From sequence record PX418213.1: a DNA stretch of 64,000 bases. One strand, 5' to 3'. The notes beneath the pieces were generated by a model. It saw nothing but the letters and a program-made list of their open reading frames with translations. It was not told the origin of the DNA and searched no databases. This document shows, one piece after another, positions 1 to 64,000 of the stretch. Within the stretch, counting starts at the first letter, position 1; every line of letters starts with the position of its first letter. Both the position numbers and the translations under genes were made by a program. Source of the DNA: a phage.

Positions 1-122
1 GTCCAGTGGGTTGGGAGAGAATACTTAGTCTGCTAACCGCCACCCCCGTTACTATTACCATGCTAAATGTTTCACCCTGCAACCATTTTAATTGCAAGGT
101 GAAACAATTTCAACTTTAATTA

Positions 123-899
123 TTACGCGACTTTTAGTTTCTCAATATATTGTTGCGGGCTGCAACTATATTCTGCGCGTTCTTCTTCTGTCATACTTTC
201 CCAACATAGTTTTAAGCGATCGGCTAGGAACTGATAATCATTATCATCCTCGAGCGATTCATCAATAAAGGTTCCGCCTATCAATGCCACGCCGATTGAT
301 AGAATATCATTAACGGCTTGCGCGTCCAACGTTTTAAATCCGTATGATGCCGCCGCTGATAATACACCTTTATGATCATCAATCATTGTAAAATCAGCGT
401 TCGGGTATAGCTGTTTAAATAATCCAAAGTAGTAACTTTTATATACTGCGTCCTTGCTGTGGTATATTTCGCTAACCTTATCAGCTTCAAAATATTTGTG
501 CAGTGTATCGCGGGAAAATACACGGATATTACTATCCCCACGCCCGCGCAAGCCTTGCTTGCGTAGGAAGTAATAATCTGATTTGCTCATCAGGCGAGCG
601 GTACAAATAAGGTTTAAGGTATTTGCGTCATTCATGCATTGGCGCATATATTCAACTAATGGTAATAAGGTGTCTTGCATTATTAAATGATGCTTGCAAG
701 CCTCGTTTTTGTATTTATTTAAATCTAAATTCCCGTCGCTATCAAAGCAAGGCGCTACGCGATGGAATGAGTTAACGATAGTGCCATCAAGATCCCAAAT
801 CATGACGCGGGAAACATGAGGAAAGCTACGGGTAATATTCGTTTTAACTTGATTCATTTTGTTACGTTCTCCATTAAAGGGATGTAGTTTATCCAGCAT
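123..899 (-). CDS. dmp: HAD-family 5'-deoxyribonucleotidase-like phosphatase (T5 dmp-like)
   Basis: 258-aa ORF; HAD motif I (IWDLDGTIVNS) near N-terminus; sits beside A1-like gene as in T5 pre-early region. Confidence 0.6.
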   Translation of the reverse strand: MLDKLHPFNGERNKMNQVKTNITRSFPHVSRVMIWDLDGTIVNSFHRVAPCFDSDGNLDLNKYKNEACKHHLIMQDTLLPLVEYMRQCMNDANTLNLICTARLMSKSDYYFLRKQGLRGRGDSNIRVFSRDTLHKYFEADKVSEIYHSKDAVYKSYYFGLFKQLYPNADFTMIDDHKGVLSAAASYGFKTLDAQAVNDILSIGVALIGGTFIDESLEDDNDYQFLADRLKLCWESMTEEERAEYSCSPQQYIEKLKVA

Positions 900-937
900 T
901 GCCCGCTATCTATCAGCGGGCAATAATAAATCAACTA

Positions 938-1330
938 TTAAAGACCAAAGGCCAGCGCATCAGCGATAAAACTAATATCTTCTCCTGATACGTGGGAACG
1001 AATGCCCGCGCATGTAAATACCTTCGCGCTCATTAGTTGATCATCAAGACAAGCCGGACAAGGCGCGACAACTGCAAACGCTAGGCCGGATTTCACGGCG
1101 TCGATGATAATCGTTTCCTGCTTCACCGTATCAACATAAACGCCTGCGGCCTTGATGTGACTACTTGCGCGGCCTTGCGTATAGGCGAAAGTCGTGATCT
1201 GCAGCGCCTCGTTAAACTCGAGTAAATCATCAACAACGTGACCGGCCTCAACGTGATACCGCTCCCCATTAGAATAAACCAGAACGATTGAGGATTGAGC
1301 GCGATCGAATGGAATATTTTGCTTTTTCAT
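938..1330 (-). CDS. hypothetical pre-early protein
   Basis: 130-aa ORF co-directional between dmp-like and A1-like genes; no recognised motif. Confidence 0.5.
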   Translation of the reverse strand: MKKQNIPFDRAQSSIVLVYSNGERYHVEAGHVVDDLLEFNEALQITTFAYTQGRASSHIKAAGVYVDTVKQETIIIDAVKSGLAFAVVAPCPACLDDQLMSAKVFTCAGIRSHVSGEDISFIADALAFGL

Positions 1331-1397
1331 AGTTATAAAACTCCAATTAATTTAATAAGGGAAATAAGCGAGGTATATACCCCGCTTATAAATTTAA

Positions 1398-3083
1398 TTA
1401 TGCGAAAAACTTACCGTTTTTAAAGTCAATCAAAGTGCGCTGGCCGTTCGCATAGGTAATTAAATGCGTTTGCGTCCAGCTTGACGCGCCAACGTTATAG
1501 CCCATATCTAGGGAACCAGCAACGCCCGCCGTATATACGCCGCCGTAAATGCTGGCGGTGTGAGTGTGCCCCGTGTTTAACTTGCCCAATTTCTTAAACT
1601 GCTTAGGATTGCCACGGCTGCCGTTTATGCCGTTGTGACCGTGTACGCCGCATTCAATGCCTGCAATCTTGAAAGATTGATCAGTCGTTAGGAAAATCGC
1701 GTTAAACTCGCAACCTGCGACGGTACGCAGCGCATAATCTAGCACGTTGAAAGTATCATCCTGCCTTGCAATAGCTGCATAGATAGCGGCATTCAGGCGG
1801 TGATATAATTCCGCGTTTGCTGGATCGTCTTTAATGTTAGCATTGCGATCATCAAGCCAACGGGATAGCGCCAGATCGTGGTTTGATTCCACAATGATTG
1901 TTTGACTAAAATCACGTTCCATTGATTCCAGCACGCGCCCGGTATCGATGAGATCATCCAGAACCTTATCACGTCCGGCTGCATACTGTTTCGCTAGAAA
2001 TACACCAGAAGCGCGGTTATGGTGGTTGCGCGATGTAAAATCATGCACGTCATGCACAAATTGATATTTTGGCTTGAGAATATCCACTAGCCCATAAGTA
2101 TCACCGTGCCCCCATGACGCTGCGGCGCACTCCTCATCAAGTTTTTCGGCGTGTATGTCGCCATATTGCAAGCCTAAAACATGCCCCGACGTTTCAAAGC
2201 ATCCGGTGGGAGTAGCGCAAACGTTCAGATCGTAAAACATGCCGCTTTCGTCCATCGTTTCAAGCTGGCGCACAAAAAACTCACCGTCTTCGTCGAACTC
2301 AACAATCAGCGCACCGAAATTATGCAATGCTTCCGCTTTCTGTCCTGCTTTCTGCTGAATGTAGTTTTTAAGCGTTGCCGTTCCGGTGGAATACATGCGG
2401 CGCACTACTTCACCTTTGAGAGCTGGCACGCTTTCGGCGGTGATTTTAGCGTGACCAATTGCCAGACCTTCCAGATTAAGCGCGGTTGCAGTTTCTGCGA
2501 ATCCAGACAGCGGATAGTCTGCGGTGGGCAAAACATTAATTTCAGCCATGAAAGCGAAACGGCGGTTATTTAAAAACACGTTTTTACTGCAAATATATTT
2601 ATCAAACGCGGAATCATATTTGATTCCGTCTGCGCCTTCCCCATTCTGGAATCCGTTTTTATTATAAATATACTTGCTAACCAGCAAATCAGCGCCGATA
2701 AATTGGGCGTATTGCTCCAACGCGGCTAAAAAGTTTTTATGCGGGAAAGTATTATTTTGAATCGACGTTAGAATAAAGCGTTTACCTTGTTTTACTTCCC
2801 ACTGTTCCACCGTGCTAGAAATAATTCCAGCCGCTTCGGGGCGCTCGTCGTTTTTAATGGCTTTTGCTACTTTCGCCGCTTTTGGTTTCGCTGGTTTATT
2901 TGCTTCCAGCCAATCACAAATCGCGGTGGAGTGTTTTGCAGTATCGTAAACCGCTTTCGAAATATCGTCACAAACTTCCAGCTTGGTGGCGCGCAGACGT
3001 TTACCATAGAAATTAAAGTCAGCGGCCAGCTTCAGGATAACGGTTTGCTTTTCTGCGGAAATAATCATAGTAATAAGCTCCAT
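1398..3083 (-). CDS. A1: A1-like pre-early protein, calcineurin-like metallophosphoesterase
   Basis: 561-aa ORF; phosphoesterase motifs GDIHAE, SNHD, GHTHT; size and position match T5 A1. Confidence 0.6.
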   Translation of the reverse strand: MELITMIISAEKQTVILKLAADFNFYGKRLRATKLEVCDDISKAVYDTAKHSTAICDWLEANKPAKPKAAKVAKAIKNDERPEAAGIISSTVEQWEVKQGKRFILTSIQNNTFPHKNFLAALEQYAQFIGADLLVSKYIYNKNGFQNGEGADGIKYDSAFDKYICSKNVFLNNRRFAFMAEINVLPTADYPLSGFAETATALNLEGLAIGHAKITAESVPALKGEVVRRMYSTGTATLKNYIQQKAGQKAEALHNFGALIVEFDEDGEFFVRQLETMDESGMFYDLNVCATPTGCFETSGHVLGLQYGDIHAEKLDEECAAASWGHGDTYGLVDILKPKYQFVHDVHDFTSRNHHNRASGVFLAKQYAAGRDKVLDDLIDTGRVLESMERDFSQTIIVESNHDLALSRWLDDRNANIKDDPANAELYHRLNAAIYAAIARQDDTFNVLDYALRTVAGCEFNAIFLTTDQSFKIAGIECGVHGHNGINGSRGNPKQFKKLGKLNTGHTHTASIYGGVYTAGVAGSLDMGYNVGASSWTQTHLITYANGQRTLIDFKNGKFFA

Positions 3084-3164
3084 TAAAGGGATAAAAAACG
3101 TTTGTTATTGGCAAATGTTGCCAAATATAACGCCTCCAATAATAGGCGTTATAATTTGCAATAT

Positions 3165-3410
3165 TTAACTAATAGGCATCAGGCTAGAACTAACACCGCA
3201 AACAACGGCGGCAATAAAACAAATCAGGCCCAAACGCTTCGCTAACTTAGATTTGCGTTTAAAATAATACGAATCTAAATCATTTTGAAAATATGCGAAC
3301 AATAACGAGGCCGCCACAATAAATAGGCCTAAAATTAAGGATTCAGTAGGAAAGAAAATCATTTTAATAACTCCAATTAAAGGGAAATTATAGTGGGGAA
3401 TAATCCCCAC
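3165..3410 (-). CDS. small membrane protein
   Basis: 81-aa ORF with two hydrophobic segments. Confidence 0.5.
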   Translation of the reverse strand: MGIIPHYNFPLIGVIKMIFFPTESLILGLFIVAASLLFAYFQNDLDSYYFKRKSKLAKRLGLICFIAAVVCGVSSSLMPIS

Positions 3411-3419
3411 TAATTAAAT

Positions 3420-3827
3420 TTATTCACCTGCGGCTTGTTTTACCTCATCGGCAACGCCTAACAACTGCGCCACGGCGTCCAGCGTTTCCAGCTTCGCGCT
3501 TTCAAGGCTTGCCAGATCATCGGCGTCCTTGATAATGCCGGAATCGATAGCGTGTTTTGCAATTACTCGCACATAGTGAGCTTTACGGATTGAGCTGCCG
3601 CCGCCAACCTTGCGCGGCTTGTCGCTTTTTTGGTAGGCTTTCGCGCTGGTCAATTTCGAACGAACTGACACGGGAGAAGCCGCACCAACTGCTTTCGCGA
3701 TCTCTTTCAAGCCGTCGCTATTTGCGAATTCTAGCCCGTTTTCATTGATTAACTGCTGATACATGGAAACAGCCTGCTGGGTGTTTTCTTCGTTCCAGGA
3801 AAATTTTGCGGCTTTAACGTTAGTCAT
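3420..3827 (-). CDS. hypothetical protein
   Basis: 135-aa ORF, co-directional, tightly packed. Confidence 0.55.
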   Translation of the reverse strand: MTNVKAAKFSWNEENTQQAVSMYQQLINENGLEFANSDGLKEIAKAVGAASPVSVRSKLTSAKAYQKSDKPRKVGGGSSIRKAHYVRVIAKHAIDSGIIKDADDLASLESAKLETLDAVAQLLGVADEVKQAAGE

Positions 3828-3927
3828 GGTAAAAACTCCAATTAATTTAATTTAAGGGATTAAATGATTAACTAATGTTAATCGTTATATGCCCCGAACT
3901 ACTGGGGCATATAAAGTTAACACTAAT

Positions 3928-4179
3928 TTATAAAACGGCTTCCCATTTTTCGTTGCGTTGAACAACCTTTACAACGTCGCCGGATTTAACGCGAACGTTA
4001 TAAATCGGCTTGCCGTTGTTACTGCGCTCATTTTCAGCGTATACCGCGTCGATTGTATCGAACGGCATGAGCGCCGCGCCTTTAATACGTTCGGCTTTTC
4101 CGGTCAATTCATCCGTTTTAGTAACGAAAGGAATAAAAACGGATTGACCAACTTTCGGCGCATTAATAACGTTTTTCAT
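3928..4179 (-). CDS. hypothetical protein
   Basis: 83-aa ORF. Confidence 0.5.
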   Translation of the reverse strand: MKNVINAPKVGQSVFIPFVTKTDELTGKAERIKGAALMPFDTIDAVYAENERSNNGKPIYNVRVKSGDVVKVVQRNEKWEAVL

Positions 4180-4408
4180 GGTATAAACTCCAAGTTATTT
4201 GTGGATTGTTCCGCATTATCTGCTACTTTCTAGCAGACAATAAGAAAAAATCCGCTAGCCATTATAAAATCAATTTAAGGAACTCCACGCGGGCCGCTAT
4301 ATCCCAGTTAGGGGGCGGGATGCATTATGGTAAGCACCGACCGTCAGATTTTATCAAGTTATCGCTCTTATCGAACTGGGTACATCTTAAAGCCTATCGG
4401 CTAGGGTG

Positions 4409-4585
4409 TCAAATAGTTTTTTCGTTTTCTTTTAAGTTAGGATCTTCCCAACTGAATAGCATTTCGCAAAATATTTTCCCATCTTTATGATGGTAAGCTA
4501 TTTCACTTCCGTGGTTAGCACAAAAATTAATCACCGCTTCAGCTTGTTCTACCGTGATATTGTTAGCCGTTTCTTTGATTTTCAT
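4409..4585 (-). CDS. small hypothetical protein (58 aa)
   Basis: hand-translated MKIKETANNITVEQ...; AAGGA RBS 9 nt upstream; below ORF-track length cutoff. Confidence 0.3.
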   Translation of the reverse strand: MKIKETANNITVEQAEAVINFCANHGSEIAYHHKDGKIFCEMLFSWEDPNLKENEKTI

Positions 4586-5010
4586 ATCGTCGATTCCTTA
4601 TAATGTAATAAGTTTACCGCCGATAGGCTTTAAGATATACCCAATTTTTAAAGAGCGCGGCGGTAAACTTCCCGCCGTGTAGTTCGTCATTGCCGCCCTA
4701 CGAGATAAATAATAACAAACAACGAAAAAGGCGCAACCTTATATTTGTAAAGAAATGTAAAGACAAACGCCACCGGACACCGTGCGGCGACCTGGGCGCA
4801 GCGCATTAAAATTAAAAGAAACGGGCGCGCGAATAACACAAAACATAGCAGATAGGCAAGTAATTTTTTCACTTATATTTGCTTTGGGGGTATTGACAAA
4901 ATCTAAAAAGCTCGTGGCAGCGATAAACGACGTGGCCCCTTATGATTGGATGGCCAAAAACTTTATTGCGTTCTGGGGCGTTTTAGGCGCATTCTAGCCT
5001 TGTTGATAAC

Positions 5011-5076
5011 TTATCCACAGAAGCAAAAATGAAATTTTCCTAGTTATCCACTTGACTTTTATTTTCCAGTGGATAA
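5011..5076. promoter_or_regulatory. DnaA-box-like cluster with perfect inverted pair
   Basis: TTATCCACA at 5011-5019; AGTTATCCACT (5042-5052) and AGTGGATAACT (5068-5078) form an 11-bp inverted repeat. Confidence 0.5.
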
Positions 5077-5275
5077 CTACTTATTTTATGAAATAAATTA
5101 ATTGACTTTTATTTGCTAGTATGCATCGGAAAGATAGCAGACTAATAATTGCTAGGATGATGATCATGCTGGTGGATTGTAACGGCCTGAATTATTAGCA
5201 GACTGTTAATCAGGGAAAATCTCATTAGCCAACTAACTATTTCATGATATATAATATACTTATAAATTAATGAGA

Positions 5276-5360
5276 AATAATAACTATAAGAAATCATCAT
5301 CATTATAATAATAACTATAAGAAATCATCATCATTATAATAATAACTATAAGAAACTATC
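5276..5360. repeat. 31-bp tandem repeat, about 2.7 copies
   Basis: unit aataataactataagaaatcatcatcattat repeated head-to-tail. Confidence 0.7.
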
Positions 5361-5365
5361 GGCAT

Positions 5366-5497
5366 AAGTGAGAACCACTATCATTTAAGTTATCCACAAC
5401 GTTATCCACAGCACAAAATAATTTGACACGATAGGCGGCGATATGAGGGCTTTTACACAGACTTATCCACAGGTTATCCTACTGTATAAATATACAG
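5366..5497. repeat. left arm of ~130-bp imperfect inverted repeat with three TTATCCACA boxes
   Basis: reverse complement closely matches 8755-8886 at both ends (gtgagaac...ttatccaca...ctgtataaatatacag). Confidence 0.65.
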
Positions 5498-5786
5498 GGT
5501 AAAAAGGCAGTGTTAACGACTGCAATCAATTTTAGGCGGCCTAAAACGCTTTCTAACGAGCTAAACGCTGCGGGGTAATATTAAAGTAAAGACCCAACAC
5601 GTCGCCCTGATGGCTTCAGTGCGTCGCCCTGGTGGCTTCGCCGTGTTTTGCTCGTTACTACACCGCTGCGCGGTTAGCATAAAATTAGGCGTTAGGCAAG
5701 AAAAATAAAAAAGTAAAATAATCTTTGCCTATGCTAGAAAATTACCTTTATCATTCACTCACCGATTAACGAGAGGGGCCGAACAA

Positions 5787-6773
5787 ATGAGGCTATATAA
5801 ACCAGATAACGCAACCGTCTTAAAAGGTGCGCTGCGTAACCTGCTGGACGGTAGCAGAACAACCAGCATTAAGCATTTTGTTTTCAATATTGAAACTATT
5901 CATCAAAACTTTTTTGATGATTATGATGCTTATAATATGAATAGTTTTCTACCGTTATATAAGCAAGGGGCAACGCTTGTTTTATATAATCAGGATTATC
6001 AATTACTTACTAGTCGGGGGCCGGATACTGATTTCATAATAGTAAAAGGCAACACAGTAAAAGCCTATGATACTGGGGCGGGCCTAGAAGTTTTTTCAAT
6101 AGAAAACTATGAGGCCAATGATAATGATCTTTATGACGTAGAAAATTTTCTCGATTCATTTTGGCGTTATTTATCAGTTGGCTGGAATCGGTCGGATTCT
6201 GATGGGTATCGTTTTGCGGCTATAATGGCCTTTGATGATAACGGTAATTTTTTGCTACCGTCGGAGTTATATAATCGGGTATATGAAGGCGATATTGTTG
6301 ACGCCGGATTTTCTTTCGAAAGGGAAGAAAGTATTGGCAATATAGAAAAACATGTTGTAAATTCTAACACTAAAAACGTTCACACTCAAACTACTGAAAA
6401 CAAAGGAAAAAATACCATGACCAAGATTGCTAACATCGTTGCCGCTAATAAATCCGCCGTTGTAAACGCTGCAAAACTGGAAGCGGGTAAAATTGCACTA
6501 ACTCAAATCACGAAAGTAGCGGCTAAAAAAGCACCGTTCATGATCAGAGGCTATATTGATACGCCGATTGGTCGCGTAGTGATCGCTAACCTGCTGAGTG
6601 TAGCGGTTGACCAGTACGCCCCGAGTAACCAGAAAGCGAAAGCGGTAGCAAGCGCGGCAATGGAAGCGGCTATGTTAGAAATGGTGCAATCTTTTAACAT
6701 CGCTGAGATGATCGATGAAATGGTAAAAGGTATCGATATTTCTACTTTTACCAATAACACCGAAAACGAGTAA
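5787..6773 (+). CDS. hypothetical protein (328 aa)
   Basis: long plus-strand ORF with GAGAGGGG RBS; first gene of inverted-repeat-bounded block. Confidence 0.6.
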   Translation: MRLYKPDNATVLKGALRNLLDGSRTTSIKHFVFNIETIHQNFFDDYDAYNMNSFLPLYKQGATLVLYNQDYQLLTSRGPDTDFIIVKGNTVKAYDTGAGLEVFSIENYEANDNDLYDVENFLDSFWRYLSVGWNRSDSDGYRFAAIMAFDDNGNFLLPSELYNRVYEGDIVDAGFSFEREESIGNIEKHVVNSNTKNVHTQTTENKGKNTMTKIANIVAANKSAVVNAAKLEAGKIALTQITKVAAKKAPFMIRGYIDTPIGRVVIANLLSVAVDQYAPSNQKAKAVASAAMEAAMLEMVQSFNIAEMIDEMVKGIDISTFTNNTENE

Positions 6774-6890
6774 TAAATAATCTAATGTAAAGTTTTGTAA
6801 AGGTCGCCTTTTATGGTGGCCTTTTTTGTTATAATGCCTTTACACCGTTCGAGGACGGTTGAAATTTTCCCAAAATTTTGGAGGCTTAAA

Positions 6891-7121
6891 ATGGTTGCTT
6901 TTTCTTCTGCTAGTCATCTTTTCACTGGAAAAGGCTGGGTATCAAATCGCTGGATCATTCAAGAAATGGTGCAAGAGTACGGCATCGCTAAAACTTATAC
7001 TACCATACAGGCGCTTTATGATAATGATCAGATTGATCAGCAAACGGCGGGCTTTTTACTGGATACCCTGAAGGCGGAGCACTGTACCAAAAAACAAGCG
7101 GCCAAAATTATTTTAATGTAA
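6891..7121 (+). CDS. hypothetical protein
   Basis: ORF 6813..7121 with start moved to ATG 6891 behind GGAGG RBS. Confidence 0.5.
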   Translation: MVAFSSASHLFTGKGWVSNRWIIQEMVQEYGIAKTYTTIQALYDNDQIDQQTAGFLLDTLKAEHCTKKQAAKIILM

Positions 7122-7170
7122 TCAATAACGGGGGATATAATATCCCCCACTAACTAGGGGAGTATTACAA

Positions 7171-7350
7171 ATGGTTATTTTTCGAGCTTTTTTAGCGGGT
7201 ATCTTGGGCGCTATTCTTACTCTTTTTGCTACCGCTTACGGTATCCAAGATTATTGCGGCTTAGTAGTCACAAAACCTATGGTTACTATTGGCGCGGGTA
7301 TCGCTGTATTTTCTTATCTGCTGGGCTGCATGACTAGTAAAGGAGAATAA
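7171..7350 (+). CDS. small membrane protein (59 aa)
   Basis: hand-translated MVIFRAFLAGILGAILTLF...; GGGGAG RBS; hydrophobic. Confidence 0.45.
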   Translation: MVIFRAFLAGILGAILTLFATAYGIQDYCGLVVTKPMVTIGAGIAVFSYLLGCMTSKGE

Positions 7351-7352
7351 AA

Positions 7353-7565
7353 ATGATCCGCAACGTTTCTCTTGCACGTTCGAAAGGCTTTGCGCTGGTG
7401 GATGCTAACACGTTCGAGCGTCCTGATTGTAAAATTGAATATGTAGCACGTAATAAAAATGCCTTTCGTGTTACTGAAAAGAAATTCGACAAGCGCGGCA
7501 ACGTGATCCTTGAAACGGTCAGGCACTTTGCCACCTTTTACGCTGCGTTTCGTGGGGTACTATGA
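7353..7565 (+). CDS. hypothetical protein
   Basis: 70-aa ORF with AAAGGAGAA RBS. Confidence 0.55.
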   Translation: MIRNVSLARSKGFALVDANTFERPDCKIEYVARNKNAFRVTEKKFDKRGNVILETVRHFATFYAAFRGVL

Positions 7566-7693
7566 AAAGCGTTATTGTTGTTCTCCTTGCAATGGCTGGC
7601 GGTTTTATCGCCACCTTATTTAGGAATGACCCCGTTTCGCTGGGGATCTTTATGCTTTTATCTGGATACCTGATCGGGAGGTTATGCAAATGA
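7562..7693 (+). CDS. small membrane protein (43 aa)
   Basis: ATGA start/stop overlap with upstream gene; hydrophobic MKSVIVVLLAMAGGFIATLF. Confidence 0.35.
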   Translation: MKSVIVVLLAMAGGFIATLFRNDPVSLGIFMLLSGYLIGRLCK

Positions 7694-8034
7694 TCATTTA
7701 CGAGGGCAATCGTTTTGTTGCTAACTGCCGCCCGGCATTGTTAGCAAACTATTTAAACCAGCTTTCGCCAGCTTATAAGGGCGTTATTAATATTTATGAG
7801 GGCAAGGCGCATTATAAAATCAATGCGGTCGTTGCCCGTGAACTAGCGTTTCAATTTTTAACCTTCGCATCTTGCGACGTTCAGGTAATGGGTGAGGCAT
7901 TAATCGCAGAAAATGAGGATGATTTTATTAATATTTTTCGCAAGATATGCACCGAGCGCCTGATAATGAAAGGCGCGTATATTCAATCCACGGCTGATAG
8001 TATTGAAACAGCGTTTCGAAAGGTGGCGCAATGA
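7684..8034 (+). CDS. hypothetical protein
   Basis: 116-aa ORF, overlapping-coupled with neighbours. Confidence 0.55.
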   Translation: MQMIIYEGNRFVANCRPALLANYLNQLSPAYKGVINIYEGKAHYKINAVVARELAFQFLTFASCDVQVMGEALIAENEDDFINIFRKICTERLIMKGAYIQSTADSIETAFRKVAQ

Positions 8035-8246
8035 GTGAAATTACTTGGAATATGTTGCTGAAGGTTAAACGGGTAAAATTAACGCAGGATTTATGGGGAG
8101 TAGGTAAAACTGGGGATGTATTCACTGTGTTTAAAGACGCCCATCATAGGTTTATAAGAAGGAATAACAATACCGGTACAGCGTTTTATTTAATTGATTT
8201 AATCAAATTACATGGTGAGGATATTTTCAAACTAGAATATGAGTAA
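8031..8246 (+). CDS. hypothetical protein
   Basis: 71-aa ORF, ATGA overlap with upstream gene. Confidence 0.5.
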   Translation: MSEITWNMLLKVKRVKLTQDLWGVGKTGDVFTVFKDAHHRFIRRNNNTGTAFYLIDLIKLHGEDIFKLEYE

Positions 8247-8301
8247 CTATATAATTTTGGCGTATTGCAATGAGATAGCCAACTAATAACGGAGCGTTAT
8301 T

Positions 8302-8496
8302 ATGAGCAATAAAATTGTTGTAACCAAAACTACTACGATGGTAGACGTTTTTTACGTGCCCAATACGCCGGAGAATCGACAAGCGGTTGAGCGTGGGGAA
8401 TATGATAAAGTGATCTATGATCACGATGGTTATTATCAGTATTTGGTGGATTCATACGGGGAGGAGGAAAAGATCACGCATCAACTACCTGACTAA
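8302..8496 (+). CDS. hypothetical protein
   Basis: 64-aa ORF, last gene of plus-strand block. Confidence 0.5.
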   Translation: MSNKIVVTKTTTMVDVFYVPNTPENRQAVERGEYDKVIYDHDGYYQYLVDSYGEEEKITHQLPD

Positions 8497-8754
8497 TAAT
8501 CACGGGGCGCAACTATCCGGGAGTGCCCCCAATTTTCAAACGATAATCATTCTCATTTGACCGCGCTCGCGATGGTTAGCCTGCTAATGGTTCGGGTGTT
8601 ACGTGTCGCCTTGTGTGATCGTTAGCGTGCTAACTAATTTTCAAGCCTCCTCCAATTTTGCCCTTGTTTTAGTATCTCCACCAAAATAAAACGCGTTAGA
8701 ATGCGTTTGAGAGCGTTTTAGCGGTATATTAGAATTATTCACTACATAGGAATA

Positions 8755-8886
8755 CTGTATATTTATACAGTAGGATAAGCTGTGGATAAGTCTGTTAATA
8801 ACGCCTCAAAATGGCTAGGATTCTGTCAAGTCAAATCGTGCTGTTAATAAGTCTGTGGATAACTTAAATAACAGTGTTTCTCACTT
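8755..8886. repeat. right arm of ~130-bp imperfect inverted repeat with TGTGGATAA boxes
   Basis: ctgtatatttatacagtaggataagctgtggataag ... tgtggataacttaaataacagtgtttctcac mirrors 5366-5497. Confidence 0.65.
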
Positions 8887-8889
8887 CCG

Positions 8890-9125
8890 TTCTTAAATGA
8901 GAATCATTATCATTTGCATTTCACTATCTAACTAATAATCATTCCACTTTTTAAATGAGAATCGTTCCACTTCCTGAATAATTTTCGTTCCACTTTCTAA
9001 ATGATAATCGTTATCATTTGCATTCCTCTTTCTAAATGCGAATCATTCCACTTCTTAAATGAGAATCGTTTCACTTTTTAAATGAGAATTATTATCATTC
9101 TCATTCCGCTTTTTAAATGAGAATG
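8890..9125. repeat. array of about 7 TAAATGAGAAT-type motifs
   Basis: taaatgagaat and variants (taaatgataat, taaatgcgaat) at irregular 23-60 bp spacing in AT-rich DNA. Confidence 0.6.
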
Positions 9126-9148
9126 ATTCTTATTATCATTCGTATTTA

Positions 9149-9170
9149 GCGCAGGGCAATTGCCCTGCGC
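9149..9170. promoter_or_regulatory. perfect 22-bp palindrome GCGCAGGGCAATTGCCCTGCGC
   Basis: exact palindrome between the two repeat arrays. Confidence 0.6.
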
Positions 9171-9174
9171 TTTT

Positions 9175-9397
9175 GTGCAAATCCGACATTGCTCCACGGG
9201 TGTTACGTGCGGGCGTGTATGTGCGAATCCGACAATTTTTGGTAGTGTGCAAATCCGACTCGAAAAATTTTTATAGTGTGCAAATCCGACAATGAATTTT
9301 TCTAGAAACTCCAGCAATCTCGAACTGCGCATCAATCCTGTGGAGTATGTGCAAATCCGACATGGTTTTTCTAGGATTAAGATGTGCGAATCCGACA
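9175..9397. repeat. six direct copies of GTGC(A/G)AATCCGAC, each followed by a T-run
   Basis: copies at 9175, 9221, 9247, 9278, 9349, 9384. Confidence 0.7.
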
Positions 9398-9725
9398 AGA
9401 TTTTTGTGACTTCGATGAGAGGGTGTGTGATTGTGTGAGTTTGAGGAGAAGTTGAGAGAGCGAGTGAAACTTGGGGGAACTGCGAGAGGGGCGCATGTTT
9501 GGTGCAGGGCACCTGATTTGCGGGGATTTTGGGGAAGAGTTGAGAAGATTTGGGTTAATTTGAGATTAGGGGAGATAAAGTAAAATTTTATTAGCAAAAT
9601 GGGGCAAAATAGCTTGACAAGTGAAAATTTCTGTGGCTCTAAAAACTCAGGCAATCATGGGCCTTCGGCCCGAAATAATGCTGCTATTTTCAGGAGATTA
9701 TATGTTCCTAAAAACTTAGGCAATT

Positions 9726-9774
9726 GTGCAAATCCGACCATAAATTTCTAGAAACACAATGTGCGAATCCGACA
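9726..9774. repeat. two further GTGC(A/G)AATCCGAC copies
   Basis: gtgcaaatccgacc at 9726 and gtgcgaatccgaca at 9761. Confidence 0.65.
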
Positions 9775-10284
9775 GTAATTTCTGGAAATGTGTTTTCAAA
9801 AAATGTCCCCTAGAAATAACCGCCCTCCTCATAACCGCCCTGTATTAAACCGCCTAGTATATGTTCCTAGAAACTTAGGAGAACCGCCCACTAGAAGTGT
9901 AGTATCTCGTGAGTATTTCGTGAGAACTCTGGAGTTTCTAGGAAAGTGTTGTGCCACCCTAGCAGATGAGCGGCAACAGGTGTATCATCTTGAATGTAAA
10001 TTATGTGGTCAAAAGTTTTACTTTTATTTTAAATATAAGATCCCCCAGGGTTCTCATATAGAGCTTTGCCCCCGCCAGAAGGTCTCGTGGTGTTTCTAGC
10101 AATTTATATTAAATTACTTATTAACTTGTCCTGTCGCTCCGTATCCTCCGCTACAAGTTAGTAATTTTAAATTACTGAACCACCACACCTTCTGTGTGGC
10201 AACTCTAAATGGTTAATTCTATTAACTCATAGAGTTATGATAACATACATTTAGCTATCTGTCAACGAGAGTTTGTATTTGAGT

Positions 10285-10309
10285 CTCGGTACAGATATTG
10301 TGCACCGAG
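10285..10309. other. stem-loop at boundary of repeat region and early genes
   Basis: CTCGGT (10285-10290) pairs with ACCGAG (10304-10309), 13-nt loop. Confidence 0.4.
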
Positions 10310-10321
10310 ACATGCAGGATC

Positions 10322-11206
10322 TTACAGTAACTCTTGGTATGCTTTTTGATACGCCTCAGTGTCAGTAGGTGTATCTTTTGCTAGTGCAATTAGTTCATCT
10401 GTTATCTGAATATTCGTATTATAACGTGAGTGGAACTCGTTAGGAATTTCTAGGTATCTATTGATGAATGCTGCAGCAAGCGGTGTGACTAAACCAATCT
10501 CTAGAGATAGCTTAACTTGTTTTTCGTAGATTAAATATTGAGAATCAGATGGGGTTGGTGGGGTTACATCAGTTTTCTCCGGTTCTTTTTCTGGAAGCAA
10601 GGGATTATTATATAATGCTTCATCTGGAAGCACAGATTTACGCTCTTTAAATATATAAGTTTCTAGATCCGATGCTTTAGATCCTGAGTATACCGCAAAG
10701 ACGCTAGCTTTACCCTGGGATGCCCTAACTGGTAAATAACTAGTAGGATAGCTTCTTAATGCATCATGGAATGGACTTCCTGAGTACTTGTACGTATCCC
10801 CATAGAGATCATCAATATTCATTCGTTCATCTTCAAAAATGTGAAAAGAGCTAAATGATGGGATAGTAAAGTATTCCATCTGTAATCCATAAACTAAGAA
10901 ACGATGTGCATATGCGCTAATCTTTAAGACTGTGAATGCTTTTTCACCTTCTTTATGGGCGTTGCCTTTTGAAGTAACTTGATAACGTTTACAAAACATC
11001 TCTACTAGACGTTTCTCATTAATACTAAGGGTGGAGTATAGTCGTCCACTTAATCCTATAAGTGCATCGAACATAAATGCTAGTTTATCTTTTTCTTCCT
11101 GAGATAGTTCTGGAAACGGTAATACTTTCGCATTAGGAACATTATTGTTCTCTTTAGGTTTTGTTTTACCAGCATTTTGTCTTAGTTTATCTTTAAAGTT
11201 ATACAT
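10322..11206 (-). CDS. hypothetical protein
   Basis: 294-aa ORF. Confidence 0.6.
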   Translation of the reverse strand: MYNFKDKLRQNAGKTKPKENNNVPNAKVLPFPELSQEEKDKLAFMFDALIGLSGRLYSTLSINEKRLVEMFCKRYQVTSKGNAHKEGEKAFTVLKISAYAHRFLVYGLQMEYFTIPSFSSFHIFEDERMNIDDLYGDTYKYSGSPFHDALRSYPTSYLPVRASQGKASVFAVYSGSKASDLETYIFKERKSVLPDEALYNNPLLPEKEPEKTDVTPPTPSDSQYLIYEKQVKLSLEIGLVTPLAAAFINRYLEIPNEFHSRYNTNIQITDELIALAKDTPTDTEAYQKAYQELL

Positions 11207-11285
11207 TATTATCTCCCATTTTTAAGGTCTGGATGACCTTCTTTTTATTTTAGAGCCTCCGTAGAGGCTCATGTATTAGGAATTA

Positions 11286-11888
11286 TTAATCCTTTTTACT
11301 CTCATTAATAGCAGCTCCCAACGCCTCCATAATAGCATCTTCTAAACTTCCATGTTGACTAGGATTATTAAAATGAATAGTACAAACAGAACTCCTAGAA
11401 ACTCCAGCATCCGCAGGTGCTACGCTTCGCATATCAGATTCAAAAGCTTCTTGAGTATGTTTCAACTGTACAGAAGGGCCGTAATCTTCCCCAAATTTAT
11501 ATGACTGCGTACTACTTACCACACCCCCACAAGGAACATTGTGCATATCCGATGATTTATTCAGCATTGCGATTGTCCCCGACTGCCACGGATCCCGAAT
11601 AGTTACTGGAGTACTAGGGCGGTTCACCTCAGCCTTCACAAGTTTGTACCCTGCATCGATTAATGCGTTAATTAGATTATCAGCTGGGATGCGAGCCTTA
11701 CCAAAAATCTTGCGAGCGTCTTCGAGCTTATCCTCAAGACCTTTACATGCTCTAAGGTCAGTGTGTGCAAAGGTTAGCTTCATAGATTTGAATTGTACAG
11801 TAGCAGTTAAATCTTTAAAGCTATAATCCCATGTATTCAGTTCATGATCTGGTACTACTTGAATAGATTGTTGCGCATTAAAAGTCAT
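11286..11888 (-). CDS. hypothetical protein
   Basis: 200-aa ORF. Confidence 0.6.
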   Translation of the reverse strand: MTFNAQQSIQVVPDHELNTWDYSFKDLTATVQFKSMKLTFAHTDLRACKGLEDKLEDARKIFGKARIPADNLINALIDAGYKLVKAEVNRPSTPVTIRDPWQSGTIAMLNKSSDMHNVPCGGVVSSTQSYKFGEDYGPSVQLKHTQEAFESDMRSVAPADAGVSRSSVCTIHFNNPSQHGSLEDAIMEALGAAINESKKD

Positions 11889-12073
11889 TATTTATTCTCC
11901 AGTTTGTCTAACAGTTTATGGGCTGCGATGTTATATTGTTTAAGTTCACGATTAAGGATTTGGTTCTCACACTTTAGCTCTAGATTCTTATTATTAAGAA
12001 TGTTGCAGATTAGTAGAAGTGCTAGTATTAGTAACAGAGAACCTATGAGCATTAAAAGAAAAAGAGTTTCCAT
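11888..12073 (-). CDS. small membrane / coiled-coil protein
   Basis: 61 aa; N-terminal hydrophobic LMLIGSLLLILALLLI then charged helix. Confidence 0.45.
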   Translation of the reverse strand: METLFLLMLIGSLLLILALLLICNILNNKNLELKCENQILNRELKQYNIAAHKLLDKLENK

Positions 12074-12513
12074 TATTTGATCTCCATTCTTAACTTTGAA
12101 AACTTATTATACCAAACTATATGATTATCGTCAATTACAAATTTATGATAACATGCTGGTACGGTATAAGTTCCATAATCCGTGACACGCTGCACAACCT
12201 TGTGTGCACACAGTCGACAACCATGCCCTTCTAAATGAGATCTAGCAGTTTGCCAATAATACCCTTCATGATCTGGACAATAGATCTCGACTTGCTGTTG
12301 CATTGTTTTGTAATTTACTCGCTCATACCCAAAGAAAGCTCCATGAACTGCAACAGCTTTCTTGATAAATATAAGGTTTAGTGCTTCTTGTTGAAAGTCG
12401 GGATGTAGCTGTTTAATCTTAGTTCTATTAATAGATCCATCCGATTTGATAAACCTGTTTATTGGAAAGTTGTTAGCTTCCTCGATTAGTAATTCATTTA
12501 CTTTTTCTCTCAT
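12073..12513 (-). CDS. hypothetical protein with Cys/His cluster
   Basis: ORF 12073..12615 trimmed to internal Met to avoid overlap; motif CPDHEGYYWQTARSHLEGHGCRLCAH. Confidence 0.45.
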   Translation of the reverse strand: MREKVNELLIEEANNFPINRFIKSDGSINRTKIKQLHPDFQQEALNLIFIKKAVAVHGAFFGYERVNYKTMQQQVEIYCPDHEGYYWQTARSHLEGHGCRLCAHKVVQRVTDYGTYTVPACYHKFVIDDNHIVWYNKFSKLRMEIK

Positions 12514-12514
12514 A

Positions 12515-12739
12515 TTAGATATTCTCACAGCTAAGGTAGAAACATTCGTAAGCATCACCAGTAAACTCTTTATCTTGTAGTATACACTTAGCCTGGTCTT
12601 CTGGTACTCCAGCATCTAATAATTGTTGTTTACTTGGCTTTTCAGCGAATACCTTTACAAAATATTCACCATCCTGATTATACTCATTTATATCTCTAGT
12701 AAGGACATATACTTGCATCTGAAGTTCCTTGAAACACAA
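12515..12739 (-). CDS. hypothetical protein
   Basis: 74-aa ORF. Confidence 0.5.
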   Translation of the reverse strand: MCFKELQMQVYVLTRDINEYNQDGEYFVKVFAEKPSKQQLLDAGVPEDQAKCILQDKEFTGDAYECFYLSCENI

Positions 12740-12772
12740 AAGGCCAGAACAATCAAGTCCTGGCCTCTAGAA

Positions 12773-13144
12773 TTAATGAAGTTGTTTACCACTTCTTAAA
12801 ATAGTGGCCGTTTCCATAAGACCTAGCGTAGCATCACGCTTATTGATCTGTTTACCAAGTTCATCAGTACGTTTACCGATATAAGCATTAATAGCCATAT
12901 TCATAGCTGTAGCGAGATCTTCTTTGGTTATCTCTTCATCATCTAAAGCTAATTTAGCCAAAGAATCGAAAGTACTAGAAAGCCCTATAAGATCAGAAGC
13001 TTCCCCAGCCAAAATAGGATTTATATTATCTATTGTTATTTCTAACATGGAGTTAACAATATTTTCTCCGTCTACTAGACCAGATTCAATATTACTCTCC
13101 CATTCCTTCATCTGCTCCAGCAATGGATTTTTCTTTTCTGTCAT
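12773..13144 (-). CDS. hypothetical protein
   Basis: ORF 12773..13210, start assigned to internal Met (MTEKK); true start ambiguous. Confidence 0.45.
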   Translation of the reverse strand: MTEKKNPLLEQMKEWESNIESGLVDGENIVNSMLEITIDNINPILAGEASDLIGLSSTFDSLAKLALDDEEITKEDLATAMNMAINAYIGKRTDELGKQINKRDATLGLMETATILRSGKQLH

Positions 13145-13553
13145 GGTAGAGGTTTCCTGTGTCAGTTGGTAAGAAGGACGATTGAGCTTTAGGTGGATGT
13201 TGTTTAGCAATCCAGTTAAGAATCAGTACACGACTAGGAACAATATCAGTGTTGTACCAAAAATCATGAACCCATTGACGAGCATCCTCAAACTTACCAA
13301 ATTTATATGCTTTCTTAAATAATTCAAACCCAAAACAATCTGGTGTGAAGTCTACTTCACGATACTGAACTACTTTGGAACCGGTTAGGTCTTGGATCGC
13401 TGCATTAATTTCTGTATGCGAGAATTTTGTTTCGTGAAACTTGTTAAAGAATCGGTAGTTGAAGCGTCCGTTCGTTTCGACAAACAACTGGATGAAGAGA
13501 TCGTTAAATTGGTTATCAAACCAGTAATTCTGTAGTTGTTGTAGTGCTGTCAT
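13092..13553 (-). CDS. hypothetical protein
   Basis: 153-aa ORF. Confidence 0.5.
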   Translation of the reverse strand: MTALQQLQNYWFDNQFNDLFIQLFVETNGRFNYRFFNKFHETKFSHTEINAAIQDLTGSKVVQYREVDFTPDCFGFELFKKAYKFGKFEDARQWVHDFWYNTDIVPSRVLILNWIAKQHPPKAQSSFLPTDTGNLYHDRKEKSIAGADEGMGE

Positions 13554-13750
13554 TTACGAACTCCGTTAATTGCCACGATGATGCCTTCGTACATAAAAGG
13601 AAGTAGTCCAGAAGTGTAGAAGATATTTTCTGTTATTCCTAGATGTCGAAAAAGTATATTAAATAATGCTGTTAGAAATACAATCTGAGGCAGTAATACA
13701 AAATACTCAGTTACAATCTTTGGTGCCTGATAAACAAGACGTTTTATCAT
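13550..13750 (-). CDS. small membrane protein
   Basis: 66 aa, hydrophobic. Confidence 0.45.
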   Translation of the reverse strand: MIKRLVYQAPKIVTEYFVLLPQIVFLTALFNILFRHLGITENIFYTSGLLPFMYEGIIVAINGVRK

Positions 13751-13849
13751 TGTTTTTAAGTCTCCTTATTACTTTGGCCTGCTCCACAATAATAAAAACT
13801 GCAAGCACTAATAGTGCTATTAGCCCAGCAGTAATTGGTACTAAATCAA

Positions 13850-14182
13850 TCATGGGAGACGCCATACGTAATTAGCTGTCTGTAGGATCTTAGGAGTATC
13901 GCCTTGATGCATTACTACAGACTCTGGTGAATAACTGTTAGCTAGTTCTTTACGAATCATCTTACATTCTTTACCAGTATCAATATTTTTAACAATCACT
14001 TTCATATTAAGTGGTGTTAATACAGAAAGTGGTTTCCAGGAATCTTCAATTTCAACTGCTACCTTTTTCTCAATTACTGTGAGAACTTCTAGTGTATCGT
14101 CTGGCATAGTGATATAGTCATTAGTATTCACAAACTGTAATAGATCAAGTAAGGTATTTAATTCATTAAAATTAAGCTTCAT
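13850..14182 (-). CDS. hypothetical protein
   Basis: 110-aa ORF. Confidence 0.5.
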   Translation of the reverse strand: MKLNFNELNTLLDLLQFVNTNDYITMPDDTLEVLTVIEKKVAVEIEDSWKPLSVLTPLNMKVIVKNIDTGKECKMIRKELANSYSPESVVMHQGDTPKILQTANYVWRLP

Positions 14183-14417
14183 CTTTAAGAATATCCTCTA
14201 CCATATCACAAGACTGCTGCAATTCATCAGCAATACGCTTAATATCGGTTTTTGTTACTTTACCAGCTAACATCACTAGTAGCATAGAAAAGATAATAAG
14301 TGGAACTGGAATAACAAATAAAGCTACCTTAACAACATTCTTTGGTGCCCATGTGTGGTATTTAGTAATCAGTACACCAACCACAATTAGATAAAACGCT
14401 AGAATAAACATCATCAT
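14172..14417 (-). CDS. small membrane protein
   Basis: 81 aa, two hydrophobic segments. Confidence 0.5.
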   Translation of the reverse strand: MMMFILAFYLIVVGVLITKYHTWAPKNVVKVALFVIPVPLIIFSMLLVMLAGKVTKTDIKRIADELQQSCDMVEDILKDEA

Positions 14418-14695
14418 CTTTTAATCTCCGTAATTATCTGTGCACGCATTACTTTATTAGGTAATTTTGTATTCCCAGCTATTGCTTCAATATTGTTTAA
14501 TTTTTCTTTTAGAATATCCGAGCGTCTCTGTGCTAGTTCAATATCTTGTTCTTGTTCTACTAGGCGGCAGTGAAGTCCGCTATTAGTAGTAAGCATACTC
14601 TCTATATTTTTTCGCATGCTTACAATACCAATAATCCCACCTATAGCTACTAGTGTCATAAGCACTAGCAATCCAATGAGAATTTCAGTTAACAT
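14414..14695 (-). CDS. membrane-anchored coiled-coil protein
   Basis: 93 aa; N-terminal TM (ILIGLLVLMTLVAIGGIIGIV) then charged helix. Confidence 0.5.
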   Translation of the reverse strand: MLTEILIGLLVLMTLVAIGGIIGIVSMRKNIESMLTTNSGLHCRLVEQEQDIELAQRRSDILKEKLNNIEAIAGNTKLPNKVMRAQIITEIKR

Positions 14696-14717
14696 TAATT
14701 ATATACTCCCTTAGTCC

Positions 14718-15014
14718 TTATTTCTTACCTTTCAGTTGCTTAACTTCACGCTCAAAGCTAGCTGCTCGGCGTTCTGCCACTGCTTGATGCTCCTTAGCAA
14801 AGCGTGCCTCTTGTTTTGCTAAGTTAAAGGCCATAGCGTTCTTGTTAAGAGAATCATACATCTTCTTCATCGCCGGAATAGACATCTTCATGAGCTGACC
14901 CTCAAAACCCTGCATGTCGAGGAGAATTGCTAATACATTGGCCATTTCAGTCTTGGTAAGGTTAGAGGCGTCGAAGTCTTTAGTCATGTTTTTCATTAGA
15001 ATTTCCTCTCTCAT
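14718..15014 (-). CDS. hypothetical protein
   Basis: 98-aa ORF directly downstream of promoter 15029-15057. Confidence 0.55.
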   Translation of the reverse strand: MREEILMKNMTKDFDASNLTKTEMANVLAILLDMQGFEGQLMKMSIPAMKKMYDSLNKNAMAFNLAKQEARFAKEHQAVAERRAASFEREVKQLKGKK

Positions 15015-15028
15015 TAATTTATGAACTT

Positions 15029-15057
15029 ATTATACAGAATTTTAAGGCTTAAAGCAA
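15029..15057 (-). promoter_or_regulatory. T5-type strong sigma70 promoter
   Basis: minus-strand TTGCTT, 17 bp, TATAAT in A/T-rich context. Confidence 0.6.
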
Positions 15058-15074
15058 CTGAATTTTTTAATTAC

Positions 15075-15503
15075 TTACCAATCGTTAACAACGCCGGAGA
15101 ACTCAGAAGCAAAAACTTTTTCAAATTTCTCTGCAATTTCAGGATGATCTTTGCAGATCAGCTCAATACAGGCTTCTGGAGTCATTCCTTCATCTTCAGG
15201 ATCACCGTAGTATTTATTCCAAAGATCATTAGGAATGATGCGTTCAGCTAGGTCTTGGAAATAAACTGCCTGATAACGTGGAGCCTCTTCAGTAAAAAGT
15301 TCTTCGATCTCTTCGTCTGCCTCACCCCTGTAATATGCCATTAATAGGGCATCAGTTGCGTAACATTCCCAAACCATCAAACGTTCAGAGATAGGATTAG
15401 ACTTATCTTGAACGTAAGACTGGAACAAGGTTCGGAAAGTTGCCTTAACTTGTTCAAACTTATCTGCTGCTGCGAAAACTAGAGCTTTGTCAACTTTGTT
15501 CAT
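15075..15503 (-). CDS. hypothetical protein
   Basis: 142-aa ORF downstream of promoter 15534-15562. Confidence 0.55.
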   Translation of the reverse strand: MNKVDKALVFAAADKFEQVKATFRTLFQSYVQDKSNPISERLMVWECYATDALLMAYYRGEADEEIEELFTEEAPRYQAVYFQDLAERIIPNDLWNKYYGDPEDEGMTPEACIELICKDHPEIAEKFEKVFASEFSGVVNDW

Positions 15504-15533
15504 TTTGATTCCTTCTCATCAATTTATAAAGTA

Positions 15534-15562
15534 ATTATACAGAAACTTAAGCATTTTAGCAA
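15534..15562 (-). promoter_or_regulatory. T5-type strong sigma70 promoter
   Basis: TTGCTA, 17 bp, TATAAT. Confidence 0.6.
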
Positions 15563-15670
15563 ATAAAACTTTTAATTAAAATGCCTAATCCCGTGCCAAT
15601 AGCAATACAAATGAGTATAAGTATTGCTATCGCTTGTATGATTCGTTTAATAATAGCCTCAGCTATATAC

Positions 15671-16192
15671 TTAGACATTTAACATCCAGCTAGTTTTATC
15701 ATGCGAAGTGTACTTACCACTCATGATGTCTTCCAGGCGTACTGGTGATTTTGCATACTCGACACAAACGTTAATATAACGAGGATCCCCCATTAGCTCA
15801 AAGTGAGTATGCCCATGTAAGTTCTTCTTACCTCTCAGCTCCCCATGGTGTATTGGGGCATGGGAAAGCCAGAAGTTTTTATACTTAACTAGTGATTGTA
15901 CGTTATCTACAACCCCTATTAAGTCTTTGAAAGATAATCCTTCTCGTTCTAAGTCGTGGTTTCCCAAAACTAACGTAGTTCTAACATTGCCAAAGAGTTT
16001 TTCGAACTTCTCCAAACCATTTCTAGATACAAATGCGTCTCCTAAAATATAGAATAATGTACGCTTATTCTTCACGGATGTAATAGTATCCATAATAAAT
16101 TCGTCATGCTCTTCCATAGTAGAGAAGATTGGTCTGAATTTAGTAATATTTGCATGTCCCAAGTGGAGATCACTCCAAAAGCTAACTTTCAT
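15671..16192 (-). CDS. calcineurin-like metallophosphoesterase
   Basis: motifs DLHLGH, GDAFVSRN, GNHDLE, HGHTHF. Confidence 0.65.
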   Translation of the reverse strand: MKVSFWSDLHLGHANITKFRPIFSTMEEHDEFIMDTITSVKNKRTLFYILGDAFVSRNGLEKFEKLFGNVRTTLVLGNHDLEREGLSFKDLIGVVDNVQSLVKYKNFWLSHAPIHHGELRGKKNLHGHTHFELMGDPRYINVCVEYAKSPVRLEDIMSGKYTSHDKTSWMLNV

Positions 16193-17067
16193 TAAAGAAT
16201 CCTCTGTACACCGCAGCTATTATTTTTATCAGTGGTAAATGTGGTGATTTTGCCAGTTTCATCGTTAACTTGCGCAACCGTCAACTGCCCGTTGAAAACA
16301 CCGCCAGTATCCAGATAAACACGGTTCTGATATAAAACCGGGTAGGGTACTCCAGTATGCCCATGAAATACAAAGTCTACTCCATTAACTGGGGGTACTT
16401 CTACCATGTATTTTTCTTTAAATCCTGCATAACGCTGGAAATATGGGTGTTCCTCACCATTTTTGGATAAGTAGAAGCCTATTTCTTGGATTACATCTCG
16501 ATCCCATAAATATGGTTCAACATGATATTCAGGATGGTCATGGGGGTCTTCCTTAGCTGCTTCTACTTGCGCAATAAGATTATCCCATACTGGGGTTTCT
16601 ACTTCATTACCACATTCTTTGTACGTAAAAGGTACACCACCATGAACAACACCAAATTTCTTACCACGATGTCTAACAGTTAGGAATACTGGCATTTTTT
16701 CAGCCATATCTTCGGCAATACTTTTAATGGTGTCTGCATCCAATTCATTCATGGCCCACATACCACCATTATACATCCAATTAGCCCAATCTCCTGCAAT
16801 CATAAATTGGTCATGATTACCACGGACACTGATAAAACGTGGATTATACAGGAATTTGGCTAAAACTTGTAGATTTTGCGTGCCTCGATCAATTAAGTCA
16901 CCAACACATACTACGCAATCTTTTTTGCTATTATACCCAGCCAATTTCAACGCATCTTCTAGCAAATCATTGCATCCATGAATATCACCGACGAAAAACA
17001 AGTTGGCGTCATCCGGCACTACTAGAGTTTTATGTACATTGAATTCTTTTTTCATAATTATTCCCAA
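16192..17067 (-). CDS. serine/threonine protein phosphatase (PPP family)
   Basis: motifs GDIHGC, GDLIDRG, GNHD. Confidence 0.75.
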   Translation of the reverse strand: MGIIMKKEFNVHKTLVVPDDANLFFVGDIHGCNDLLEDALKLAGYNSKKDCVVCVGDLIDRGTQNLQVLAKFLYNPRFISVRGNHDQFMIAGDWANWMYNGGMWAMNELDADTIKSIAEDMAEKMPVFLTVRHRGKKFGVVHGGVPFTYKECGNEVETPVWDNLIAQVEAAKEDPHDHPEYHVEPYLWDRDVIQEIGFYLSKNGEEHPYFQRYAGFKEKYMVEVPPVNGVDFVFHGHTGVPYPVLYQNRVYLDTGGVFNGQLTVAQVNDETGKITTFTTDKNNSCGVQRIL

Positions 17068-17303
17068 ATAACGGTTAAAATAGTTGTGCCATAATCATTA
17101 GATAGTTGGAGAGTATAACCCTCTTTATAGAGGGCTTTTATAGCTTCATAACTAATTTCATCACGATTAAACTGCACAAAAGAACCCCCAATCCCCACAG
17201 AAGAAACTATTCTCTTTTTAACATACTTATATGGTTTCTTCCTGCTATTAAGGAGTGCAGCTCTATTTATCCTGGCTAAACGTTTTGCTTGTTCCGCTAA
17301 CAT
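17058..17303 (-). CDS. hypothetical protein
   Basis: 81-aa ORF. Confidence 0.45.
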   Translation of the reverse strand: MLAEQAKRLARINRAALLNSRKKPYKYVKKRIVSSVGIGGSFVQFNRDEISYEAIKALYKEGYTLQLSNDYGTTILTVIWE

Positions 17304-17330
17304 TTAATCCTCCAATCAATTTATATAACT

Positions 17331-17359
17331 ATTATACCAAAATTTTTAGCAAAAAGCAA
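17331..17359 (-). promoter_or_regulatory. T5-type strong sigma70 promoter
   Basis: TTGCTT, 17 bp, TATAAT. Confidence 0.55.
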
Positions 17360-17360
17360 G

Positions 17361-17392
17361 TAAAATAAAAGCCTGATCAGCTAAGATCAGGC
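17361..17392 (-). terminator. rho-independent terminator
   Basis: GCCTGATC...GATCAGGC hairpin with U-run on minus strand, after thioredoxin-like gene. Confidence 0.6.
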
Positions 17393-17400
17393 TTTGTTTA

Positions 17401-17691
17401 TTAGTCCTCCGGATTATCATCCAGGAAATTTTTAATAGCTTCGTGCATAGTTTCTTTACGAAGCTGACGTCCAATCAGAATATGATTAGCTTCTACTCGA
17501 CCATTAGGTAAGCGATCCGCCAGAACTACTACGGGAACTTGGCGCACACCAAATTTCTGCATTAATTCTGTATTATCAGTCTCTTTATGGATTTCCAAAT
17601 TATAGTCACTGACTACTTTATCAAATACTGGCTCGAAAAGTTTGCAAGGGTTGCAAGTGGAACCTTTTAATAGATATACTAATTTACTCAT
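17401..17691 (-). CDS. thioredoxin/glutaredoxin-like protein
   Basis: 96 aa; CxxC motif (CNPC) near N-terminus; terminator downstream. Confidence 0.6.
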   Translation of the reverse strand: MSKLVYLLKGSTCNPCKLFEPVFDKVVSDYNLEIHKETDNTELMQKFGVRQVPVVVLADRLPNGRVEANHILIGRQLRKETMHEAIKNFLDDNPED

Positions 17692-18115
17692 AGTTATTAA
17701 TGGCCTCTAAGAAGTTTCTCATGGTTTTTACGGTTGCGGTGCTTAGATCAAGATTTACACCCAAACACTCGGTTAATGCTTCCTGATAAGGAGCCTTCAA
17801 TCTGCCTTCTGGGACTTCTACCTTTTTATACTCTTTATTTTTGACCTTTTTAATCATAGTCTCTAGTACAAGAAGCGGTAATTTAGCACCTTCAATATCA
17901 GTACCCAAAAGTTCAGTTAAAATTTTATTAAGATCAAGACGAGTTAACTTTTTGCCCTTAGACATAGATGCACCTACCTTTGTATCAATAGATTTTTCCG
18001 CTTTCTTTTCGAGCTTTTTGTACTCAGGAGAGTCATGATCACGGAGTGCAATGTTTAGCTCGTAATGTGGTATACGAAAATGTTCCGCCATTTGAGTATA
18101 GAAACGATCAGACAT
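17684..18115 (-). CDS. hypothetical protein
   Basis: 143-aa ORF. Confidence 0.5.
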   Translation of the reverse strand: MSDRFYTQMAEHFRIPHYELNIALRDHDSPEYKKLEKKAEKSIDTKVGASMSKGKKLTRLDLNKILTELLGTDIEGAKLPLLVLETMIKKVKNKEYKKVEVPEGRLKAPYQEALTECLGVNLDLSTATVKTMRNFLEAINNYE

Positions 18116-18190
18116 AATATATACCTCTCTTAACTAATTTATGTATATATTATATAATAACTAGGGCTAAAAGTCAAATACTTTTTTATC

Positions 18191-18607
18191 TTAATCCACT
18201 GCATGTATAAATCTTTTCCTAACTAGATACATAGTTATTGGGTAAATTGAGTACATAAGTATCGGGGAGAAAAGGGTGAAATACGCTGTAACTCCCCCAG
18301 CTAACATCAAAGGTATTAATGCTAGAGTAAGGGCCATAAGAATCATGCCGAATGAAACAGCCAAAGCTATGGATATAGGATTCTCTAGTTCCATCCATAA
18401 CCAACAATATTTCGTATCTCTATGGCAATTGCATTTACAAACGCCGAATGAACCCATAATTATATACTCTAGTCCGTGAATAACCTTTATTAATAAGCTA
18501 TTTCGGGTAGTTAATGCAAGGATAGTAAAGACTATCATTAAAACGAATACTACTAGACTTATTTTCCAGATACCTAGCAGCATCATAGTGAATAGTTCTG
18601 CAAACAT
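18191..18607 (-). CDS. polytopic membrane protein
   Basis: 138 aa, about 4 hydrophobic helices. Confidence 0.5.
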   Translation of the reverse strand: MFAELFTMMLLGIWKISLVVFVLMIVFTILALTTRNSLLIKVIHGLEYIIMGSFGVCKCNCHRDTKYCWLWMELENPISIALAVSFGMILMALTLALIPLMLAGGVTAYFTLFSPILMYSIYPITMYLVRKRFIHAVD

Positions 18608-18684
18608 GGCTTTCTCCTATCTTCAAAAATTATTAAAGCCCCCTTTGCCTAAAAAGGCGGGAATATTCCCGCCTAAGTTATTAA

Positions 18685-19098
18685 TTAAACTAGTTCGACA
18701 TGACCGCCATCATAGGTACCACGTTTTATTTCATCGTGATAATCTCCCGAAGCATTCCAATCAGCACCAAAACGAAGTTTAATGCCTAGTTCTTTACCAG
18801 CTTGTTCAAAAGCCTTTTTAACTGCCCAAAATGCTTCTAAATCATTCCAATCAATTTTGCCATTAATGTATGGAGCAAAATCAAGGGCATCCCCAGTAAT
18901 ATGCTTGCTTTTACTAGGATCTTTTAAAAATGAAGTACCATTAGCAATATTCTGGGCACTTTGTGCTACTGTACGAATACCCTGTACGATCGTGAAATCA
19001 TATGGAGATAATTCTAAAGCTCTACGAGCTACTTTTTGTAGCTCTGGCTTAACGGTAGCTAATTGTTTTTCGCTATTTTTACCAAATTTAAAACTCAT
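18685..19098 (-). CDS. lys: endolysin, L-alanyl-D-glutamate peptidase type (T5 Lys-like)
   Basis: 137-aa ORF matching T5 endolysin in size and sequence character; immediately downstream of holin-like gene. Confidence 0.7.
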   Translation of the reverse strand: MSFKFGKNSEKQLATVKPELQKVARRALELSPYDFTIVQGIRTVAQSAQNIANGTSFLKDPSKSKHITGDALDFAPYINGKIDWNDLEAFWAVKKAFEQAGKELGIKLRFGADWNASGDYHDEIKRGTYDGGHVELV

Positions 19099-19751
19099 AT
19101 TGATCTACCTAAAGATCTCTGTTGTGGGGAACAGAGCTTTGTTAAATACTCGTTAAATTTCTCAGAATCGGCTGCATCTACAGGATTATCTTTCCAAGCA
19201 ATACCAATATATCCAGCATAGATATTGTTTAGATTGAAATACGGACAAGTGTATATATAATTAAAAGTAACGTTCTTAAACGCAGGTATATTTAACCCCA
19301 TGTATTTATTTACTTTTACACTTAAATCCGACGCGTAGTTAAAGCCGTCTAAGTGACGTCTATATAGCTCAGACGTCTTATTTACCGCTTTATCGGCCAA
19401 GTCAGCCCTATCTAATTGCGCATTGCTTTCCCATGCAATAATGTTAGAATAATCATTAATGGCATCGGGTTTATACTTGACTACAAAAACAGCATCCGCA
19501 CCCGTTTGGGAAAAAAGCACCATGCTCTTTTCTCTAGCTACGTTAGGAAAATTACTTATCCTTTGAGTTTGAACATCCTGTAGAACTGCAGACGTGGAGA
19601 AAGTCTTTAAGAACGACATCACCTCACTAGTATTACTAACAAATAAGAAAATAATGACAGCAACTAAGATAGTTAGCAGACGTTTAAGAAGCGATGCTGG
19701 ATCTTTCGCTTCTTGGAGCAGTACCGTTAATAATTGTAAGAACTTTTCCAA
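19095..19751 (-). CDS. holin (T5-type, 218 aa, single TM)
   Basis: N-terminal TM LLTILVAVIIFLFV; ATGA-coupled to endolysin gene. Confidence 0.6.
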   Translation of the reverse strand: MEKFLQLLTVLLQEAKDPASLLKRLLTILVAVIIFLFVSNTSEVMSFLKTFSTSAVLQDVQTQRISNFPNVAREKSMVLFSQTGADAVFVVKYKPDAINDYSNIIAWESNAQLDRADLADKAVNKTSELYRRHLDGFNYASDLSVKVNKYMGLNIPAFKNVTFNYIYTCPYFNLNNIYAGYIGIAWKDNPVDAADSEKFNEYLTKLCSPQQRSLGRSI

Positions 19752-19922
19752 TTGTAACCTCCTCTAACCAGTACCATTATACTAATTTTGGAGGAAAATT
19801 ACAATGTGTTTTTAAAGATCACTTCTGGAGCATAAAATTTTGTCGTTGTCAAGAAGAATTTTACATAAAAGAAAAGCCAGGGTCGTTAAACCCTGGCTTA
19901 AAACTACTTACTCTTCGTTATG

Positions 19923-20507
19923 CTACTCTGACTGAGGTAACTGGGCTTTATTATATTGCTCAGATCGATATTTTGCCAAGATTTCAATACGCTTATGGAT
20001 TTCTTTGCTATCTAGATAGATATTTTTGTTGTCTTTTACCATCTCGTCGATTTCGTCTATTGAGAAGAACGGATAGTAGACATCTAGCATCATATCTTCT
20101 ACGAACTTGTTGTAAGATTCATAGGCTTTCTTGATTTCTTGACCCTTCTCACAGAATCCGCCAGAGAACGTGTGTCCCATTAGCGTAGCATGTGGATGTA
20201 CTACCCACCCATGGCAGGATAAGAAAATTGTGCAGTAAGCAGAAGCACTAGGACCAACCAGATGTCCTATAACTGTTCCACGGCAATTAGCAATTAAGTT
20301 AGATAACTGTGCAGCAGTATCAACATAACCACCAGGGCCATTAATCATCAGATTAATTTCGTCGTCCTCATTTGCTTGCATAAGTACCATTGATAAATCA
20401 CGGTATTCATCCGGCGGACCTAATTCTTCATCAAAGAAAAAGGTATACTCATTAGATTGGCGAATGGAGTGAAACAGGTTAGTCTTTTCTTCTTTTTTAT
20501 TAGTCAT
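19923..20507 (-). CDS. ClpP-like serine protease
   Basis: INGPGGYV and GPSASAYC motifs resembling ClpP oxyanion and Ser regions. Confidence 0.5.
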   Translation of the reverse strand: MTNKKEEKTNLFHSIRQSNEYTFFFDEELGPPDEYRDLSMVLMQANEDDEINLMINGPGGYVDTAAQLSNLIANCRGTVIGHLVGPSASAYCTIFLSCHGWVVHPHATLMGHTFSGGFCEKGQEIKKAYESYNKFVEDMMLDVYYPFFSIDEIDEMVKDNKNIYLDSKEIHKRIEILAKYRSEQYNKAQLPQSE

Positions 20508-20519
20508 AGCGATCCTTGA

Positions 20520-21272
20520 TTATCCAACTAGTGGTTCTAGCTCTAAGTCACAGAAGTTATAAACTTCTAGTTTAAGGTTATTGATACCATCGAATTTATT
20601 AACTAATTCGTGAGTAATATATTTTGCAGGAATACCACTTTCAGATGGATGATCTGATTTAATAGTAAACTTCTGCTCAGCGGGTACTACATTTACTATC
20701 AAAGAATCCATATCTAAATGGTTTGTTTCTCTGAGTAGCTCTCCTTCATTGGGGAATCTAACATCTGTTATTACGGCGACGTCTGGGTCGTCTTTAGCGA
20801 TGGATTGCTCCAGAATTATGAGCCAAATGCGTTCGTGCACCAGCTGTCTTCCTAGCTCTGTCCCTACGAGCTGTAACATTTTTCTCGGAGAAATAAATAA
20901 ACTGTAAAGTCCGTCTTCTTTATTCTCTGAGATAAGTTGTTGAGGATTAAGATATTTTTCCTCAAAAATAGGCCAAACGTACGAGAAGTCTTCAAACTTA
21001 TCGATACCGTACTTAAACCACACATCTCTGGCTCGCTCCAATTGAGATTGTGTGACCGTAAACCATTGGTCAATCTCTTTCCCCCTGCGCTCTCCTAGAA
21101 ACTCTGGAGTTACACCGAGGATTACGGATGCAAGTTCATAAACGGGCTTAGCAAAACTATAACGATGAGAAAAACACGTTGGATACGTGTCATTACACCA
21201 ATCGATAATTAATTTTGCAACGGTATCTTTTCCCGAACCAGCTTCACCATGTAAACCGACTAATACTGACAT
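20520..21272 (-). CDS. dnk: deoxynucleoside monophosphate kinase
   Basis: 250 aa; P-loop GEAGSGKDT at N-terminus. Confidence 0.65.
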   Translation of the reverse strand: MSVLVGLHGEAGSGKDTVAKLIIDWCNDTYPTCFSHRYSFAKPVYELASVILGVTPEFLGERRGKEIDQWFTVTQSQLERARDVWFKYGIDKFEDFSYVWPIFEEKYLNPQQLISENKEDGLYSLFISPRKMLQLVGTELGRQLVHERIWLIILEQSIAKDDPDVAVITDVRFPNEGELLRETNHLDMDSLIVNVVPAEQKFTIKSDHPSESGIPAKYITHELVNKFDGINNLKLEVYNFCDLELEPLVG

Positions 21273-21625
21273 TAATCTTTCCTATTGTTAATTGGTGGAT
21301 AATATACTAAACAACGTTTTTCTTGCAAATCTTGGCGATAGAAGCAAACCATACTTGTCAGTCGTGAAATATACGAATATTCTGCCTCACGGCATTTTGC
21401 CAACATATTCCAATCTTTATATGGTACAACAACTACTACGCCATCTTCCCCATTTGTAGCTAATTTCTTTTCAAACCTAAAGTTAAAGCTACAAGGTTGA
21501 AGTCCTTTAGGCCAGTCTACATGAGCTTGCTTTAACTCATGAGATGGCTCTGGTTTTATTTCTTCTGCACAGCCTGTGATTGTGATTGTGGCTGCGAGCA
21601 GTACTCCAAGTTTCCAGTTAAACAT
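21272..21625 (-). CDS. o-spanin-like outer-membrane lipoprotein
   Basis: signal peptide with lipobox (ITGC); 70-bp overlap with upstream i-spanin-like gene. Confidence 0.55.
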   Translation of the reverse strand: MFNWKLGVLLAATITITGCAEEIKPEPSHELKQAHVDWPKGLQPCSFNFRFEKKLATNGEDGVVVVVPYKDWNMLAKCREAEYSYISRLTSMVCFYRQDLQEKRCLVYYPPINNRKD

Positions 21626-22005
21626 GCTAATCTTTCCTCGAACTCTTTATTCTGCTTTTTAGCAATTAATGTTACCAATCCAGGCTTTGCAGCGATAACA
21701 TCTTGACGACTAAGAGCTTTATCTAGCTGCTTAATCTTTTTGTCTAGATCTGCTTGCGAAATATTATTCATTGTGAAATACTGATTCATTCTAGTCTCAC
21801 GAAGTTCGCTTTCAGCTTTCACCTTATTAAGGGAAGTCTCTAGAGAAGAGATCTTTTTAGTAGCTACTGCAAGATCTCCCGCTAAAGTCTCCACTTTATC
21901 TACTAAGTGATAAGCACCGAACCCGATGCCTATCGCTAGACCTGCTCCCAGGATGTACCACTTACCGTGCCATATTCCTGAAAGAAGTTTTTGTATCAAA
22001 TCCAT
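21556..22005 (-). CDS. i-spanin-like protein
   Basis: N-terminal TM (YILGAGLAIGIGFGAY) followed by coiled-coil-like periplasmic region. Confidence 0.55.
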   Translation of the reverse strand: MDLIQKLLSGIWHGKWYILGAGLAIGIGFGAYHLVDKVETLAGDLAVATKKISSLETSLNKVKAESELRETRMNQYFTMNNISQADLDKKIKQLDKALSRQDVIAAKPGLVTLIAKKQNKEFEERLACLTGNLEYCSQPQSQSQAVQKK

Positions 22006-22660
22006 GCGCTGCTAACCTGTCTTTATCTGATACTTTAATCATATCAGGCTCACCAGTTCCTAGTACACCGAAGATATACTGTTCGAGAACTTGGTGTAAA
22101 CGGTATAAGTTACTTTCAATTTCCTGCCACGGAATACCTGACTGATGGAAACGAATGTTAGTCTGAATCACGAAGTTACGAACATCATCGTTATCGTTCT
22201 TTTTAATACCTTTCACATATGCAATCGGTACACGCAGTTCGGATAAGATACGTTCTGCTTTAGGTTTTGCTTCAGCGAGCAAATCACGCATTGTTTCACG
22301 AACATCTCCACGACTCTTATCCATTAAGTAAGAGCGAGCATGCAATCCCATCTCTTCCATTTTATCGAACATAGTGTCGAGATTAAACGTTTTGAAGCTA
22401 AATGCTGGATGCCAGCAGTACAGCTCGTGTAACCAGTAAACTTCACCTGCAACAAATAGTGGGTTTACAAAGTATTCGAAATCACCACGGAAAGATAGCG
22501 AACCATCACGAAATACCTGGCGAGTATGCACAATGTTCTTTTCTGCATCATCGGTTACTTTAACCAGCAACTCCTCAGTTTTACGTTCCCACACACGATC
22601 TGGGTCGAACAAACTGTTCTGCAAATCATACACATCGGCGAACTTAGAAATAATCCTCAT
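21962..22660 (-). CDS. hypothetical protein
   Basis: 232-aa ORF downstream of promoter 22692-22720. Confidence 0.55.
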   Translation of the reverse strand: MRIISKFADVYDLQNSLFDPDRVWERKTEELLVKVTDDAEKNIVHTRQVFRDGSLSFRGDFEYFVNPLFVAGEVYWLHELYCWHPAFSFKTFNLDTMFDKMEEMGLHARSYLMDKSRGDVRETMRDLLAEAKPKAERILSELRVPIAYVKGIKKNDNDDVRNFVIQTNIRFHQSGIPWQEIESNLYRLHQVLEQYIFGVLGTGEPDMIKVSDKDRLAAHGFDTKTSFRNMAR

Positions 22661-22691
22661 ATTTAATCCTCTTGCCTCAATCTATAAACAT

Positions 22692-22720
22692 ATTATACAA
22701 AAGTTTGGGCATTTAAGCAA
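22692..22720 (-). promoter_or_regulatory. T5-type strong sigma70 promoter
   Basis: TTGCTT, 17 bp, TATAAT. Confidence 0.6.
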
Positions 22721-22730
22721 CTAAAATTTT

Positions 22731-22770
22731 ATTATAAAAATAGCCCAGTCGCAAAAGTGCGGGCTGGGCT
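22731..22770 (-). terminator. rho-independent terminator
   Basis: AGCCCAG...CTGGGCT hairpin with U-run on minus strand. Confidence 0.55.
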
Positions 22771-22814
22771 TTGTCATTATTTGCTTTTGCTAGTAAGTTG
22801 ATTTAGCATCAATC

Positions 22815-23195
22815 TTATGTAATATTAGTTTCTCTAGCTTTACGTAGTACCCCTGCATTTCTCCACAATTTGATGTCAGCAACTGTTTCTTTATACGGGG
22901 CAATGGTAGAACCAATTGGGCCAGCAACTAATAGCCCAAAGAACCCTACAATACGCATATAGAACAAACATTCTTTGGCTGTCATACTACTTACTGCTTT
23001 TTTCTGTCTTTCATCTCTAAACTCATGCTCTTGATTATCAATACGTAGATACTTAACAAACCATTCAGCAGAGTATTCGTCCAAATGTCTAATAATAGCT
23101 ATAGCATATCCAGCACCGATTAAAAACCAAGTTGTAACAAGAATTAGTAATATAGTCATATTATCTCCAGTTAGGGCTAGCAGCCACCTCACCAC
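22815..23195 (-). CDS. membrane protein
   Basis: 126 aa with TM segments. Confidence 0.5.
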   Translation of the reverse strand: MVRWLLALTGDNMTILLILVTTWFLIGAGYAIAIIRHLDEYSAEWFVKYLRIDNQEHEFRDERQKKAVSSMTAKECLFYMRIVGFFGLLVAGPIGSTIAPYKETVADIKLWRNAGVLRKARETNIT

Positions 23196-23269
23196 TTACC
23201 GCACTAAGGGGCACGACTCCCTTATCCGTAACAGTTGCAGGTGACGCAACTCGGTCCTACGCGAGTTCT

Positions 23270-23554
23270 TTAGGTATTCTGCATTTCAGCTTTAAATTTT
23301 TTCATATTACGAGTTTTTCTATAAAAGAAGAATACAGATGCTGGGCCTAGCAGAATATCCACAATAAATATCATAGATCTAGCACATCTGAGTAATGTTT
23401 TATCATCAAGAGGTGGCAGATCTAACGGTCGAGTTTTATGTATAACGTATAATATTACATCTTTATTCTTAGAAATATACAGATCATCAACCAAGCTGTA
23501 AATAGCAACTACAGATCCAATGACGAACCAAAGAGCAAATGGAGAGATAATCAT
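23270..23554 (-). CDS. membrane protein
   Basis: 94 aa hydrophobic. Confidence 0.5.
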   Translation of the reverse strand: MIISPFALWFVIGSVVAIYSLVDDLYISKNKDVILYVIHKTRPLDLPPLDDKTLLRCARSMIFIVDILLGPASVFFFYRKTRNMKKFKAEMQNT

Positions 23555-23847
23555 TTCAGATCCTTTTCATTAATTAGAATATTAGTAAACAGTGGAGTAA
23601 ATCCTAGACTCATAGTGGGTCCAAAGGTTTTCATAGCTATCCATAGCTGCATAGTAATCATCCCATCTTTAATCTCTGGATCTTTATATTCACCAATACG
23701 TTTCTTGGCAAAAGCAACTATGTCTGGGTTATTTTTATTTTCCTGAATATAGTCATGCCAAAATTGGGTATTCTCACTACGTAGGAATGTTAAAACATCC
23801 TTAGTTGCGGGAATCTGCACTGTGCTGTTGATGTTTAGTCTTTTCAC
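23551..23847 (-). CDS. hypothetical protein
   Basis: 98-aa ORF. Confidence 0.5.
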   Translation of the reverse strand: MKRLNINSTVQIPATKDVLTFLRSENTQFWHDYIQENKNNPDIVAFAKKRIGEYKDPEIKDGMITMQLWIAMKTFGPTMSLGFTPLFTNILINEKDLK

Positions 23848-24244
23848 GTTCTTCTCTCCTACGTTTACTTTCTTTCATCATATGAGCTGCTACAACTTCA
23901 TGGTAGTAGTCATTAATGTTACCTTCTGGCAAGAAATGCTTAATAGTCTCTAGCTGACAGATAACTCGATGAAGATGGTTATTTGGTAGACACAATTTTA
24001 TACCTGCAACAAATCCAGAGAAGCCTGGAACACTGAACATGGGTTGGGCCTCTACTCTACCTTCAGAGTTGATATTAAGCTCAATTGAGATACCCATTTT
24101 CATACTATAAAGCTGGCAATATTCTCCGTTACCAGACCTTGACCAAATAGTGAAGTCCTCATCAATTTGATCTTGGATTTCTGTAATTGCAAATTTAATT
24201 CTAGGGTCTAAATTATTCATCTTCACCTTCAAAGTCGCAATCAT
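23801..24244 (-). CDS. hypothetical protein
   Basis: 147-aa ORF. Confidence 0.5.
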   Translation of the reverse strand: MIATLKVKMNNLDPRIKFAITEIQDQIDEDFTIWSRSGNGEYCQLYSMKMGISIELNINSEGRVEAQPMFSVPGFSGFVAGIKLCLPNNHLHRVICQLETIKHFLPEGNINDYYHEVVAAHMMKESKRRREEREKTKHQQHSADSRN

Positions 24245-24578
24245 AACGACAAGTAAAAGAACTGGAGCTATTAGTACGTTGAGTGGTTATTTCACCGCGT
24301 TTGCTAATAGTAACGGCTGGAGTAGAGAAGTTTTTATTAGTATATATTTCTACTTTACCATTACGTTCCTTAATATCACGAACTTTACCATACTCGGTAA
24401 TAATGCCGTTCTGTTGGACTTTAACATTACCATTTTTCATAGAAACTTTGGTAGATGCCAGAGAACCGAAACTAACTGCGGAGATCATCAGTGCAATAAT
24501 AAACTTATTCATCTTCATCCTCCCCACTACAATCACGACATACATCATAATCGTTGAAAGAACGTTCGTGGGCTTCAC
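24213..24578 (-). CDS. secreted protein
   Basis: signal peptide MKMNKFIIALMISAVSFGSLAS; acidic C-terminal tail. Confidence 0.5.
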   Translation of the reverse strand: MKPTNVLSTIMMYVVIVVGRMKMNKFIIALMISAVSFGSLASTKVSMKNGNVKVQQNGIITEYGKVRDIKERNGKVEIYTNKNFSTPAVTISKRGEITTQRTNSSSSFTCRYDCDFEGEDE

Positions 24579-24786
24579 ACCACCAAGAACAAGAATCGCA
24601 GAGAAACATTTCGGTTTTCTCCAGTGCTTGACCTAAAAGATCATCAGCTTCCTCAGCAGTAATCTTCAATCCGCACACATCTGCCACACGTTCTTTAATT
24701 AAACGACCTGCTTCGTGGTAAGACATACAGGTTCCTGCAACATCATGTTCAAGAACATGAACAGCACAGTCTAGACGAGTTTTCAT
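24505..24786 (-). CDS. Cys-rich protein with acidic tail
   Basis: CDSCSWWC...CRDCSGEDEDE. Confidence 0.5.
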   Translation of the reverse strand: MKTRLDCAVHVLEHDVAGTCMSYHEAGRLIKERVADVCGLKITAEEADDLLGQALEKTEMFLCDSCSWWCEAHERSFNDYDVCRDCSGEDEDE

Positions 24787-24816
24787 TTCAAACCTCTCTC
24801 ATCAATTTATAAACAT

Positions 24817-24845
24817 ATTATAGCAAGAAAAGAGAGGTTTAGCAA
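24817..24845 (-). promoter_or_regulatory. T5-type strong sigma70 promoter
   Basis: TTGCTA, 17 bp, TATAAT. Confidence 0.6.
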
Positions 24846-24862
24846 ATGAATTATTTCAGAAT

Positions 24863-25210
24863 TTAGTCATAGCACCACCATAACCCGCGTTTACGCATGT
24901 CATGATCGCGATTATAATCATAATTTTCTGGATCTTTCATCACGCGGTGGAGTTCTTGACGATTCCCTTGACGAACCATTTTATTAGAATGCCACTTAAC
25001 ATTCTTACTAATAGAATTCCAGTTATAACCATCCTTTTTCTCATTACGAATGGTTGCTTCCTTCATTTCTTTTTTGATGTCGTCCCAGGATTTGGCATAA
25101 ATAACACGAATCCAGTAGCCATTTTCTTTGAGGAAAGAAAATTCTTGAGAGAATTGTTCTTTAGACTTCCACCACTGATCACCAGATTGTCTACGATAAG
25201 TACGGCTCAT
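24863..25210 (-). CDS. hypothetical protein
   Basis: 115-aa ORF. Confidence 0.5.
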   Translation of the reverse strand: MSRTYRRQSGDQWWKSKEQFSQEFSFLKENGYWIRVIYAKSWDDIKKEMKEATIRNEKKDGYNWNSISKNVKWHSNKMVRQGNRQELHRVMKDPENYDYNRDHDMRKRGLWWCYD

Positions 25211-25331
25211 ATTACCTCCATTAAGTCTTTTAAATTAACCTAATGTGGATGAATTTTATTATACATATATTATGTACCTTTATACAGAAAAACCCCAGAC
25301 TACTTATTCAATAGCTGGGGTTTGTTATTAA

Positions 25332-25637
25332 TTACAGATCGGGGCGTTCATCTTCGAACGCTACGAAGCCATCAAATTCATCGTTTGAAATACCACCAGT
25401 ATAGGTGGTGTCCGCAATCATCGCTTCCATTTTCCGGATCTCCGAGGTTTTCATGCCTGCTTTACTATTCTTATAATACTTGCGAGGGTTCCCACACATC
25501 CAACAAGAACAGATGCAAGGAGTAGTAGTGATAATACCTAACCGCTTAGGGCTTTCTTCATGTGGAAAGACTGTCCAATACTTCTTGCGGTTGTTCTTCA
25601 CACGTTGCCGGTGATGGCGTCTTAATGCTCGATCCAC
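25332..25637 (-). CDS. basic protein with Cys cluster
   Basis: N-terminal RRHHRQRVKNNRKKY and CICSCWMC; not a canonical CxxxCxxC radical-SAM motif. Confidence 0.5.
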   Translation of the reverse strand: MDRALRRHHRQRVKNNRKKYWTVFPHEESPKRLGIITTTPCICSCWMCGNPRKYYKNSKAGMKTSEIRKMEAMIADTTYTGGISNDEFDGFVAFEDERPDL

Positions 25638-25718
25638 ACATTTCTCCTAAAACTTGGGAGATAAACGGAGTTTGCTCGACTACCTTGCGTAGCTGGGAGA
25701 AATCGTATCCAAACCCCA

Positions 25719-26087
25719 TTACATCGCCTGAGTAAATGTACGACTAATAACGTCGTTCTGTTGTTCACGAGTCAATGCGTTAAATCGAACAGCATAGCCA
25801 GAGACACGGATAGTCAATTGAGGATATTTTTCAGGATGTTTCTGTGCATCCAAAAGCTGATCACGGCTTAACACATTGACATTTAGGTGCTGTCCACCTT
25901 CGATTTGAGGGGCGACTTCCACTTTGACTTCACGGAAGGCTTCGGGATCGAATTGTGGCGTGATACCTTCTAGATCTTCAACTAGAACTTTCTGTTTAAG
26001 TTCACCATTGTCGGAGTATAGCTGAATAATCTGATTTTCATGAACAAGGTTAATTACGCCAGATTTAAGATTTTGATATGCTTTCAT
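25719..26087 (-). CDS. grcA: autonomous glycyl radical cofactor (GrcA/YfiD-like)
   Basis: C-terminal ...[10 protein letters not shown]...[28 protein letters not shown] matches the GrcA/PFL glycyl-radical signature (RVSGY). Confidence 0.75.
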
Positions 26088-26129
26088 TAGATCTCCCCGA
26101 TGTTAGAATTTGGCTCAGCTCTTTATTCT

Positions 26130-26324
26130 TTATACTTTTCCATAGTATACGGAAACTGTCTTACCAGTTTGGTTCATGACATATGCTACTTCATCTTCTT
26201 TTAAAAAGATGGCTTGGTCTACTCCAACTATAGCCAATCTTTTATTTCTAGGATTAAAGCTTACACTTCTGCCTGTATGAATCTGTTCCCCATTCTTGGC
26301 TGACATTATTTTAATTGTTAACAT
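26130..26324 (-). CDS. hypothetical protein
   Basis: 64-aa ORF. Confidence 0.45.
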   Translation of the reverse strand: MLTIKIMSAKNGEQIHTGRSVSFNPRNKRLAIVGVDQAIFLKEDEVAYVMNQTGKTVSVYYGKV

Positions 26325-26361
26325 AGCTGCTCCTAAATTTAGCTATCTCTAGCTCTTTTAA

Positions 26362-26437
26362 TGGTAGTTAGTAGTGGATTTGAACCACTGTAGTCACTCC
26401 GTATGAAGGAGGTGCATAACCGCTCTGCCAACTAACT
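26362..26437 (-). tRNA. tRNA, anticodon CAT (Met or Ile2)
   Basis: T-arm GGTTCAAATCC, acceptor AGTTAGT/ACTAACT, CCA encoded. Confidence 0.6.
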
Positions 26438-26533
26438 GTTATGTTTTACTAGACTAAGTAAGTATTCTTTATACTCTTTAGACCAATTAGCTTTTTTAAA
26501 CTTTCCTGGACGCATAGTCTTAATTCCTAAATT

Positions 26534-26610
26534 TGGTACTCCGGGAGGGATTTAAACCCCCGATCTCTCGGTTATCAGCCGAGTGCTTTAGATCGCTAAG
26601 CTACCGAAGC
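26534..26610 (-). tRNA. tRNA-Ile (GAT)
   Basis: acceptor stem pairs; anticodon arm CTCGG-CTGATAA-CCGAG; CCA encoded. Confidence 0.65.
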
Positions 26611-26611
26611 A

Positions 26612-26839
26612 TTAACATTTTACAGTAGAACGTTTGCCATTTCTAGGTGCACCTGGAAGTCGTGCACGTTCTGCCATTCTTCGCTTAATCTTTGAGATAT
26701 TTTCTAGTGTTTGTTTTTCAAGCTTAATACCTGAAACACTACACCACTGATTACCATCCCATGCGGTAATGATCATAACACCATTACTCATAATCTTTTC
26801 TGTGAAAGTAATTCTCATTATAGCAACTCGTCTAAGCAA
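26612..26839 (-). CDS. hypothetical protein
   Basis: 75-aa ORF abutting tRNA; uncertain. Confidence 0.3.
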   Translation of the reverse strand: MLRRVAIMRITFTEKIMSNGVMIITAWDGNQWCSVSGIKLEKQTLENISKIKRRMAERARLPGAPRNGKRSTVKC

Positions 26840-27111
26840 GAGGTATATTTAAGTTTACCATCTTTATCTACTTTAATTTCGACTTCCGCTCGTGGTACTT
26901 GACGAACTACACCATGAATCATCTTATAGCGAATGCCTTTAGCTGGTTCACGATCTTTTGGAAATACTTGCTTAACCGTTACTACCTTGAAACCCTCACG
27001 CGGTGTTAACACTACTACTTGATCACCTTCTTTGATCTTCCAAGAGCTAGGAAATTCATAGGTATAGCGTTGACCACCAGTTTGGAACACAACAGAAAGA
27101 TAACGTTTCAT
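26818..27111 (-). CDS. hypothetical protein
   Basis: 97-aa ORF downstream of promoter 27142-27170. Confidence 0.5.
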   Translation of the reverse strand: MKRYLSVVFQTGGQRYTYEFPSSWKIKEGDQVVVLTPREGFKVVTVKQVFPKDREPAKGIRYKMIHGVVRQVPRAEVEIKVDKDGKLKYTSCLDELL

Positions 27112-27141
27112 TTGGTTTCCCTCTCATTAATTTATATAAAT

Positions 27142-27170
27142 ATTATAACAATAAATAAGAGAGAAAGCAA
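27142..27170 (-). promoter_or_regulatory. T5-type strong sigma70 promoter
   Basis: TTGCTT, 17 bp, TATAAT. Confidence 0.6.
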
Positions 27171-27178
27171 ATGAATTT

Positions 27179-27346
27179 TTAATAAAGTTTAGTCACTTCA
27201 TAAACTATACTACGAGATTCTTTATTACGTTGTATTAAATTAGCATATGCTTCTTCAGCTTCATTTTTAGTATTAAAGTCTATAACGTGGGAGGTATTAG
27301 CTCTGTTTGATTGGCTATACCAGATAACTACTAGGAGTTTAAACAT
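27179..27346 (-). CDS. small hypothetical protein
   Basis: ORF 27179..27373 trimmed to internal Met with AAGGA RBS so it no longer overlaps the tRNA. Confidence 0.4.
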   Translation of the reverse strand: MFKLLVVIWYSQSNRANTSHVIDFNTKNEAEEAYANLIQRNKESRSIVYEVTKLY

Positions 27347-27360
27347 ACTAATCCTTAAAT

Positions 27361-27447
27361 TGGTGCTGGGCACAGGATTCGAACCTGCAATGGGATTACT
27401 CCTCCTGATTACAAATCAGGTGCATTCAACCATTCTGCCAACCCAGC
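27361..27447 (-). tRNA. tRNA with long extra arm, anticodon TGT (Thr-type) in arm CCTGA-TTTGTAA-TCAGG
   Basis: 87 nt; acceptor GCTGGGT/GCCCAGC; T-arm GCAGG-TTCGAAT-CCTGT; class-II-like length unusual for Thr. Confidence 0.5.
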
Positions 27448-27612
27448 AGAACCCGTTATTTCAACGGGATTTCTTTTTCAATAACAAGAGACTTGTCAGT
27501 CATAACTATCATTGCCATTTGTTGTAGAAATTCAAAGGTGAAGGCTACACGTTCTTCACCAATCTCTACTTCTACACGTTTCTTTTGTTTATCGATCTTG
27601 ACTTTTATGTTA

Positions 27613-27864
27613 TCAGCCATTAGAGAGTACAGTACTGGTAGTTGGCAATACTACAGATGAAGCAACAGTGTTTAAATGCTTTCTCCAGTCTAGGTTAAAT
27701 TGTTTTCGAAACTCTTCATAAGGTTCTTCTGGATAAAAGCTAAAACCCCCTTTCTCATCATTCAGGATAACAGATCCGTCAGTTTGTTCGTATGCTCGGT
27801 ATGTTTCTCCAATAACAATAACTCGTTTATCGGTACTTTTATTACGAAACTCAAAAACGTGCAT
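27613..27864 (-). CDS. hypothetical protein
   Basis: 83-aa ORF. Confidence 0.5.
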   Translation of the reverse strand: MHVFEFRNKSTDKRVIVIGETYRAYEQTDGSVILNDEKGGFSFYPEEPYEEFRKQFNLDWRKHLNTVASSVVLPTTSTVLSNG

Positions 27865-27880
27865 AATGTTTCCTTAAAGT

Positions 27881-27956
27881 TGGAGCGGCTAGAGGGAATC
27901 GAACCCTACTCAGCGAGGCTTGGAAGGCCTGCGACACAACCCATGTGCTTAACCGC
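27881..27956 (-). tRNA. tRNA-Gly (TCC), tentative
   Basis: acceptor GCGGTTA/TAGCCGC; loop CTTCCAA; one mismatch in anticodon stem. Confidence 0.5.
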
Positions 27957-27964
27957 TTATTATT

Positions 27965-28040
27965 TGGCTGGAGAAGGAGGAATCGAACCTACCATTAACG
28001 GAGTCAAAGGCCGTTGTGCTAACCGTTACACTACTCTCCA
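27965..28040 (-). tRNA. tRNA-Gln (TTG)
   Basis: U1-A72 acceptor (TGGAGAG/CTTCTCCA) as in bacterial tRNA-Gln; loop CTTTGAC. Confidence 0.55.
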
Positions 28041-28046
28041 ATTATT

Positions 28047-28122
28047 TGGCTGGAGTGCCTGGGATCGAACCAGGAACCTTCGGAGTCAGAGGCCGACGAT
28101 CTGCCAATTGATCTACACTCCA
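28047..28122 (-). tRNA. tRNA, anticodon CTG (Gln-type), tentative
   Basis: acceptor TGGAGTG/CACTCCA; T-arm CTGGG-TTCGATC-CCAGG; loop CTCTGAC. Confidence 0.5.
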
Positions 28123-28131
28123 AAAATGCTA

Positions 28132-28368
28132 TTAACTAGATGCTGTTTCTACTGGCTGAGACACAGCAGGCTGTTCTAACGTATCTGGTGCTGATACAGA
28201 GAAAAGAGCTTGTAATGCTGCAATATCACGCTCGTAAGTATCAATACGAGTAGTAAGAGTATCTACCATCTGTTTATGGTAGGCTAAGTTATTCTGAGAT
28301 TCATCTCGAAGAGTTTGCAGTTCTGCAAGACGTGTTAACATAATTTCACTAATTAAAGCATTACTCAT
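28132..28368 (-). CDS. coiled-coil protein
   Basis: 78-aa ORF. Confidence 0.5.
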   Translation of the reverse strand: MSNALISEIMLTRLAELQTLRDESQNNLAYHKQMVDTLTTRIDTYERDIAALQALFSVSAPDTLEQPAVSQPVETASS

Positions 28369-28558
28369 TTGTTTCTCCTAAGTTTTCCGGTTCTTCTAAA
28401 CGTTTGCCTTCATGATCTACTCGAATAACTCCGCACCCTTCGCAAATCACAACTGCACCATAACCTTCTTTGACCTCAGCTTCTGTAATCAAACCAGAAA
28501 GATCACCAGTATCTCTGCCCCACATATCAATGGAGCATTGTTTGCAGAAATCAGCCAT
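28361..28558 (-). CDS. hypothetical protein
   Basis: 65-aa ORF. Confidence 0.45.
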   Translation of the reverse strand: MADFCKQCSIDMWGRDTGDLSGLITEAEVKEGYGAVVICEGCGVIRVDHEGKRLEEPENLGETNE

Positions 28559-28583
28559 ATTTTATTTCCTATTTAAGTTAATT

Positions 28584-28660
28584 TGGGGTGGCTAGTGGAA
28601 TTCGAATCCACATAGGCCTGATTCACAATCAGGATCATTAACCAATTATGATATAGCCAC
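28584..28660 (-). tRNA. tRNA-His (GTG)
   Basis: extra 5' G typical of tRNA-His; anticodon arm CTGAT-TGTGAAT-ATCAG. Confidence 0.7.
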
Positions 28661-29029
28661 AATTGAAAACTCGCAGGGTTAGCGAAACCATCCTCAATTA
28701 GCATGTTCTAGAATACTAATCAAGTTATCTCCTATTGCACGCAGCTCAAGACGAGTACGAATTTTCAATTGTGGCGGCTCTCCGAAACTCTTCTACTCTA
28801 GCCTTAGCAGCTTACTCCCGAACGCATGTCGGGAAAGTCTTACTAAGAGTATCAAATAGCACCGTTACACTTTGAGCCATAGGTGTATCAAGAAGCAGAA
28901 GGACTTGAACCTTCACGAGATAGACCATTTATCTCAGCCGCTTTATGAGGTATGTTGCGGGGAGTGGATGTTCCCCATAAACCTTTTAGGCAGCCCCGTC
29001 TACCGATTCCGGCATACTTCAAGATTTTT
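28661..29029 (-). ncRNA. non-coding stretch with isolated T-arm-like hairpin
   Basis: GAAGG-TTCAAGT-CCTTC hairpin near 28898-28914 with no matching acceptor stem; GGGGA..TCCCC hairpin at 28958-28975. Confidence 0.3.
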
Positions 29030-29203
29030 TTATAAACCAGCAGAAGCCTCATTTAGAGCATCAACAATAGCTTCACGTTGGGTCATTCCATACCCGGTGG
29101 AATCTAGGTGTGGCAAATAAGCCATCCATCCCTTATCTGTTTCATGAAGACATGCTTTAAATTTTGTACCATCCTTCATTGTTACAGTAACTGTTTTGCT
29201 CAT
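29030..29203 (-). CDS. small hypothetical protein (57 aa)
   Basis: hand-translated MSKTVTVTMKDGTKFKACLHE...; AAGGAAA RBS. Confidence 0.4.
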   Translation of the reverse strand: MSKTVTVTMKDGTKFKACLHETDKGWMAYLPHLDSTGYGMTQREAIVDALNEASAGL

Positions 29204-29223
29204 AAGATTTCCTTATAGTTAAT

Positions 29224-29313
29224 TGGCAGAAGATAATGGAGTCGAACCATCACCGTATCGCTACAGCGGGCTGGTTTTCAAGACCAGTTACGTACCACTA
29301 CGTCCTATCTTCT
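29224..29313 (-). tRNA. tRNA-Ser (TGA)
   Basis: 90 nt with long variable arm; anticodon arm CTGGT-CTTGAAA-ACCAG. Confidence 0.7.
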
Positions 29314-29326
29314 AGTATTTATTATA

Positions 29327-29674
29327 CTAATAGTCACTCGTACTAGTGAAGTTTTCTACTTTTCCACAAATTTTACAAGTCCTACGATGGTAGTAGGTAA
29401 TTTTTACTTTAGACCAGCCATCGTGATCATTACCTAGGTTTTCTGTTACTCCCCAAGTATGAGAACACTCATTTTCAATTTGCTTAGTAAGAGCGTTATA
29501 GCGAGTATAAAACTCCTCCTGAGCAATAGCAAACTCTTTCTGTAGTTTATCACGAGCAATAATAGCACGTTCCAGATATGTTAAATCTGGCATTCCAGCT
29601 TTTTCAGCAGCATCTATAATCTTATCTTCATCTAAAGATGCTAAAAACTCTAGAGCTTTATCTTTTGCTAACAT
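29327..29674 (-). CDS. hypothetical protein with C-terminal Cys pairs
   Basis: 115-aa ORF; ...CSHTWG...RRTCKICGK. Confidence 0.5.
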   Translation of the reverse strand: MLAKDKALEFLASLDEDKIIDAAEKAGMPDLTYLERAIIARDKLQKEFAIAQEEFYTRYNALTKQIENECSHTWGVTENLGNDHDGWSKVKITYYHRRTCKICGKVENFTSTSDY

Positions 29675-29693
29675 TATTATTACCTCAAGTGTT

Positions 29694-29784
29694 TGGCGGA
29701 AGAGGAGAGATTTGAACTCTCAAGCCGTTTTACCAGTCAGCCACTTTCCAAGCGGTTTTCGTCGCCAATTCGATTTGCTCTTCC
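29694..29784 (-). tRNA. tRNA-Ser (GGA), tentative
   Basis: 91 nt; acceptor GGAAGAG/CTCTTCC; T-arm GAGAG-TTCAAAT-CTCTC; long variable arm. Confidence 0.55.
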
Positions 29785-29804
29785 AATAATAAGATGATGC
29801 CTCT

Positions 29805-29893
29805 ATCACACCAGGCTGTTATGCCTCGCTGGGATTCGAACCCATTAAAACAGCTCAACCGAGATAGTAGGTTTAATTTACTCTGACCATCAA
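29805..29893 (-). ncRNA. degenerate tRNA-like element
   Basis: T-loop GGGTTCGAATCCC at 29831-29843 but no complementary acceptor strand or encoded CCA. Confidence 0.3.
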
Positions 29894-29896
29894 ATT

Positions 29897-29973
29897 TGGT
29901 GCGTGACAAGGGATTCGAACCCTCAAAACCCGACTTCTAAGGACGGTATGTATGCCAATTCCATCAATCACGC
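29897..29973 (-). tRNA. atypical tRNA, anticodon TAG (Leu codon) but class-I length
   Basis: 77 nt; acceptor GCGTGAT/GTCACGC; D-loop GAATTGG (Leu-like); loop CTTAGAA; no long variable arm. Confidence 0.45.
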
Positions 29974-29978
29974 GTATT

Positions 29979-30057
29979 TGGTGGAGAATAACGGAATCGA
30001 ACCGTTCTGATGTCCTCGGTGCAAGCGAGGTGTCCACTCCATGCAGACCCATTCCCC
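29979..30057 (-). tRNA. tRNA-Ala (TGC)
   Basis: G3:U70 pair in acceptor (GGGGAAT/ATTCTCC); anticodon arm CCTCG-CTTGCAC-CGAGG. Confidence 0.7.
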
Positions 30058-30295
30058 AAATTCTTTAGTTTACTAAGGCTATTAGCTCGGCGCAACTACA
30101 GCACCTTCGCTTCGAGCGGAAGGAACTGCGTCATCTCGCAAACCCAATACACTATTCAGTTGCCGCTGAATCTAGTGGACTAATCTAGAACTTCTCCCGA
30201 ATCGTAGGGATCGTGCTTTTTGGCAGCCAGTCCTAGGTCGAGCTAATACCTTAGTGAACTATGATGAGGATTTCTCCTCATCAATTTATATAAAT
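30058..30295 (-). ncRNA. structured leader / candidate ncRNA at 5' end of tRNA transcript
   Basis: no ORF; long-range complement AGGCTATTAGCTCG (30076-30089) with CGAGCTAATACCT (30239-30251); local hairpins. Confidence 0.35.
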
Positions 30296-30324
30296 ATTAT
30301 AACAAGAAATTAAGCATCAAGCAA
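30296..30324 (-). promoter_or_regulatory. T5-type promoter driving tRNA cluster segment
   Basis: TTGCTT, 17 bp, TATAAT; overlaps 3' end of CDS 30317-30685. Confidence 0.55.
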
Positions 30325-30685
30325 GTACATTTTTAGCGATTTCTTGCAGTTCCTTTACATCACGAACGTAAAGGTAATCAGAGCTTCCAGAGTGCATACT
30401 TTGCATAACTACACCTTCATCTGGTGCATTATCCTTCAGAGTAATTCCTAACCAGAACTCGGCAAAACTAGGTGTTATCTCACCTTGACTTGCCTTGAAT
30501 ACATCATATTCTGTAAGTTCTTGACCAGTAGATAATCCCAAATAGACAGAACTAAGATCTATCTCTTTATGAGACTCATAAAACTCCGTTAGATCTTTCT
30601 CCATATCCCAACCATGCTGTAACGCGAACTCCATTGCCACATGACTGAAATAACCTTGAATCTTGCTTGATAATTGCATTTGCAA
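30317..30685 (-). CDS. hypothetical protein
   Basis: 122-aa ORF starting with TTG. Confidence 0.5.
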   Translation of the reverse strand: MQMQLSSKIQGYFSHVAMEFALQHGWDMEKDLTEFYESHKEIDLSSVYLGLSTGQELTEYDVFKASQGEITPSFAEFWLGITLKDNAPDEGVVMQSMHSGSSDYLYVRDVKELQEIAKNVLA

Positions 30686-30704
30686 TTCCTTATTTTGAGT
30701 TAAT

Positions 30705-30778
30705 TGGTACTCGGTGATAGAATCGAACTATCGCAATCGCCGTGTAAAGACGGGGTTCTCCCATTAAACTAACCGAGC
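30705..30778 (-). tRNA. tRNA-Val (TAC), tentative
   Basis: acceptor GCTCGGT/ACCGAGT; T-arm GATAG-TTCGATT-CTATC; loop TTTACAC. Confidence 0.5.
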
Positions 30779-30782
30779 AATT

Positions 30783-30861
30783 TGGTAGATCGCCTGGGAC
30801 TCGAACCCAGAACCTTCCGATTAAAAGTCGGATGCTACTAAACCTATTGAGCTAGCGATCT
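30783..30861 (-). tRNA. tRNA-Lys (TTT)
   Basis: anticodon arm TCCGA-CTTTTAA-TCGGA; acceptor AGATCGC/GCGATCT. Confidence 0.7.
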
Positions 30862-30862
30862 A

Positions 30863-31030
30863 TTAGTAACCATTGTATACTTCTTTAATAGAGTGAATTT
30901 TCAAGTAAGGGTGATTAGTATTAAACTCTGCCATTACTTCATCCCAATTTTTACCGTAATGAGCGAGTAAGGATTTTGATGTATTCTTACCTAAACGTTT
31001 GTCACTTACTACTAATCGAAATACTTTCAT
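30863..31030 (-). CDS. small hypothetical protein (55 aa)
   Basis: hand-translated MKVFRLVVSDKRLGKN...; AGAGGA RBS. Confidence 0.4.
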   Translation of the reverse strand: MKVFRLVVSDKRLGKNTSKSLLAHYGKNWDEVMAEFNTNHPYLKIHSIKEVYNGY

Positions 31031-31050
31031 TTCGAAATCCTCTATTAAAA

Positions 31051-31128
31051 TGGAAGCGGGTGCAGGAATCGAACCTACCTCTTTCTAGCTTATGAGACTA
31101 GTGATCTCTACCAGAGATCTAACCCGCA
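31051..31128 (-). tRNA. tRNA, anticodon CAT (Met/fMet/Ile2)
   Basis: anticodon arm CTAGT-CTCATAA-GCTAG; T-arm GTAGG-TTCGATT-CCTGC; irregular acceptor end. Confidence 0.55.
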
Positions 31129-31134
31129 ATTGTT

Positions 31135-31212
31135 TGGTCTCCGTGGGAGGATTTGAACCCCCGACCCTATCGCCCCAAACGAAACGCTCTGGCCAAACTG
31201 AGCTACACGGAG
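31135..31212 (-). tRNA. tRNA-Pro (TGG)
   Basis: acceptor CTCCGTG/CACGGAG; D-arm GCTCAGTTTGGCCAGAGC; loop TTTGGGG. Confidence 0.6.
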
Positions 31213-31216
31213 AATA

Positions 31217-31375
31217 TTATTTCTTCAACCACAACAAAGATAAGCCCAACATACTAAAGCCGCTAACTAATCCGATACATTTTTCTTCTATAGTAAAAGT
31301 ATCTAGATTAAATGCTGTTATAGCTATTGGCATACACCATAATGCCATAAAAACTTGAGCTATCTTGTGTTTCAT
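31217..31375 (-). CDS. small membrane protein (52 aa)
   Basis: hand-translated MKHKIAQVFMALWCMPIAITAF...; GAAGGAAAG RBS; promoter directly upstream. Confidence 0.4.
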   Translation of the reverse strand: MKHKIAQVFMALWCMPIAITAFNLDTFTIEEKCIGLVSGFSMLGLSLLWLKK

Positions 31376-31407
31376 TTTGCTTTCCTTCTCTTCACTTTAT
31401 AAGATAT

Positions 31408-31436
31408 ATTATACAGAGAATTAAGCAGAATAGCAA
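31408..31436 (-). promoter_or_regulatory. T5-type strong sigma70 promoter
   Basis: TTGCTA, 17 bp, TATAAT. Confidence 0.6.
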
Positions 31437-31439
31437 ATG

Positions 31440-31828
31440 AATTTTTAATAAATTTACTTATTGTGTAGGCCACCTGGAGGCTACCAACCCCACGGCTGAC
31501 AAAGAAGTTTGCGAGACCTCTCTTAAATGCCAGAATAGACCCGCCGATCTATCGGAACCTACATAATAAGTAAACTTTATAGTGTCATTCTAGACAGGAC
31601 TCGAACCTGTTATCACTTGTGCGGACTTACGAGAACCATTCTTTCACTCGAATCGAACGAGCTTCTGCCCTAGCCAAGCTGGTTTCCCCATCAACCACGC
31701 TAGAATGTTTGATTGTTTTCAGTGCAAGAGTCCGAGTCTTGGACACGACCGCTTCGCAAGTACATAGGCAGCTTATCATGAGTCAGCACTTCCGAATTGC
31801 TAGCTCCGTGTTCTGCACTGAAATTTTG
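31440..31828 (-). ncRNA. structured non-coding region with tRNA-like elements
   Basis: no ORF; D-arm-like TGGTT-GATGGGGA-AACCA; two T-arm-like hairpins (CTCG-TTCGATT-CGAG and ACAGG-TTCGAGT-CCTGT); ATTCTAG/CTAGAAT complement about 120 nt apart; separate stem TTCAGTGCA/TGCACTGAA (31719-31727 with 31812-31820). Confidence 0.35.
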
Positions 31829-32176
31829 TTAATTTAATAGTAAAGTACGATCTACTTCACCATTAATTGTTCGGCACTCTTCTGGGATTGCTGGTGTAGC
31901 CTTATATTCCCACCATTCAGAACCGTCGTATTCACCACGTTCTAACCAAGTTCCGTCAGTAAACCATACATTACCATAAAGCAATTGCCCACCGAAACCC
32001 GAGTCATATTTAAAGTCTAGATTATTTAGAAAATCTTCAATATCTTTTTCTGTATAACCTACGGGCAATACCCAAACTTCTTTGTCTCCATAATAACCGA
32101 ATTCTATCTTAATACACTTAACTTCAGAATTAGTATTCTTTAGGGCAAGTAACAACTCTTCTTTAGCATTAATCAT
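31829..32176 (-). CDS. hypothetical protein
   Basis: 115-aa ORF. Confidence 0.5.
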   Translation of the reverse strand: MINAKEELLLALKNTNSEVKCIKIEFGYYGDKEVWVLPVGYTEKDIEDFLNNLDFKYDSGFGGQLLYGNVWFTDGTWLERGEYDGSEWWEYKATPAIPEECRTINGEVDRTLLLN

Positions 32177-32202
32177 AGCATATTTCTCGTGCTAGTTTAA
32201 TT

Positions 32203-32278
32203 TGGTACACCCACTAGGACTTGAACCTAGAACCCTCCGCTTAAGAGGCGGTAGCTCTAACCATTGAGCTATGGATGT
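32203..32278 (-). tRNA. tRNA, anticodon CTT (Lys-type), tentative
   Basis: acceptor ACATCCA/TGGGTGT; D-arm GCTCAATGGTTAGAGC; loop CTCTTAA. Confidence 0.5.
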
Positions 32279-32279
32279 A

Positions 32280-32438
32280 TTAAATTACTTTTTCCAGTTC
32301 ATCAGCTATGGCTTTGATTTTTTCAAAGTTTACATCACTTATAATGATACCTTCCAGTGACAGAGATATTCTAGCATTTTTCATAGCAGATTCTTTTATC
32401 TGCTCTATCTCTTCTGGAGTAAACTCCCTACGTTCCAT
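32280..32438 (-). CDS. small hypothetical protein (52 aa)
   Basis: hand-translated MERREFTPEEIEQIKESAMKNARISL...; AAGGTAGG RBS. Confidence 0.4.
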   Translation of the reverse strand: MERREFTPEEIEQIKESAMKNARISLSLEGIIISDVNFEKIKAIADELEKVI

Positions 32439-32455
32439 AGCTAACCTACCTTATT

Positions 32456-32532
32456 TGGCGCGACCGATGGGATTCGAACCCACATTCCCTCCCGTGACAG
32501 GGGAGTACCATTACCAAGCCAGCCCCGGTCGC
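32456..32532 (-). tRNA. tRNA-Asp (GTC)
   Basis: acceptor GCGACCG/CGGTCGC; anticodon arm CTCCC-CTGTCAC-GGGAG. Confidence 0.75.
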
Positions 32533-32541
32533 ATAATTCAT

Positions 32542-32727
32542 TTACTCAGCTTTGAGTTTTTCAATAGCTGCATTAAGTTCCTTAAGAAACTCTTTTCGTA
32601 CATTAAGACGATTAAGACTTACTAGTATATCATGTTTAAGTTCTTCGATGTATTTCTTCTCAACTTCAATATTGTTGAGAGTGCTATCACGATGAACCTC
32701 TAGCTGCGCAATTACATTCTTGGACAT
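32542..32727 (-). CDS. small coiled-coil protein
   Basis: 61-aa ORF. Confidence 0.4.
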   Translation of the reverse strand: MSKNVIAQLEVHRDSTLNNIEVEKKYIEELKHDILVSLNRLNVRKEFLKELNAAIEKLKAE

Positions 32728-32829
32728 GCTTGTTTCCTCAGTTATTAATGAAAATGGTATCTGTGGCTGAATTCGATGTCAGCAATGATAGCTGGTTGGC
32801 TACCGGTTTACTTAACTCTACACAGAATT

Positions 32830-32912
32830 TGGCGGGCCGTGTAGGATTCGAACCTACGTTGTCTTTCGACATGGATTAACAGTCCACCGCCAAACCGCTT
32901 GGCTAACGACCC
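32830..32912 (-). tRNA. tRNA, anticodon GTT (Asn-type) with 13-nt extra arm
   Basis: 83 nt; acceptor GGGTCGT/ACGGCCC; anticodon arm GTGGA-CTGTTAA-TCCAT; variable GTCGAAAGACAAC. Confidence 0.55.
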
Positions 32913-33064
32913 TAAATTTATATTGCTGACTAGGATTTTCACCTAGACGGAGTTAGCACCGTAGCGTGTAGCGGCATACCTCTCCAAACCGTGCCTCATC
33001 TTTCAATTACGGAGACAGTGTTCCTACGCGTGCCTGAATTGATTTAACAATTCTTTCAGCAAAT

Positions 33065-33140
33065 TGGACGACCGCATGAGATTTGAACTCACATAAAAAG
33101 GATTTGCAATCCTTCGCCTAAGCCATTCAGCCAACGGTCG
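33065..33140 (-). tRNA. tRNA-Cys (GCA)
   Basis: anticodon arm AAGGA-TTGCAAA-TCCTT; acceptor CGACCGT/GCGGTCG. Confidence 0.7.
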
Positions 33141-33188
33141 ATTTATCTTGTTCTGTCATGTTGCTTCTCCAGTTCAATTTATGTAATT

Positions 33189-33217
33189 ATTATACAGAAC
33201 TTTTGGAAACTAAGCAA
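33189..33217 (-). promoter_or_regulatory. T5-type promoter upstream of tRNA-Cys
   Basis: TTGCTT, 17 bp, TATAAT. Confidence 0.6.
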
Positions 33218-33497
33218 CTACATTTTTTAAGAATTTGATGCCTTTCTTTTTCTTCTTATATTTCCACGTTAATGGATTCTGTCGATTATGAACGCTTGAG
33301 ATCTTCGTCTCGTCAAAGTTCTTCAATATCATGTAATCACAAGATAATTGTTCTAGTGGAATGTGATCACCGTCAAAAGCGTATACATAGGGCTGTTGAC
33401 TAGCACGATAATGATAGACTTTGTTAATTCTACGTTTCAGCGACTTATCCGCGCAGTAAATAAAGAAGTTTTCAGGATGCATCAGCAGCTCCTTCAA
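33210..33497 (-). CDS. hypothetical protein
   Basis: 95-aa ORF. Confidence 0.5.
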   Translation of the reverse strand: MKELLMHPENFFIYCADKSLKRRINKVYHYRASQQPYVYAFDGDHIPLEQLSCDYMILKNFDETKISSVHNRQNPLTWKYKKKKKGIKFLKNVVA

Positions 33498-33499
33498 TT

Positions 33500-33574
33500 T
33501 GGTGCACCCTGTTCGTATCGAACGAACCTCTCAAGCTCTTCAGGCAAGCGCTAATCCATCTCAGCTAAAGGTGC
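33500..33574 (-). tRNA. tRNA, anticodon ambiguous (GAA-Phe or CTG)
   Basis: acceptor GCACCTT/AGGGTGC; T-arm GTTCG-TTCGATA-CGAAC; anticodon stem irregular. Confidence 0.45.
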
Positions 33575-33580
33575 AAATTT

Positions 33581-33660
33581 TGGCAAACCTACTAGGACTC
33601 GAACCTAGACCGTACGGTTTTGGAGACCGACATGCTGTCCAGTAACACTCTAGGAATGCA
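33581..33660 (-). ncRNA. tRNA-like element with mismatched acceptor
   Basis: T-arm CTAGG-TTCGAGT-CCTAG, variable hairpin ACCGTACGGT, 3' TAGGTTT-G-CCA; 5' strand pairs at only 5 of 7 positions. Confidence 0.35.
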
Positions 33661-33665
33661 GGAAT

Positions 33666-33742
33666 TGGCGTCCTGTGCGGGGGTCGAACCCGCAAATCCT
33701 ACCTTGAAAGGGTAGTGACTTTACCAGTTTGTCTAACAGGAC
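33666..33742 (-). tRNA. tRNA-Glu (TTC)
   Basis: acceptor GTCCTGT/ACAGGAC; anticodon arm CTACC-CTTTCAA-GGTAG. Confidence 0.75.
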
Positions 33743-33748
33743 TTAAAT

Positions 33749-33835
33749 TGGTGGGGAAAGATGGAGTCGAACCACCCGAGTCGCAATGACAACTGATTTA
33801 CAGTCAGCTCTGCTACCACTTACAGAATATTTCCC
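33749..33835 (-). tRNA. tRNA-Tyr (GTA)
   Basis: long-arm tRNA; acceptor GGGGAAA/TTTCCCC; anticodon arm GCTGA-CTGTAAA-TCAGT. Confidence 0.7.
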
Positions 33836-33967
33836 CATATTTAGAAGTATTCAAAAAATTCTAATTTAAACACTTTTAAATATGTTTCCAAATTAGGTAA
33901 CTATTATACCAAGTTTTAAGGCACTGAGCAAGTCAAATTTTAAAGAACTTGCTCAGTGCTGTATTGG

Positions 33968-34243
33968 TTAGTCGAACTTAGGAGTGACAGTTAAGGAGAA
34001 TGGAAGTTCGAAAACTTCTTCACCCTCATTACTAACAGTAATTACACGACCTTTAAGTTCAGACATTGAAATATCAATATCAGCTTTTGCATCCGGAGCC
34101 ATGCCAGCTTCAACACATTTAGCTTTAATTTCCGGCAGAAGTTCTACATCATAGAAATAAAGCCATTCAATCTCACCTTCCCAGCCTTCCCAGGATTTAC
34201 AGATTGCACTTTCAATACCAGCTGCTATAACACGATTTTGCAT
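33968..34243 (-). CDS. hypothetical protein
   Basis: 91-aa ORF. Confidence 0.5.
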   Translation of the reverse strand: MQNRVIAAGIESAICKSWEGWEGEIEWLYFYDVELLPEIKAKCVEAGMAPDAKADIDISMSELKGRVITVSNEGEEVFELPFSLTVTPKFD

Positions 34244-34273
34244 TCATTAACTCCTTCATCAATTTATATAACT

Positions 34274-34303
34274 ATTATATCAGAAATTTAAAGCAAAAGG
34301 CAA
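34274..34303 (-). promoter_or_regulatory. T5-type sigma70 promoter
   Basis: TTGCCT, 18 bp, TATAAT. Confidence 0.5.
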
Positions 34304-34333
34304 GTACATTTTTAAAAATTCTGTTTGGAGGAG

Positions 34334-34540
34334 CTAAACTCCAGATTCTTCAGCCAAGTCTAGGCTAATAAGAGATATAGCCATAATTGCCGCTCCATGT
34401 TCTTTTTCTCCAGTCTCTTTAGCTAGAGTTATAATGTCAAGAAATTGCTTATGAAAATCTGCAACCTCTTGAGTTATACCTGCCTCAGCAATCATGCCTT
34501 TAAGCATAAAACGTTGTGCAGTAATTTCAGGATTAGCCAT
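34334..34540 (-). CDS. hypothetical protein
   Basis: 68-aa ORF. Confidence 0.45.
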   Translation of the reverse strand: MANPEITAQRFMLKGMIAEAGITQEVADFHKQFLDIITLAKETGEKEHGAAIMAISLISLDLAEESGV

Positions 34541-34700
34541 GTTGTTTCTCCAGTTTCATCTTTAATAGTCTACAAATAAAATCAATGTCTTCATCCGTGC
34601 CTAGATCTCTGTCTTCAAGAGTTGCCTTGAAGTTTTTAGTCAATTCCATGAGGATAACTTCCCTAGAACGACGTGTTGGCGGAGGTGGATGTCTATACAT
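34533..34700 (-). CDS. small hypothetical protein (55 aa)
   Basis: hand-translated MYRHPPPPTRRSREV...; AAGGAAA RBS; stop overlaps next start. Confidence 0.4.
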   Translation of the reverse strand: MYRHPPPPTRRSREVILMELTKNFKATLEDRDLGTDEDIDFICRLLKMKLEKQHG

Positions 34701-34715
34701 CTTATTTCCTTAATT

Positions 34716-34792
34716 TGGTAGGGGTGGTGGGATTCGAACCCACAAAACCTGAATTTTAAGTCCAGTACCTATGCCAATTCGATTACACCCCC
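34716..34792 (-). tRNA. atypical tRNA, anticodon TAA (Leu codon) but class-I length
   Basis: 77 nt; acceptor GGGGGTG/CACCCCT; D-loop GAATTGG; anticodon arm CTGGA-CTTAAAA-TTCAG; no long variable arm. Confidence 0.5.
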
Positions 34793-34893
34793 ATGTAATC
34801 AGTTTATTAGTTGATACATATTATAGCCTAGTGAAAATCCTACTACTAGTCCCACAAACCAACCAATATAATAATCTTTTAGTTTCACAGGTA

Positions 34894-35079
34894 TTATCCT
34901 CTTTCAATATCTAGAGAAATACCACAGTTAGGATTAATACCTGTACCCTTGCAATTTGGGCAAATCCATATATTGCAAAAAGTATCTCCTGCTTCTGCAT
35001 CAGAACTTTCACCAATTCCCCTACACTCAGGGCAGGCGCATTCTTCTAGCTCTTGCTTGAGTTCTTGAAACTTGGACAT
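34894..35079 (-). CDS. small zinc-ribbon-like protein
   Basis: 61 aa; CPECRG...CPNCKG. Confidence 0.5.
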   Translation of the reverse strand: MSKFQELKQELEECACPECRGIGESSDAEAGDTFCNIWICPNCKGTGINPNCGISLDIERG

Positions 35080-35088
35080 ATAGTCTCC

Positions 35089-35277
35089 TTAGTTAATTAC
35101 TTTTGAGGCTTCTAAAGCATTAACGTAGTAAACATCTTCTACATTATACATATAGTCTACTACTTTGTCCATAGCATGGAGTTCGGATGTAGCCTTTACT
35201 AGTCTGTACCCTTGTTTAAACTCGTCCGAACGTTCTCTATCTTGTGCAAATTTAACAGAAACTATGAATAATTCCAT
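35089..35277 (-). CDS. hypothetical protein
   Basis: 62-aa ORF. Confidence 0.45.
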   Translation of the reverse strand: MELFIVSVKFAQDRERSDEFKQGYRLVKATSELHAMDKVVDYMYNVEDVYYVNALEASKVIN

Positions 35278-35296
35278 TAATTGTCCTTATTTAATT

Positions 35297-35374
35297 TGGT
35301 GGCTCCCCGAGGATTCGAACCTACGTACCTTCCGGTTATGAGCCGGGTGCTCATACCATATGAGCTTGAGAACC
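35297..35374 (-). tRNA. tRNA, anticodon CAT (Met/Ile2)
   Basis: acceptor GGTTCTC/GGGAGCC with G-U pairs; loop CTCATAA; T-stem has mismatches. Confidence 0.5.
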
Positions 35375-35380
35375 AAAATC

Positions 35381-35469
35381 TGGCGGAAGAAGTGGGAATC
35401 GAACCCACAAGGCTATATTTCAAACCGACAGATTAGCAATCTGCTGCAATACCGTTATGCTATTCTTCC
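35381..35469 (-). tRNA. tRNA-Ser (GCT)
   Basis: 89 nt long-arm tRNA; acceptor GGAAGAA/TTCTTCC; anticodon arm GCAGA-TTGCTAA-TCTGT. Confidence 0.65.
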
Positions 35470-35484
35470 GAATTTATAAGATAT

Positions 35485-35513
35485 ATTATATTAGAAATTT
35501 AGCTTCATAGCAA
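35485..35513 (-). promoter_or_regulatory. T5-type promoter upstream of tRNA-Ser(GCT)
   Basis: TTGCTA, 17 bp, TATAAT. Confidence 0.6.
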
Positions 35514-36060
35514 GAAAATTTTTCAAGTTTTCGGTAGACATCTCATCCATATCTACGGGAGAAACAAAGCCGTTTAATTTTCTAGCAAATTTTTCACCTG
35601 CAGGGTCATTATCCCCAACAGCTACCAATTTAAAAGGTAGTAATTTCAGTTGCTTTAATAATGCTTTTCCTGGAGAAGAACCCAACATTGCCAGGGCTGG
35701 ATAACCAGCGTTATGTAGCGCCACTGCCTTAAATACAGACTCAGCAATCAATACTACTTTTTCATCTCCATTGAGAGTTTCTAGTCCCCATACACACTGG
35801 GTAGTAGAATAAGTAAAATATTTAGCTTCAAAGGGGCACTTACCATGACCTTTTGGAGCAGAAGGATTATAAGTTTGATAGCCCCTCAACATCCCAGAGA
35901 AGTCATACAACGGGACTGTTAGCCATCCTTCCGGACTTAACCAGCAATGATATTTATCTGTATCAAATCCTCTAGATAAGAGGTGCTGTGTTAGCTCATC
36001 AACATTCATATTTGGTTCCTCTCTCAAATTTATAGATATATTATACTGAGAATTTAGCAT
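35491..36060 (-). CDS. Toprim-domain protein (primase-like fragment)
   Basis: VLIAESVFKAVAL...VAVGDNDPAGEKF resembles DnaG-type Toprim E...DxD motifs; only 189 aa. Confidence 0.55.
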   Translation of the reverse strand: MLNSQYNISINLREEPNMNVDELTQHLLSRGFDTDKYHCWLSPEGWLTVPLYDFSGMLRGYQTYNPSAPKGHGKCPFEAKYFTYSTTQCVWGLETLNGDEKVVLIAESVFKAVALHNAGYPALAMLGSSPGKALLKQLKLLPFKLVAVGDNDPAGEKFARKLNGFVSPVDMDEMSTENLKNFLAMKLNF

Positions 36061-36068
36061 TCAAGCAA
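36040..36068 (-). promoter_or_regulatory. T5-type strong sigma70 promoter
   Basis: TTGCTT, 17 bp, TATAAT. Confidence 0.6.
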
Positions 36069-36184
36069 TCAAATTTTTTAACTTTTTAGAGGAAAATCAT
36101 AGGGCACTTAAGGGTAGCAGATAAGTGGTGAGGACCAAAATTTGTGACCCCACTAAAAATTCAGGGGCAATTTTTAAAGACCCC

Positions 36185-36213
36185 TTGACATTTTCGCTGG
36201 GGTAGTGTAAAGT
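36185..36213 (+). promoter_or_regulatory. sigma70-type promoter for plus-strand three-gene module
   Basis: TTGACA (36185-36190), 17-bp spacer, TAAAGT; AGGAGG RBS before 36266. Confidence 0.4.
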
Positions 36214-36265
36214 ATATGTTATGGATGAGTGATCAAAGAGACACACATTTTCTATATACTAGGAG

Positions 36266-37261
36266 GTGTCAAAAATGACAGAAGAAGTAGCTAAGAGTCC
36301 TGAGACCGTCGCTAGCGTTGCAGCAGAACTGCACCGTCACGAGGAATCAGATAAGAAAAAGTGGGAGAAGGTCAGAGCCTACGAAGAAAAACATCGTGAA
36401 CACGATGATGAAGAAGATGACGATGATGAACATTGTCATAAATATGGAAAACATAAAATGCAAGAACCAGTAAACGTATTTACTAGTGGCTTCCCTGGCC
36501 TACTGGGTGGTTACCCAGCAAACGCAGGTGCTTTCGGTGGTGAAGGTATGGGACTATTCGGAGCTATCCTAATCGGTGCTCTATTAACAGGCGGATTCGG
36601 TGGATTCGGTGGATTCGGTGGACGTGGTATAGTTGGTGAAGGTACCGCAGTTGATGCAGTACTTCAGAACCAAGATACCGCTAGTATTCTAGCAGCTATT
36701 AACACTACTCGTACAGAAGCTAATCAGGGTACTGGGGCTGTTTTAAGCGCAGTTAACAATGGTTTTAGCCAGACATCCCAAAACCAGAGCCGTGATACTC
36801 AGTCTGTACTAACTACGATCTATGGTACAGGTGCTAATCTGTCTAATCAGATCTGCCAGGAAACTCGCAATGTTATTCAGGGTCAGTTCGATCTTTCTCG
36901 CCAGATTGATCAATCTTTCGCAGCTAATCAGATAGCTCGTGCACAAGATAAGTTTGATTCTGCACAGATCGCTTTCCAGCAGACTTTACAAACTAATAAC
37001 CAGTTTGCCGCTGTTCAGGCTCAGATGTGTGCTAACCAGAACTCTCTGGAACGTCAGATCGCTGAATGTTGCTGTGAACTTCAGACTGCGATCGCTGGTG
37101 TAACTACTGCGCGTATCCAGGATGAGTTAGACGCATGTCGCCTACGTGAAGCAATCGCTGCGGGTAGCGGTGCTAACGGTCAGGTAATTAATCAAATCGC
37201 TTTAAGTCTTGGTGCTATCACTCAGACTCTGGCTGGTCTGCAGGCTAAACTGCCGGCTTAA
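36266..37261 (+). CDS. glycine-zipper membrane protein with Q/N-rich coiled-coil-like tail
   Basis: 331 aa; His/acid-rich N-terminus (HREHDDEEDDDDEHCH); GLFGAILIGALLTGGFGGFGGFGG; long Q/N/S/T-rich region with ECCCE. Confidence 0.6.
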   Translation: MSKMTEEVAKSPETVASVAAELHRHEESDKKKWEKVRAYEEKHREHDDEEDDDDEHCHKYGKHKMQEPVNVFTSGFPGLLGGYPANAGAFGGEGMGLFGAILIGALLTGGFGGFGGFGGRGIVGEGTAVDAVLQNQDTASILAAINTTRTEANQGTGAVLSAVNNGFSQTSQNQSRDTQSVLTTIYGTGANLSNQICQETRNVIQGQFDLSRQIDQSFAANQIARAQDKFDSAQIAFQQTLQTNNQFAAVQAQMCANQNSLERQIAECCCELQTAIAGVTTARIQDELDACRLREAIAAGSGANGQVINQIALSLGAITQTLAGLQAKLPA

Positions 37262-37282
37262 TATTAAGGGGAGGAGCCCATT

Positions 37283-37699
37283 ATGAGTAAATATGGTTTT
37301 GTAAATAACGGACTTAATCAAAGTATGGGCTCCCAGCAGCCCGTTCCGGGTCTGGATAACCCCTACTTACAACAGTTGCAACAGCGTTTAGCAGAAGCGC
37401 AACAGATGCAGCAACAACTCCAGCAAAACCCTGGAAGTGTAAGTCCTATGCAAATGATGCAGCAAATGAGCGGGCAGTCGCAAATGTCTCAACAAATGCA
37501 GCAACAGATGCCGCAGCAGCAAGTTCAACAACAAACCCAACAACCGCAGGTTTCTGCGGAAGGACAGGCAGTACTAGCCCTTTTCGAAGACTTCGCAAAG
37601 ACAGAGGATGGGAAACAGCTTGTATCACTTATGGGTAAGTTTAATAGCTTCTGCCAAAGCCAAGTTGCAAAAGCTCAAAATGGTGGTAATAACTCCTAA
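37283..37699 (+). CDS. Gln/Met-rich low-complexity protein
   Basis: 138 aa; central QQLQQRLAEAQQMQQQLQQ...QQMQQQMPQQQVQQQTQQPQ; GGAGG RBS. Confidence 0.55.
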   Translation: MSKYGFVNNGLNQSMGSQQPVPGLDNPYLQQLQQRLAEAQQMQQQLQQNPGSVSPMQMMQQMSGQSQMSQQMQQQMPQQQVQQQTQQPQVSAEGQAVLALFEDFAKTEDGKQLVSLMGKFNSFCQSQVAKAQNGGNNS

Positions 37700-37708
37700 G
37701 GAGAAATT

Positions 37709-37903
37709 ATGTGTTGCAGAAAATCTGTTTCGTGCTGCCCAATGCCTGTAGCACGTTGTTGCTCTCCAGCAATGTTTACGCAAATACCGGCGTTCAATCC
37801 GTTTGCCTTTAAGCCTACTCTTATCCTGCCCCCTAGAGTGGATTTTCAGTCAAGATTGGCCTCCCGTATGGGTGGTTGCTGTACACCGAGAGTGTGGTTC
37901 TAA
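37709..37903 (+). CDS. small Cys-doublet-rich peptide
   Basis: 64 aa with four CC doublets (MCCRKSVSCCPMPVARCC...GGCC); AGGAGA RBS; followed by terminator. Confidence 0.45.
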   Translation: MCCRKSVSCCPMPVARCCSPAMFTQIPAFNPFAFKPTLILPPRVDFQSRLASRMGGCCTPRVWF

Positions 37904-37913
37904 ACCAAAAACA

Positions 37914-37950
37914 AAAGCCCCTGCCGAAAGGTAAGGGGCTTTTTCTTTTG
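37914..37950 (+). terminator. rho-independent terminator
   Basis: AGCCCCT...AGGGGCT hairpin followed by TTTTTCTTTT. Confidence 0.65.
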
Positions 37951-37959
37951 CCTTAAATA

Positions 37960-37994
37960 CAGAAAAGCCCGCGCTCTCGGAGGAAACGCGGGCT
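37960..37994 (-). terminator. rho-independent terminator for SPFH gene
   Basis: GCCCGCG...CGCGGGC hairpin with U-run on minus strand. Confidence 0.6.
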
Positions 37995-38018
37995 TGGTTC
38001 GAAGATTACGTGTAACTA

Positions 38019-38966
38019 TTACTTGTTACGCATATCCATGATCATTTGACCATCGTAGCCAGTACCTACCACAGTCTGAGGTACACCACCTTGATATTTC
38101 TGAGCACGAATCATCTCAACTTCCAGTTGTTTCCAACGAATCATCTCAGGAGTAATAGTACGTTGCAATGCGGCGTTAGCTTCAGCTTCTTTCTTAGCTG
38201 CGTACAGTTTAGCATCTGCGTCACGTTCATTAGCAATAGCTTGGTTGTTGCGAGCTTCACGATCTGCTTCTGCTTGTTTAACCTTCTGCTGTGCTTCTTG
38301 TTCAACACGAGCCAGTTCAGCTTTTGCAGCATTAACTTGCTCTTCACGAACTTTGGTATTCTGTACCTGCTCCATGATTACCGGTGGCAAAGTAATATCC
38401 TGAAGGAACACCTGCTTAACTGTGTAACCATATGGGCGTGCATACTCTTCAACTTCCTGTTGAATTGCAGTTTGCAATTGAGCCTGAATTTTAGCATCAA
38501 ACAAATCTTGTGCTTTAGGTACAGACTTACCAAACTCACGAATAGTAGACAGTAATTTTTCAGTTACATATTTGTCTAACGCTTGATCCTGAGTACCTGC
38601 ATTAATACGGTTAATCGGTGCCTTAGAACCATCAAACTGCAACATAACAGTCAGGTCAACAGTGGATTTAAACTTATCCTGACTAGGAACCTGAAGTTTA
38701 TCTAATTTTAGAGCAATATCTTTTGTACTAAAAGTATCGAAAGAAGCAAAAGGATTTACAATATGAAAGCCGGGTAATACTGGATTAGGGTCTACTTTAC
38801 CCAGGAAAGTCTGGGTTTTAACAGTACCGTCTTGAACAACAGTATAGGAGTTAAGGGCCAGAACTAAACCTACCAAACCAACTGCAGCACCAATACCCCA
38901 ACGTTTGATATTACGCATCAATTTTTGCTCATAAGTCAGTTCTTTAGTGTTTTTAGTAGCAAACAT
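38019..38966 (-). CDS. SPFH/band-7 (prohibitin/HflKC-like) membrane protein
   Basis: 315 aa; N-terminal TM (WGIGAAVGLVGLVLAL); band-7-like core; C-terminal coiled coil. Confidence 0.65.
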   Translation of the reverse strand: MFATKNTKELTYEQKLMRNIKRWGIGAAVGLVGLVLALNSYTVVQDGTVKTQTFLGKVDPNPVLPGFHIVNPFASFDTFSTKDIALKLDKLQVPSQDKFKSTVDLTVMLQFDGSKAPINRINAGTQDQALDKYVTEKLLSTIREFGKSVPKAQDLFDAKIQAQLQTAIQQEVEEYARPYGYTVKQVFLQDITLPPVIMEQVQNTKVREEQVNAAKAELARVEQEAQQKVKQAEADREARNNQAIANERDADAKLYAAKKEAEANAALQRTITPEMIRWKQLEVEMIRAQKYQGGVPQTVVGTGYDGQMIMDMRNK

Positions 38967-39000
38967 ATATTTCCTTTGTTTTAGTTACAGTTAATAAAAT

Positions 39001-39075
39001 TGGCCGAGGTGACAGGATTCGAACCTGCATAAAGGAATTTAGAAGACTCCTGCCTCTCCCTTAGACTACACCCCG
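39001..39075 (-). tRNA. tRNA-Arg (TCT)
   Basis: acceptor CGGGGTG/CACCTCG; anticodon arm GGAGT-CTTCTAA-ATTCC. Confidence 0.7.
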
Positions 39076-39083
39076 AAATTTAG

Positions 39084-39584
39084 TTATTTAATCAGATTAG
39101 CTTGACTTTCCACTGCTTCTGTAGCAGCTTTCTCAGCAATTCTAGCAGCTCGATTTGTCCTAGCTTTAGCAATTATCTTTTTATATTGTTCATCTATTAG
39201 ATCTTCTATCTCGTCATAGAATCTACATTGGTCTAGATAATTTATTGCATCAACATTATAAAGTTTTATATGTAATGCAGAGCTACGACCACCTTTCAAT
39301 GTGCTTTCTAAGATCTGTGGACGATAACGTCTAAGAGTATCTTTTGCCTTTTTAACTTCACCAGTTTCTTCTCCTAATTGGATTAGGTGATAAAGTCGGG
39401 TGTTATCAACGTAGTGCAGTTCAACACTGTGATATTCACCTTCACGAAGATTAAATCCGGTGAGTTTACTCATCTTTTCCTGTGCTTGTTCCAGTGTAAG
39501 CCGCTCCGTAAAATGAACTACGTACAGGATATGAGGACAACACATCTCTTGATGATCAAATATACAAGTAGTTCCTAGATTCAT
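39084..39584 (-). CDS. hypothetical protein
   Basis: 166-aa ORF. Confidence 0.5.
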   Translation of the reverse strand: MNLGTTCIFDHQEMCCPHILYVVHFTERLTLEQAQEKMSKLTGFNLREGEYHSVELHYVDNTRLYHLIQLGEETGEVKKAKDTLRRYRPQILESTLKGGRSSALHIKLYNVDAINYLDQCRFYDEIEDLIDEQYKKIIAKARTNRAARIAEKAATEAVESQANLIK

Positions 39585-39599
39585 AGATATATTTCCTAT

Positions 39600-40396
39600 T
39601 CTAAGTATTTTTAAGAATTCTCATAAAAACTCTTAAAAATACAGACGATACCGGGAGAGTCATAAGTCTCACTCATTAAGTATTTCAAGACAAAATACGG
39701 TAACGTCTATTATTTTCCAGTTTAAGTCAGGGTGACTTAGTGGTTATGTCCTGCGGTATATTGAGGACTCGGTTAGGCTTGGGGTCATGACTTCCCACCT
39801 TTTGCTGCTACTCAACAGGAGTTATCGCGAATTACCTGTGCTATTGTGCACCATTAGTGACATCTCTCATGTCAGCATTTCCCACTTTGTGGATAGCTTG
39901 AAAAACTACTCCGATATGGAGAAAGAACTTCACTATCCTAGAATACCTTCTAAAGTTCTTCTTTAGCCTGGACATAGTTAAATCGTAATAAAACTATTCA
40001 GCAGACTGGTTGGTTAGTCTGGAACCAACTACCGCGTGGTTTAGGCAGTGCGCAACTAACCTCGGAAGCTTTTACGTTAAAAGCACCAGTTATCCAGTTC
40101 TTACCGACCGTAGGATTCGAACCTACATCTTCCACCAGTTACGACTTGATAATACCAATTATACTAGGACGGCAGTGTTACTACATAAGTGATTTCCACA
40201 CCCCACTATTTATAAATTAGAGAAGAGTTTAGGGGAGAGGTTTCAGACGCCTCATTTTACACGTTCTAGCCACTAACCGGGATTGCCGCCCCCTGTGTAC
40301 TAGTTTTACAACTAACCCACCGACTCTATTCAATGCGCTCCGCTTGGGATTCTGCACTCAGCGTAATCGGCTCGCTGTTCCCTAATTTATGAATAT
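39600..40396 (-). ncRNA. about 800-nt non-coding transcribed region with degenerate tRNA-like element
   Basis: no ORF of 60 aa or more; lies between promoter 40397-40425 and gene 39084-39584; T-loop GGTTCGAATCC at 40113-40123 with imperfect acceptor. Confidence 0.3.
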
Positions 40397-40425
40397 ATTA
40401 TACAGAATTTATAAGCATTTAGCAA
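40397..40425 (-). promoter_or_regulatory. T5-type strong sigma70 promoter
   Basis: TTGCTA, 17 bp, TATAAT. Confidence 0.6.
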
Positions 40426-40433
40426 ATAAATTT

Positions 40434-40877
40434 TTAATTAAATTCTCCAGCAATCTGAGCAGCAGTACCACCATCATAACGCCCAGGAAATTCTTCCTTA
40501 ATCGCTTTCATCAGCATACCCTTTGTAATTCCAGGGTTTAGCTTAACTAATTCTGCAAAGTATTTACGAATCTCAGTATCAGATAACTGAGGAGGCAGAT
40601 ACTCCTGCAACCATTTATTTAGAATGTACTCATACTGAGCAGACTGCAAGCTATAACTATCAAGATCTTGACCATGAAGTTTAGCTTTCATCTGGTTAAT
40701 GCTTTTTAGTTGAGCTTTGAGATAAGACACAAATTGTTCAGAAGTGATGAAATCTTTATCAATACGCTGAAGATCCCCAATTATGGTCTGATAGCTTTTA
40801 GCGACTTCTTTATCAGAACCATTAAACTTAGAATCCTGCAAAGCTCTACGCAAAACATCTAAAATATTCTCTTCCAT
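40434..40877 (-). CDS. GatB/YqeY-domain protein
   Basis: 147 aa; C-terminal ...ITKGMLMKAIKEEFPGRYDGGTAAQIAGEF resembles YqeY family. Confidence 0.55.
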   Translation of the reverse strand: MEENILDVLRRALQDSKFNGSDKEVAKSYQTIIGDLQRIDKDFITSEQFVSYLKAQLKSINQMKAKLHGQDLDSYSLQSAQYEYILNKWLQEYLPPQLSDTEIRKYFAELVKLNPGITKGMLMKAIKEEFPGRYDGGTAAQIAGEFN

Positions 40878-41047
40878 TATTTCATTCCTAACGCTTGGTT
40901 AAAAGATTGTTCTGTCATAACTGCTGAGACTTTGGCGAAATCAAACTTTTTAGGGTTCGTAGTGATTTCAGCAACGTTAGAAGTTTTAACAGTTTTCGTA
41001 GTACGAATACCGCGAGTGTTAACACCAATAATTACAACTGATTTCAT
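40877..41047 (-). CDS. small hypothetical protein (56 aa)
   Basis: hand-translated MKSVVIIGVNTRGIRTTK...; GAGGAAG RBS; TAATG overlap with YqeY-like gene. Confidence 0.4.
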   Translation of the reverse strand: MKSVVIIGVNTRGIRTTKTVKTSNVAEITTNPKKFDFAKVSAVMTEQSFNQALGMK

Positions 41048-41078
41048 ATTTCGCTTCCTCTCATTAATTTATGAAAGT

Positions 41079-41107
41079 ATTATACAGAAATTTAAGTAGT
41101 TGAGCAA
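41079..41107 (-). promoter_or_regulatory. T5-type sigma70 promoter
   Basis: TTGCTC, 17 bp, TATAAT. Confidence 0.55.
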
Positions 41108-41115
41108 GTAAATTT

Positions 41116-41565
41116 TTAAGTTTTAGTGACAACAGGTTTATAGAATGTATGTCCCTTAATCTTAGTTGTTTTCTTAAATTTCTTTGTCCAGTAAGGTTTA
41201 TCTTTACCACTATGGAAGTATAGTGCTCCATGTGTAGGATCTTGTGGTAAATCAACGTAGTATATCACTCTAGCTAAATTCTTAGCGGTTTGCCAAGCCT
41301 CATCAGTTTTATCAACTTTTGGTCTCTTAGATACCCAAGAGAACTGGTTAGACTGATATACTACTTTACAGTAGGAATCTGGGAATTTACCGGAGTTTAC
41401 ACGGTTTTTAGTAACATGTGCAATCGCCGTCATTCCCTTTATGCCCTCACCACGACTTTCGAAATAGATATTTTTAGCAATGCAATCTATTTCTTTTGCA
41501 TCGTGCGATGCCTGACTACTAAAGCTGAAGGTAAGGGCAGCTACTAAAAGCAAAGCTGCCTTCAT
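41116..41565 (-). CDS. secreted SleB-like cell-wall hydrolase
   Basis: start moved to Met with AGGAG RBS; signal peptide MKAALLLVAALTFSFSSQA; core ...NIYFESRGE...AIAHVTKNR... Confidence 0.6.
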   Translation of the reverse strand: MKAALLLVAALTFSFSSQASHDAKEIDCIAKNIYFESRGEGIKGMTAIAHVTKNRVNSGKFPDSYCKVVYQSNQFSWVSKRPKVDKTDEAWQTAKNLARVIYYVDLPQDPTHGALYFHSGKDKPYWTKKFKKTTKIKGHTFYKPVVTKT

Positions 41566-41569
41566 TCTT

Positions 41570-41887
41570 TTACTCCTGCCAATCATATTCAACACGATTG
41601 GGATTTTCTTTATACCCTAAGTCAAGCAAATCATTACGCATATTTTGCTTAGCTACTGGGTTCGAGGTTACTAGTACCACTTTCTTTGGTCTCTGCCCAA
41701 ATTCTAAGAGTAAACGAAGAATTTGATAACCTTCCATACCATCTACAGCCAAGTCATTATCCATATAAACGAAATGGCCTGTGGTATCAGTTTTATTCAG
41801 AAACTCTACAGCGGCTTCTGGGGTTCGAATGATAATGTCCATTCCGTGAAGATTACGCACATCATCAATCAAAATATGAAAAGTCAT
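41570..41887 (-). CDS. hypothetical protein, possible receiver-like fold
   Basis: 105-aa ORF; domain call is weak. Confidence 0.45.
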   Translation of the reverse strand: MTFHILIDDVRNLHGMDIIIRTPEAAVEFLNKTDTTGHFVYMDNDLAVDGMEGYQILRLLLEFGQRPKKVVLVTSNPVAKQNMRNDLLDLGYKENPNRVEYDWQE

Positions 41888-41917
41888 AATAGCCTCGTTT
41901 CATCAATTTAAAAATAT

Positions 41918-41946
41918 ATTATACATATAATTTAGTAGATTAGCAA
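41918..41946 (-). promoter_or_regulatory. T5-type strong sigma70 promoter
   Basis: TTGCTA, 17 bp, TATAAT. Confidence 0.6.
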
Positions 41947-42329
41947 ATACATTTTTAAATTGTGAAACTAGTAAACCGATAAACAGCCTAGAGGCGCCAC
42001 AGGCCATATCTTATGAGCCATGTACCTTTGATCTAGGGTTTGAATCATCAACGAATACTTTGCATCTTTTAGCTTTAGAAGTTTAGAAGTTTGAGTTCTT
42101 TAAACTTTTCAGCTTTCATACTTAAATGTTGATCTTTGAAGTTGTGTCGGTAATATCAACGACGCTTTGTTCTTACGTGTCAGCTTAAAAGGCTGGTGTA
42201 ATAAACATAATCTCCAATAGATTATACTTTATAGTATGGTCAGCGGTCCTATTTAACCTCGTATTTCAACCGCTGCTGCGAGGTAAGATGCTTGGGCTTT
42301 CGTCTACCGATTTACTAGCTTTTAAATTA

Positions 42330-42968
42330 TTACTCTACTTCAATGAAGGTAGAGGCGTTAGACTCGGACAGAACAAAGTCAACATTTGTTGCAAAGTCCT
42401 GATATTCCTCGTCATGCTGCTTAATCAGCTTTTCCAGTTCCAGCGGATCAATCAAGAATGGAGTATTCTTGAGTTCCAGCAGGTTGAGCTGCATTTTAAC
42501 TTCATCTTCGGAAGTTTTCTTATCGCGGGTAGCCATGCTATCCTGCAAACGCTCATATTTAGCATCAAACTGTGCTTTCTGCGTATTAAACTTAACCGTA
42601 GCGGCATGGAACTGCTTACGCATATTAGCCAGCAGTTGGGCTTTAAGTTCCATAGAACGCTTAGCTTCAATTGCTTCCGCAACAGTCATCTTACGAGAGC
42701 CAATCTCAACGATTGTTTCCGCATTGCTTTTAATCAGAGCAGATTTGATACGATCACGCTGGGACATCATATCCAGGAGAGATTGGAAATCTGCCTTAAT
42801 ACGAGTAGACAAATCAGCTACTTCGATTGCAGCGCCAACTACAACCTGGTTTTTATCCTTACCTTCGCCAACAGCGATCAGAAGCTGCTGTTCAGTAGCT
42901 TTACGGATTTTAGCTTCCAGAGATTTGATAGTTGCCAGAGCGCGAGTTTTAGAGATACGAGTAGTCAT
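42330..42968 (-). CDS. hypothetical coiled-coil protein
   Basis: 212-aa ORF; overlapping plus-strand ORFs judged spurious. Confidence 0.55.
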   Translation of the reverse strand: MTTRISKTRALATIKSLEAKIRKATEQQLLIAVGEGKDKNQVVVGAAIEVADLSTRIKADFQSLLDMMSQRDRIKSALIKSNAETIVEIGSRKMTVAEAIEAKRSMELKAQLLANMRKQFHAATVKFNTQKAQFDAKYERLQDSMATRDKKTSEDEVKMQLNLLELKNTPFLIDPLELEKLIKQHDEEYQDFATNVDFVLSESNASTFIEVE

Positions 42969-43021
42969 TATTTGCTTCCTTATATGAAGTTTGAGATTTG
43001 AATTTGTTTAAATTTGGTCTA

Positions 43022-43204
43022 TTACAGACCAATTGCCAGCAGAGTGCGCAGAACAGTATCATTACTGTTATCAATTTTAGGATTAGCACGATTTAGCAGA
43101 TCAAAGATCTTCTGGATACCTGATTGACGTTCAGCCATACGACGGATGCCCAGATTACGAGTAGCTTTCTTACCATTTTTACGAACATTTTTAGATACTG
43201 GCAT
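43022..43204 (-). CDS. small basic protein
   Basis: 60-aa ORF downstream of promoter 43245-43273. Confidence 0.4.
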   Translation of the reverse strand: MPVSKNVRKNGKKATRNLGIRRMAERQSGIQKIFDLLNRANPKIDNSNDTVLRTLLAIGL

Positions 43205-43244
43205 ATTTGTTTTCCTTTTATTGTTTTCTCAAATTTATGAGTAT

Positions 43245-43273
43245 ATTATACAGAATTTTGGGGCCGGAAGCAA
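43245..43273 (-). promoter_or_regulatory. T5-type strong sigma70 promoter
   Basis: TTGCTT, 17 bp, TATAAT. Confidence 0.6.
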
Positions 43274-43274
43274 A

Positions 43275-43976
43275 TCAAATTTTCATTTTTTCGATCATAG
43301 CTGCAACACAATAGCTCTCAACTAAGGCATCAAATGCAGGAGCATGCTTAACCGGATAGATCCCATAACGAATGGTGTCCATCTTTTCCATTTTAGCTAT
43401 TGCCCAGCTAATACCTTCGGTCTCTAGAGCTTTATAACTGTATCCAGCTTGCATCCAGAGATTACGAAGAGATCGAACATTGCCCAAATTCCAGAATTTC
43501 CACGGAACTACCTCTTCATTGGTTCCAGCATGGAACGTATTTGCAGAGTAGATAGTCATATCAAACTCTGGGCCATTGCCATAATACAAAGCATTTTCGC
43601 CTAGAGCCAACTCCATAATATTTTGAGCCATAGAGAAGGCAGCATAGTTTGAGCCTAATTTATTAGTGCAATGATGTTTACCATTTTGGAAGGCAATCAG
43701 TTTTGGATTACGTTCCTTCATAGCTTCCATAATGTGGATAGCAGACGGACTATTTTTAGCTTGATCCATCCAGAATGCTAGAGTAGATGCTGTAACTTTG
43801 GCACCAGAATTAAGTTGATCTTGCACATCCAAAGTAACAAATACTAGATCAGGGTCTTTATCAATTCCATGCATAGCCACAAAAGCGAAAGAAGGCATTG
43901 CGATATGAGTAGTACCACAATCTCCTGGAGTTCCTAGAGATTCAATATCTAGCATACCAAATGGTTTTACTTTCAT
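43275..43976 (-). CDS. DEDD-family 3'-5' exonuclease-like protein
   Basis: 233 aa; N-terminal FGMLDIESLG resembles DnaQ-like Exo I motif. Confidence 0.5.
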   Translation of the reverse strand: MKVKPFGMLDIESLGTPGDCGTTHIAMPSFAFVAMHGIDKDPDLVFVTLDVQDQLNSGAKVTASTLAFWMDQAKNSPSAIHIMEAMKERNPKLIAFQNGKHHCTNKLGSNYAAFSMAQNIMELALGENALYYGNGPEFDMTIYSANTFHAGTNEEVVPWKFWNLGNVRSLRNLWMQAGYSYKALETEGISWAIAKMEKMDTIRYGIYPVKHAPAFDALVESYCVAAMIEKMKI

Positions 43977-44004
43977 AACTTATCCTTTATTGTGTAGAAA
44001 ACTA

Positions 44005-44226
44005 TTAAAGAGCTGTCTCTTTAATAGACTCCCACTTCTTGGGGTCTTTAAAACCAGGAAGCATATCCTCACTGACATCCCAGTTCTCTTCCATATAGGG
44101 GTCATCTAAGTCTAACTCATCCACTGCTAAATCCATTACCTCATGACTAGAAAGTCGTGTATAATCCCTAGCTGACTTATGGGTGCTAGCACGGTTAAAA
44201 TCATTCTTTGCTACAAAATTACGCAT
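44005..44226 (-). CDS. hypothetical protein
   Basis: 73-aa ORF. Confidence 0.45.
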   Translation of the reverse strand: MRNFVAKNDFNRASTHKSARDYTRLSSHEVMDLAVDELDLDDPYMEENWDVSEDMLPGFKDPKKWESIKETAL

Positions 44227-44267
44227 AGTTTCTCCAAATAAGAGGGGCTTTCGCCCCCTGATTTAAA

Positions 44268-44483
44268 TCACTTGCCCAGCAGTTTAAGGATATTTTCCAT
44301 AATAGTTTGGGCGGATTTTTCACTCTTGTTGGTTTCAGCCAACTTTAAAGCGAGTTCTTCCTGCTGTTTCTGAATATCAGCTGCGATTTTTTGATCAGCC
44401 TCAATACGAGCTTGAAGCTCATCAGTGATAGTGGTAAAGGAAGCAACGATTTCAGTAACAGAACGTGGTTTCTTAGAGAACAT
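44268..44483 (-). CDS. hypothetical coiled-coil protein
   Basis: 71-aa ORF. Confidence 0.45.
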   Translation of the reverse strand: MFSKKPRSVTEIVASFTTITDELQARIEADQKIAADIQKQQEELALKLAETNKSEKSAQTIMENILKLLGK

Positions 44484-44547
44484 AAAAAATATCCTTGATT
44501 AGTTAGAGAATTAGTCGATTGTAGGGGCTTTCGCCCCTATTTATCTA

Positions 44548-45063
44548 TTACTTCGCTTTACGCTTGCGAGCTGGTTTAGCAGATTTACGAGCAGAATCAC
44601 CCGTGAACTTAATGCCTACACCGTAACACAGAGCACGAACATTATCTTTACTATACTCTACGCCAAAGATATTTGGCTTAACAGAACCAAACTGTCCACG
44701 AGTATCACGCAATACATCTGCTGTTGGTTTACGCTTCTGGTTAACTGCCTTCTCATAGTCTTTCATAGACATACCATTACGAGAGAACAATTCAGCCCCA
44801 GCGTTGAAGCTCAAGGAAACCGGGACAGATTTGTGGCCGTAATTTTCTACATACATAACCATTTTGTAGGATTTACGGGTGGCATTTTTAGCTTTAGGCT
44901 TTTGACGAATCGGAGCCGGGTTATTCAGTGCTTGTGCAGCCTGAGCATCGGTAGGATGCTTACGCAGGTGACGTTCCAGGCGAGCTTTGCGATTAGCCTC
45001 GGTCTGCGGGAAAGTTTTAACTGCCGGAGCTGCTTGAGTTTTTGCGTTTTTCTGCTTAGCCAT
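44548..45063 (-). CDS. basic, probably nucleic-acid-binding protein
   Basis: 171 aa; K/R-rich termini. Confidence 0.5.
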   Translation of the reverse strand: MAKQKNAKTQAAPAVKTFPQTEANRKARLERHLRKHPTDAQAAQALNNPAPIRQKPKAKNATRKSYKMVMYVENYGHKSVPVSLSFNAGAELFSRNGMSMKDYEKAVNQKRKPTADVLRDTRGQFGSVKPNIFGVEYSKDNVRALCYGVGIKFTGDSARKSAKPARKRKAK

Positions 45064-45101
45064 TATTTGTTTTCCTTTTTGTTTATCAATTTATGAAGTA
45101 T

Positions 45102-45130
45102 ATTATACGAGAATTTGAAGCGTTTAGCAA
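45102..45130 (-). promoter_or_regulatory. T5-type strong sigma70 promoter
   Basis: TTGCTA, 17 bp, TATAAT. Confidence 0.6.
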
Positions 45131-45138
45131 ATGAATTT

Positions 45139-45588
45139 TTAATTTATTAACTGTAAGCTTCTTTTAATTTCAGACCTTACCTGCATCAAAAGAACTCCTA
45201 AAGTATTATCCCCGATGCCTCGGCAAACACCCCAATATGTATCTCCCCAGGTATTTCCTTCGATCAAAGTTGCATTTTTTGTTGCTAACAGTTTGTCTCT
45301 CAAATCAGGGATTGCAAACTTTAACCGTAAAAGCTCTAGCATTACATCATCTTTTACCTTATCCCAGTCAGAGCGCAGAGTTAATTTACGTCCTCTACGT
45401 TTGGCAACTCCTGCATTTAGGGAGCGCAGTACATGAGCTACATCATCTTTTTGGTCGGATTTCATAGCCTGAAAAGCATGTTCTACAGTATCAGCATGCC
45501 ATATCTCATTTAGGTATTCGAAAGTAATTGGTGATAAATAAAAGTTAGATAAGAAACTATAAGCACCTTTAAATTCAGTAATCTTCAT
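45139..45588 (-). CDS. NADAR-domain (YbiA-like) protein
   Basis: 149 aa; ...EGNTWGDTYWGVC...GDNTLGVLLMQVR resembles NADAR/DUF1768. Confidence 0.6.
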   Translation of the reverse strand: MKITEFKGAYSFLSNFYLSPITFEYLNEIWHADTVEHAFQAMKSDQKDDVAHVLRSLNAGVAKRRGRKLTLRSDWDKVKDDVMLELLRLKFAIPDLRDKLLATKNATLIEGNTWGDTYWGVCRGIGDNTLGVLLMQVRSEIKRSLQLIN

Positions 45589-45869
45589 TTTTTACGCCCC
45601 GCATCTTTAGCCTCTTCGGCTGTATAGATATACTGATAAGCCCCTTTGGAGTAGGCTGGAGCAGTACACATTTTCTTACGCTCAATCTCTTCTTGGGCTT
45701 TTCTTTCGCGTTCAGCTAATTCTTCATCCAGATAAACTAAACGTTGTTCTGGAGGGGGTGGAAGACGTGTTTCTGGCTCACCAATATTAGCCTTTCTTAT
45801 TTGACGAGGTGATTGTGCACGTTTTCTCAATGGTTTAAATCCTAATGAATTTGAGTTATAAATCCGCAT
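45585..45869 (-). CDS. hypothetical protein
   Basis: 94-aa ORF. Confidence 0.5.
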   Translation of the reverse strand: MRIYNSNSLGFKPLRKRAQSPRQIRKANIGEPETRLPPPPEQRLVYLDEELAERERKAQEEIERKKMCTAPAYSKGAYQYIYTAEEAKDAGRKK

Positions 45870-45896
45870 AAAGCCCTCCTCACTTTCAATACGAAT

Positions 45897-45925
45897 ATTA
45901 TACTAAATTAGAGGGCTTTAAGCAA
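45897..45925 (-). promoter_or_regulatory. T5-type strong sigma70 promoter
   Basis: TTGCTT, 17 bp, TATAAT. Confidence 0.6.
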
Positions 45926-45946
45926 GAGAATTTTTTAATTTATTTA

Positions 45947-46435
45947 TCACATCTCAGCCATTTCAGCTTCAGTAATAACTGTGTTACATAAGGCATCTAC
46001 AGCTTCATTACCACTAATACCAGAATGTCCTTTAACCTTAATAAAGGTAGGGTTAGTATTATGAAAGTTGATATACTGCTGTGTTAATTTAAATGCTTCC
46101 TGCCAAAGTTCTAGATTAAGAGGAACTTCACCATCTGCTTTCTTCCAGCCTTTCCTTTGCCAAGAAAACATCCAACTTTCCATACCATTTTTGCAATAAG
46201 CAGAGTCAGTATAGATAGCAATTGGTCTATTATCTTTTTTAACAGACCAACGTAGAGCTTCTACAATAGCTGTGAGTTCCATCTCATTATTTGTAGTTTT
46301 AGGATTATAACCAGATTTAGAACCTAAACGATCGTCGTTATCATCATAGACAATAAAACCCCAAGCACCTGGACCTGGATTAGACTTACAAGCACCATCT
46401 GTGTAAATGTGGAAAACCGACATTATACCTCCCAA
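45947..46435 (-). CDS. rnhA: ribonuclease H
   Basis: 162 aa; RNase HI motifs YTDGAC, NNEMEL, YTDS, GHSGI.GNE.VD. Confidence 0.8.
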   Translation of the reverse strand: MGGIMSVFHIYTDGACKSNPGPGAWGFIVYDDNDDRLGSKSGYNPKTTNNEMELTAIVEALRWSVKKDNRPIAIYTDSAYCKNGMESWMFSWQRKGWKKADGEVPLNLELWQEAFKLTQQYINFHNTNPTFIKVKGHSGISGNEAVDALCNTVITEAEMAEM

Positions 46436-46704
46436 CTAATTTTAAGACCCATGTCTACAAAGGCGGCTTCTCGGTAGTATTGTGAGAGATGATACCCCTT
46501 ATCCGATAAGGCTTTTAGTACCGATTTAGCCGCTCCTGGCATTTCTCTAGGGTTATATAGCCACCTAGCGTAAGGATTATCTCTAATAATTACTTCTGTA
46601 TTTCCAGACTTAGCAGCTTCTACAATCTTTTCTTCTATAAATTTTAGAAATGCGGGTACTTCTGTTAATCCTGCAAGTTCTTGGGCTTCTTTGGCTGAAA
46701 TCAT
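46423..46704 (-). CDS. hypothetical protein
   Basis: 93-aa ORF. Confidence 0.5.
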   Translation of the reverse strand: MISAKEAQELAGLTEVPAFLKFIEEKIVEAAKSGNTEVIIRDNPYARWLYNPREMPGAAKSVLKALSDKGYHLSQYYREAAFVDMGLKISWEV

Positions 46705-46729
46705 TATATACCTCCAATTTATAAAATAT

Positions 46730-46758
46730 ATTATATTTAAATTTCACTAAATAAGCAA
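46730..46758 (-). promoter_or_regulatory. T5-type strong sigma70 promoter
   Basis: TTGCTT, 17 bp, TATAAT. Confidence 0.6.
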
Positions 46759-46797
46759 ATGAAATTTAAATATAATAGCCCCGAAGGGCTATTTAAA

Positions 46798-47652
46798 TTA
46801 CACAGTGAATGGATATGCAATAGCAGGATGGTGTTTGTAACCACGAACAGTAAAATCATCCTTATTTACCCAGGTCAATACGTCCTCCAGAGTTCGGATA
46901 TTTGGATTGATTTCTAGAGTAGGAGGTGCAAAAGGTTCACGATCGAATTGCTTATGCTCCATCAAAACGTTATACTGATCCTCATAAATATGAAGATTGA
47001 TAATCTTCTGGCGTGCAATTCCTGGTTTAAGGCCTGTAATCTGTGCCATTAATGCTAGAAGCGTATAGCACTGAACCATGTTAAATACTTGGCCTAACAG
47101 GAAGTCATTAGATCTCTGGAAAGAGTTCAGATATAATGTATCTCCCAAAATAGAGAACTGATGAGTGTGCATACATGGACGTAAGCAACCCTTTGAGAAC
47201 TCTCCCGGATTCCAAAATGTTAGAATTTCCCCACGATCATCAATGCCCTTCTTCAGGTTATGATAAATCTTGGCTAGTTGGTCAAACATAAGACCATCGG
47301 AATTAGTCCACTGACGTCCTTGAACACCATAGACTCGTCCCATATCATCCTCACCTTTACGGTATGGATTGTCTAACCAAGCTAAGTTTTCATTTGCATT
47401 AGCATTCCATGTGTTAACACCAATAGCGCGGAATTGTGCTGCTGAATCATACCCGCGTAGATACCCAATCATTTCCATTATTGCTTGTTTTGCAAACGCC
47501 TTACGGGTAGTAATAAGTGGAAATTCACCTGCACCTACGTTAAAAGTAAAGTCTGCGTCAATAATAGTGAGGCAACGAACCCCCGTTCTAGGATTCGTTA
47601 CCCACTGACCTTCTGATAGAATACGTTTTCCAACTTCGATATACTGATCCAT
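46798..47652 (-). CDS. thyA: thymidylate synthase
   Basis: 284 aa; ThyA-like sequence; ATGA-coupled to DHFR gene. Confidence 0.8.
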
Positions 47653-48185
47653 TAATAAGTAACCAATTCCTGTACAAATCGCAGGCTGTTATCACTGTTT
47701 GCGCCAGTTGCGTAAACTAAACGAGTAGATTCATAGTTGTAATCTAGAATCGTATTATCCAGATGTACATCTGCCTCTAGTTTTTGATTACTAAAGATTG
47801 TGGATACGAAAGCACTTTCAATATGTCCATGAATATACATTTCGTACAGTAATGTTGCACCACCTAAAACCACTGTCTGTTGATCTTTTAAGAATGTAGG
47901 TAATGTATCTCCAATCTTTGAAATTGGGGTATAGATACCATGCTTAATATCATCAGGCAGAGGACGATCCGCACGAATAAAGAGGTCAGATTCTCCAATC
48001 ATACGTTGCCGAACAACTTCTGGAAGTGCTAAATAAGTACCCGCACCAATGATGATGTTATCTGGATTCAACACGTCTAGTTGAGAATAGAAAGCATCTA
48101 GTTCTTCTTTGAAGGAACCCCATGGGAGTTTACCTCGGAGGCCGAACTCCCCATTCGGCCCAACTGCATATATTGCTGTAATCAT
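47652..48185 (-). CDS. frd: dihydrofolate reductase
   Basis: 177 aa; N-terminal [25 protein letters not shown] motif. Confidence 0.75.
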
Positions 48186-49327
48186 AAGAAATCTCCAAAT
48201 TCATTACCCAGATCTTTCAAAGTATCCGTAGAGGTCTCAGTTACCTGACCTACACGGTAGGCTGCACCAATCTGGATTTCTTGTGGAGCAGGCTGTAAAG
48301 AGGTGGTATCCAACCAGTTCATGATCCACGGAATAGGGTTTTTGGTGATTACTGGTAAATGACTAGGCCATTCTACACCAATGTGCATAAACGCATTACG
48401 CCCTACAAAATATAGGTACTCTTCTAGAAGTTCTGCATTCAAGCCAATCAGACTACGACCTTTGAAAATGAAGTGGCCCCATTCAATTTCAGTTTTCAGA
48501 GTTTTCAGGAGCTGTGCTGGTGCTTTAGTCACTGCTTCATCTACCAGATCTTTGTCAAATTGCTGAAACATAATCTGGATGATTGCTTTAGACATCTGAG
48601 TGTGTAGAGCTTCATCTTTAGCAATTAATTGTAGGTTTTTAGCAATACCTTGTAGAATATCGTTCTCTGCTAATGCAAAGGTACATGCAAAGGATGCGTA
48701 AAACTGCATTGCTTCCAGACCATAGATCGCAAAATAAGCGTCTAATAGTTTAGCCTGAGTTTCACGTTTAACTTCAGGGAACTCAGTTTCTGGATATGTA
48801 TTGTCTCCACGATGATCGCGTACTGCGATGAAATACTGACCTAACTGGTACAGTTCATCGAATAGTTCAACAGAATCAGCGATGCGTGCGAATGCTTCTT
48901 GGTTTTTGGTTACAGAATCAATAAATTCTGCTGGATCAGTTAGCACATTACGAATAATATTGCTATAAGCACGACTATGCAGATCTTCGAAGTAGCTCCA
49001 CTGCTTGAGCATACCTTCCAATTCTGGACGACTTACAAGCGGCATAATAGCTGCTTCAGGAGCACGACTGATAAAGGAATCAGTTTGAGTCTGCCATGCT
49101 AAGTTCAGGAGTGTAATTTCCTGAATTTCACGTGGGAGATTAGGCCATTGTTTCTTATCTGCTTCCAGACTGATTTCAGTTTCAGTCCAAAATTGAGAGC
49201 GTTGCAGAAGTGCCAGGCGTTCTAGTTCTGGATGTGCTACACGTACATAATCTGCGATACCGAGAGAATCTCCCAGGAAAAGGTCAGCGTTAGTATGATC
49301 CCAATTCAGGTTTAGTAAAGTAGTCAT
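48182..49327 (-). CDS. nrdB: ribonucleotide reductase class Ia small subunit
   Basis: 381 aa with di-iron/tyrosyl-radical motif pattern. Confidence 0.8.
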   Translation of the reverse strand: MTTLLNLNWDHTNADLFLGDSLGIADYVRVAHPELERLALLQRSQFWTETEISLEADKKQWPNLPREIQEITLLNLAWQTQTDSFISRAPEAAIMPLVSRPELEGMLKQWSYFEDLHSRAYSNIIRNVLTDPAEFIDSVTKNQEAFARIADSVELFDELYQLGQYFIAVRDHRGDNTYPETEFPEVKRETQAKLLDAYFAIYGLEAMQFYASFACTFALAENDILQGIAKNLQLIAKDEALHTQMSKAIIQIMFQQFDKDLVDEAVTKAPAQLLKTLKTEIEWGHFIFKGRSLIGLNAELLEEYLYFVGRNAFMHIGVEWPSHLPVITKNPIPWIMNWLDTTSLQPAPQEIQIGAAYRVGQVTETSTDTLKDLGNEFGDFL

Positions 49328-49358
49328 TGATTTTCCTCTTTCTCACTATTTCAGGAAT

Positions 49359-49387
49359 ATTATAGCAAATCTGGTAGCGATTAGCAA
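49359..49387 (-). promoter_or_regulatory. T5-type promoter for nrdB-DHFR-thyA operon
   Basis: TTGCTA, 17 bp, TATAAT upstream of nrdB. Confidence 0.6.
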
Positions 49388-49400
49388 GTAAAATTTCAAA

Positions 49401-49425
49401 GAAAAAGGAGACCCGAAGATCTCCT
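49401..49425 (-). terminator. rho-independent terminator after nrdA
   Basis: GGAGA...TCTCC hairpin with U-run on minus strand. Confidence 0.55.
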
Positions 49426-49433
49426 TGTTTTTA

Positions 49434-51764
49434 TTAAATAGTACAACCACCGGATGCACAACCGGCTGCTTCTTCTCCAGCACCTCCACCATTTGCGGTA
49501 TTGAAGTTAGCATAATACCAAGTTTTCCACCCATACTTAACAGCAGTCATGAAATCACGAACTACTACTGGGCCAGGAATGATTTCATTCTCAAACTTGG
49601 TGTAGTCATAGTACATATTCGTACTGATAGACTGACTGAAGAATTTCTGCATAGTTGCTACCCATTTGATCCACTCGATACGATCTACATCATAAGCCAG
49701 TTTATAGCTCATTAATGTTTCCCAATCGGTTGCACCTGGAGCAATTGCAATTACTTTATTTACTGCACTACCTTTAATAGATACAATCTTACGAGGCGGT
49801 TCGATAGAGTTAGTAACTCCTAGCAGAACAGAAGAACTTTCTCCCGGCATCTGAGCAGTCAGAACAGAGTTACGCATACCATATTTCAGAATATCTGCAC
49901 GTAGAGACTCCCAATCCATTTCTAGACCTACGGATACCAGTTCATCAACAGTTTTCTTGTACGTATCGATTACCAGAATTCCTTTAGATGGTTTAGTACG
50001 ATCAAACCACTCACATGCACCCTGTTCCTTAGCCAGGCGTACAGAGGCTTTATGCAGGAAGTAAGACAGTTTTTCAGCCTCACGGTGAATCCAGTTACGG
50101 GCTTCAATACCTTCGTAAGCCAGACCTTCTGCTGCCATTGCACCTGCTGCATTCATCAGGCCAATACCAACATTACGACGTTTCTTAGCCGTATATTCCA
50201 TAGTTGGGAACGGATAATCCTGAATTTCAATAATTGTATCAACGAATTTCAGGAGGATGTAGCAAGTTTTTTCCCACTCAGCCAGAGACTCCATGCGCCC
50301 AAGTACAACACCACCTAAGTTACACAGAGATACTTCACCAATATCCTCCGGCTTCATTTGATCAAGCTGCTCTTTTGTCTTGTACAGCTCTGTAATGTGA
50401 TGGAACGGGCGCGTAGGCTGAGTAATTTCAACACAAAGGTTTGTCATACGGATCGGATCAAGGAAGTTACCGTGACGATTAGATTCCCCGATGTGATGAG
50501 CATACATACGTCCTGTTTCCATTCGGATACGTAGCCAAGTATCTAGGATTTCTTTTGCAGAGACTTTAGGAGCTGCTGGAACTGTTTTTCCTTCGTGGTC
50601 GATCTTTGTAAGAGATGCCACACGTTTCTCCGCTGCCACGTAGATTTCTTCAAAATTAGCCTCGTCATCACTATAAAACGCTTCATGAACTTCTGGAGCA
50701 TAGAAGTATGACATTAGCGTAATATCTTCGTTTTTAAGATAACGTTTTAACAAAAGATTGTTAAAGCTCAGAGAATAATCCATCTTATCGATTTTATTCT
50801 CATCTGTAGCACGTTGTTGCTTAACCTGCATCAATTGAATGATTTCAGGATCGAAGTATGGATAAGACACTGTAGCAGAACCACCACGAGTTTGCTGAGT
50901 ATTGGCCTTTACTGAGCGGTCAATGTGTCGATAATATGGCAGTTTTCCGGAATGCGGGAATGCCCCATTTCGCACCGGATCAGCAATTGATCGGCTTTCA
51001 AGATGATACCCGATTCCCGCTCTGGCTGCGACCATTTTGAAGACGATGTGCTCGGCGGTGTCGATTGAATCCAACGTGTCAGTGGAATCCACGAGGCAGC
51101 AACTAGCAAATCCACGGTCACTAGAGCGCAGACCAACCAGTGGCGGCGTAGGAACGTTGATTTTGTGGAGTGACATTGCGTTGTAGAGATCGATTGCATC
51201 TAGAATTGTCCAGTTAGGTTGAGATAACATAGCCATTGCCATACCCATGTAGGCAAACTGCGGGGTTTCATAAATTTCACCAGTGGCTATATTACGACGG
51301 GAATACTTATCAAAGAACTGCTTCAGCCCACCACTAGTAAAAAGACGGTCACGATCATGGTCGATAACCTGATTCAGAGCTTCAAATTGCTCATCGGTAA
51401 TCCATGCACTCATGTCTTCCCATGCACCTACGCTAACCATGTGGTCATGGAAGAAGCGTAGAGAAGGTGGTTCGAAGGAATCATAAAGGCGTTTACGCAT
51501 TTGCGCAAGACGTAATTCCTTTGCTGGCACATCATATGCTGGATTATCTTTAATAAGACTTTCAGCAGCTTTAATTAATGCATCCATCAGAGTGTCGGAA
51601 TCTACAACCCCTTTAGGCAGAGTTTTTTGAGCAGCCATAGTAATGGCTGACCAACTTACATCAACTGTTTTGCAACCATACTCTGCCCAACCATTGATTT
51701 TTTCAGGAGCAAAGTCTTCTACAGTACCGTCACGTTTAATTACTTTTTCAATGCGATGGCTCAT
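49434..51764 (-). CDS. nrdA: ribonucleotide reductase class Ia large subunit
   Basis: start moved to ATG 51764 (MSHRIEKVIKRDG, ATP-cone) behind AAGGAAAG RBS; terminator downstream. Confidence 0.8.
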   Translation of the reverse strand: MSHRIEKVIKRDGTVEDFAPEKINGWAEYGCKTVDVSWSAITMAAQKTLPKGVVDSDTLMDALIKAAESLIKDNPAYDVPAKELRLAQMRKRLYDSFEPPSLRFFHDHMVSVGAWEDMSAWITDEQFEALNQVIDHDRDRLFTSGGLKQFFDKYSRRNIATGEIYETPQFAYMGMAMAMLSQPNWTILDAIDLYNAMSLHKINVPTPPLVGLRSSDRGFASCCLVDSTDTLDSIDTAEHIVFKMVAARAGIGYHLESRSIADPVRNGAFPHSGKLPYYRHIDRSVKANTQQTRGGSATVSYPYFDPEIIQLMQVKQQRATDENKIDKMDYSLSFNNLLLKRYLKNEDITLMSYFYAPEVHEAFYSDDEANFEEIYVAAEKRVASLTKIDHEGKTVPAAPKVSAKEILDTWLRIRMETGRMYAHHIGESNRHGNFLDPIRMTNLCVEITQPTRPFHHITELYKTKEQLDQMKPEDIGEVSLCNLGGVVLGRMESLAEWEKTCYILLKFVDTIIEIQDYPFPTMEYTAKKRRNVGIGLMNAAGAMAAEGLAYEGIEARNWIHREAEKLSYFLHKASVRLAKEQGACEWFDRTKPSKGILVIDTYKKTVDELVSVGLEMDWESLRADILKYGMRNSVLTAQMPGESSSVLLGVTNSIEPPRKIVSIKGSAVNKVIAIAPGATDWETLMSYKLAYDVDRIEWIKWVATMQKFFSQSISTNMYYDYTKFENEIIPGPVVVRDFMTAVKYGWKTWYYANFNTANGGGAGEEAAGCASGGCTI

Positions 51765-51906
51765 TTGGCTTTCCTTTTTATAGTTATCAGGATTTAAGGA
51801 ATATTCTACTTTATTATCGGTCATTAGGCAAATAAAATTTTCTGATAGAAAAGGCCCGAGTATTTTCATACCCAGGCCCTGTATATTACCAGTCTAGCTT
51901 TTTAGC

Positions 51907-52128
51907 TTATTCAATTACTTTAGCTCTAGCTACTTCTTTTAATAGAATATCTATGGAGGTGCTCAGCTCATTATAATTGAATGGTTTATTTGGATTTGAG
52001 GTTACAATTTTCCACGCTAGGGTTGTCTTAGGACTTTCTTCCCCTTCCTTACGTGTAATCATATTAGCAGCACTCAGTGAAGTACGATGTATTTTAGTTT
52101 TACGGCTCATATGAACGACGTTTCCCAT
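51907..52128 (-). CDS. hypothetical protein
   Basis: ORF 51907..52197 trimmed to Met with GGAAGG RBS. Confidence 0.45.
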   Translation of the reverse strand: MGNVVHMSRKTKIHRTSLSAANMITRKEGEESPKTTLAWKIVTSNPNKPFNYNELSTSIDILLKEVARAKVIE

Positions 52129-52129
52129 A

Positions 52130-52891
52130 TTACACCTTCCCCATGTCTTTAAAAATATCATAGAATGCTTTAGACTCAACAGAACGAACGTTATCAATCA
52201 ATTCGATCATTGAGAATGGGGCATTTTCGTATTTCTCATAGACTTCCATAAGGAGTGCTAGACCTGAGTCACCTTTAATGTCTTTCTGAGCTATATCTCC
52301 GCAGATAATTAAACGGCAGTCTTGTCCTACACGAGTTAGGAGACAAATCATTGCCTCAACGGAAATATTCTGAGCTTCATCGACAATTACATAGGAGTTG
52401 TTGAAAGTTCTGCCACGAGCATGTTCGATAGCCAAAAATTTAATTTTCTGACGTTCGACATATCCTTTATATGCATGATCGCCAATGGCCCATTTCATAC
52501 CATCAGCTATTGGCTCCAACCAAGGCTCTAGCTTTTCTGCTAGATCACCAGGAAGCATACCAAGAGACTTACCTAGAGGTTCATTAGGACGTACGAGAAT
52601 CACTTGCTCAATATCTGAGTGAATGTCTACGAGTTCCTGAGCTGCAAGAACGGACGGAATAAAGGTTTTACCAGTACCTGGCTCACCGATACCCACAGTC
52701 ACTGTGTTGTTCTTGATCATATTGATATATGATTTTTGCTCGCGGTTTTTACCTACTAGGGATTTAGCAACTGGGTTAGCGTAATCATTAGAAAAATCAG
52801 CCTGAATTACGTTATTCTCATATTTGTTGCCACGCTTTCTTGAACCATTGCGGTTCTCTCTTTTTTGACGTGCTTTTCCCATAAATAACAC
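52130..52891 (-). CDS. phoH: PhoH-like ATPase
   Basis: 253 aa; Walker A GEPGTGKT, Walker B VIVDEAQN. Confidence 0.8.
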   Translation of the reverse strand: MLFMGKARQKRENRNGSRKRGNKYENNVIQADFSNDYANPVAKSLVGKNREQKSYINMIKNNTVTVGIGEPGTGKTFIPSVLAAQELVDIHSDIEQVILVRPNEPLGKSLGMLPGDLAEKLEPWLEPIADGMKWAIGDHAYKGYVERQKIKFLAIEHARGRTFNNSYVIVDEAQNISVEAMICLLTRVGQDCRLIICGDIAQKDIKGDSGLALLMEVYEKYENAPFSMIELIDNVRSVESKAFYDIFKDMGKV

Positions 52892-52955
52892 TCCTATAGT
52901 GTACTTCGCTAACAGAGGATCAACAAAAAGATCTTGTTTATCAACTTACAAATAT

Positions 52956-52984
52956 ATTATACCAATATATACAGTAAAAAGCAA
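52956..52984 (-). promoter_or_regulatory. T5-type promoter for phoH, divergent from nrdD promoter
   Basis: TTGCTT, 17 bp, TATAAT. Confidence 0.6.
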
Positions 52985-53176
52985 CTACAATTTTAAATAA
53001 GCCTATGATATTGCATTTAAATAAAAAATTTGCTTGCTTTTAACGTGAGATGTGTGATAATAGATAATCATTTTATATCGCGTACACGAGTGCGTGATTA
53101 TACAATTTTTAATAGAGATTGACAAATAAAATTTTTTGACTCAGATCATGTTACAGAACTTTATAGTAAAATATTG

Positions 53177-53205
53177 TTGACATCCGCCCTCGAATGAGTT
53201 ATAAT
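53177..53205 (+). promoter_or_regulatory. sigma70-type promoter for nrdD
   Basis: TTGACA, 17-bp spacer, TATAAT; further TTGACA/TTGCTT elements upstream. Confidence 0.6.
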
Positions 53206-53234
53206 AGTAGTCTTAGTTAGAAAAGGAGAGTATA

Positions 53235-55109
53235 ATGAATCGCAATGAAGAACTAAAGTATAAAGAAATGCAGGCGTTAATTAGAAACTGCAAAGAGATT
53301 ATCGAAGGGTCAGCAGATGAAGAGCTGCTGTTTAATAATGCCAATAAACCCTCAGAACGTTTCCCTACACAAAGGGATATGCTTGCAGGTGAATTGAGTA
53401 AGTATCTAATTCTAGAAGAAATGCCAATTCAGATTCGAAATGCTCATATGATTGGGGATATTCATTTCCATGATGCCGATTATGCTGCATTAGGCATGAC
53501 TAACTGTTGTCTGGTAGCTCTGGAAGATATGTTGAAGAATGGTATGAAGGTTGGTAATGCTGAAATTAGCACTCCAAACTCTATCACTACTGCGGCGGCT
53601 ATTACTGCTCAGATTATCACTCAGGTTAGCTCCCATCAGTATGGTGGTACTTCTGTAGATCGCCTTGATGAAGTATTAGCCCCTTATGTTCGTAAATCCT
53701 ATGATAAAAATCATGCGTTTGCAAAACGTTGGACTAAGGATGAAGCCAAAGCATCCGTAATGGCTACGGAGATGACTGAAAAAGAAGTCTATGACGCTTG
53801 TCAGGGTTTAGAATATGAAATCAATACCATGTTCAACTCTAATGGTCAGAGTCCATTTATTACCTTTGGTTTTGGTCTAGGAACTTCTTGGGAAGCACGT
53901 CTAGTACAGAAAGCAATACTGAAAGTACGCATGGATGGTTTAGGTATCAATAAACGTACAGCTATCTTCCCGAAACTGGTATTTGTACTTCGTGATGGTG
54001 TTAACATGAAACCAGGAGATGTTAATTATGACATCAAGAAGTTAGCTATGAAATGTACTGCTGAACGTATGTATCCAGATTATATTAGCTATGACAAGGT
54101 TGTAGAAGTTACTGGAGACTATAAAGTTTCTATGGGCTGCCGTTCATTCCTAGCTGCTACAGAAGATGGTGAAACTGCCGGTCGTAATAACTTAGGTGTT
54201 GTTTCTGTAAACTTGCCTAGAATTGCTATCGAAGCTGAAGGAAATATTGACCTATTCTTTGATTTGCTTGAGCTACGTGTGGATACAGCATTAAAAGCGT
54301 TGGAGTGGAGAGTTGATCGCTTAAAATACATTCAAGCTAAAGCTGCACCCATCCTCTATATGTCAGGAGCCTTTGGGTTACGCTTGGGGCCTGATGAATA
54401 TGTATTCGATCATTTCTATAACCGTGCTTCTGTATCTCTAGGGTATATTGGCTGCCATGAAATGCTACAGTTCATGTTTGGCAAAGATGTAGACACAATG
54501 TCCGAGACCTGCATCAAGTTTGTTCAGCGTGTATTGCAGTACATGCGAGATAGAGTCGATCAGAAGAAGGAAGAGACTAAGTTAGGTTATAGCCTGTATG
54601 CTACACCGTCAGAGTCCCTATGCGATCGTTTTTGTCGTCTAGACCGTGAGTATTTCCCGGAGCATGAAGATATTCTGTCCAAAGGATACTACACTAACTC
54701 TCACCACCTTGATGTGGAACGTAAAGTTGCTCCCAATGTGAAATTTGATTATGAATCTAACTTTACGCCTATTGCCTCTGGTGGGTGTATTTCCTATGTA
54801 GAACTACCGGATATGAAACGATTCCCAGATGCGCTGGAATGGGTTATTAATTATGCTGCTAGTAAGGTTCATTACTTCGGTATTAATACTCCAGTGGATT
54901 CTTGTGGTAAATGTGGATTCTTAGGTGAAACAATAGCATCCGAAGATGGATTTAAGTGCCCTATCTGTGGTAATCATGACCCCGAAACTCTTGAAGTAAC
55001 TCGTCGAGTTTGTGGGTATCTTGGAAATCCGGGTGCTCGTCCATTTAACCCTGGCAAACAGCACGAGGTTATGGGCAGAGTGAAGCATCAGGATATTCGA
55101 GCTAAATAA
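53235..55109 (+). CDS. nrdD: anaerobic ribonucleoside-triphosphate reductase (class III)
   Basis: 624 aa; C-terminal Zn ribbon (CGKCG...CPICG) and glycyl-radical motif RVCGYLG. Confidence 0.85.
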   Translation: MNRNEELKYKEMQALIRNCKEIIEGSADEELLFNNANKPSERFPTQRDMLAGELSKYLILEEMPIQIRNAHMIGDIHFHDADYAALGMTNCCLVALEDMLKNGMKVGNAEISTPNSITTAAAITAQIITQVSSHQYGGTSVDRLDEVLAPYVRKSYDKNHAFAKRWTKDEAKASVMATEMTEKEVYDACQGLEYEINTMFNSNGQSPFITFGFGLGTSWEARLVQKAILKVRMDGLGINKRTAIFPKLVFVLRDGVNMKPGDVNYDIKKLAMKCTAERMYPDYISYDKVVEVTGDYKVSMGCRSFLAATEDGETAGRNNLGVVSVNLPRIAIEAEGNIDLFFDLLELRVDTALKALEWRVDRLKYIQAKAAPILYMSGAFGLRLGPDEYVFDHFYNRASVSLGYIGCHEMLQFMFGKDVDTMSETCIKFVQRVLQYMRDRVDQKKEETKLGYSLYATPSESLCDRFCRLDREYFPEHEDILSKGYYTNSHHLDVERKVAPNVKFDYESNFTPIASGGCISYVELPDMKRFPDALEWVINYAASKVHYFGINTPVDSCGKCGFLGETIASEDGFKCPICGNHDPETLEVTRRVCGYLGNPGARPFNPGKQHEVMGRVKHQDIRAK

Positions 55110-55151
55110 GCTAATCAGCCGGGTTGCTAGTCGACCTGGCTTTTATTTTAT

Positions 55152-55180
55152 TTGCTTTCAGCCAAAAATTTATATATAAT
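55152..55180 (+). promoter_or_regulatory. sigma70-type promoter
   Basis: TTGCTT, 17-bp spacer, TATAAT; near-duplicate of cassette at 62772-62800. Confidence 0.6.
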
Positions 55181-55208
55181 AGATTTATAAATTTGAGAGG
55201 AGAAAGAT

Positions 55209-55589
55209 ATGGAATTAAAGCCCTATATAGTTGAATCTACATGTGGTGGTTTCCATCTGGGTGTGGATGATATTGCTGAGGCTGTCTTTGCTGCCACAGG
55301 TGATTACTCGCACATAGAGGGTGTTGCATACCCTACCATTATTGGCGATTGGGTAGGAACAAATCTAGATGTATCTCCTTATAACCCATATTGCTTGTTT
55401 GATGAAGACAGAGATGAAGTAAAATGTAATCTTGAATTTGTGTATAATAGAGTGTTAAAAGTATACCAACGTAGCCCCAATGGGTACGAAGATATTACTT
55501 GGAGCATTAAACAGTATCTTAAAGATATATACTCTAGTTTTTCTGACGAAGACCTAGAAACAGTTGCAGTGGAGTTTAATAATGACTAA
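55209..55589 (+). CDS. hypothetical protein
   Basis: 126-aa ORF with GAGGAGAAAG RBS. Confidence 0.5.
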   Translation: MELKPYIVESTCGGFHLGVDDIAEAVFAATGDYSHIEGVAYPTIIGDWVGTNLDVSPYNPYCLFDEDRDEVKCNLEFVYNRVLKVYQRSPNGYEDITWSIKQYLKDIYSSFSDEDLETVAVEFNND

Positions 55590-55788
55590 GAATGTGAAAC
55601 ACCTTAAATATCGCTTAATTTACAATGGACGTATGGAAACAGAAGACCTAGCCCAATTAGCTATTAATTCTAATGAGGTTACAGTGCGTGCGCTGGCAAT
55701 TGAAAAGTTGCGTGCCTCTTATGAAAATCGTGTTATGGAACTAGAGGAGAAACTTTATGGCATTCTCGAAGCCGATGCTACCAGATAA
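55564..55788 (+). CDS. hypothetical protein
   Basis: 74-aa ORF. Confidence 0.45.
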   Translation: MQWSLIMTKNVKHLKYRLIYNGRMETEDLAQLAINSNEVTVRALAIEKLRASYENRVMELEEKLYGILEADATR

Positions 55789-55978
55789 TGGTTTAAATGC
55801 CGCTTTGGAAAATGCATTAATGCAGCAGTGGGAAACTGGCTATAAGGATGGTGTTGAATCCTGTGCTACTATGCTAGAAGTTATTGCTAATACCTTAATG
55901 GAGAAAGGCAATAAAGAATTAGCTGAGCTATTAGACAGTATTGGGCAAAACTTCAGAGAACAGGTGAAAAATGCGTAG
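55757..55978 (+). CDS. hypothetical protein
   Basis: 73-aa ORF. Confidence 0.45.
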   Translation: MAFSKPMLPDNGLNAALENALMQQWETGYKDGVESCATMLEVIANTLMEKGNKELAELLDSIGQNFREQVKNA

Positions 55979-56789
55979 ATTAATTATTATTAGCGGTGCA
56001 GGTTTGAGTGTTGAAAGTGGTGTACGAGCTTTTCGTACTGATACTACTAGTGGTAAAGCACTGTGGGATGACTATGATCTAGAAGAAGTATGTAATATTC
56101 ATGCCTTTCGTGGTAATTTTTATCATAAAACCCATATGTTTTACAACAAGCGTCGTGAAGAGCTAAAAACTGTTGAACCCAATCTTGCGCATTTGCGTAT
56201 TGGTGAATGGTATAAACAATATCCAGGTCAAGTAGTAAACTTGACTACCAACGTTGATGACCTTATTGAGCGTGCTGGAGTTCCACATAGTGACATTCTG
56301 CACATTCACGGATATTTAAAAGAGGTTGTTGTAGCTGATAGCTACAATAGTAGCAATAAACGGATTATTGATGTAGGATACAATTCTGTTGATCCAGATG
56401 ATTATAAATGGGTTAAACCTAATGTAATCTTCTTTGGAGAGCATGCTCCTGCATACGCAGAAATGTATAATGTTTTTGATGGTATTACCAGTCAAGATAT
56501 GATCATTGTGGTTGGTTGCTCTAACCAAGTAATTAACTTCTACTGGGAATTATTTCCTGTTCTTAATTTGACTGCTGCGAAACTTATGGTTGTTAACTAT
56601 TATGATAGTGCCCTAGCGGCGGAACCGGGCTATCAAGGTATGACTCGTAGTGAGATGTACCAGCTGGAAGAACGTGGTATCCCTTACTGGAGTAAAGGTG
56701 CAGTAGATGCTTTCAGTGATCCTGATTTTATTGCTCGTGTAGAAGCTCATTTAGAGGGTAGACCTTATGTGTCGAGAAGCAAGAAATAA
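55971..56789 (+). CDS. Sir2-family NAD-binding protein lacking Zn-ribbon cysteines
   Basis: 272 aa; ISGAGLSVESGVRAFR, PNLAHLRIGEW, TTNVDDLIERAG, HIHGYL, KPNVIFFGE match Sir2/CobB blocks; no CxxC pairs. Confidence 0.7.
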   Translation: MRRLIIISGAGLSVESGVRAFRTDTTSGKALWDDYDLEEVCNIHAFRGNFYHKTHMFYNKRREELKTVEPNLAHLRIGEWYKQYPGQVVNLTTNVDDLIERAGVPHSDILHIHGYLKEVVVADSYNSSNKRIIDVGYNSVDPDDYKWVKPNVIFFGEHAPAYAEMYNVFDGITSQDMIIVVGCSNQVINFYWELFPVLNLTAAKLMVVNYYDSALAAEPGYQGMTRSEMYQLEERGIPYWSKGAVDAFSDPDFIARVEAHLEGRPYVSRSKK

Positions 56790-56964
56790 TGAATGGGATA
56801 TTTTTATAACTGAGTCTGGCACTTGGTGTTATAGGTTTGCCTACAGGTTTGCCTACAGGTTTCCTAGTGTAAGAAAACGGTTGGGATACGCATATAAAAT
56901 TATCTATACTATGGATAATATATGGTTATCCTCTGGAGATGAGGAGAAACAGGTATGTCCATAG
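56767..56964 (+). CDS. hypothetical protein
   Basis: 65-aa ORF. Confidence 0.35.
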   Translation: MCREARNNEWDIFITESGTWCYRFAYRFAYRFPSVRKRLGYAYKIIYTMDNIWLSSGDEEKQVCP

Positions 56965-57137
56965 TTAAATCTGTGTATACACATCCAGATGATATATTTG
57001 TATGGGCGGATGGTAGTTGGTGCTATCGCTGTGAGCTGTGGGAAATGGATTATAAATCCGATGACTATGGTGTTATATATGTTGATACGGTTGAGTATGA
57101 TACGTTCTTAGAAAGGAACAGAAATGGAAATAAGTAA
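56955..57137 (+). CDS. hypothetical protein
   Basis: 60-aa ORF. Confidence 0.4.
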   Translation: MSIVKSVYTHPDDIFVWADGSWCYRCELWEMDYKSDDYGVIYVDTVEYDTFLERNRNGNK

Positions 57138-57630
57138 TACTCCAATTATTTTTCTAGACATTGATGGGGTGCTCAATTCGAGCATCTCCCACCATCATGC
57201 ACCTGACGATGAGAAGATTTTCTTTGGAAGTGATTGGGTTTTCAAACCGCTTCTCAAGGCTTTTCAGGACTTTATTCGTCCTTCTCCAATAATGATTGTT
57301 GGAGTATCATCTTGGTTCTCTGTCAGAAATGAGATGGAGAACGTTCGGATTATGACCGGATTAGGTCTTATCGATCGTTTTCTTGGTACAACGGATTTTA
57401 CTGGTGGTGGATTATCTAGGGGTAATTCTGTTCTTCGTTTCGTCGAAAAGCATAAGCTCAAACATTGGTGTGTACTTGATGATGCGGGTGCTATGATGTA
57501 TCAGTATCCAACGGTTATAGTCAACGGTAGAACTGGGATAAATCTTCAAGATTTAAAAGCTGTTAGCTATATGCTAGAATTTAGCCCAGATCTTGAAATG
57601 TGTAAATCCTTACAACAATTTAAGGTGTAA
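57124..57630 (+). CDS. HAD-like hydrolase
   Basis: 168 aa; N-terminal IIFLDIDGVLN (DxDG) and downstream VLDDAG acidic motif. Confidence 0.55.
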   Translation: MEISNTPIIFLDIDGVLNSSISHHHAPDDEKIFFGSDWVFKPLLKAFQDFIRPSPIMIVGVSSWFSVRNEMENVRIMTGLGLIDRFLGTTDFTGGGLSRGNSVLRFVEKHKLKHWCVLDDAGAMMYQYPTVIVNGRTGINLQDLKAVSYMLEFSPDLEMCKSLQQFKV

Positions 57631-57632
57631 AT

Positions 57633-58061
57633 ATGTTCAATAATGTATTCTCTAAAGAAGCTAACCCAATTTTGGTTAACTTTTGGCGTACTCTCCCGGC
57701 TAGCCTGTATAATGAGGCTATTAACTCCTTGAAAATATGGTGTGAGAATAATGAAATCTCCTTTGCTTTTAAAGATGATATTGATGAGGGCCCCTGTATT
57801 GGTTTAACTGTGCAGGTAGAGGATGGTCTTGAAGAGATTGTCGGCTGGAAAGAGTTGGATGAAATGGGCTTAGTTTTTGCGTTAAACTATAAGCTGTTTA
57901 TGCCTAACAAACACCGTATTGCTATTAATTATAAAACCGGTGAATCTCCTGGTTTTCAGGTTAATGAACGTTATGGTTGGTCTTACTCACCAGAAGAAGT
58001 AAATGAGGGGATTCAGAAACTTCGACGTTTCGGGTATATAATCCCAGGTTTAACTGCTTAA
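57633..58061 (+). CDS. hypothetical protein, paralog A
   Basis: 142 aa; shares PCIG, MGL..ALN and IPGL/VPGL blocks with next gene. Confidence 0.5.
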   Translation: MFNNVFSKEANPILVNFWRTLPASLYNEAINSLKIWCENNEISFAFKDDIDEGPCIGLTVQVEDGLEEIVGWKELDEMGLVFALNYKLFMPNKHRIAINYKTGESPGFQVNERYGWSYSPEEVNEGIQKLRRFGYIIPGLTA

Positions 58062-58070
58062 GGAGGCAGA

Positions 58071-58463
58071 ATGGAACAAGTATATTGGCGTCAGATTGAC
58101 CCTAGTTTGGTGAAACGTGCGGAGAAGCTGCTACAACGTTGGTTGGGGGTAAGACAAGCCTCCTTCACTTTTCCGGAACAGCAAATAGATGACCCCTGCA
58201 TTGGTGTTTTCCTGTCTGGATATGCCGGGGAATGGGAATTGGATTGGAATGAATTGTCTGCTATGGGCTTGATTGTTGCCCTAAACTTCTCTATATTCCA
58301 TCCACGTGGTTTGGCCATATGTCGTGTGCCTGATGACGGTTGTTCGCCCCATCTTTTACAGGTGGAAGATGATATTTGGGAGTACACTCCAGATATTCTC
58401 AAAGAGGCTAAAGAACAATTAAACCGTGTTGGGATATATGTTCCGGGATTAAATGATGAATAA
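58071..58463 (+). CDS. hypothetical protein, paralog B
   Basis: 130 aa; same motif blocks as 57633-58061. Confidence 0.5.
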   Translation: MEQVYWRQIDPSLVKRAEKLLQRWLGVRQASFTFPEQQIDDPCIGVFLSGYAGEWELDWNELSAMGLIVALNFSIFHPRGLAICRVPDDGCSPHLLQVEDDIWEYTPDILKEAKEQLNRVGIYVPGLNDE

Positions 58464-58650
58464 GGAATTTTGGAAAATAAAAGGTAAGATTTCTAAGTGG
58501 AATACTACAGGGAAAATTAGTAAGTCTCTAGAGATAGAGATAGCTAGAATGTTTACTGATCCTGATTTTGATATAGGAAAGCTAAGTAAAGTAGATGCTA
58601 AAAAAGTAGATAAGTATATGGAAGAGATTAGAAGTATTTTAAGTGTCTAA
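58453..58650 (+). CDS. hypothetical protein
   Basis: 65-aa ORF. Confidence 0.4.
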   Translation: MMNKEFWKIKGKISKWNTTGKISKSLEIEIARMFTDPDFDIGKLSKVDAKKVDKYMEEIRSILSV

Positions 58651-58657
58651 TCCACAT

Positions 58658-58684
58658 AACCGAGTCATTTTGGCTCGGTTTTAC
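58658..58684 (+). terminator. rho-independent terminator
   Basis: AACCGAG...CTCGGTT hairpin followed by TT. Confidence 0.5.
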
Positions 58685-58726
58685 CCGTACTCAAGACCAA
58701 TGATAGCACCATCCGGAAAATTTTAC

Positions 58727-58755
58727 TTGCAGGATGCCCAAAATCTTGATATAAT
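58727..58755 (+). promoter_or_regulatory. sigma70-type promoter
   Basis: TTGCAG, 17-bp spacer, TATAAT. Confidence 0.5.
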
Positions 58756-58764
58756 ATTTATATT

Positions 58765-59250
58765 GAATTGAGAGACATTAGTAAAAATTGATTTTGCTAA
58801 TTTTTCTTGTTTACAATCCGCGATACGGAACAGTTAGGCTGCCCCATTAAGGGTTGTTTTAACTGTTACGTGTTAGTTTTTAAACAAATAATTAATAGAA
58901 TACTTAGCGATCTACATCCCGTAGGAACCCTGGTAAGGCCTCGAAGCAACCTAGTGTGAGGTGGTTGTGAAGTGAGACGGGAAGAGTGAAAAACTCTGAG
59001 AAGTGATGACGTAAGGTATACTACATCTAGTATGAGCTAGTACATGAAGCATTAGGTGAGCAAATCTGGCTTAGCGGCCATCCTCAAGGATTTGTGCGGT
59101 ATAGTGAAGCGGCAGTGTAGCGTGAAAGGGGAAGTTGCCACCCCCCTTCAGTATTTGCGATTAATTTGTTGAGAAATTGACAGTAACAGTTGTTCTATTC
59201 TTTCTGAATAGTCCTAAAGAAAACTTATTTCATTTCCAACACAGGAGTAT
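58765..59250 (+). ncRNA. candidate purine-rich non-coding RNA / long leader
   Basis: no ORF; downstream of promoter; recurring GTGA(A/G)G units; GGGG..CCCC hairpin near 59128-59148. Confidence 0.3.
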
Positions 59251-59254
59251 TGTT

Positions 59255-62041
59255 GTGTTCTCAATCCTACAAGGTCATGCAGGATTTCATCGCGATTTAG
59301 CCACAGGCAATTGGCGAGAAGTTAAAGCAGAAGACTATCTTTTTGCTAAAAGATTTTCCTCAAAGCATCCTGAAGGTAAACCAGCTTCAATGCCCTTCAA
59401 GTTTGATGTAATTGATGAAGTTGATCCTCAAACCCTAGTAGAAATGCTTCCTCTTATGAGACGTTTAACGTCTGACCCTCATATCGTTGCGGTACGAGGT
59501 CGATGTCTTGCACCTAAAAATAATGTGCGACGTAAGAAGGGCAACTTTAATATATCTAACCCAAGTCATATAATTGCAATGGACGTGGATGGTATTGTAG
59601 ATACAGGTGGTTGTAACAAGTTTGATCTTGTTGGCATGGCTCGACATATTATTAGAATGTTAAATAGTATTAGTGAGGATATGTTTCCTCTTGATGCAGG
59701 GTTTATTGCTCATGCATCGTCTTCGGCTGGACTAAAACCAGGTATCCGAATGCACTTAATACTAGAATCTAATGTTAAAGTAACTCAGGGTCAAATCAAA
59801 TTCTTATTTACATCTATCAACGAAAGTAGTAGACAAAAGTATGGCTTTGATATTGCCGACTTAGCCTATTACTCTTCCGTACAGCTCCATTACTTTGCAG
59901 ATCCGTTATTTATCGATGGTATAGTAGATCCGTTTAAAGCGGAGGGTGCTTCACGTCTGGTATTTGTTAAGGGTTCTAAAGTAAATTTACCCAATAATCT
60001 GGTTGACTATGAAACAACTAGGGGTGAGTTTAAAGAGGAGTTTTACTCTTTACTCGATCAAATTAAAGGTAAAAAAGCTGCCTCTGATAAAGTAGAGGAA
60101 ACTATCAGCGAACTAGAAGAAGCTGAGGATGGAGTGTATCTACGTATCATACCTAAACTCTATCACAGAGCTTTAGAGGATGGTGTTGACTTTGCATGGC
60201 TAGAAAAAGAAATCCGTCCAGCCTTATCAGAGTATATTGCAACTAAAGATAATAGTCGTAATATTCAAGATTACTTTAATAACGGTCGTAAACAGGCTCT
60301 GAAAGCATTTGTTAATAATTCTAAACGTGATATACCGGATGTTTTAAAAGGTATTCCACTTAAAAAACTAGAAACTAATTCTCTAGAAACTGATAACTTC
60401 TTGAAATTAAATACTGTACCACCAGAAGGTTATATGACTTTTGTAAAAGCAAGTCTAGGTACAGGTAAAACTACAGCGGTTGTGCGTTGGTTAGACTCAG
60501 GAGTTATTAAAGGTAATTTCTTAGCAATTACCAATACTAGAGCGCTAGTATCTTCAAATGCTAAGAAATTTAGTGCAGGACAATATGATAAGTCTGTAGA
60601 TATGCTTAATTTTAAGCGTGGTGCTATTGACCGTATGTCCACAACTATTCACTCTTTGCATAAGTTCAAGAGTTTTATTGGTCAAATTGATGCAATCTTT
60701 ATCGATGAATGTGATGCTGTAATGAATGACCTATTATTCGCCCCGGTTGTTAAACAACGTCGTGAATGTATTCAGGTTCTTCGAGACATTCTTGCAACTG
60801 CAAAAATCATTATATTATCTGATGGGGATATTAGTGCAGAAACAATTGAAGCATATGGTTCTTTGATTGAGTTTGATAAACCGGTTGCATTTTATAATCA
60901 TCACCGTAAAATGCTATCAAAAGCTCATGCTTATGAGTTCCCGGATGAATCCAGTATTTGGGTTGCACTTCAGACTTCTCTAGAGATGGGTGAGAAATCT
61001 ATCCTAGTATCTGACTGTGGGCCGGATGAACTGAATGAGAAGGGCATGGCATTACGTCGTAATACGGGTGCGTTAGTTAAGGAAATCCACTCAAACTCTA
61101 CGTCTGATGTAGATATTCGACGTATTCTGGATTACACAACTAATGAGCTAATTGATCAACAAATTGATTGCTTATTATGTAGTCCATCGGTAACAAGTGG
61201 TGTTGACTTTAACTACTTTGATAACGTATTCGTTATTACTAGAACCTCAAACCAAGCGCCAAACATGCGTTTCCAAGCAATCAGGCGCGACCGTGGTGCT
61301 CAGAACATTTATTATTTTATTGATAAATCTACGAGTGGGTTCTCCGCAGGTTCTGAGCAATATAACATTGATGAAGGTTGGCTGGAGTTAGCACAGCAAT
61401 TATACGCACGTCGCAGGGAGCTGGAATCTAGAAACTATACTAGTACTCTACGTTATTACTTGCTTGATCAGGGTGCAACTATTGATATTTTCAGTGAAAG
61501 CTGGGGAAATATCGAAGGTGCAGGAAAAGAGTATACGGAAGAGCGAATCAAAGCTATTTTGTATTCAACTCCTGATTATTGTGCTCCACGCCATGCAGAT
61601 GCGTATGAAGCTAAACTACTTCTTGTTCGCTATTACCATCTTGAGTCTATTAAAGATGTAACAGTTGAGCATGTTGAACAATATATCAAAGATAAACCGA
61701 ATGATCGAGCTGCATTCTTCCATAAGATGCACGAGATGTTCTGGGAAGATATTAAGAAGTGTTCAAATGTCACTATCAAACCCTTTATAGAAGCTCTGAA
61801 AGGTAAGAAGAAAGATTTCTTCCTTAAAACAGGTCAGAGTGCTAACCCAAAATATGCGAGAATGTATCTTGGTATGATGGGTATTGGCAAGGATATGAAC
61901 ACGGAGAATATTGTAGACTGGTACAGAACCTATTGTAAAATCGAGTGTATGCCAATCCCCCTAAAATTCATGACAGAGGAAGAGAAGGCCATGGCAGAAG
62001 AAGTAATGTCCGAACTTGGAGCAACCAATGAAGATACATAA
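59255..62041 (+). CDS. primase-polymerase / helicase-like fusion protein
   Basis: ORF called from TTG 59177; GTG 59255 behind AGGAG RBS preferred; N-terminal IIAMDVDG and IRMHLIL (AEP-like), C-terminal Walker A LGTGKTT and Walker B FIDECD. Confidence 0.55.
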   Translation: MFSILQGHAGFHRDLATGNWREVKAEDYLFAKRFSSKHPEGKPASMPFKFDVIDEVDPQTLVEMLPLMRRLTSDPHIVAVRGRCLAPKNNVRRKKGNFNISNPSHIIAMDVDGIVDTGGCNKFDLVGMARHIIRMLNSISEDMFPLDAGFIAHASSSAGLKPGIRMHLILESNVKVTQGQIKFLFTSINESSRQKYGFDIADLAYYSSVQLHYFADPLFIDGIVDPFKAEGASRLVFVKGSKVNLPNNLVDYETTRGEFKEEFYSLLDQIKGKKAASDKVEETISELEEAEDGVYLRIIPKLYHRALEDGVDFAWLEKEIRPALSEYIATKDNSRNIQDYFNNGRKQALKAFVNNSKRDIPDVLKGIPLKKLETNSLETDNFLKLNTVPPEGYMTFVKASLGTGKTTAVVRWLDSGVIKGNFLAITNTRALVSSNAKKFSAGQYDKSVDMLNFKRGAIDRMSTTIHSLHKFKSFIGQIDAIFIDECDAVMNDLLFAPVVKQRRECIQVLRDILATAKIIILSDGDISAETIEAYGSLIEFDKPVAFYNHHRKMLSKAHAYEFPDESSIWVALQTSLEMGEKSILVSDCGPDELNEKGMALRRNTGALVKEIHSNSTSDVDIRRILDYTTNELIDQQIDCLLCSPSVTSGVDFNYFDNVFVITRTSNQAPNMRFQAIRRDRGAQNIYYFIDKSTSGFSAGSEQYNIDEGWLELAQQLYARRRELESRNYTSTLRYYLLDQGATIDIFSESWGNIEGAGKEYTEERIKAILYSTPDYCAPRHADAYEAKLLLVRYYHLESIKDVTVEHVEQYIKDKPNDRAAFFHKMHEMFWEDIKKCSNVTIKPFIEALKGKKKDFFLKTGQSANPKYARMYLGMMGIGKDMNTENIVDWYRTYCKIECMPIPLKFMTEEEKAMAEEVMSELGATNEDT

Positions 62042-62546
62042 ACCAATGCCTCCTATGGCATTTATCCTGAAAAAGCTTAAGTATGATGAAAGTACTGGGG
62101 ACTTAATTTGGTTATCTGGCCCAAGGAAGGGAAGGGTAGCGGGCTCCAAAATGAAAACTGGGAGACAGTTAGAGTTTACTATAAAGGGAGAGCGGACAGC
62201 TTACTTAGCCCATAGAATAATCTGGTTTATAAAAACAGGCGAAGATCCTGGGGATAAAACTATCGACCACAAAGACGGGGATAACTTAAACAACTTGTGG
62301 GATAATTTACGTAAGGCTACCTACTCCGAAAATGGAAAGAATAAGAAGTGTTCTACTAATTCTACCGGATTCACTGGAGTTGTAAAACGAGGTAATAGGT
62401 ATATGGCCTACGCTTACTGTGATGGAAAGCAGCATATTTTTGGTAGACGAGATACCCCGGAAGAAGCCCATCAGCTATACCTTATGGGAGTTAAAGAACT
62501 GTTTGGTGAATTTAATCCCTCGGAGAGATATGACAGTGAAGAATAA
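62016..62546 (+). CDS. HNH homing endonuclease with AP2-like DNA-binding domain
   Basis: HNH core AHRIIWFIKTGEDPGDKTIDHKDGDNLNNLWDNL; AP2-like GFTGVVKRGNRYMAYAY; overlaps 3' end of upstream gene. Confidence 0.7.
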   Translation: MEQPMKIHKPMPPMAFILKKLKYDESTGDLIWLSGPRKGRVAGSKMKTGRQLEFTIKGERTAYLAHRIIWFIKTGEDPGDKTIDHKDGDNLNNLWDNLRKATYSENGKNKKCSTNSTGFTGVVKRGNRYMAYAYCDGKQHIFGRRDTPEEAHQLYLMGVKELFGEFNPSERYDSEE

Positions 62547-62771
62547 AAAATGGGAAACAAGGAAGTTCCCAGTAAAAGAACGTAAAGTTCCTGCTTACAA
62601 CACTTCGGAAAAGCTATGTAGGGTGGTTCCTGCTAGACTAGCTGGCATCCCTAACATATCCGAGTGGTTACTTAAACAACGGAAAACAAACGTGTCTCTT
62701 CGCATCGGCTTTGAGTTAGATAAAGTCTATGCTGAACTTGCTTCTTTGCTCAAGGAATCGTAAAAATTTAT

Positions 62772-62800
62772 TTGCTTTCAGGAAAATTTTTCTGTATAAT
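62772..62800 (+). promoter_or_regulatory. sigma70-type promoter (duplicate cassette)
   Basis: TTGCTT, 17-bp spacer, TATAAT. Confidence 0.6.
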
Positions 62801-62831
62801 AGATTCATAAATTTGAGAGAGGAGTTTAAAT

Positions 62832-63536
62832 ATGGCTGGTTCTCGCAGAAAGAAACATATCCATGAAATCCCTGATGAAGTCTTTAAAAAGGTTATAGAG
62901 CATCTGGAGAACGGTGGTACTAAGAAAGCAGCATGTGAAATGCTCGGCGTATCATCCAATCCAACTATGGAAAGGATGATTGAGGAGTGGCAAGACCGCC
63001 AGATCCAAGTTGCCGAAATGAAGAAAAAGAAACGCGGCACACTTATTGAAGGCATTGAGTTAGCTAACGTTATTGAGCAGTATTTATCTGGTGATTCTTT
63101 CGAAGAAATTGCCGATCGTAATTACCGCTCTGTAGCAATGGTTAAATCTGTTCTGGAACGATATGGTGCTCTACTTCGTTTGAACGATATTGTAGATCCA
63201 TTGAATCCTCCAATTATTCCTGATGATGCTGTAGCAGAAGAATTTGCAGTTGGTGAGCTTGTTTGGGTTCCTGGATACCAGTGTATTGGTGAAATCAAAA
63301 AAGCAATGGATAATCCTGTTGGTTGCTATCGTGTATGGCTTCTATCAGAAGGCAAACAACAGAACGTCCATTATATGAATTACGAGCTGGCTTCTGTTAA
63401 ACATCTGGAAAAATTAGGGGTTGACGTAAAATCTCTAGGGTACAAGTGGACTCGTGAAGAAGTAATTTCATTAATTAATGAAGCTGTTAAGGCTGCCTTG
63501 AAACTTGATAAAGAAAAAGGAAAACGCCGTGAGTAA
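62832..63536 (+). CDS. hypothetical protein with HTH-like segment
   Basis: 234 aa; GGTKKAACEMLGVSSNPTMERMIEEW. Confidence 0.55.
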   Translation: MAGSRRKKHIHEIPDEVFKKVIEHLENGGTKKAACEMLGVSSNPTMERMIEEWQDRQIQVAEMKKKKRGTLIEGIELANVIEQYLSGDSFEEIADRNYRSVAMVKSVLERYGALLRLNDIVDPLNPPIIPDDAVAEEFAVGELVWVPGYQCIGEIKKAMDNPVGCYRVWLLSEGKQQNVHYMNYELASVKHLEKLGVDVKSLGYKWTREEVISLINEAVKAALKLDKEKGKRRE

Positions 63537-63780
63537 GCTAACAGATTTGCTTAAAGATGGGGAAGTAAAAACTCTGTATCGTAGAAGCTGGGATAATGAT
63601 AATAATGGCTTAGTATTACTAACTCTAGATGCTGACTCAGATGTAGTTACCCAACATACCTGGGTAGCTGGTAATTATCCCTATAGTGAGGTTGTTACGT
63701 TAACAGTATGCGAAGCTATTGCCGACGATTGGGAGGTTGCCAGCATCGATGATATGCTCGCTGTTGGCCTGGTGGAGTAA
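63505..63780 (+). CDS. hypothetical protein
   Basis: 91-aa ORF. Confidence 0.45.
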   Translation: MIKKKENAVSKLTDLLKDGEVKTLYRRSWDNDNNGLVLLTLDADSDVVTQHTWVAGNYPYSEVVTLTVCEAIADDWEVASIDDMLAVGLVE

Positions 63781-63797
63781 CTACAGAAAAATTTCAG

Positions 63798-63826
63798 TTG
63801 CTTAATCCTATAATTCTTGATATAAT
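63798..63826 (+). promoter_or_regulatory. sigma70-type promoter
   Basis: TTGCTT, 17-bp spacer, TATAAT. Confidence 0.55.
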
Positions 63827-63883
63827 ATTCTCATAGTTTGAAAGAACTATTCTGTTTAATTCTTAATTAAGGAAATATAAAAT

Positions 63884-64000
63884 ATGACTACTCCAACTCA
63901 GTGGACTGATGAACTGTTCGAAAAAATGTCTTCCGAATACGTTGCTCGTATGGAGCAATTCCCAGAGGATGAACGTCCGGGTGTTAGCATGGAAATTGTT
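63884..64000 (+). CDS. hypothetical protein (5' partial, runs off window)
   Basis: ATG 63884 behind AAGGAAA RBS; MTTPTQWTDELFEKMSSEYVARMEQ... Confidence 0.4.
   Translation, partial: MTTPTQWTDELFEKMSSEYVARMEQFPEDERPGVSMEIV

What the first reader, a model, noticed from the sequence alone, without database searches (positions are those of the whole stretch)
9296..9940. Repeated palindromic TTCTAGAA(A) operator-like motif
At least eight TTCTAGAAA-like sites (near 9300, 9366, 9690, 9745, 9780, 9812, 9862, 9930) lie among the other repeats. Palindromic 8-10 bp sites fit a dimeric DNA-binding regulator.
Basis: seen in the sequence. Interest (0 to 1): 0.45.

Follow-up and report, generated by a model that had tools for sequence, protein, structure and literature searches.

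The report
T5 terminal-repeat-end CTAGAAAC repeat array
The TTCTAGAA-like sites are real, non-random copies of a mostly non-palindromic 17-21 bp repeat in the long-known repeat-rich 'injection stop' non-coding region of a T5-like phage; one invariant copy sits exactly at the right end of the terminal repeat, and what the repeat does is unknown.

Summary
The window is the left 64 kb of a T5-like phage (Tequintavirus). [quoted passage not shown]

**Observation.** It is partly confirmed. Only two sites are exact TTTCTAGAAA. Four more differ by one base, two are half-sites, and two further copies lie outside the given range. Enrichment is strong: 0 of 2000 local dinucleotide shuffles reach the observed counts.

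**What the sites are.** Sixteen relatives show that the conserved unit is not a palindrome. It is an oriented repeat, TTYCTA(G/A)AAACTYMRG(CAAT), held at fixed positions relative to the LTR end: -342, -4, +60, +105, +167, about +221 and about +270. The 9300 site carries CTAG only in this phage. The -4 copy is invariant and spans the terminal-repeat boundary annotated in four genomes (…GTGGCTC|TAAAAACTCAGG, window 9639|9640).

**Interpretation.** No promoter overlaps any site, so the 'operator of a dimeric regulator' reading is weak. My best inference is a protein-recognition array tied to forming or packaging the genome end. Binding by the pre-early protein A2 is the main rival.

**Caveat.** Motif columns are not more conserved than their neighbours, so a function for these copies specifically is not shown.

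**Verdict.** This is a new member of a known kind, of moderate to low interest.

The parts
9298..9318 (+). Long-family copy TTTTCTAGAAACTCCAGCAAT, at -341 from the terminal-repeat end and inside the LTR. Its core TTTCTAGAAA (9299-9308) is a perfect palindrome only in this phage.
   Evidence: PWM score 22.9. All 15 relatives have TTTCC(C/T)AAAAACTCCAGCAAT here. It forms a 24-nt, 83% complementary inverted repeat with 9922-9945 (I4).
9362..9378 (-). Short copy (+ strand TTTTTCTAGGATT), lying between two GTGCRAATCCGAC repeats.
   Evidence: PWM score 16.7. It is part of the 57-nt duplicated module 9348-9404 / 9725-9781 (D4). It is present in only 4-6 of 16 phages and is deleted or replaced in T5.
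9635..9655 (+). Invariant copy GGCTC|TAAAAACTCAGGCAAT. It spans the inferred right end of the left terminal repeat, 9639|9640.
   Evidence: The terminal-repeat boundary falls after GTGGCTC in T5 AY543070, Sepoy (PhageTerm), Elw and SIA3lw. Mean column identity is 0.97 across 16 phages. This block is the only part of the region still alignable in the Klebsiella phages.
9704..9724 (+). Long-family copy GTTCCTAAAAACTTAGGCAAT, at +65.
   Evidence: PWM score 19.4. A copy is present at +56 or +65 in 12 of 16 phages. Direct-repeat families D5 and D6.
9744..9760 (+). Short copy ATTTCTAGAAACACAAT, at +105. It is a perfect palindrome TTTCTAGAAA and follows a GTGCAAATCCGAC repeat by 6 nt.
   Evidence: PWM score 20.6. 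TTTCTAGAAA is kept in 13 of 16 phages. It pairs as an 18-nt, 94% complementary inverted repeat with 10090-10107 (I9).
9778..9794 (+). Degenerate copy ATTTCTGGAAATGTGTT. It follows the last GTGCGAATCCGAC repeat.
   Evidence: PWM score 9.4. Relatives have TTTCTGGAAA, TTTCCAGAAA or AATCCAGAAA.
9806..9822 (+). Half-site copy TCCCCTAGAAATAACCG, at +167. It runs into the AACCGCC repeats.
   Evidence: PWM score 13.2. CTAGAAATAACCGCC is kept in 15 of 16 phages.
9863..9879 (+). Long-family copy GTTCCTAGAAACTTAGG, at +224.
   Evidence: PWM score 21.9. This arrangement is shared only with phage YJin. The other phages have a minus-strand copy at about +221 and a plus-strand copy at +262 to +311.
9929..9945 (-). 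Long-family copy on the minus strand, TTTCCTAGAAACTCCAG, at +290.
   Evidence: PWM score 23.8. It is a 12/12 inverted repeat with 9864-9875 (I16).
10087..10103 (-). Short copy on the minus strand, ATTGCTAGAAACACCAC, at +448.
   Evidence: PWM score 19.4. It is present in the 7 of 16 phages that share this right-hand segment.
9175..9773 (+). Context: eight same-strand copies of GTGCRAATCCGAC (T5 'DRD'), starting at 9175, 9221, 9247, 9278, 9349, 9384, 9726 and 9761. Four of them are followed 5-7 nt later by a TTTCTRG site.
   Evidence: Eight exact matches against 1.3 expected for the whole window at ≤2 mismatches. These columns are significantly more conserved than their surroundings (0.90 vs 0.81, p = 2e-4).
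9148..9171 (.). Context: palindrome AGCGCAGGGCAATTGCCCTGCGCT, homologous to the T5 7.9% major nick site (nick after ...CCCTGCGC on the minus strand).
   Evidence: AY543070 annotates the nick at 9748/9749, which maps here. The block is invariant in 16 phages.
8767..8873 (.). Context: paired DnaA boxes (TGTGGATAA and TGTTAATAA) in an inverted repeat (T5 IRD'-spacer-IRC'). The inverted partner lies at 5383-5497.
   Evidence: Described for T5-like phages in Davison, bioRxiv 10.1101/866236.
11391..11409 (+). Outlying long-family copy ACTCCTAGAAACTCCAGCA, inside the T5.019-like early ORF.
   Evidence: PWM score 22.2. It shares a 15-nt exact match, CTAGAAACTCCAGCA, with 9302-9316. It is conserved in DT57C, HildyBeyeler and S126 but not in T5.

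Best explanation
**Shown.**
- The sites are copies of an oriented 17-21 bp repeat, consensus TTYCTA(G/A)AAACTYMRG(CAAT).
- The repeat belongs to the conserved non-coding 'Repeat Region 3 / injection stop signal' module of T5-like phages.
- The copies sit at fixed distances from the right end of the long terminal repeat.
- One invariant copy spans that end exactly (…GTGGCTC|TAAAAACTCAGGCAAT; window 9639|9640 by homology).

**Inferred.**
- The array is a set of recognition sites for a phage protein that acts on this DNA end.
- I favour the end-forming and packaging machinery.
  - The left end of T5 DNA enters the cell first, so by the usual last-in-first-out rule the right end should be packaged first. 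That rule was not tested here.
  - The cut at GTGGCTC| would then be the packaging-start cut in the concatemer.
  - The flanking copies (-342 and -278 on the packaged side, +60 to +450 beyond it) would act like the multiple small-terminase binding elements around other phage cut sites (lambda cosB R sites, P1 pac hexamers).
- The CTAG and partial palindromy are incidental variants of CTA(A/G)AAAC.
For: **Identity of the region.**
- The region is 84.8-93.8% identical to T5 and other Tequintavirus phages.
- It aligns with the annotated iss region, nick site and LTR end of T5.

**Enrichment.** No local shuffle out of 2000 reaches the observed counts. Of the 12 best PWM sites in 64 kb, 8 fall within 9298-10103.

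**Array geometry.** Motif positions relative to the terminal-repeat end are the same in 16 phages of two genera.

**Terminal-repeat boundary.** It lies after GTGGCTC in four separately annotated genomes, one of them by PhageTerm.

**Conservation around the boundary.** That copy and its flanks (9580-9680) are the most conserved stretch, at 0.92-0.99 identity. They are the only part retained in the Klebsiella phages and in Eos.

**Persistence through rearrangement.** In the rearranged segment at +206 to +311, every one of the 16 phages keeps at least one high-scoring long copy. Ten of the 16 keep an inverted pair.
Against: - No protein binding was tested.
- No motif copy lies near the left genome end or left of the right terminal repeat (RTR) in T5, so the motif cannot explain both cuts.
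- Motif columns are not more conserved than the other non-coding columns (0.85 vs 0.81, p = 0.25).
- The more distant relatives Sealy and Eos keep the boundary copy but almost none of the others.
- Much of the multiplicity comes from segmental duplication (D4 and D6).
- Extra copies occur 1.75 kb and 11.5 kb away, inside genes. A packaging role does not predict these.
- The terminal-repeat end of this phage itself is inferred by homology and was not measured.
Confidence: 0.35

Rival explanations
1. The sites bind the pre-early DNA-binding protein A2, alone or with A1. This would hold, release or ratchet the DNA at the pause between first-step and second-step transfer, because the array starts at or just to the right of the stop point.
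For: - The window encodes an A2 homologue at 3420-3827 (-), matching phrog_1725 'DNA binding protein' at 1e-51.
- A2 is essential for second-step transfer and is proposed to associate with viral DNA by an unknown mechanism (bioRxiv 10.64898/2026.04.02.716235).
- The T5 shear point at about 7.9% maps near window 9120, so the GTGCRAATCCGAC and CTARAAAC arrays are the first DNA to enter on restart.
- Most copies share one orientation, which would fit a directional process.
Against: - No sequence specificity of A2 turned up in the papers I could search.
- A2 has no Pfam domain.
- A single-sequence model (pLDDT 75) gave no significant structural match; the best was E = 0.31 to small helix-turn-helix (HTH) or Myb-like domains.
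- The exact coincidence of one copy with the terminal-repeat boundary is not explained.
- Copies inside genes far from the stop point are not explained.
Confidence: 0.2
2. The copies have no sequence-specific role of their own. They are products of old segmental duplications and rearrangements in a region conserved for other reasons (terminal-repeat boundary, nick site, GTGCRAATCCGAC repeats, DnaA boxes), possibly relics of former boundary sequences.
For: - Motif columns are no more conserved than neighbouring non-coding columns.
- The sites are embedded in longer duplicated modules (D4, D5 and D6).
- Copy number and orientation differ between phages.
- The more distant relatives lack most copies.
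Against: - Copies are held at the same positions across two genera.
- At least one copy survives in every phage within the otherwise scrambled +206 to +311 segment.
- Between paralogous copies, identity drops right after the 17-21 nt core.
Confidence: 0.2
3. This is the first reader's reading: palindromic operators for a dimeric transcriptional regulator that controls early phage genes.
For: - Two perfect 10-bp palindromes and four near-palindromes are present.
- A near-consensus sigma-70 promoter on the minus strand at 10265-10237 fires leftwards into the array.
Against: - Palindromy is not conserved at orthologous sites.
- No site overlaps a promoter. The nearest site lies about 130 nt downstream of that promoter.
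- The flanking transcription units converge on the region.
- No known RNA family is present.
Confidence: 0.07
4. The sites are restriction-like cleavage targets for A1/A2, as in Davison's model: a palindrome to the right of the block, present in both terminal repeats, is cut to release the DNA and circularise the genome.
For: Davison proposes cleavage at one of the palindromes in this region (10.1101/866236, section 4.6). TTTCTAGAAA is a palindrome containing TCTAGA.
Against: - The conserved palindromic copy (9745) lies outside the terminal repeat, so it is absent from the RTR.
- The two copies inside the repeat are non-palindromic or absent in T5 and most relatives.
Confidence: 0.03

Closest known systems
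Phage T5 LTR 'Repeat Region 3' / injection stop signal (iss) region (Heusterspreute 1987, cited from memory; Wang 2005; Davison 2015 and 2020)
   Same: The order of elements matches T5:
- a DnaA-box inverted repeat with an upstream inverted partner;
- AAATGAGAATCATT repeats;
- the GCGC nick palindrome;
- 8-9 GTGCRAATCCGAC repeats;
- the LTR end;
- further repeats overrunning into unique DNA.

The region is 84.8% identical to T5 itself.
   Different: - This phage has its own variants: CTAG at the -341 copy, an extra copy at 9362, and a different arrangement at +224 and +290 shared only with YJin.
- The accessible T5 paper lists repeats and palindromes by name and assigns them no function. It does not mention the CTARAAAC family or its coincidence with the LTR end.
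- I could not read the Wang 2005 or Davison 2015 tables, so I cannot say which named repeat (DRA? PalG-J?) these sites correspond to.
Lambda cosB R elements and the P1 pac hexamer array (terminase recognition repeats). From general knowledge, not tested here.
   Same: Several short, similar elements in both orientations are clustered within a few hundred bp of a specific genome-end cut. One element is at the cut.
   Different: - No terminase binding data exist for T5 in the literature I could search.
- The T5 ends are 10-kb direct repeats, not cohesive or headful ends.
- No copies occur at the left end.
Plasmid and phage origin iteron arrays with DnaA boxes (for example RK2 oriV). From general knowledge.
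   Same: DnaA boxes, AT-rich repeats and multiple same-orientation short repeats lie together in a non-coding block.
   Different: According to Davison, T5 replication origins were mapped near the genome centre. No initiator gene lies adjacent.

Membership tests
T5-type LTR Repeat Region 3 / iss region | Non-coding block at the right end of the left terminal repeat, between pre-early and early genes | tested here: met
   Window position 1 corresponds to T5 position 2. The region aligns with T5 9356-10939, which carries the annotated iss, nick and LTR end. Only short overlapping ORFs of no more than 144 aa lie between about 8560 and 10322; T5 annotates no gene here and the 9788-10099 frame is broken by indels in relatives.
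T5-type LTR Repeat Region 3 / iss region | IRD'-spacer-IRC' with paired DnaA boxes, and an inverted partner in Repeat Region 2 | tested here: met
   TGTGGATAA at 8781 and 8854, paired with TGTTAATAA at 8793 and 8842. Inverted matches lie at 5383-5497.
T5-type LTR Repeat Region 3 / iss region | Multiple DRD repeats (GTGCRAATCCGAC) and AAATGAGAATCATT-type repeats | tested here: met
   Eight exact DRD copies. Repeat family D1 at 8894-9141.
T5-type LTR Repeat Region 3 / iss region | Actually halts DNA transfer at about 8% of the genome | not testable with these tools
   Needs a blender/shear experiment.
Palindromic operator of a dimeric regulator | Dyad symmetry conserved at orthologous sites | tested here: not met
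   The 9300 site is non-palindromic in 15 of 15 relatives. The left half-site varies at 9780 and 9807.
Palindromic operator of a dimeric regulator | Sites overlap or adjoin a promoter that they control | tested here: not met
   None of the 13 promoter-like matches overlaps a site. This is a consensus scan only.
Palindromic operator of a dimeric regulator | A cognate regulator binds the sites | not testable with these tools
   Needs EMSA or footprinting.
Terminase recognition array (cosB / pac type) | Clustered around the specific genome-end cleavage site | tested here: met
   The terminal-repeat end lies after GTGGCTC in four annotated genomes, inside the invariant copy. The other copies lie from -342 to +480. 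The end in this phage is by homology only.
Terminase recognition array (cosB / pac type) | Bound by the small terminase and required for cutting or packaging | not testable with these tools
   Needs biochemistry or genetics.
Terminase recognition array (cosB / pac type) | Motif more constrained than the surrounding spacer DNA | tested here: inconclusive
   Identity 0.85 vs 0.81, Mann-Whitney p = 0.25. The whole module is highly conserved, so the test has little power.
A1/A2 restriction-like site (Davison model) | A palindrome present in both terminal repeats, to the right of the block | tested here: not met
   The conserved palindrome at 9745 is outside the terminal repeat. The copies inside it are non-palindromic or absent in most phages.

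The most novel reading that the evidence does not exclude
The CTARAAAC array, anchored by the invariant copy cut at GTGGCTC|TAAAAAC, is the long-sought cis signal that a T5 protein reads. That protein would be either terminase, to start packaging and set the terminal-repeat boundary, or A2, to restart DNA transfer. In either case the sites give a defined, mutable sequence handle on how T5 makes 10-kb terminal repeats or how second-step transfer restarts.
Probability: 0.3. Interest if true: 0.6.

Novelty: new member of a known kind. Interest (0 to 1): 0.3.

Why it matters
How T5 stops and restarts DNA entry has been open for more than 50 years. So has how it cuts concatemers to give exact 10-kb terminal repeats. 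The repeats in this region have been catalogued without functions.

Two points from this work give small, specific targets for binding and mutational tests:
- One repeat family has an invariant member exactly at the terminal-repeat boundary.
- The other members of that family sit at fixed offsets from the boundary in 16 phages.

If the copies turn out to be passengers, the finding is just one more description of a known repeat-rich region.

Tried and rejected
1. **Palindromic operator.** Rejected on ortholog comparison and lack of promoter overlap.
2. **Structured RNA.** Rfam at E ≤ 1 gave only sub-threshold chance hits.
3. **Link to the T5 nicks.**
   - The 18.5% major nick site is directly followed by a motif copy (CCCTGCGC|TCTCCTAGAAACTCTGG, window 21083-21107, identical in T5).
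   - The 7.9%, 32.6% and 64.8% nick sites are not, so the motif is not a general part of the nick signal.
4. **Relatedness of GTGCAAATCCGAC and CCTAGAAACTCCAG.** Only 6 of 14 positions are identical, which is not meaningful.
5. **Column-conservation test of motif against spacer.** Not significant.
6. **Co-variation between the boundary copy and other copies in the Klebsiella phage Sealy.** GCGAA appears in both, but this is a single case and too weak.
7. **A2 fold.** No Pfam or PDB sequence hit. A single-sequence AlphaFold model gave no significant Foldseek match.
8. **Full-text searches for the motif strings.** Only unrelated primers were found.
9. **Papers not held.** Davison 2015 was not held; Wang 2005 was not looked up. 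Mapping these sites onto the DRA and Pal names is therefore unresolved.
10. **Helical phasing.** Spacings of 69, 40, 62 and 57 nt are not multiples of 10.5.

Full report
**Where this is.**
- The window starts within one base of the left end of a T5-like genome: window 1-60 matches T5 AY543070 2-61.
- The 8700-10300 stretch matches 456 phage records, almost all Tequintavirus or Epseptimavirus. The best hits are 92-93% identical and T5 itself is about 85%.
- Aligned with T5, the finding falls in the block that AY543070 annotates as 'injection stop signal (iss)', next to the 'major DNA single-chain interruption' and the end of the 10,219-bp left terminal repeat.
- Davison (bioRxiv 10.1101/866236) calls this 'Repeat Region 3'. 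He describes a nested set of direct repeats, inverted repeats and palindromes that is conserved in 25 T5-like phages and has no assigned functions.
- The same elements are present here in the same order:

| Element | Window position |
|---|---|
| Paired DnaA boxes in an inverted repeat | 8767-8873 (inverted partner at 5383-5497) |
| AAATGAGAATCATT repeats | 8894-9141 |
| GCGC nick palindrome | 9148-9171 |
| GTGCRAATCCGAC repeats, eight copies on the same strand | 9175-9773 |

**The observation.**
- Exact TTCTAGAA occurs only at 9300 and 9746.
- Of the eight listed sites, two are perfect TTTCTAGAAA and four differ by one base. The site given as 9812 is a half-site (CCCCTAGAAA). The site given as 9690 is TTCCTAAAAA at 9705 and has no CTAG.
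- Family members at 9636 and 10093 were missed.
- The cluster is not chance. Six of the 11 window-wide hits to TTTCTAGAAA with at most 1 mismatch lie in 1 kb. No dinucleotide-preserving shuffle of the region itself, out of 2000, reaches the observed counts for any of the patterns tested.

**What the repeat really is.**
- Aligning the ten copies in one orientation gives a core CTA(G/A)AAAC, a T/C-rich 5' flank and, in six copies, a 3' extension CT(C/T)(C/A)(A/G)G, often followed by CAAT.
- A weight matrix built from these copies puts 8 of the 12 best sites in 64 kb within 9298-10103.
- In an alignment with 15 relatives, the 9300 site is TTTCC(C/T)AAAAACTCCAGCAAT in every other phage, so its palindrome is private to this genome.
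- The 9780 site varies between TTTCTGGAAA, TTTCCAGAAA and AATCCAGAAA. The 9807 site keeps only CTAGAAATAACCGCC.
- The conserved feature is therefore an oriented repeat and not a dyad.
- About half of the sites ride on longer duplicated modules (D4-D6).

**Array geometry and the repeat boundary.**
- Scanning all 16 phages and indexing to …GTGGCTC|TAAAAA gives the same positions everywhere:

| Position relative to the boundary | Strand | Presence |
|---|---|---|
| -342 | + | all 16 |
| -278 | - | some |
| -4 | + | all 16 |
| +56 or +65 | + | most (12 of 16) |
| +105 | + | most |
| +167 | + | most |
| about +221 | - | many |
| +262 to +311 | + | most |
| +433 to +482 | - | those sharing the right-hand segment |

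- The terminal-repeat boundary is annotated immediately after GTGGCTC in T5, Sepoy (PhageTerm), Elw and SIA3lw.
- By homology the boundary in this phage is 9639|9640, inside the invariant copy GGCTC|TAAAAACTCAGGCAAT.
- This copy and its flanks (9580-9680) are the most conserved part of the whole region, at 0.92-0.99 identity. They are the only part still alignable in the Klebsiella phages and in Eos.
- In the segment at +206 to +311 the alignment breaks down. Even so, every phage keeps at least one high-scoring long copy there, and ten keep an inverted pair.

**Mechanism.** Nothing here shows binding, so this part is inference.
- The left end of T5 DNA enters the cell first, so by the usual last-in-first-out rule the right end should be packaged first. 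The cut at GTGGCTC| would then start packaging on the concatemer.
- An invariant family member at the cut, with similar elements on both sides in both orientations, is the layout of terminase recognition arrays in other phages (lambda cosB, P1 pac; from general knowledge). I rate this reading at about 0.35.
- The main rival (0.2) is binding by A2.
  - A2 is the essential pre-early DNA-binding protein needed for second-step transfer, and the window encodes a homologue.
  - The arrays begin at or just right of the stop point.
  - Its fold could not be classified.
- A 'passenger' reading (0.2) is kept alive by three observations:
  - motif columns are not more conserved than neighbouring columns (0.85 vs 0.81, p = 0.25), whereas the GTGCRAATCCGAC repeats are (p = 2e-4);
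  - the distant relatives have lost most copies;
  - part of the multiplicity comes from segmental duplication.
- The operator reading (0.07) fails on symmetry and on promoter overlap.
- Davison's proposed A1/A2 cleavage palindrome must lie in both terminal repeats. The conserved palindromic copy lies outside the repeat, so it does not fit.

**Against the favoured reading.**
- There is no copy at the left genome end or just left of the RTR in T5.
- Strong copies also occur inside the T5.019-like gene (11391-11409, conserved in three of four relatives checked) and next to the 18.5% nick site in dnk (21091-21107).

**Novelty and score.**
- The region and its repeats have been known in T5 for decades. 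This is another phage's version of it.
- The text I could read does not mention that one repeat family is anchored on the terminal-repeat boundary with fixed offsets across genera. I could not check the Wang 2005 or Davison 2015 tables, so I do not claim priority.
- Interest is 0.3. It would rise to about 0.6 if the array proves to be the packaging or restart signal.

Noticed in passing
window 10237-10265 (- strand): A near-consensus sigma-70 promoter (TTGACA, 17-nt spacer, TATCAT, with an upstream TG) fires leftwards into the repeat array and towards the terminal-repeat end. In nine relatives the -10 region reads TGTTATAAT. The element is kept even where the flanking sequence is a different mosaic segment. 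T5 annotates no gene or RNA downstream of it.
   Followed up: partly
window 11391-11409 and 11541-11553 (inside the - strand ORF 11286-11888, a T5.019 homologue): An early gene contains a strong motif copy, ACTCCTAGAAACTCCAGCA. About 140 nt to its right is a GTGCAWATCCGA repeat. That repeat lies within a 20-nt block, GGAACATTGTGCA(A/T)ATCCGA, conserved in all five phages compared apart from one A/T position. Both repeat types therefore extend 1.75-1.9 kb beyond the terminal-repeat end.
   Followed up: partly
window 21083-21107, and 37969-37990: The homologue of the T5 18.5% major nick site reads CCCTGCGC|TCTCCTAGAAACTCTGG, identical in T5, so a motif copy abuts the nick. The 32.6% site reads GCCCGCGC|TCTCGGAGGAAAC here and GCCCTGCGC|TCTCCAGGGAAC in T5. 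The 7.9% and 64.8% sites have no such flank. The shared element at all four sites is GCCC(T)GCGC.
   Followed up: yes
window 9818-9888 and 35-41: AACCGCC occurs four times just right of the terminal-repeat end (9818, 9833, 9848, 9882) and only once elsewhere in the 64 kb, 35 nt from the left genome end. The T5 left end also has it (gctAACCGCCaccc).
   Followed up: no
window 9400-9600: A strongly purine-rich, G/T-rich stretch with short repeats (GAGTTTGAGGAGAAGTTGAGA and GATTTTGGGGAAGAGTTGAGA) lies immediately left of the terminal-repeat end. GC skew is positive here. The Klebsiella phage Sealy has an analogous GGGGTTGATTGGGG repeat at the same place.
   Followed up: no
window 9946-9996: The block GTGTTGTGCCACCCTAGCAGATGAGCGGCAACAGGTGTATCATCTTGAA is nearly invariant in 16 phages. 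It marks the right edge of the universally shared module. Beyond about 9994 the phages carry at least three alternative segments.
   Followed up: partly
window 9863-9945 compared with relatives: This phage and YJin have the two long copies pointing towards each other (+224 plus strand, +290 minus strand). Nine others have them pointing apart (about +221 minus strand, about +270 plus strand), and the remaining five keep only the plus-strand copy. A simple inversion cannot convert one arrangement into the other.
   Followed up: partly
window 32841, 34727, 40110: Loose matches to GTGCRAATCCGAC fall on GTTCGAATCC, a sequence typical of tRNA T-arms (tRNA genes not checked here). The repeat resembles a T-arm. 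This is probably coincidence.
   Followed up: no
window 60368-60390: Two CTAGAAAC cores lie 15 nt apart (CTAGAAACTAATTCTCTAGAAACTG) in the + strand late-gene part of the window.
   Followed up: no
window 9659-9671: The hairpin GGGCCTTCGGCCC lies 20 nt right of the terminal-repeat end and is almost invariant in 16 phages. Sealy and Eos have a different hairpin at the same position (CGGTGACACACCG and CGGGCTTCGCCCG), which suggests that the structure is conserved and the sequence is not.
   Followed up: no

What the first reader, a model, noticed from the sequence alone, without database searches (positions are those of the whole stretch)
9400..9660. Strand-asymmetric purine-rich, C-depleted tract
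About 250 bp of the plus strand are almost entirely G, A and T (gggtgtgtgattgtgtgagtttgaggagaag...), flanked by the GTGC(A/G)AATCCGAC repeats. Extreme strand skew over a non-coding segment suggests single-strand-specific structure or function. The minus-strand ORFs called here are probably composition artefacts.
Basis: seen in the sequence. Interest (0 to 1): 0.45.

Follow-up and report, generated by a model that had tools for sequence, protein, structure and literature searches.

The report
G-rich end of T5-type terminal repeat
The C-poor stretch is real, but it is the conserved last ~240 bp of the long terminal repeat of a T5-like phage, inside the long-known non-coding "injection stop signal" region, and it most likely acts as a protein-binding site next to the point where the genome end is cut.

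Summary
Window 9397-9639 has the strongest GC skew in the 64 kb: 9405-9604 has G 78, C 14, skew 0.70, against a maximum of 0.595 in 200 Markov simulations.

The window is the left 64 kb of a T5-like phage (Demerecviridae). The tract lies in the non-coding "Repeat Region 3 / injection stop signal" of the left terminal repeat. Six GTGCRAATCCGAC copies (T5 "direct repeat D") lie to its left and two to its right.

The tract ends exactly at the right boundary of the terminal repeat (…CTGTGGCTC|TAAAAA, 9639|9640). It is therefore the extreme right end of the mature genome.

- **Conservation:** its length (239-241 bp) and composition are constant in 22 distinct relatives.
- **Polarity:** G-richness on the same strand, with about 10-bp phased G-runs, persists next to the repeat end in Klebsiella and Pantoea phages. 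The upstream sequence there no longer aligns or differs.
- **Excluded:** the minus-strand ORFs are composition artefacts. There is no Rfam family, no conserved G-quadruplex and no significant single-strand fold.

Best mechanism (inferred, about 0.35): a duplex-DNA recognition platform for terminase at the terminus, placed like lambda cosB. Rivals are an injection-stop or resume element, a Rho rut site for leftward transcripts, and a recombination-friendly 3' tail.

The region is already known; the polarity and phasing appear undescribed.

The parts
9175..9396 (+). Array of six GTGCRAATCCGAC repeats (T5 'direct repeat D', copies 1-6), each followed by a short T-run. It forms the left flank of the tract.
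   Evidence: Exact matches at 9175, 9221, 9247, 9278, 9349 and 9384. The T5 annotation in AY587007 lists DRD copies 1-6.
9397..9639 (+). The C-depleted, G-rich tract, which is the last ~243 bp of the direct terminal repeat.
   Evidence: Strongest skew in the window. It is 239-241 bp long with G 80-87 and C 18-27 in 22 distinct relatives. It is 87.6% identical to T5 AY543070 9974-10240.
9501..9513 (.). Small palindrome GGTGC-AGG-GCACC in the middle of the tract. It supplies several of the tract's few C residues.
   Evidence: The arms are invariant and the loop varies (AGG, GGA, TTTA, TTCA) across Tequintavirus and Epseptimavirus. No covariation is possible, so it is uninformative on structure.
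9521..9575 (+). Phased G-run / TTGRG array. It corresponds to T5 'direct repeat A' copies 2 and 3. G-runs start at 9522, 9531, 9552 and 9569, with TTGAG at 9540 and 9560, giving a period of about 10 bp.
   Evidence: Repeat family D13. T5 DRA annotation at 10026-10064. Fourier power of G at period 10 is 6.2, against a null 99th percentile of 5.9; the values are 6.7 in KpGranit and 10.2 in AAS21.
9576..9639 (+). Most conserved block of the tract, ending at the terminus. It contains TGGGGCAAAATAGCTTGACAAGTGAAAAT and then TTCTGTGGCTC.
   Evidence: 77% of columns are invariant. It is the only part of the tract that BLAST still finds in Klebsiella Sugarlandvirus phages (query positions 171-250).
9639..9640 (.). 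Right boundary of the direct terminal repeat, which is the physical right end of the mature genome in the right-hand copy.
   Evidence: The pattern at 9612-9628 lies 11 nt from the contig end in 7 genomes that carry both repeats. T5 AY587007 ends at 10139 and AY543070 at 10219. The PhageTerm ends of Sw2, Sepoy and KpGranit all read ...CTGTGGCTC.
9640..9700 (+). Near-invariant block just outside the repeat, containing the GC hairpin GGGCCTTCGGCCC at 9659-9671.
   Evidence: 62% of columns are invariant over 9640-9720. The Klebsiella phage JIPh_Kp127 has a different hairpin (CACGGTG-ACA-CACCGTG) at the same place. The Sw2 annotators marked it as a minus-strand terminator.
9726..9773 (+). Two further GTGCRAATCCGAC repeats (DRD copies 7-8) outside the terminal repeat. 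They form the right flank of the module.
   Evidence: Exact matches at 9726 and 9761.
10237..10265 (-). Promoter-like site TTGACA-17-TATCAT with an upstream TG. It reads leftward towards the tract and matters only for the Rho/rut rival.
   Evidence: 11 of 12 consensus matches. It is invariant in the 4 relatives aligned. Its activity has not been shown.

Best explanation
**What it is (well supported).** The tract is the terminal ~243 bp of the ~9.64-kb direct terminal repeat of a T5-like phage. It lies in the conserved non-coding 'Repeat Region 3 / injection stop signal' region. It sits between the sixth DRD repeat and the site where the genome end is made (9639|9640).

**How it most likely works (inferred).** It is a duplex-DNA protein-binding platform for the packaging enzyme.
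- T5 injects its left end first, so the right end is presumably packaged first.
- The tract is then the first DNA to enter the capsid, directly beside the cut. This is the position that cosB holds next to cosN in phage lambda.
- The G-runs, spaced about one helical turn apart and alternating with T-runs, would present repeated contacts on one face of the helix, or a bend, for the small terminase subunit.
- The near-invariant block spanning the cut, together with the hairpin outside it, would position the nuclease.
- The strand skew would then be a by-product of the oriented, repeated G-rich binding motif rather than a single-strand signal.
For: **Shown.**
- The window is T5-like, and its position 1 corresponds to position 2 of the T5 repeat.
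- The repeat boundary falls at 9639|9640 in many independently determined genomes.
- Conservation peaks over 9571-9700, straddling the cut.
- The tract length is fixed at 239-241 bp across sequences that are 62-100% identical.
- G-rich polarity next to the same ...TGTGGCTC end is kept in other genera. The values are skew 0.74 in Sugarlandvirus KpGranit, 0.72-0.82 in Pantoea phage AAS21, and probably 0.5-0.64 in Proteus phage 2. In the Klebsiella phages the upstream sequence is no longer alignable, and in AAS21 it visibly differs.
- The 10-bp periodicity of G in the -160 to -30 segment is at or above about the 99th percentile of the genome. The power values are 6.2 (window), 5.6 (T5), 6.4 (Sw2), 6.7 (KpGranit) and 10.2 (AAS21).
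- DRD repeats flank the cut on both sides, and only at this boundary.
- There is no coding signal, RNA family, internal promoter or significant fold.

**Inferred.** Packaging polarity and terminase binding.
Against: - There is no experimental or sequence evidence that any terminase subunit binds here.
- The conservation peak covers only the last ~70 bp of the tract plus ~60 bp beyond it. The G-rich bulk is no better conserved than the neighbouring non-coding DNA.
- The phasing statistic is modest, and three of the five phages tested are homologous in this part.
- T7, the best-studied terminal-repeat phage, shows no comparable skew inside its repeat (+0.19 in the right half).
- The left repeat boundary of T5 has no related motif.
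- In the distant Vibrio phage Chazly21 the record seems to end ~40 nt after the last DRD, with no long G-rich tract. Whether that record end is a physical end is unverified.
- In T5 the segment is partly inside the stretch annotated as injection stop signal, so an injection role is equally compatible with its position.
Confidence: 0.35

Rival explanations
1. It is part of the injection stop / resume apparatus. The tract, with the DRD repeats, is bound by the pre-early proteins A1/A2 or by a host factor. Alternatively, it lies in the tail or envelope channel when first-step transfer pauses, and it controls the stop or the restart of DNA entry.
For: - T5 AY543070 annotates 9140-10149 as the injection stop signal, which overlaps the left two thirds of the homologous tract.
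- The Davison preprint puts the shear point at about 9618 of T5, only ~280 bp left of the tract.
- The DRD repeat is conserved as deeply as A1/A2 themselves. It is present in Vibrio phage Chazly21, whose A1 is 31% identical.
Against: - Davison's candidates for the stop signal are the IRD'/IRC' inverted repeats and the DRE repeats further left, not this segment.
- An injection role gives no reason for the tract to end exactly at the repeat boundary, or for the module to straddle it.
- The stop site has never been mapped to base resolution.
Confidence: 0.2
2. It is a Rho-dependent terminator. Read leftward, the tract gives an untranslated, C-rich, G-poor, unstructured RNA, which is the definition of a Rho utilisation (rut) site. 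It would stop transcripts coming from the early region, or from the promoter-like site at 10265, before they run antisense into the pre-early genes.
For: - The minus-strand RNA would have about 36% C and 8% G over 240 nt.
- It is among the 1% least structured windows (rank 10 of 1063).
- All early genes to the right are on the minus strand.
- A conserved promoter-like site lies at 10265-10237 on the minus strand.
- No ORF is conserved downstream of it.
- The polarity is conserved in other genera.
Against: - Fixed length, 10-bp phasing and sequence conservation around the cut are properties of DNA, not requirements of a rut site.
- It is not known whether leftward transcription reaches the tract or whether Rho acts in T5-infected cells.
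- The hairpin at 9671-9659 may already terminate such transcripts.
Confidence: 0.15
3. It is a recombination or annealing aid. After 5' resection or incomplete replication, the 3'-ending strand at the right genome end is this G/T/A-rich, C-poor sequence. It cannot fold on itself and resembles the GT-rich sequences that RecA-type recombinases prefer. This would favour invasion of the other repeat copy to form circles and concatemers.
For: - Predicted single-strand structure is low for the tract's GC content (residual z +2.6 and +3.1).
- The tract is the very end of the molecule.
- The 3'-ending strand at the left end is also mildly G-rich. Window 20-110 has C 25 and G 11 on the + strand.
Against: - A 9.6-kb repeat gives ample homology without a special tail.
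- The left-end skew is within normal variation.
- No Chi sequence or near-Chi is present.
- The idea does not explain the 10-bp phasing or the conserved block beyond the end.
Confidence: 0.1
4. It forms G-quadruplexes or R-loops that act as a structural signal.
For: Nine runs of G3 or longer lie in 240 nt. The G4Hunter score reaches 1.48 in the tract.
Against: - No canonical motif (four G3+ runs, loops up to 12 nt) exists in the window, T5, Sw2 or AAS21. Only KpGranit has one.
- Similar G4Hunter scores occur elsewhere in the window.
- No rightward promoter feeds the tract, and a terminator-like palindrome at 9148-9171 precedes it.
Confidence: 0.05
5. It has no function of its own. The skew would be an inherited by-product of decayed repeats in a spacer.
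For: - Epseptimavirus phages carry an intact DRD copy where this window has the C-poor gttgagagagcgag.
- The share of C among variant alleles is not significantly lower than in the flanks (17% against 21%, p = 0.41).
Against: - Polarity and G-runs are kept in genera where the sequence has diverged beyond alignment.
- The length is constant.
- C variants appear in fewer eligible columns than in the flanks (11.6% against 19.2%, p = 0.012).
Confidence: 0.1

Closest known systems
Phage T5 left-terminal-repeat non-coding region ('Repeat Region 3' / injection stop signal, iss), as annotated in AY587007 and AY543070 and described in Davison, bioRxiv 10.1101/866236
   Same: - It is orthologous: 87.6% identity over the tract.
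- The order of elements is the same. DnaA boxes, DRC/DRE repeats, palindrome J, DRD copies 1-6, DRA copies 2-3, the repeat end, then further DRD copies.
- The boundary sequence is the same.
   Different: - Nothing structural differs. The repeat here is ~9.64 kb, against 10.14 kb in T5.
- The annotations and the one paper on this region whose text could be read (Davison's preprint) describe the repeats but do not mention the strand skew, the G-run phasing or the abutment on the terminus. The preprint has 0 hits for purine, G-rich or skew.
- The function of this sub-segment has never been assigned.
Phage lambda cosB next to cosN (terminase small-subunit binding sites R3-R1 with an IHF bend). This comparison comes from general knowledge, not from a test here.
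   Same: It is a ~150-250 bp non-coding segment directly beside the terminase cut, on the side presumed to be packaged first. It holds several repeated, helically phased elements.
   Different: - There is no sequence similarity.
- T5 makes a 9.6-kb terminal repeat rather than 12-nt cohesive ends.
- Protein binding is untested here.
- Lambda cosB is not strongly strand-skewed, as far as I know.
Phage T7 concatemer junction (160-bp terminal repeat flanked by short-repeat arrays)
   Same: It is a direct terminal repeat whose boundary is flanked by arrays of short, oriented repeats. Strand-asymmetric composition occurs near the boundary: T7 161-320 has skew -0.52.
   Different: - In T7 the skewed array is outside the repeat and C-rich.
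- The right half of the T7 repeat itself has a skew of only +0.19.
- The repeat motifs are unrelated, and T7 uses its own RNA polymerase in processing.
Rho utilisation (rut) sites of Rho-dependent terminators
   Same: On the minus-strand transcript the tract would be C-rich, G-poor, unstructured and untranslated over more than 80 nt.
   Different: Transcription through it and dependence on Rho are unknown. Rut sites do not need a fixed length, sequence conservation or DNA-helical phasing.

Membership tests
T5-type terminal-repeat non-coding region (Repeat Region 3 / iss) | Lies at the right end of the left terminal repeat, downstream of the pre-early genes of a T5-like phage | tested here: met
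   A1, A2 and dmp homologues lie at 123-3827 on the minus strand. The window start matches the start of the T5 repeat. The repeat end is at 9639.
T5-type terminal-repeat non-coding region (Repeat Region 3 / iss) | Series of DRD repeats (GTGCRAATCCGAC), DnaA boxes in inverted repeats, and DRC/DRE repeats in the T5 order | tested here: met
   Eight DRD copies. TGTGGATAA at 8781 and 8854. Repeat families D1 and D2 at 8890-9140. Same order as AY587007.
T5-type terminal-repeat non-coding region (Repeat Region 3 / iss) | Sequence homology of the tract itself to T5 | tested here: met
   87.6% identity over all 265 nt to AY543070 9974-10240. 431 phage records cover at least 80% of the query.
T5-type terminal-repeat non-coding region (Repeat Region 3 / iss) | Acts in cis to halt DNA transfer after ~8% of the genome | not testable with these tools
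   It needs infection experiments. Even in T5 the stop site is not mapped to this sub-segment.
Terminase recognition site (cosB / pac type) | Directly adjacent to the site where the mature genome end is cut | tested here: met
   The tract ends at 9639|9640, which is the physical end in 7 repeat-containing genomes, in T5 (two records), and in 3 PhageTerm-based annotations.
Terminase recognition site (cosB / pac type) | Repeated or helically phased elements, or a bend, suitable for an oligomeric small terminase | tested here: inconclusive
   The 10-bp G periodicity has power 5.6-10.2 in five phages, against a null 95th percentile of 4.5 and 99th of 5.9. The signal is suggestive but modest, and three of the five phages are homologous here.
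Terminase recognition site (cosB / pac type) | Bound by the small terminase subunit and required for packaging initiation | not testable with these tools
   No binding or genetic data were found in the literature searches.
Rho utilisation (rut) site | At least 80 nt of C-rich, G-poor RNA with little secondary structure | tested here: met
   For the minus-strand transcript, C is about 36% and G about 8%. The fold is -10.1 kcal/mol, rank 10 of 1063 least structured windows.
Rho utilisation (rut) site | Transcribed, untranslated, and termination depends on Rho | not testable with these tools
   There is only a promoter-like site at 10265-10237. No transcript data were available.
G-quadruplex-forming sequence | Four runs of at least 3 G separated by short loops (up to 7 nt, relaxed to 12 nt) | tested here: not met
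   No match in the window, T5, Sw2 or AAS21. One match in KpGranit only.
Protein-coding gene (minus-strand ORFs 9078-9512 and 9271-9654) | One conserved reading frame, codon-periodic substitution, and homologues | tested here: not met
   Multiple frames are open at once, and ORF limits vary between phages. Variable sites fall 71/64/60 by phase. There are no PHROG hits.
Known structured RNA family (Rfam 15) | Match reaching a family's gathering score | tested here: not met
   No hit lies inside the tract. Every hit in 8400-10400 is far below its gathering score.
Plasmid or phage iteron replication origin (first impression from the repeats and DnaA boxes) | Similarity to plasmid replicons, with an adjacent initiator gene | tested here: not met
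   No plasmid match in PLSDB. The region is the T5 terminal repeat, and the literature places T5 origins near the middle of the genome.

The most novel reading that the evidence does not exclude
The oriented, helically phased G-run array plus the invariant block across 9639|9640, bracketed by DRD repeats, is the long-missing cis-acting signal that defines the T5 genome end. On this reading it is the packaging initiation and cleavage site of a long-terminal-repeat phage. Because it is also the last DNA of the first-step-transfer segment, the same module may couple end formation to the two-step injection.
Probability: 0.3. Interest if true: 0.6.

Novelty: already known. Interest (0 to 1): 0.33.

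Why it matters
Two questions about T5 have stayed open since the 1960s-80s. One is what stops DNA transfer after 8% of the genome. The other is how the 10-kb terminal repeats and their exact ends are made.

This segment lies where both questions meet. This analysis adds several points to the published repeat catalogues:
- The C-depleted tract is precisely the terminal 240 bp of the repeat.
- Its length is fixed.
- Its polarity and the ~10-bp G-run phasing survive in genera where the sequence does not.
- The DRD/tract/hairpin module exists only at the right boundary.

These points give concrete, cheap experiments: binding assays, phase-shift and scramble mutants, and plasmid packaging assays.

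For genome annotation, the many 'hypothetical proteins' called across this tract in public T5-like genomes should be removed. The conserved ...CTGTGGCTC|TAAAAA motif can be used to set genome ends.

Tried and rejected
- **Plasmid-type iteron origin.** This was my first impression from the iterons and DnaA boxes. There is no plasmid match, and the region is the T5 terminal repeat.
- **Coding capacity of the minus-strand ORFs.** Rejected.
- **Known RNA family.** None found.
- **Promoter or terminator inside the tract.** None found.
- **Significant single-strand fold.** None; z is -0.76.
- **G-quadruplex.** No conserved motif.
- **T7 analogy.** I recalled it from memory and tested it. The T7 repeat is not skewed in the same way, so it is only a loose parallel.
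- **Motif shared by the left and right repeat boundaries of T5.** None of 9 nt or longer, and no DRD at the left boundary.
- **G-rich sequence left of the left boundary.** The skew there is 0.35-0.48, but it lies inside + strand genes, so it is uninformative.
- **Selection against C, judged from the variant spectrum.** The evidence is weak and mixed (p = 0.41 by allele share, p = 0.012 per eligible column).
- **Reaching distant relatives through the neighbouring gene.** The search for related loci and tblastn with the 10322-11206 protein reached only as far as Klebsiella phages. The A1 protein was used instead.
- **Vibrio phage Chazly21.** It keeps DRD, LexA-like and DnaA boxes, but the record starts ~40 nt beyond the last DRD. 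Its true end is unverified, so it neither supports nor refutes a family-wide tract.
- **Literature.** No accessible paper discusses a terminase site or the skew. Davison 2015 could not be fetched. Wang 2005 and Heusterspreute 1987 were not looked up.

Full report

Yes. Window 9400-9660 contains A 75, C 24, G 89 and T 73 (C 9.2%). The core 9405-9604 has G 78 and C 14, a GC skew of +0.70.

At window sizes of 100, 150, 200 and 261 nt this is the most skewed place in the whole 64 kb. The genome mean is -0.03 with sd 0.15 at 200 nt. In 200 first-order Markov simulations of the window, the largest |skew| at 200 nt averaged 0.436 (sd 0.040, maximum 0.595), against 0.696 observed.

The flanking repeat GTGCRAATCCGAC occurs eight times. 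All copies are on the + strand and all lie between 9175 and 9773. Six are left of the tract and two are right, where 0.08 would be expected by chance.

Two details need correcting. Purines are only 63-65%, so 'G-rich and C-depleted' describes the tract better than 'purine-rich'. The natural limits are 9397-9639.

**2. Where are we?**

Megablast of 8700-10100 finds nothing among plasmids. It finds 456 phage records, all T5-like Demerecviridae, with the best at about 91% identity.

The first bases of the window match position 2 onward of the T5 terminal repeat. Homologues of dmp, A1 and A2 occupy the first 3.8 kb on the minus strand. The window is therefore the left 64 kb of a T5-like genome.

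The tract lies in the large non-coding region at the right end of the left terminal repeat. T5 record AY543070 annotates part of this region as 'injection stop signal (iss)'. AY587007 dissects it into palindromes C-J and direct repeats A-D. Davison's preprint calls it Repeat Region 3.

T5 'direct repeat A' copies 2 and 3 lie inside the tract.

The text of that preprint mentions neither skew, nor purine or G richness, nor a terminase site.

**3. The key anatomical fact: the tract is the very end of the terminal repeat.**

In AY587007 the left repeat ends at 10139, reading ...TTTCTGTGGATC|TAAAAACTC. The homologous position in the window is 9639|9640.

An exact-pattern scan of IMG/VR with the 17-mer at 9612-9628 gave independent support. 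In seven different genomes deposited with both repeat copies, the pattern lies exactly 11 nt from the contig end (L023, L030, L032, L036, L040, L047, L051).

Read-based (PhageTerm) annotations of Salmonella phages Sw2 and Sepoy and of Klebsiella phage KpGranit end at the same ...CTGTGGCTC. Three other records place the boundary elsewhere. Chee24 and poul149 place it about 205 nt further left, and Kenya-K37 about 30 nt further left. I regard these as less reliable because they disagree with the read-based and both-end records.

The C-depleted tract is thus the last ~243 bp of the repeat. In the right-hand copy it is the extreme right end of the virion DNA.

**4. Comparative behaviour.**

I compared 22 distinct T5-like sequences (Tequintavirus and Epseptimavirus) that are 62-100% identical over 800 nt.
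- The tract is 239-241 nt long in all of them.
- It has G 80-87, C 18-27 and skew 0.51-0.69.
- Conservation is highest over 9571-9700, straddling the cut. 77% of columns are invariant in 9571-9639, and 62% in 9640-9720.
- The conserved stretch includes the hairpin GGGCCTTCGGCCC at 9659-9671. Part of this peak is forced by the search pattern at 9612-9628.
- The middle of the tract (9440-9500) is the most variable part.
- Epseptimaviruses carry an intact extra DRD copy where this window has gttgagagagcgag.
- A small palindrome GGTGC-N3/4-GCACC (9501-9513) has invariant arms and a variable loop.

BLAST at low stringency still finds only positions 9566-9645 in Klebsiella Sugarlandvirus phages. Even so, the DNA just left of their ...CTGTGGCTC end is again G-rich and C-poor. 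The last 100 nt of KpGranit have G 40 and C 6, skew 0.74. JIPh_Kp127 reaches 0.63.

The same holds in Pantoea phage AAS21, with skew 0.72-0.82 and the end motif CTTGTGGCTC|TAAAAACTC followed by a GGCCTTCGGCC hairpin. It probably holds in Proteus phage 2 as well. There a 0.5-0.64 zone precedes a GCTTGACAAAAATTT...GGTGGCTG motif.

The polarity is always the same: G-rich on the strand that runs 5' to 3' towards the right end.

In the -160 to -30 segment, the G residues show a ~10-bp periodicity. The power is 6.2 (window), 5.6 (T5), 6.4 (Sw2), 6.7 (KpGranit) and 10.2 (AAS21). The null distribution from the window has a 95th percentile of 4.5 and a 99th of 5.9.

In the window the phased elements are GGGG 9522, GGGG 9531, TTGAG 9540, GGG 9552, TTGAG 9560 and GGGG 9569. 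T-runs alternate with them.

Variants to C appear in fewer eligible alignment columns in the tract than in the flanks (11.6% against 19.2%, p = 0.012). The share of C among all variants is not significantly lower (p = 0.41). Direct evidence for selection on composition is therefore weak. The stronger argument is the persistence of the polarity in sequences that cannot be aligned.

**5. What it is not.**

- **Not coding.** On the G-poor minus strand, two or three frames are open at once. ORF limits change from phage to phage. Variable sites are spread 71/64/60 and 38/36/36 over the three phases. Neither ORF has a PHROG match. Public genomes annotate contradictory 'hypothetical proteins' on either strand here.
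- **Not a known RNA.** No Rfam hit lies in the tract, and nothing near it reaches a gathering score.
- **Not a promoter or intrinsic terminator**.
- **Not a structured single strand.** The + strand fold of -12.8 kcal/mol is no better than shuffles (z -0.76). Both strands are among the least structured 1-2% of 240-nt windows, 2.6-3.1 sd weaker than expected for their GC content.
- **Not a conserved G-quadruplex.** No four-run motif with loops up to 12 nt occurs in the window, T5, Sw2 or AAS21.

**6. How it most likely works.**

*Shown.* The tract abuts the cut that makes the genome end. The most conserved DNA straddles that cut. DRD repeats bracket it on both sides. Neither DRD nor any shared 9-mer is present at the left repeat boundary of T5. 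Length and helical phasing are conserved.

*Inferred.* T5 ejects its left end first, which is established knowledge and is repeated. The right end is therefore presumably the first DNA packaged. That places the tract where lambda has cosB relative to cosN: the first-packaged ~200 bp beside the cut, carrying repeated sites for the small terminase subunit.

I therefore favour a duplex-DNA recognition platform for terminase, with the strand skew arising as a by-product of an oriented G-rich binding motif repeated once per helical turn. My confidence in this mechanism is about 0.35.

The identification of the tract as the conserved terminal segment of the T5-type repeat is much firmer, at about 0.9.

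**7. Rivals.**

- **(a) Injection stop or resume element (0.2).** The T5 annotation of iss overlaps it. The estimated shear point lies ~280 bp to its left. The DRD repeat is conserved as deeply as A1/A2, down to a Vibrio phage with 31% A1 identity. This does not explain the exact abutment on the boundary.
- **(b) Rho utilisation site (0.15).** Leftward RNA would be about 36% C and 8% G, unstructured and untranslated. A conserved promoter-like site at 10265-10237 points towards the tract. Fixed length and DNA phasing are not needed for rut. Transcription through the tract has not been shown.
- **(c) Unstructured, GT-rich 3' tail favouring strand invasion or annealing for circle and concatemer formation (0.1).**
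- **(d) G4 or R-loop (0.05).**
- **(e) No function of its own (0.1).**

These roles are not mutually exclusive.

**8. Comparison with known systems.**

The tract is an orthologue of a described T5 region, so as an object it is already known. This phage is simply another T5-like member.

Lambda cosB and SPP1 pacL/pacR are functional analogies recalled from general knowledge; they were not tested here.

The T7 concatemer junction was tested. The right half of its 160-bp repeat has a skew of only +0.19. The strongly skewed array (CCTAAAG repeats, -0.52) lies outside the repeat and has the opposite sign. T7 is a loose parallel, not a model.

**9. Verdict.**

It sits in a long-known region of a classical phage.

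Several properties appear to be undescribed in the literature I could read:
- the terminal position of the tract;
- its constant length;
- its polarity conserved across genera;
- the ~10-bp phasing of its G-runs;
- its restriction to the right boundary.

They make the old questions about T5 end formation and two-step injection more testable. Interest is modest (0.33). Novelty class: already known.

Noticed in passing
window 8753-8772 and 5480-5499: TACTGTATATTTATACAGTA differs from the LexA (SOS) box consensus by one base. A weaker copy (CTGT-N8-ACAG, 3 mismatches) lies in the partner inverted repeat. The first corresponds to T5 'palindrome D'. The same box is present in Klebsiella phage KpGranit and in the distant Vibrio phage Chazly21. 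The Davison preprint does not mention LexA or SOS.
   Followed up: partly
window 8536-9137: Repeats resembling the Fur box are clustered here (for example GAGAATCATTATC against GATAATCATTATC). About 17 of the 32 sites in the 64 kb that have 5 or fewer mismatches out of 19 fall in these 600 bp. They are the T5 DRC/DRE repeats. T5 itself uses the Fur-regulated receptor FhuA, so iron-dependent binding of Fur to the injected DNA would be worth testing.
   Followed up: partly
window 9148-9171: A perfect 12+12 palindrome, AGCGCAGGGCAA/TTGCCCTGCGCT, is followed by TTTTG (T5 palindrome J). In T5 the major 7.9% single-strand nick is annotated right next to it. Sub-threshold Rfam sRNA hits end here, as expected for a terminator-like hairpin on the + strand.
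   Followed up: no
window 9970-10330 (minus strand): A block between the first early gene and the repeat end is almost invariant in the 4 relatives aligned. It includes a strong promoter-like site (TTGACA-17-TATCAT with TG, 10265-10237) that reads leftward. There is no conserved ORF, no PHROG match and no Rfam match. It could be an unannotated non-coding transcript.
   Followed up: partly
window 9817-9852; also L067 (AAS21), L068 (Proteus phage 2), L052 and L063 (Klebsiella phages): The short repeat AACCGCC(CT) occurs three times just outside the terminal repeat. It recurs in the equivalent non-coding region of phages from other genera.
   Followed up: no
window 9296-9310, 9740-9757, 9864-9875, 9933-9944, 10088-10107: The palindromic motif TTCTAGAAAC / TTCCTAGAAAC occurs repeatedly in both orientations on either side of the repeat end (repeat families D8, D15, I6, I13, I20).
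   Followed up: no
L064 1-100 (Vibrio phage Chazly21, reverse strand): The DRD motif GTGCAAATCCGAC, together with DnaA boxes and the LexA-like box, is conserved in a Vibrio T5-like phage whose A1 protein is only 31% identical. The cis elements are therefore as old as the family. The record starts ~40 nt after the last DRD and has no long G-rich tract, but whether that start is a physical end is unknown.
   Followed up: partly
L068 reverse complement of 4200-6900, positions about 1800-2000 (Proteus phage 2): A C-free tandem array (units such as AATAGAATGGTGRGGAAT) with skew up to 0.88 lies to the right of the putative repeat end. A second G-rich, C-poor block also follows the repeat end in Klebsiella phage JIPh_Kp127 (L052 1900-2100).
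   Followed up: no
public records of T5-like phages (for example chee24 9610-10143 minus strand; Sw2 9607-9771 and 9722-9928 plus strand): Many deposited genomes annotate mutually inconsistent 'hypothetical proteins' across this non-coding tract. Three records place the terminal-repeat boundary about 30-205 nt away from the position supported by read-based and both-end records.
   Followed up: partly

What the first reader, a model, noticed from the sequence alone, without database searches (positions are those of the whole stretch)
18685..22005. Lysis genes in two places: holin-endolysin pair and a separate overlapped spanin-like pair
Holin (19095-19751) and endolysin (18685-19098) are coupled. 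About 1.5 kb further on, beyond a ClpP-like and a dNMP kinase gene, lies an i-spanin-like/o-spanin-like pair with a 70-bp overlap (21272-22005). A polytopic membrane protein (18191-18607) sits just after the endolysin and could be an antiholin or second holin.
Basis: partly seen in the sequence, partly recalled or inferred. Interest (0 to 1): 0.4.

Follow-up and report, generated by a model that had tools for sequence, protein, structure and literature searches.

The report
T5-type phage lysis genes, already known
This stretch holds the standard, already published cell-bursting genes of a T5-like phage (holin, endolysin and an overlapping spanin pair); only the small membrane protein next to them still has no known role.

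Summary
The window is a T5-like phage (Tequintavirus), 98.5% identical in DNA to Salmonella phage PS3-1. On the minus strand:
- A T4-type class III holin (19095-19751) overlaps the endolysin (18685-19098) by 4 nt. The endolysin matches the solved T5 enzyme EndoT5 at 136 of 137 residues.
- About 1.5 kb upstream in the direction of transcription, an i-spanin (21556-22005) and an o-spanin (21272-21625, lipobox ITGC) overlap by exactly 70 nt.
- A dNMP kinase gene and a ClpP-like gene lie between the two sets.

All of this is already known. The T5 RefSeq record annotates these genes together with their promoters and terminators. Kongari et al. 2018 state that "the T5 spanins overlap by 70 bp". The layout is ancestral: the block i-spanin, o-spanin, dNMP kinase, ClpP-like, holin, endolysin is kept in three Demerecviridae lineages.

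The 138-aa membrane protein (18191-18607, T5.039 family) always follows the endolysin in Markadamsvirinae-type phages. It is missing from two other Demerecviridae that carry the same holin and endolysin. It has no sequence or fold relative among known holins or antiholins. In T5-type genomes a terminator-like hairpin separates it from the endolysin.

Verdict: ordinary, low interest.

The parts
19776..19804 (-). Sigma-70-type promoter of the holin-endolysin unit (TTGTAA, 17 nt, TATAAT)
   Evidence: Consensus scan, 10 of 12 matches. The equivalent TTGxAx, 16-17 nt, TATAAT/TATACT element is present at the same place in the Klebsiella phage locus L004 and in the metagenomic relatives L005 and L006. 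T5 RefSeq annotates a promoter here.
19095..19751 (-). Class III (T4 gpt-type) holin, 218 aa; homologue of T5.041 hol
   Evidence: Pfam PF11031 Phage_holin_T at 4.8e-113, matched over its full length. phrog_860 holin at 4.2e-78. Residues 56-217 align with the periplasmic domain of T4 holin T in PDB 6PXE at 1e-16. Single TMD at about residues 22-38; Cys169 and Cys207. TTG start with a strong Shine-Dalgarno sequence.
18685..19098 (-). Endolysin, a Zn-dependent L-alanyl-D-glutamate peptidase (M15), 137 aa; homologue of T5.040 lys (EndoT5)
   Evidence: 136 of 137 residues identical to PDB 2MXZ/8P3A. His66, Asp73, His133 and Trp114 are read directly from the sequence. No TMD or signal sequence. Its start overlaps the holin stop by 4 nt, ATGA.
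18650..18672 (-). Terminator-like hairpin (GGCGGGAAUAUUCCCGCC followed by U5) after the endolysin; coordinates approximate
   Evidence: RNA fold of -16.7 kcal/mol, z = -2.6. Annotated as a rho-independent terminator in T5. A hairpin is present in T5, L004 and L006. It is absent in KKP_3711 and L005, where the next gene follows after 1-3 nt.
18191..18607 (-). 138-aa polytopic inner-membrane protein of unknown function (T5.039 family, phrog_5944)
   Evidence: phrog_5944 at 6.7e-83, function unknown. AlphaFold2 model with pLDDT 83: helices 2-34, 37-53, 77-103 and 109-134, plus a Cys-containing beta-hairpin at 56-74. Good Shine-Dalgarno sequence, AGGAG. Only 11 family representatives among 1.84 billion proteins. 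In every context examined it lies immediately after the M15 endolysin.
21556..22005 (-). i-spanin, 149 aa; homologue of T5.045 and relative of T4 PseT.3
   Evidence: phrog_739 Rz-like spanin at 1.6e-37. N-terminal uncharged TMD at 16-35, then heptad-patterned helix. BLASTP against T4 PseT.3 gives 3e-06, with a shared KPGLV motif. Cys128 and Cys136 lie in the C-terminal tail.
21272..21625 (-). o-spanin, an outer-membrane lipoprotein precursor of 117 aa; homologue of T5.044 and relative of T4 PseT.2. It overlaps the i-spanin gene by 70 nt.
   Evidence: phrog_812 Rz-like spanin at 1.8e-29. Lipobox ITGC with Cys19, and Ala at position +2. BLASTP against T4 PseT.2 gives 7e-07; C94 and C105 align with T4 C87 and C98. 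Homologues in L005, L007 and L017 carry Pfam PF26831 Phage_T4_Spanin.
20520..21272 (-). dNMP kinase (T5.043 dnk). Not a lysis gene; it is co-transcribed with the spanins, and its start overlaps the o-spanin stop as TAATG.
   Evidence: Pfam DNMK at 1.3e-11 and phrog_139 at 5e-52. Junction sequence read.
19923..20507 (-). ClpP-like serine protease homologue (T5.042), last gene of the spanin-dnk unit
   Evidence: Pfam CLP_protease at 4e-08 and phrog_1827 at 4.7e-89. In the alignment to ClpP structure 3Q7H, the active-site Ser and His motifs are kept.
19874..19899 (-). Rho-independent terminator that closes the unit holding the spanin, dnk and ClpP-like genes
   Evidence: Stem of 11 pairs followed by a T-run. 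Fold of -18.5 kcal/mol, z = -4.8. Annotated as a terminator in T5.

Best explanation
This is the canonical lysis apparatus of a T5-like phage, encoded in two neighbouring early-region transcription units on the minus strand.

Unit 1 runs from its own promoter to a hairpin. It makes a T4 gpt-type class III holin and, translationally coupled to it, the soluble Zn peptidase EndoT5. The holin accumulates in the inner membrane and at its set time forms large holes. These let the signal-less endolysin reach the murein, where it cuts the L-Ala-D-Glu bond.

Unit 2 lies upstream and holds the T5.047 homologue, the i-spanin, the o-spanin, the dNMP kinase and the ClpP-like protein, ending at a terminator. 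It makes a T4 PseT.3/PseT.2-type two-component spanin. The i-spanin is anchored in the inner membrane. The o-spanin is a lipoprotein of the outer membrane. Together they span the periplasm, and once the murein is gone they fuse or disrupt the outer membrane.

Shown here: gene identities, overlaps, motifs, homologies, and conservation of the layout. Inferred from T4, lambda and T5 work: the order of events in lysis, and the signals that define the two transcription units.

The 138-aa membrane protein after the endolysin is an accessory gene specific to one lineage. Its role is undefined.
For: - Identity of the phage: 98.5% DNA identity to T5-like phages over 4.8 kb, with 427 records covering at least 80% of the query. 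Gene-for-gene match to T5 RefSeq T5.039-T5.047, including the annotated promoters and terminators.
- Holin: Pfam Phage_holin_T at 4.8e-113. It aligns with the T4 T periplasmic domain in 6PXE at 1e-16.
- Endolysin: 136 of 137 residues identical to solved EndoT5, 2MXZ, and no export signal.
- Spanins: phrog_739 and phrog_812 at 1.6e-37 and 1.8e-29. TMD, lipobox and the 70-nt overlap verified. Homology to T4 PseT.3 and PseT.2 at 3e-06 and 7e-07, with the two C-terminal Cys of PseT.2 conserved. Those Cys are essential in T4, and the T4 pair complements lambda Rz/Rz1 amber mutants (PMC6139136).
- Prior publication: the 70-bp overlap and the T5 spanin families are in PMC6139136. T5 hol is cited as a class III gpt homologue in PMC12894885. 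The same layout is described for the T5-like phage KPP105 in PMC12136712.
- Conservation: the block is kept in Markadamsvirinae, Mccorquodalevirinae (DU_PP_V) and Priunavirus (PSTCR5).
- Unit boundaries: a promoter upstream of the holin and terminators after the ClpP-like gene and after the endolysin.
Against: No experiment on this particular phage was available. Hole formation, spanin function and the transcription units are inferred from homologues. The local Pfam copy lacks PF26831, so the window's own o-spanin could not be scored against that model. TM and lipobox calls rest on hydropathy and regular-expression checks, not on TMHMM, SignalP or LipoP. The promoter scan as a whole is not enriched over shuffles (23 sites found against 19 expected), so the promoter assignment rests on conservation and on the T5 annotation.
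Confidence: 0.93

Rival explanations
1. The 138-aa membrane protein (18191-18607) is a working part of the lysis system. It would be an antiholin or lysis-timing modulator of the class III holin, acting within the inner membrane. P2 LysA is the analogue: a 141-aa hydrophobic protein, annotated as affecting lysis timing, that also sits right after the endolysin gene. On this reading the gene is expressed by read-through of the hairpin after lys.
For: - In all relatives examined that carry the gene, it lies immediately after the M15 endolysin, down to 28-33% protein identity. The spacing is only 1-3 nt in KKP_3711 and L005, which implies co-transcription there.
- No promoter of its own was found between the hairpin and its start.
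- The last two helices are strongly conserved, which fits protein-protein contact within the membrane.
- Its size, polytopic nature, basic C-terminus and gene position resemble P2 LysA, which is annotated as affecting lysis timing.
- A lysis-inhibition phenotype of a T5 mutant was reported in 1958 (Lanni, cited in PMC6832632), and I found no antiholin named for T5.
Against: - It is absent from DU_PP_V and PSTCR5. Those phages have the same holin and endolysin, and the T5.038 homologue follows lys directly.
- No similarity to P2 LysA (E = 0.32) or to T4 RI or rI.1.
- No hit to any holin or antiholin family in Pfam, NCBIfam or PHROGs.
- A terminator-like hairpin separates it from lys in T5-type genomes.
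- The whole region is syntenic, so adjacency alone is weak evidence.
Confidence: 0.12
2. The 138-aa membrane protein is a second holin. It would make or help make the membrane lesion, in parallel with the T-type holin.
For: It is small, has several TMDs and has a short basic C-terminal tail (RKRF...), which are generic holin traits. It lies next to the endolysin.
Against: These traits are shared by many small membrane proteins. There is no match to any holin family. The T-type holin alone is sufficient in T4-type systems (established knowledge, cited). The gene is dispensable in other Demerecviridae. It lies behind a terminator-like hairpin.
Confidence: 0.04
3. The 138-aa membrane protein has nothing to do with lysis. 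It would be an early accessory membrane protein, for example for superinfection exclusion, membrane repair after DNA injection, or host takeover, that was inserted between lys and T5.038 in the Markadamsvirinae ancestor.
For: - Its distribution is limited to one lineage, and it occupies an insertion-like position between genes that are adjacent in other Demerecviridae.
- In T5 it is bracketed by a terminator upstream and a promoter downstream.
- It lies in the early region among many other small membrane proteins of unknown role, such as T5.048, T5.049 and T5.052.
Against: No positive evidence for any particular alternative role. No PADLOC hit. The tight coupling to lys in two lineages is not explained by this reading.
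Confidence: 0.8

Closest known systems
Bacteriophage T5 lysis genes: T5.041 hol, T5.040 lys (EndoT5, PDB 2MXZ/8P3A), T5.045 and T5.044 spanins (NC_005859; Kongari et al. 2018, PMC6139136)
   Same: Same genes, order, strand and overlaps: hol/lys by 4 nt and the two spanin genes by 70 nt. Same intervening dnk and ClpP-like genes, and the same terminators. The endolysin is identical at 136 of 137 residues, and the membrane protein is 97.8% identical to T5.039.
   Different: The HNH homing endonuclease hegF (T5.046), which lies between T5.047 and the i-spanin in T5, is missing here. As a result the T5.047 homologue overlaps the i-spanin start by 44 nt, and the longest i-spanin ORF is 149 aa rather than 147 aa.
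Bacteriophage T4 lysis system: holin T, antiholins RI and RIII, spanins PseT.3/PseT.2
   Same: The holin belongs to the same Pfam family and has the same one-TMD topology with a large periplasmic domain. The spanins are detectable homologues, and the C-terminal Cys pair of the o-spanin is conserved.
   Different: - The T4 spanin genes overlap by only 4 nt (the 'separated' class), against 70 nt here.
- T4 t, e and the spanin genes are scattered across the genome, while here they lie within 3.3 kb.
- The T4 endolysin is a lysozyme (established knowledge), whereas here it is an M15 peptidase.
- No RI or rI.1 homologue is detectable in the window.
- The i-spanin here has a C-terminal tail with two Cys, while PseT.3 has none.
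Bacteriophage P2 lysis cassette: Y, K, lysA, lysB/lysC
   Same: The gene order holin, endolysin, membrane protein of about 140 aa is the same. The i-/o-spanin pair is of the overlapped type, as in lysB/lysC.
   Different: No sequence similarity between P2 LysA and the 138-aa protein (E = 0.32). The P2 spanins follow lysA directly, whereas here they lie upstream in another transcription unit. The holin class differs.

Membership tests
Class III holin (T4 gpt family, Pfam PF11031 Phage_holin_T) | Full-length match to the family profile above the curated cut-off | tested here: met
   376.7 bits against a cut-off of 22.2, E = 4.8e-113. Residues 3-217 match profile positions 2-233.
Class III holin (T4 gpt family, Pfam PF11031 Phage_holin_T) | A single N-terminal TMD followed by a large periplasmic C-terminal domain homologous to that of T4 T | tested here: met
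   One hydrophobic segment at about residues 22-38. Residues 56-217 align with the T4 T periplasmic domain in 6PXE at 1e-16. Topology itself is inferred, not measured.
Class III holin (T4 gpt family, Pfam PF11031 Phage_holin_T) | Forms lethal membrane holes that release a soluble endolysin | not testable with these tools
   This needs an expression or lysis assay. The T5 hol/lys operon was studied by Chernyshov et al. 2024, which I saw only as a citation in PMC12894885.
EndoT5-type M15 L-alanyl-D-glutamate peptidase endolysin | Sequence identity to the solved enzyme, with the residues H66, D73 and H133 (which I take from memory to be the Zn ligands) and Trp114 present | tested here: met
   136 of 137 residues identical to 2MXZ/8P3A. 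H66, D73, H133 and W114 are read from the translation. The role of W114 is described in PMC10487532 (abstract seen).
EndoT5-type M15 L-alanyl-D-glutamate peptidase endolysin | No signal peptide or SAR domain, so the enzyme depends on a holin for export | tested here: met
   The best 17-aa hydropathy window scores 0.43, with no hydrophobic segment.
Two-component spanin, i-spanin subunit (T5 family; related to T4 PseT.3) | N-terminal TMD (type II inner-membrane protein) with a largely helical, coiled-coil periplasmic domain | tested here: met
   Uncharged stretch of 20 residues at 16-35. The heptad pattern is filled 8 of 8 in residues 36-63. This is a crude heuristic, not a coiled-coil prediction program.
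Two-component spanin, i-spanin subunit (T5 family; related to T4 PseT.3) | Sequence homology to established i-spanins | tested here: met
   phrog_739 at 1.6e-37. T4 PseT.3 at 3e-06. 97-100% identical to i-spanins of T5-like phages listed in the T5 family of Kongari et al., for example EPS7 at 97.3%.
Two-component spanin, o-spanin subunit (T5 family; related to T4 PseT.2, Pfam PF26831) | Outer-membrane lipoprotein signal: hydrophobic N-terminus, a lipobox ending in Cys, and no Asp at position +2 | tested here: met
   The N-terminus reads MFNWKLGVLLAATITITG-C19-A. This was a regular-expression check only. LipoP and SignalP were not available.
Two-component spanin, o-spanin subunit (T5 family; related to T4 PseT.2, Pfam PF26831) | Homology to PseT.2, including the two C-terminal Cys that are essential in T4 | tested here: met
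   BLASTP at 7e-07. C94 and C105 align with T4 C87 and C98. The essential role of those Cys comes from PMC6139136. PF26831 itself is not in the local Pfam copy, but it is recorded for the homologues in L005, L007 and L017.
Two-component spanin (either subunit) | The gene pair lies adjacent in an embedded, overlapped or separated arrangement | tested here: met
   Overlapped by 70 nt, with the frames offset by 2 nt. This is identical to the published T5 value. The overlap is 34 nt in DU_PP_V and 49 nt in PSTCR5.
Two-component spanin (either subunit) | Required for outer-membrane disruption, or able to complement lambda Rz/Rz1 amber mutants | not testable with these tools
   Shown for T4 PseT.3/PseT.2. 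I found no such test for the T5 pair.
Antiholin (T4 RI or RIII type, or P2 LysA type), considered for the 138-aa protein | Sequence or fold homology to a known antiholin | tested here: not met
Antiholin (T4 RI or RIII type, or P2 LysA type), considered for the 138-aa protein | Co-occurrence with its cognate holin wherever that holin occurs | tested here: not met
   Present in about 520 records, against about 542-552 records with the spanins. Absent from DU_PP_V and PSTCR5, which have the same holin and endolysin.
Antiholin (T4 RI or RIII type, or P2 LysA type), considered for the 138-aa protein | Delays holin triggering, or binds the holin | not testable with these tools
   This needs genetics or an interaction assay.
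Holin (any class), considered for the 138-aa protein | Match to a described holin family | tested here: not met
   No Pfam hit even at E up to 10. No NCBIfam hit. PHROGs gives only phrog_5944, function unknown.

The most novel reading that the evidence does not exclude
The T5.039-family membrane protein (18191-18607) could be a previously unrecognised membrane-embedded regulator, such as an antiholin, of the class III T-type holin. It would be specific to Markadamsvirinae, expressed by read-through of the hairpin after lys, and perhaps linked to the lysis-inhibition phenotype that Lanni reported for a T5 mutant in 1958. A weaker variant concerns the ClpP-like protease: it is conserved between the spanin and holin genes throughout Demerecviridae and might take part in lysis control.
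Probability: 0.12. Interest if true: 0.5.

Novelty: already known. Interest (0 to 1): 0.1.

Why it matters
It matters little. The finding correctly re-derives, from raw sequence, the textbook T5 lysis genes. Their identity, the 70-bp spanin overlap and the split layout are already in the RefSeq annotation and in the spanin literature.

Two open points remain.
- No antiholin is known for the T5 class III holin. The conserved four-helix membrane protein right after the endolysin is a cheap candidate to knock out.
- Why the spanin genes of all Demerecviridae are co-transcribed with a dNMP kinase and a ClpP-like protease, rather than with the holin and endolysin, is unexplained.

Tried and rejected
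- **Homology of the 138-aa protein to known lysis regulators.** BLASTP against P2 LysA gave E = 0.32. tblastn of T4 RI, T4 rI.1 and P2 LysA against the whole window gave nothing better than E = 0.26. Rejected.
- **Family scans of the 138-aa protein.** Pfam up to E = 10, NCBIfam and PADLOC gave no hits. PHROGs gave only an unknown-function family.
- **Exhaustive HMMER search of 1.84 billion representatives with the 138-aa protein.** Only 11 hits came back. The eight near-full-length representatives at lower identity are 130-137 aa, and every one whose context I checked lies in a T5-like locus. One further hit is a 3220-aa protein that matches only a short 27-residue stretch, which I judged not meaningful.
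- **Phage CSP1 paper (PMC13577005).** Checked because CSP1 has newly described antiholin-like genes. It is a 60-kb phage, no T5-related term occurs in the paper, and the genes involved lie next to a tail-fibre gene, so it is not relevant.
- **Pfam PF26831 (Phage_T4_Spanin) for the window's o-spanin.** The model is not in the local Pfam copy. I used direct BLASTP against T4 PseT.2 instead.
- **Chernyshov et al. 2024 on the T5 hol/lys operon.** The paper is not held in the library, so it is cited only through PMC12894885.
- **First attempt to fetch T4 pseT.** I used the wrong coordinates and corrected them.

Full report
**What the window is.** The 4.8-kb stretch 18000-22800 is 98.5% identical to Salmonella phage PS3-1 and 98.4% identical to Escherichia phage HK6. 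It matches 455 phage records, nearly all T5-like phages of Salmonella and Escherichia. The window also carries a run of 24 tRNA genes, as T5 does. All genes discussed here lie on the minus strand.

**Check of the observation.**
- The holin ORF (19095-19751) starts at TTG behind a GAGGAGG Shine-Dalgarno sequence. It ends in ATGA, which contains the endolysin start, so the overlap is 4 nt.
- The i-spanin ORF (21556-22005) and the o-spanin ORF (21272-21625) overlap by 70 nt, with their frames offset by 2 nt.
- The o-spanin stop overlaps the dNMP kinase start as TAATG.
- The distance from the holin start to the o-spanin stop is 1.52 kb. A ClpP-like gene and a dNMP kinase gene fill it.

- The o-spanin begins MFNWKLGVLLAATITITG-C19-A, a standard lipobox without Asp at position +2.
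- The i-spanin has one uncharged 20-residue stretch (16-35), followed by heptad-patterned helix.
- The holin has one TMD.
- The endolysin has no hydrophobic segment.
- The 138-aa protein has three to four hydrophobic helices.

**Identity of the parts.**
- Holin: it matches Pfam Phage_holin_T over its full length (E = 4.8e-113). Its C-terminal 160 residues align with the periplasmic domain of T4 holin T, which was solved in complex with RI (6PXE, E = 1e-16).
- Endolysin: it differs from the solved T5 L-alanyl-D-glutamate peptidase EndoT5 (2MXZ, 8P3A) at one residue out of 137. It keeps H66, D73, H133 and W114.
- Spanins: the two proteins hit the PHROG Rz-like spanin families at 1.6e-37 and 1.8e-29. 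They are detectable homologues of T4 PseT.3 (3e-06) and PseT.2 (7e-07).
- In the PseT.2 alignment, the o-spanin's C94 and C105 fall on T4 C87 and C98. Kongari et al. showed that both Cys are essential and that the T4 pair complements lambda Rz/Rz1 amber mutants (PMC6139136).

**Transcription units.**
- A strong hairpin with a T-run follows the ClpP-like gene at 19899-19874 (-18.5 kcal/mol, z = -4.8).
- A promoter, TTGTAA-17-TATAAT, lies at 19804-19776. It is conserved in distant relatives.
- A second hairpin with a U-run follows the endolysin (-16.7 kcal/mol).
- T5 RefSeq annotates the same promoters and terminators.

So the holin and endolysin form a short unit of their own. The spanins belong to the upstream unit: T5.047 homologue, i-spanin, o-spanin, dnk and ClpP-like gene. 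The scan finds a candidate promoter for that unit at 22754-22726. These signals are consensus matches supported by conservation, not transcript data.

**Already known.** The T5 reference record labels these genes T5.039 (hypothetical, four TMDs), lys, hol, ATP-dependent protease, dnk, and two Rz-like spanins noted as similar to T4 PseT.2.
- Kongari et al. 2018 define T5 i-spanin and o-spanin families of the overlapped type and state that "the T5 spanins overlap by 70 bp".
- The phiKZ lysis paper cites T5 hol as a class III gpt homologue and cites a 2024 study of the T5 holin/endolysin operon.
- A paper on the T5-like Klebsiella phage KPP105 describes endolysin, holin, two intervening genes, then o-spanin and i-spanin.
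- Hundreds of GenBank records annotate the pair as o-spanin and i-spanin.

**How old the layout is.** The block i-spanin, o-spanin, dNMP kinase, ClpP-like, holin T, M15 endolysin is intact in all of the following:
- Enterobacter phage KKP_3711, Klebsiella phages and several metagenomic contigs whose membrane protein is only 28-49% identical to the window's;
- Pectobacterium phage DU_PP_V (Mccorquodalevirinae), with a spanin overlap of 34 nt;
- Providencia phage PSTCR5 (Priunavirus), with a spanin overlap of 49 nt. There I found the unannotated o-spanin and holin ORFs myself.

The two-place arrangement is therefore a family-wide ancestral trait, not a peculiarity of this genome. It is also less scattered than in T4.

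**The polytopic membrane protein (18191-18607).** This is the only part of the finding that is not already settled.

Points in favour of a link with lysis:
- In every relative that carries the gene, it lies directly after the endolysin. In KKP_3711 and L005 the spacing is only 1-3 nt.
- Its last two helices are highly conserved.
- I saw no promoter of its own.
- Its size, polytopic nature and position recall P2 LysA.

Points against:
- It is missing from DU_PP_V and PSTCR5. There the homologue of the next gene (T5.038, beginning MSDRFY...) follows the endolysin directly, although the holin and endolysin are the same.
- It matches no holin, antiholin or defence family.
- It shows no similarity to P2 LysA, T4 RI or rI.1.
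- An exhaustive search of 1.84 billion proteins finds only 11 representatives. Every one whose context I checked lies in a T5-like locus.
- A confident AlphaFold2 model (pLDDT 83: four helices plus a Cys-bearing beta-hairpin) has no informative structural neighbour.

On the positive-inside rule, the basic C-terminus and the hairpin loop would face the cytoplasm. That is inference only. I rate a lysis-regulator role at about 0.12 and a second-holin role at about 0.04. The most likely reading is a lineage-specific early membrane protein of unknown function.

**Verdict.** The side hypothesis is untested and only weakly supported. Interest is low.

Noticed in passing
window 21962-22005 (junction of the 232-aa ORF and the i-spanin); compare L002 7246-7743 and L006 1067-1561: T5 has the HNH homing endonuclease hegF (T5.046) between T5.047 and the i-spanin gene. 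This window lacks it, so the T5.047 homologue overlaps the i-spanin start by 44 nt. A metagenomic relative (L006) has an HNH_3 gene at the same spot. [quoted passage not shown]
   Followed up: partly
window 19923-20507 (-): A ClpP-like protein (T5.042 homologue) is conserved between the dNMP kinase and the holin in all Demerecviridae loci examined. In the alignment to ClpP structure 3Q7H it keeps the active-site Ser (GPSASA) and His motifs, but the position of the catalytic Asp aligns with Asn in a low-confidence stretch. It is separate from the phage's head protease. Its role is unknown.
   Followed up: partly
window 21087-21090 (-), inside the dNMP kinase gene: The sequence GA-GCGC-AG lies 182 nt from the dnk start. 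This is the same offset at which T5 RefSeq annotates a major single-strand interruption (nick) site with the consensus Pu-GCGC. This phage probably carries the same nick site.
   Followed up: partly
window 26362-39075 (-): A cluster of 24 tRNA genes, all on the minus strand, as in T5.
   Followed up: no
window 22815-23195 and 23270-23554 (-): Two further small proteins, each with two hydrophobic segments (T5.048 and T5.049 homologues), lie just upstream of the spanin unit. Their function is unknown. They were not examined as possible lysis regulators.
   Followed up: no
window 17684-18115 (-) and its homologues at L013 8430-8792 and L014 8836-9270: The T5.038 homologue (N-terminus MSDRFY.Q.A..F) is conserved across three Demerecviridae lineages. 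It has a weak PHROG hit to a DNA-binding protein family (phrog_624, 1.4e-08). It has its own near-consensus promoter, TTGACT-17-TATAAT, at 18177-18149.
   Followed up: no
L014 (Providencia phage PSTCR5, MW057857) 5770-6096 and 7664-8332: The o-spanin (lipobox IVGC) and the T-type holin are not annotated in this GenBank record. Both ORFs are present and intact.
   Followed up: yes
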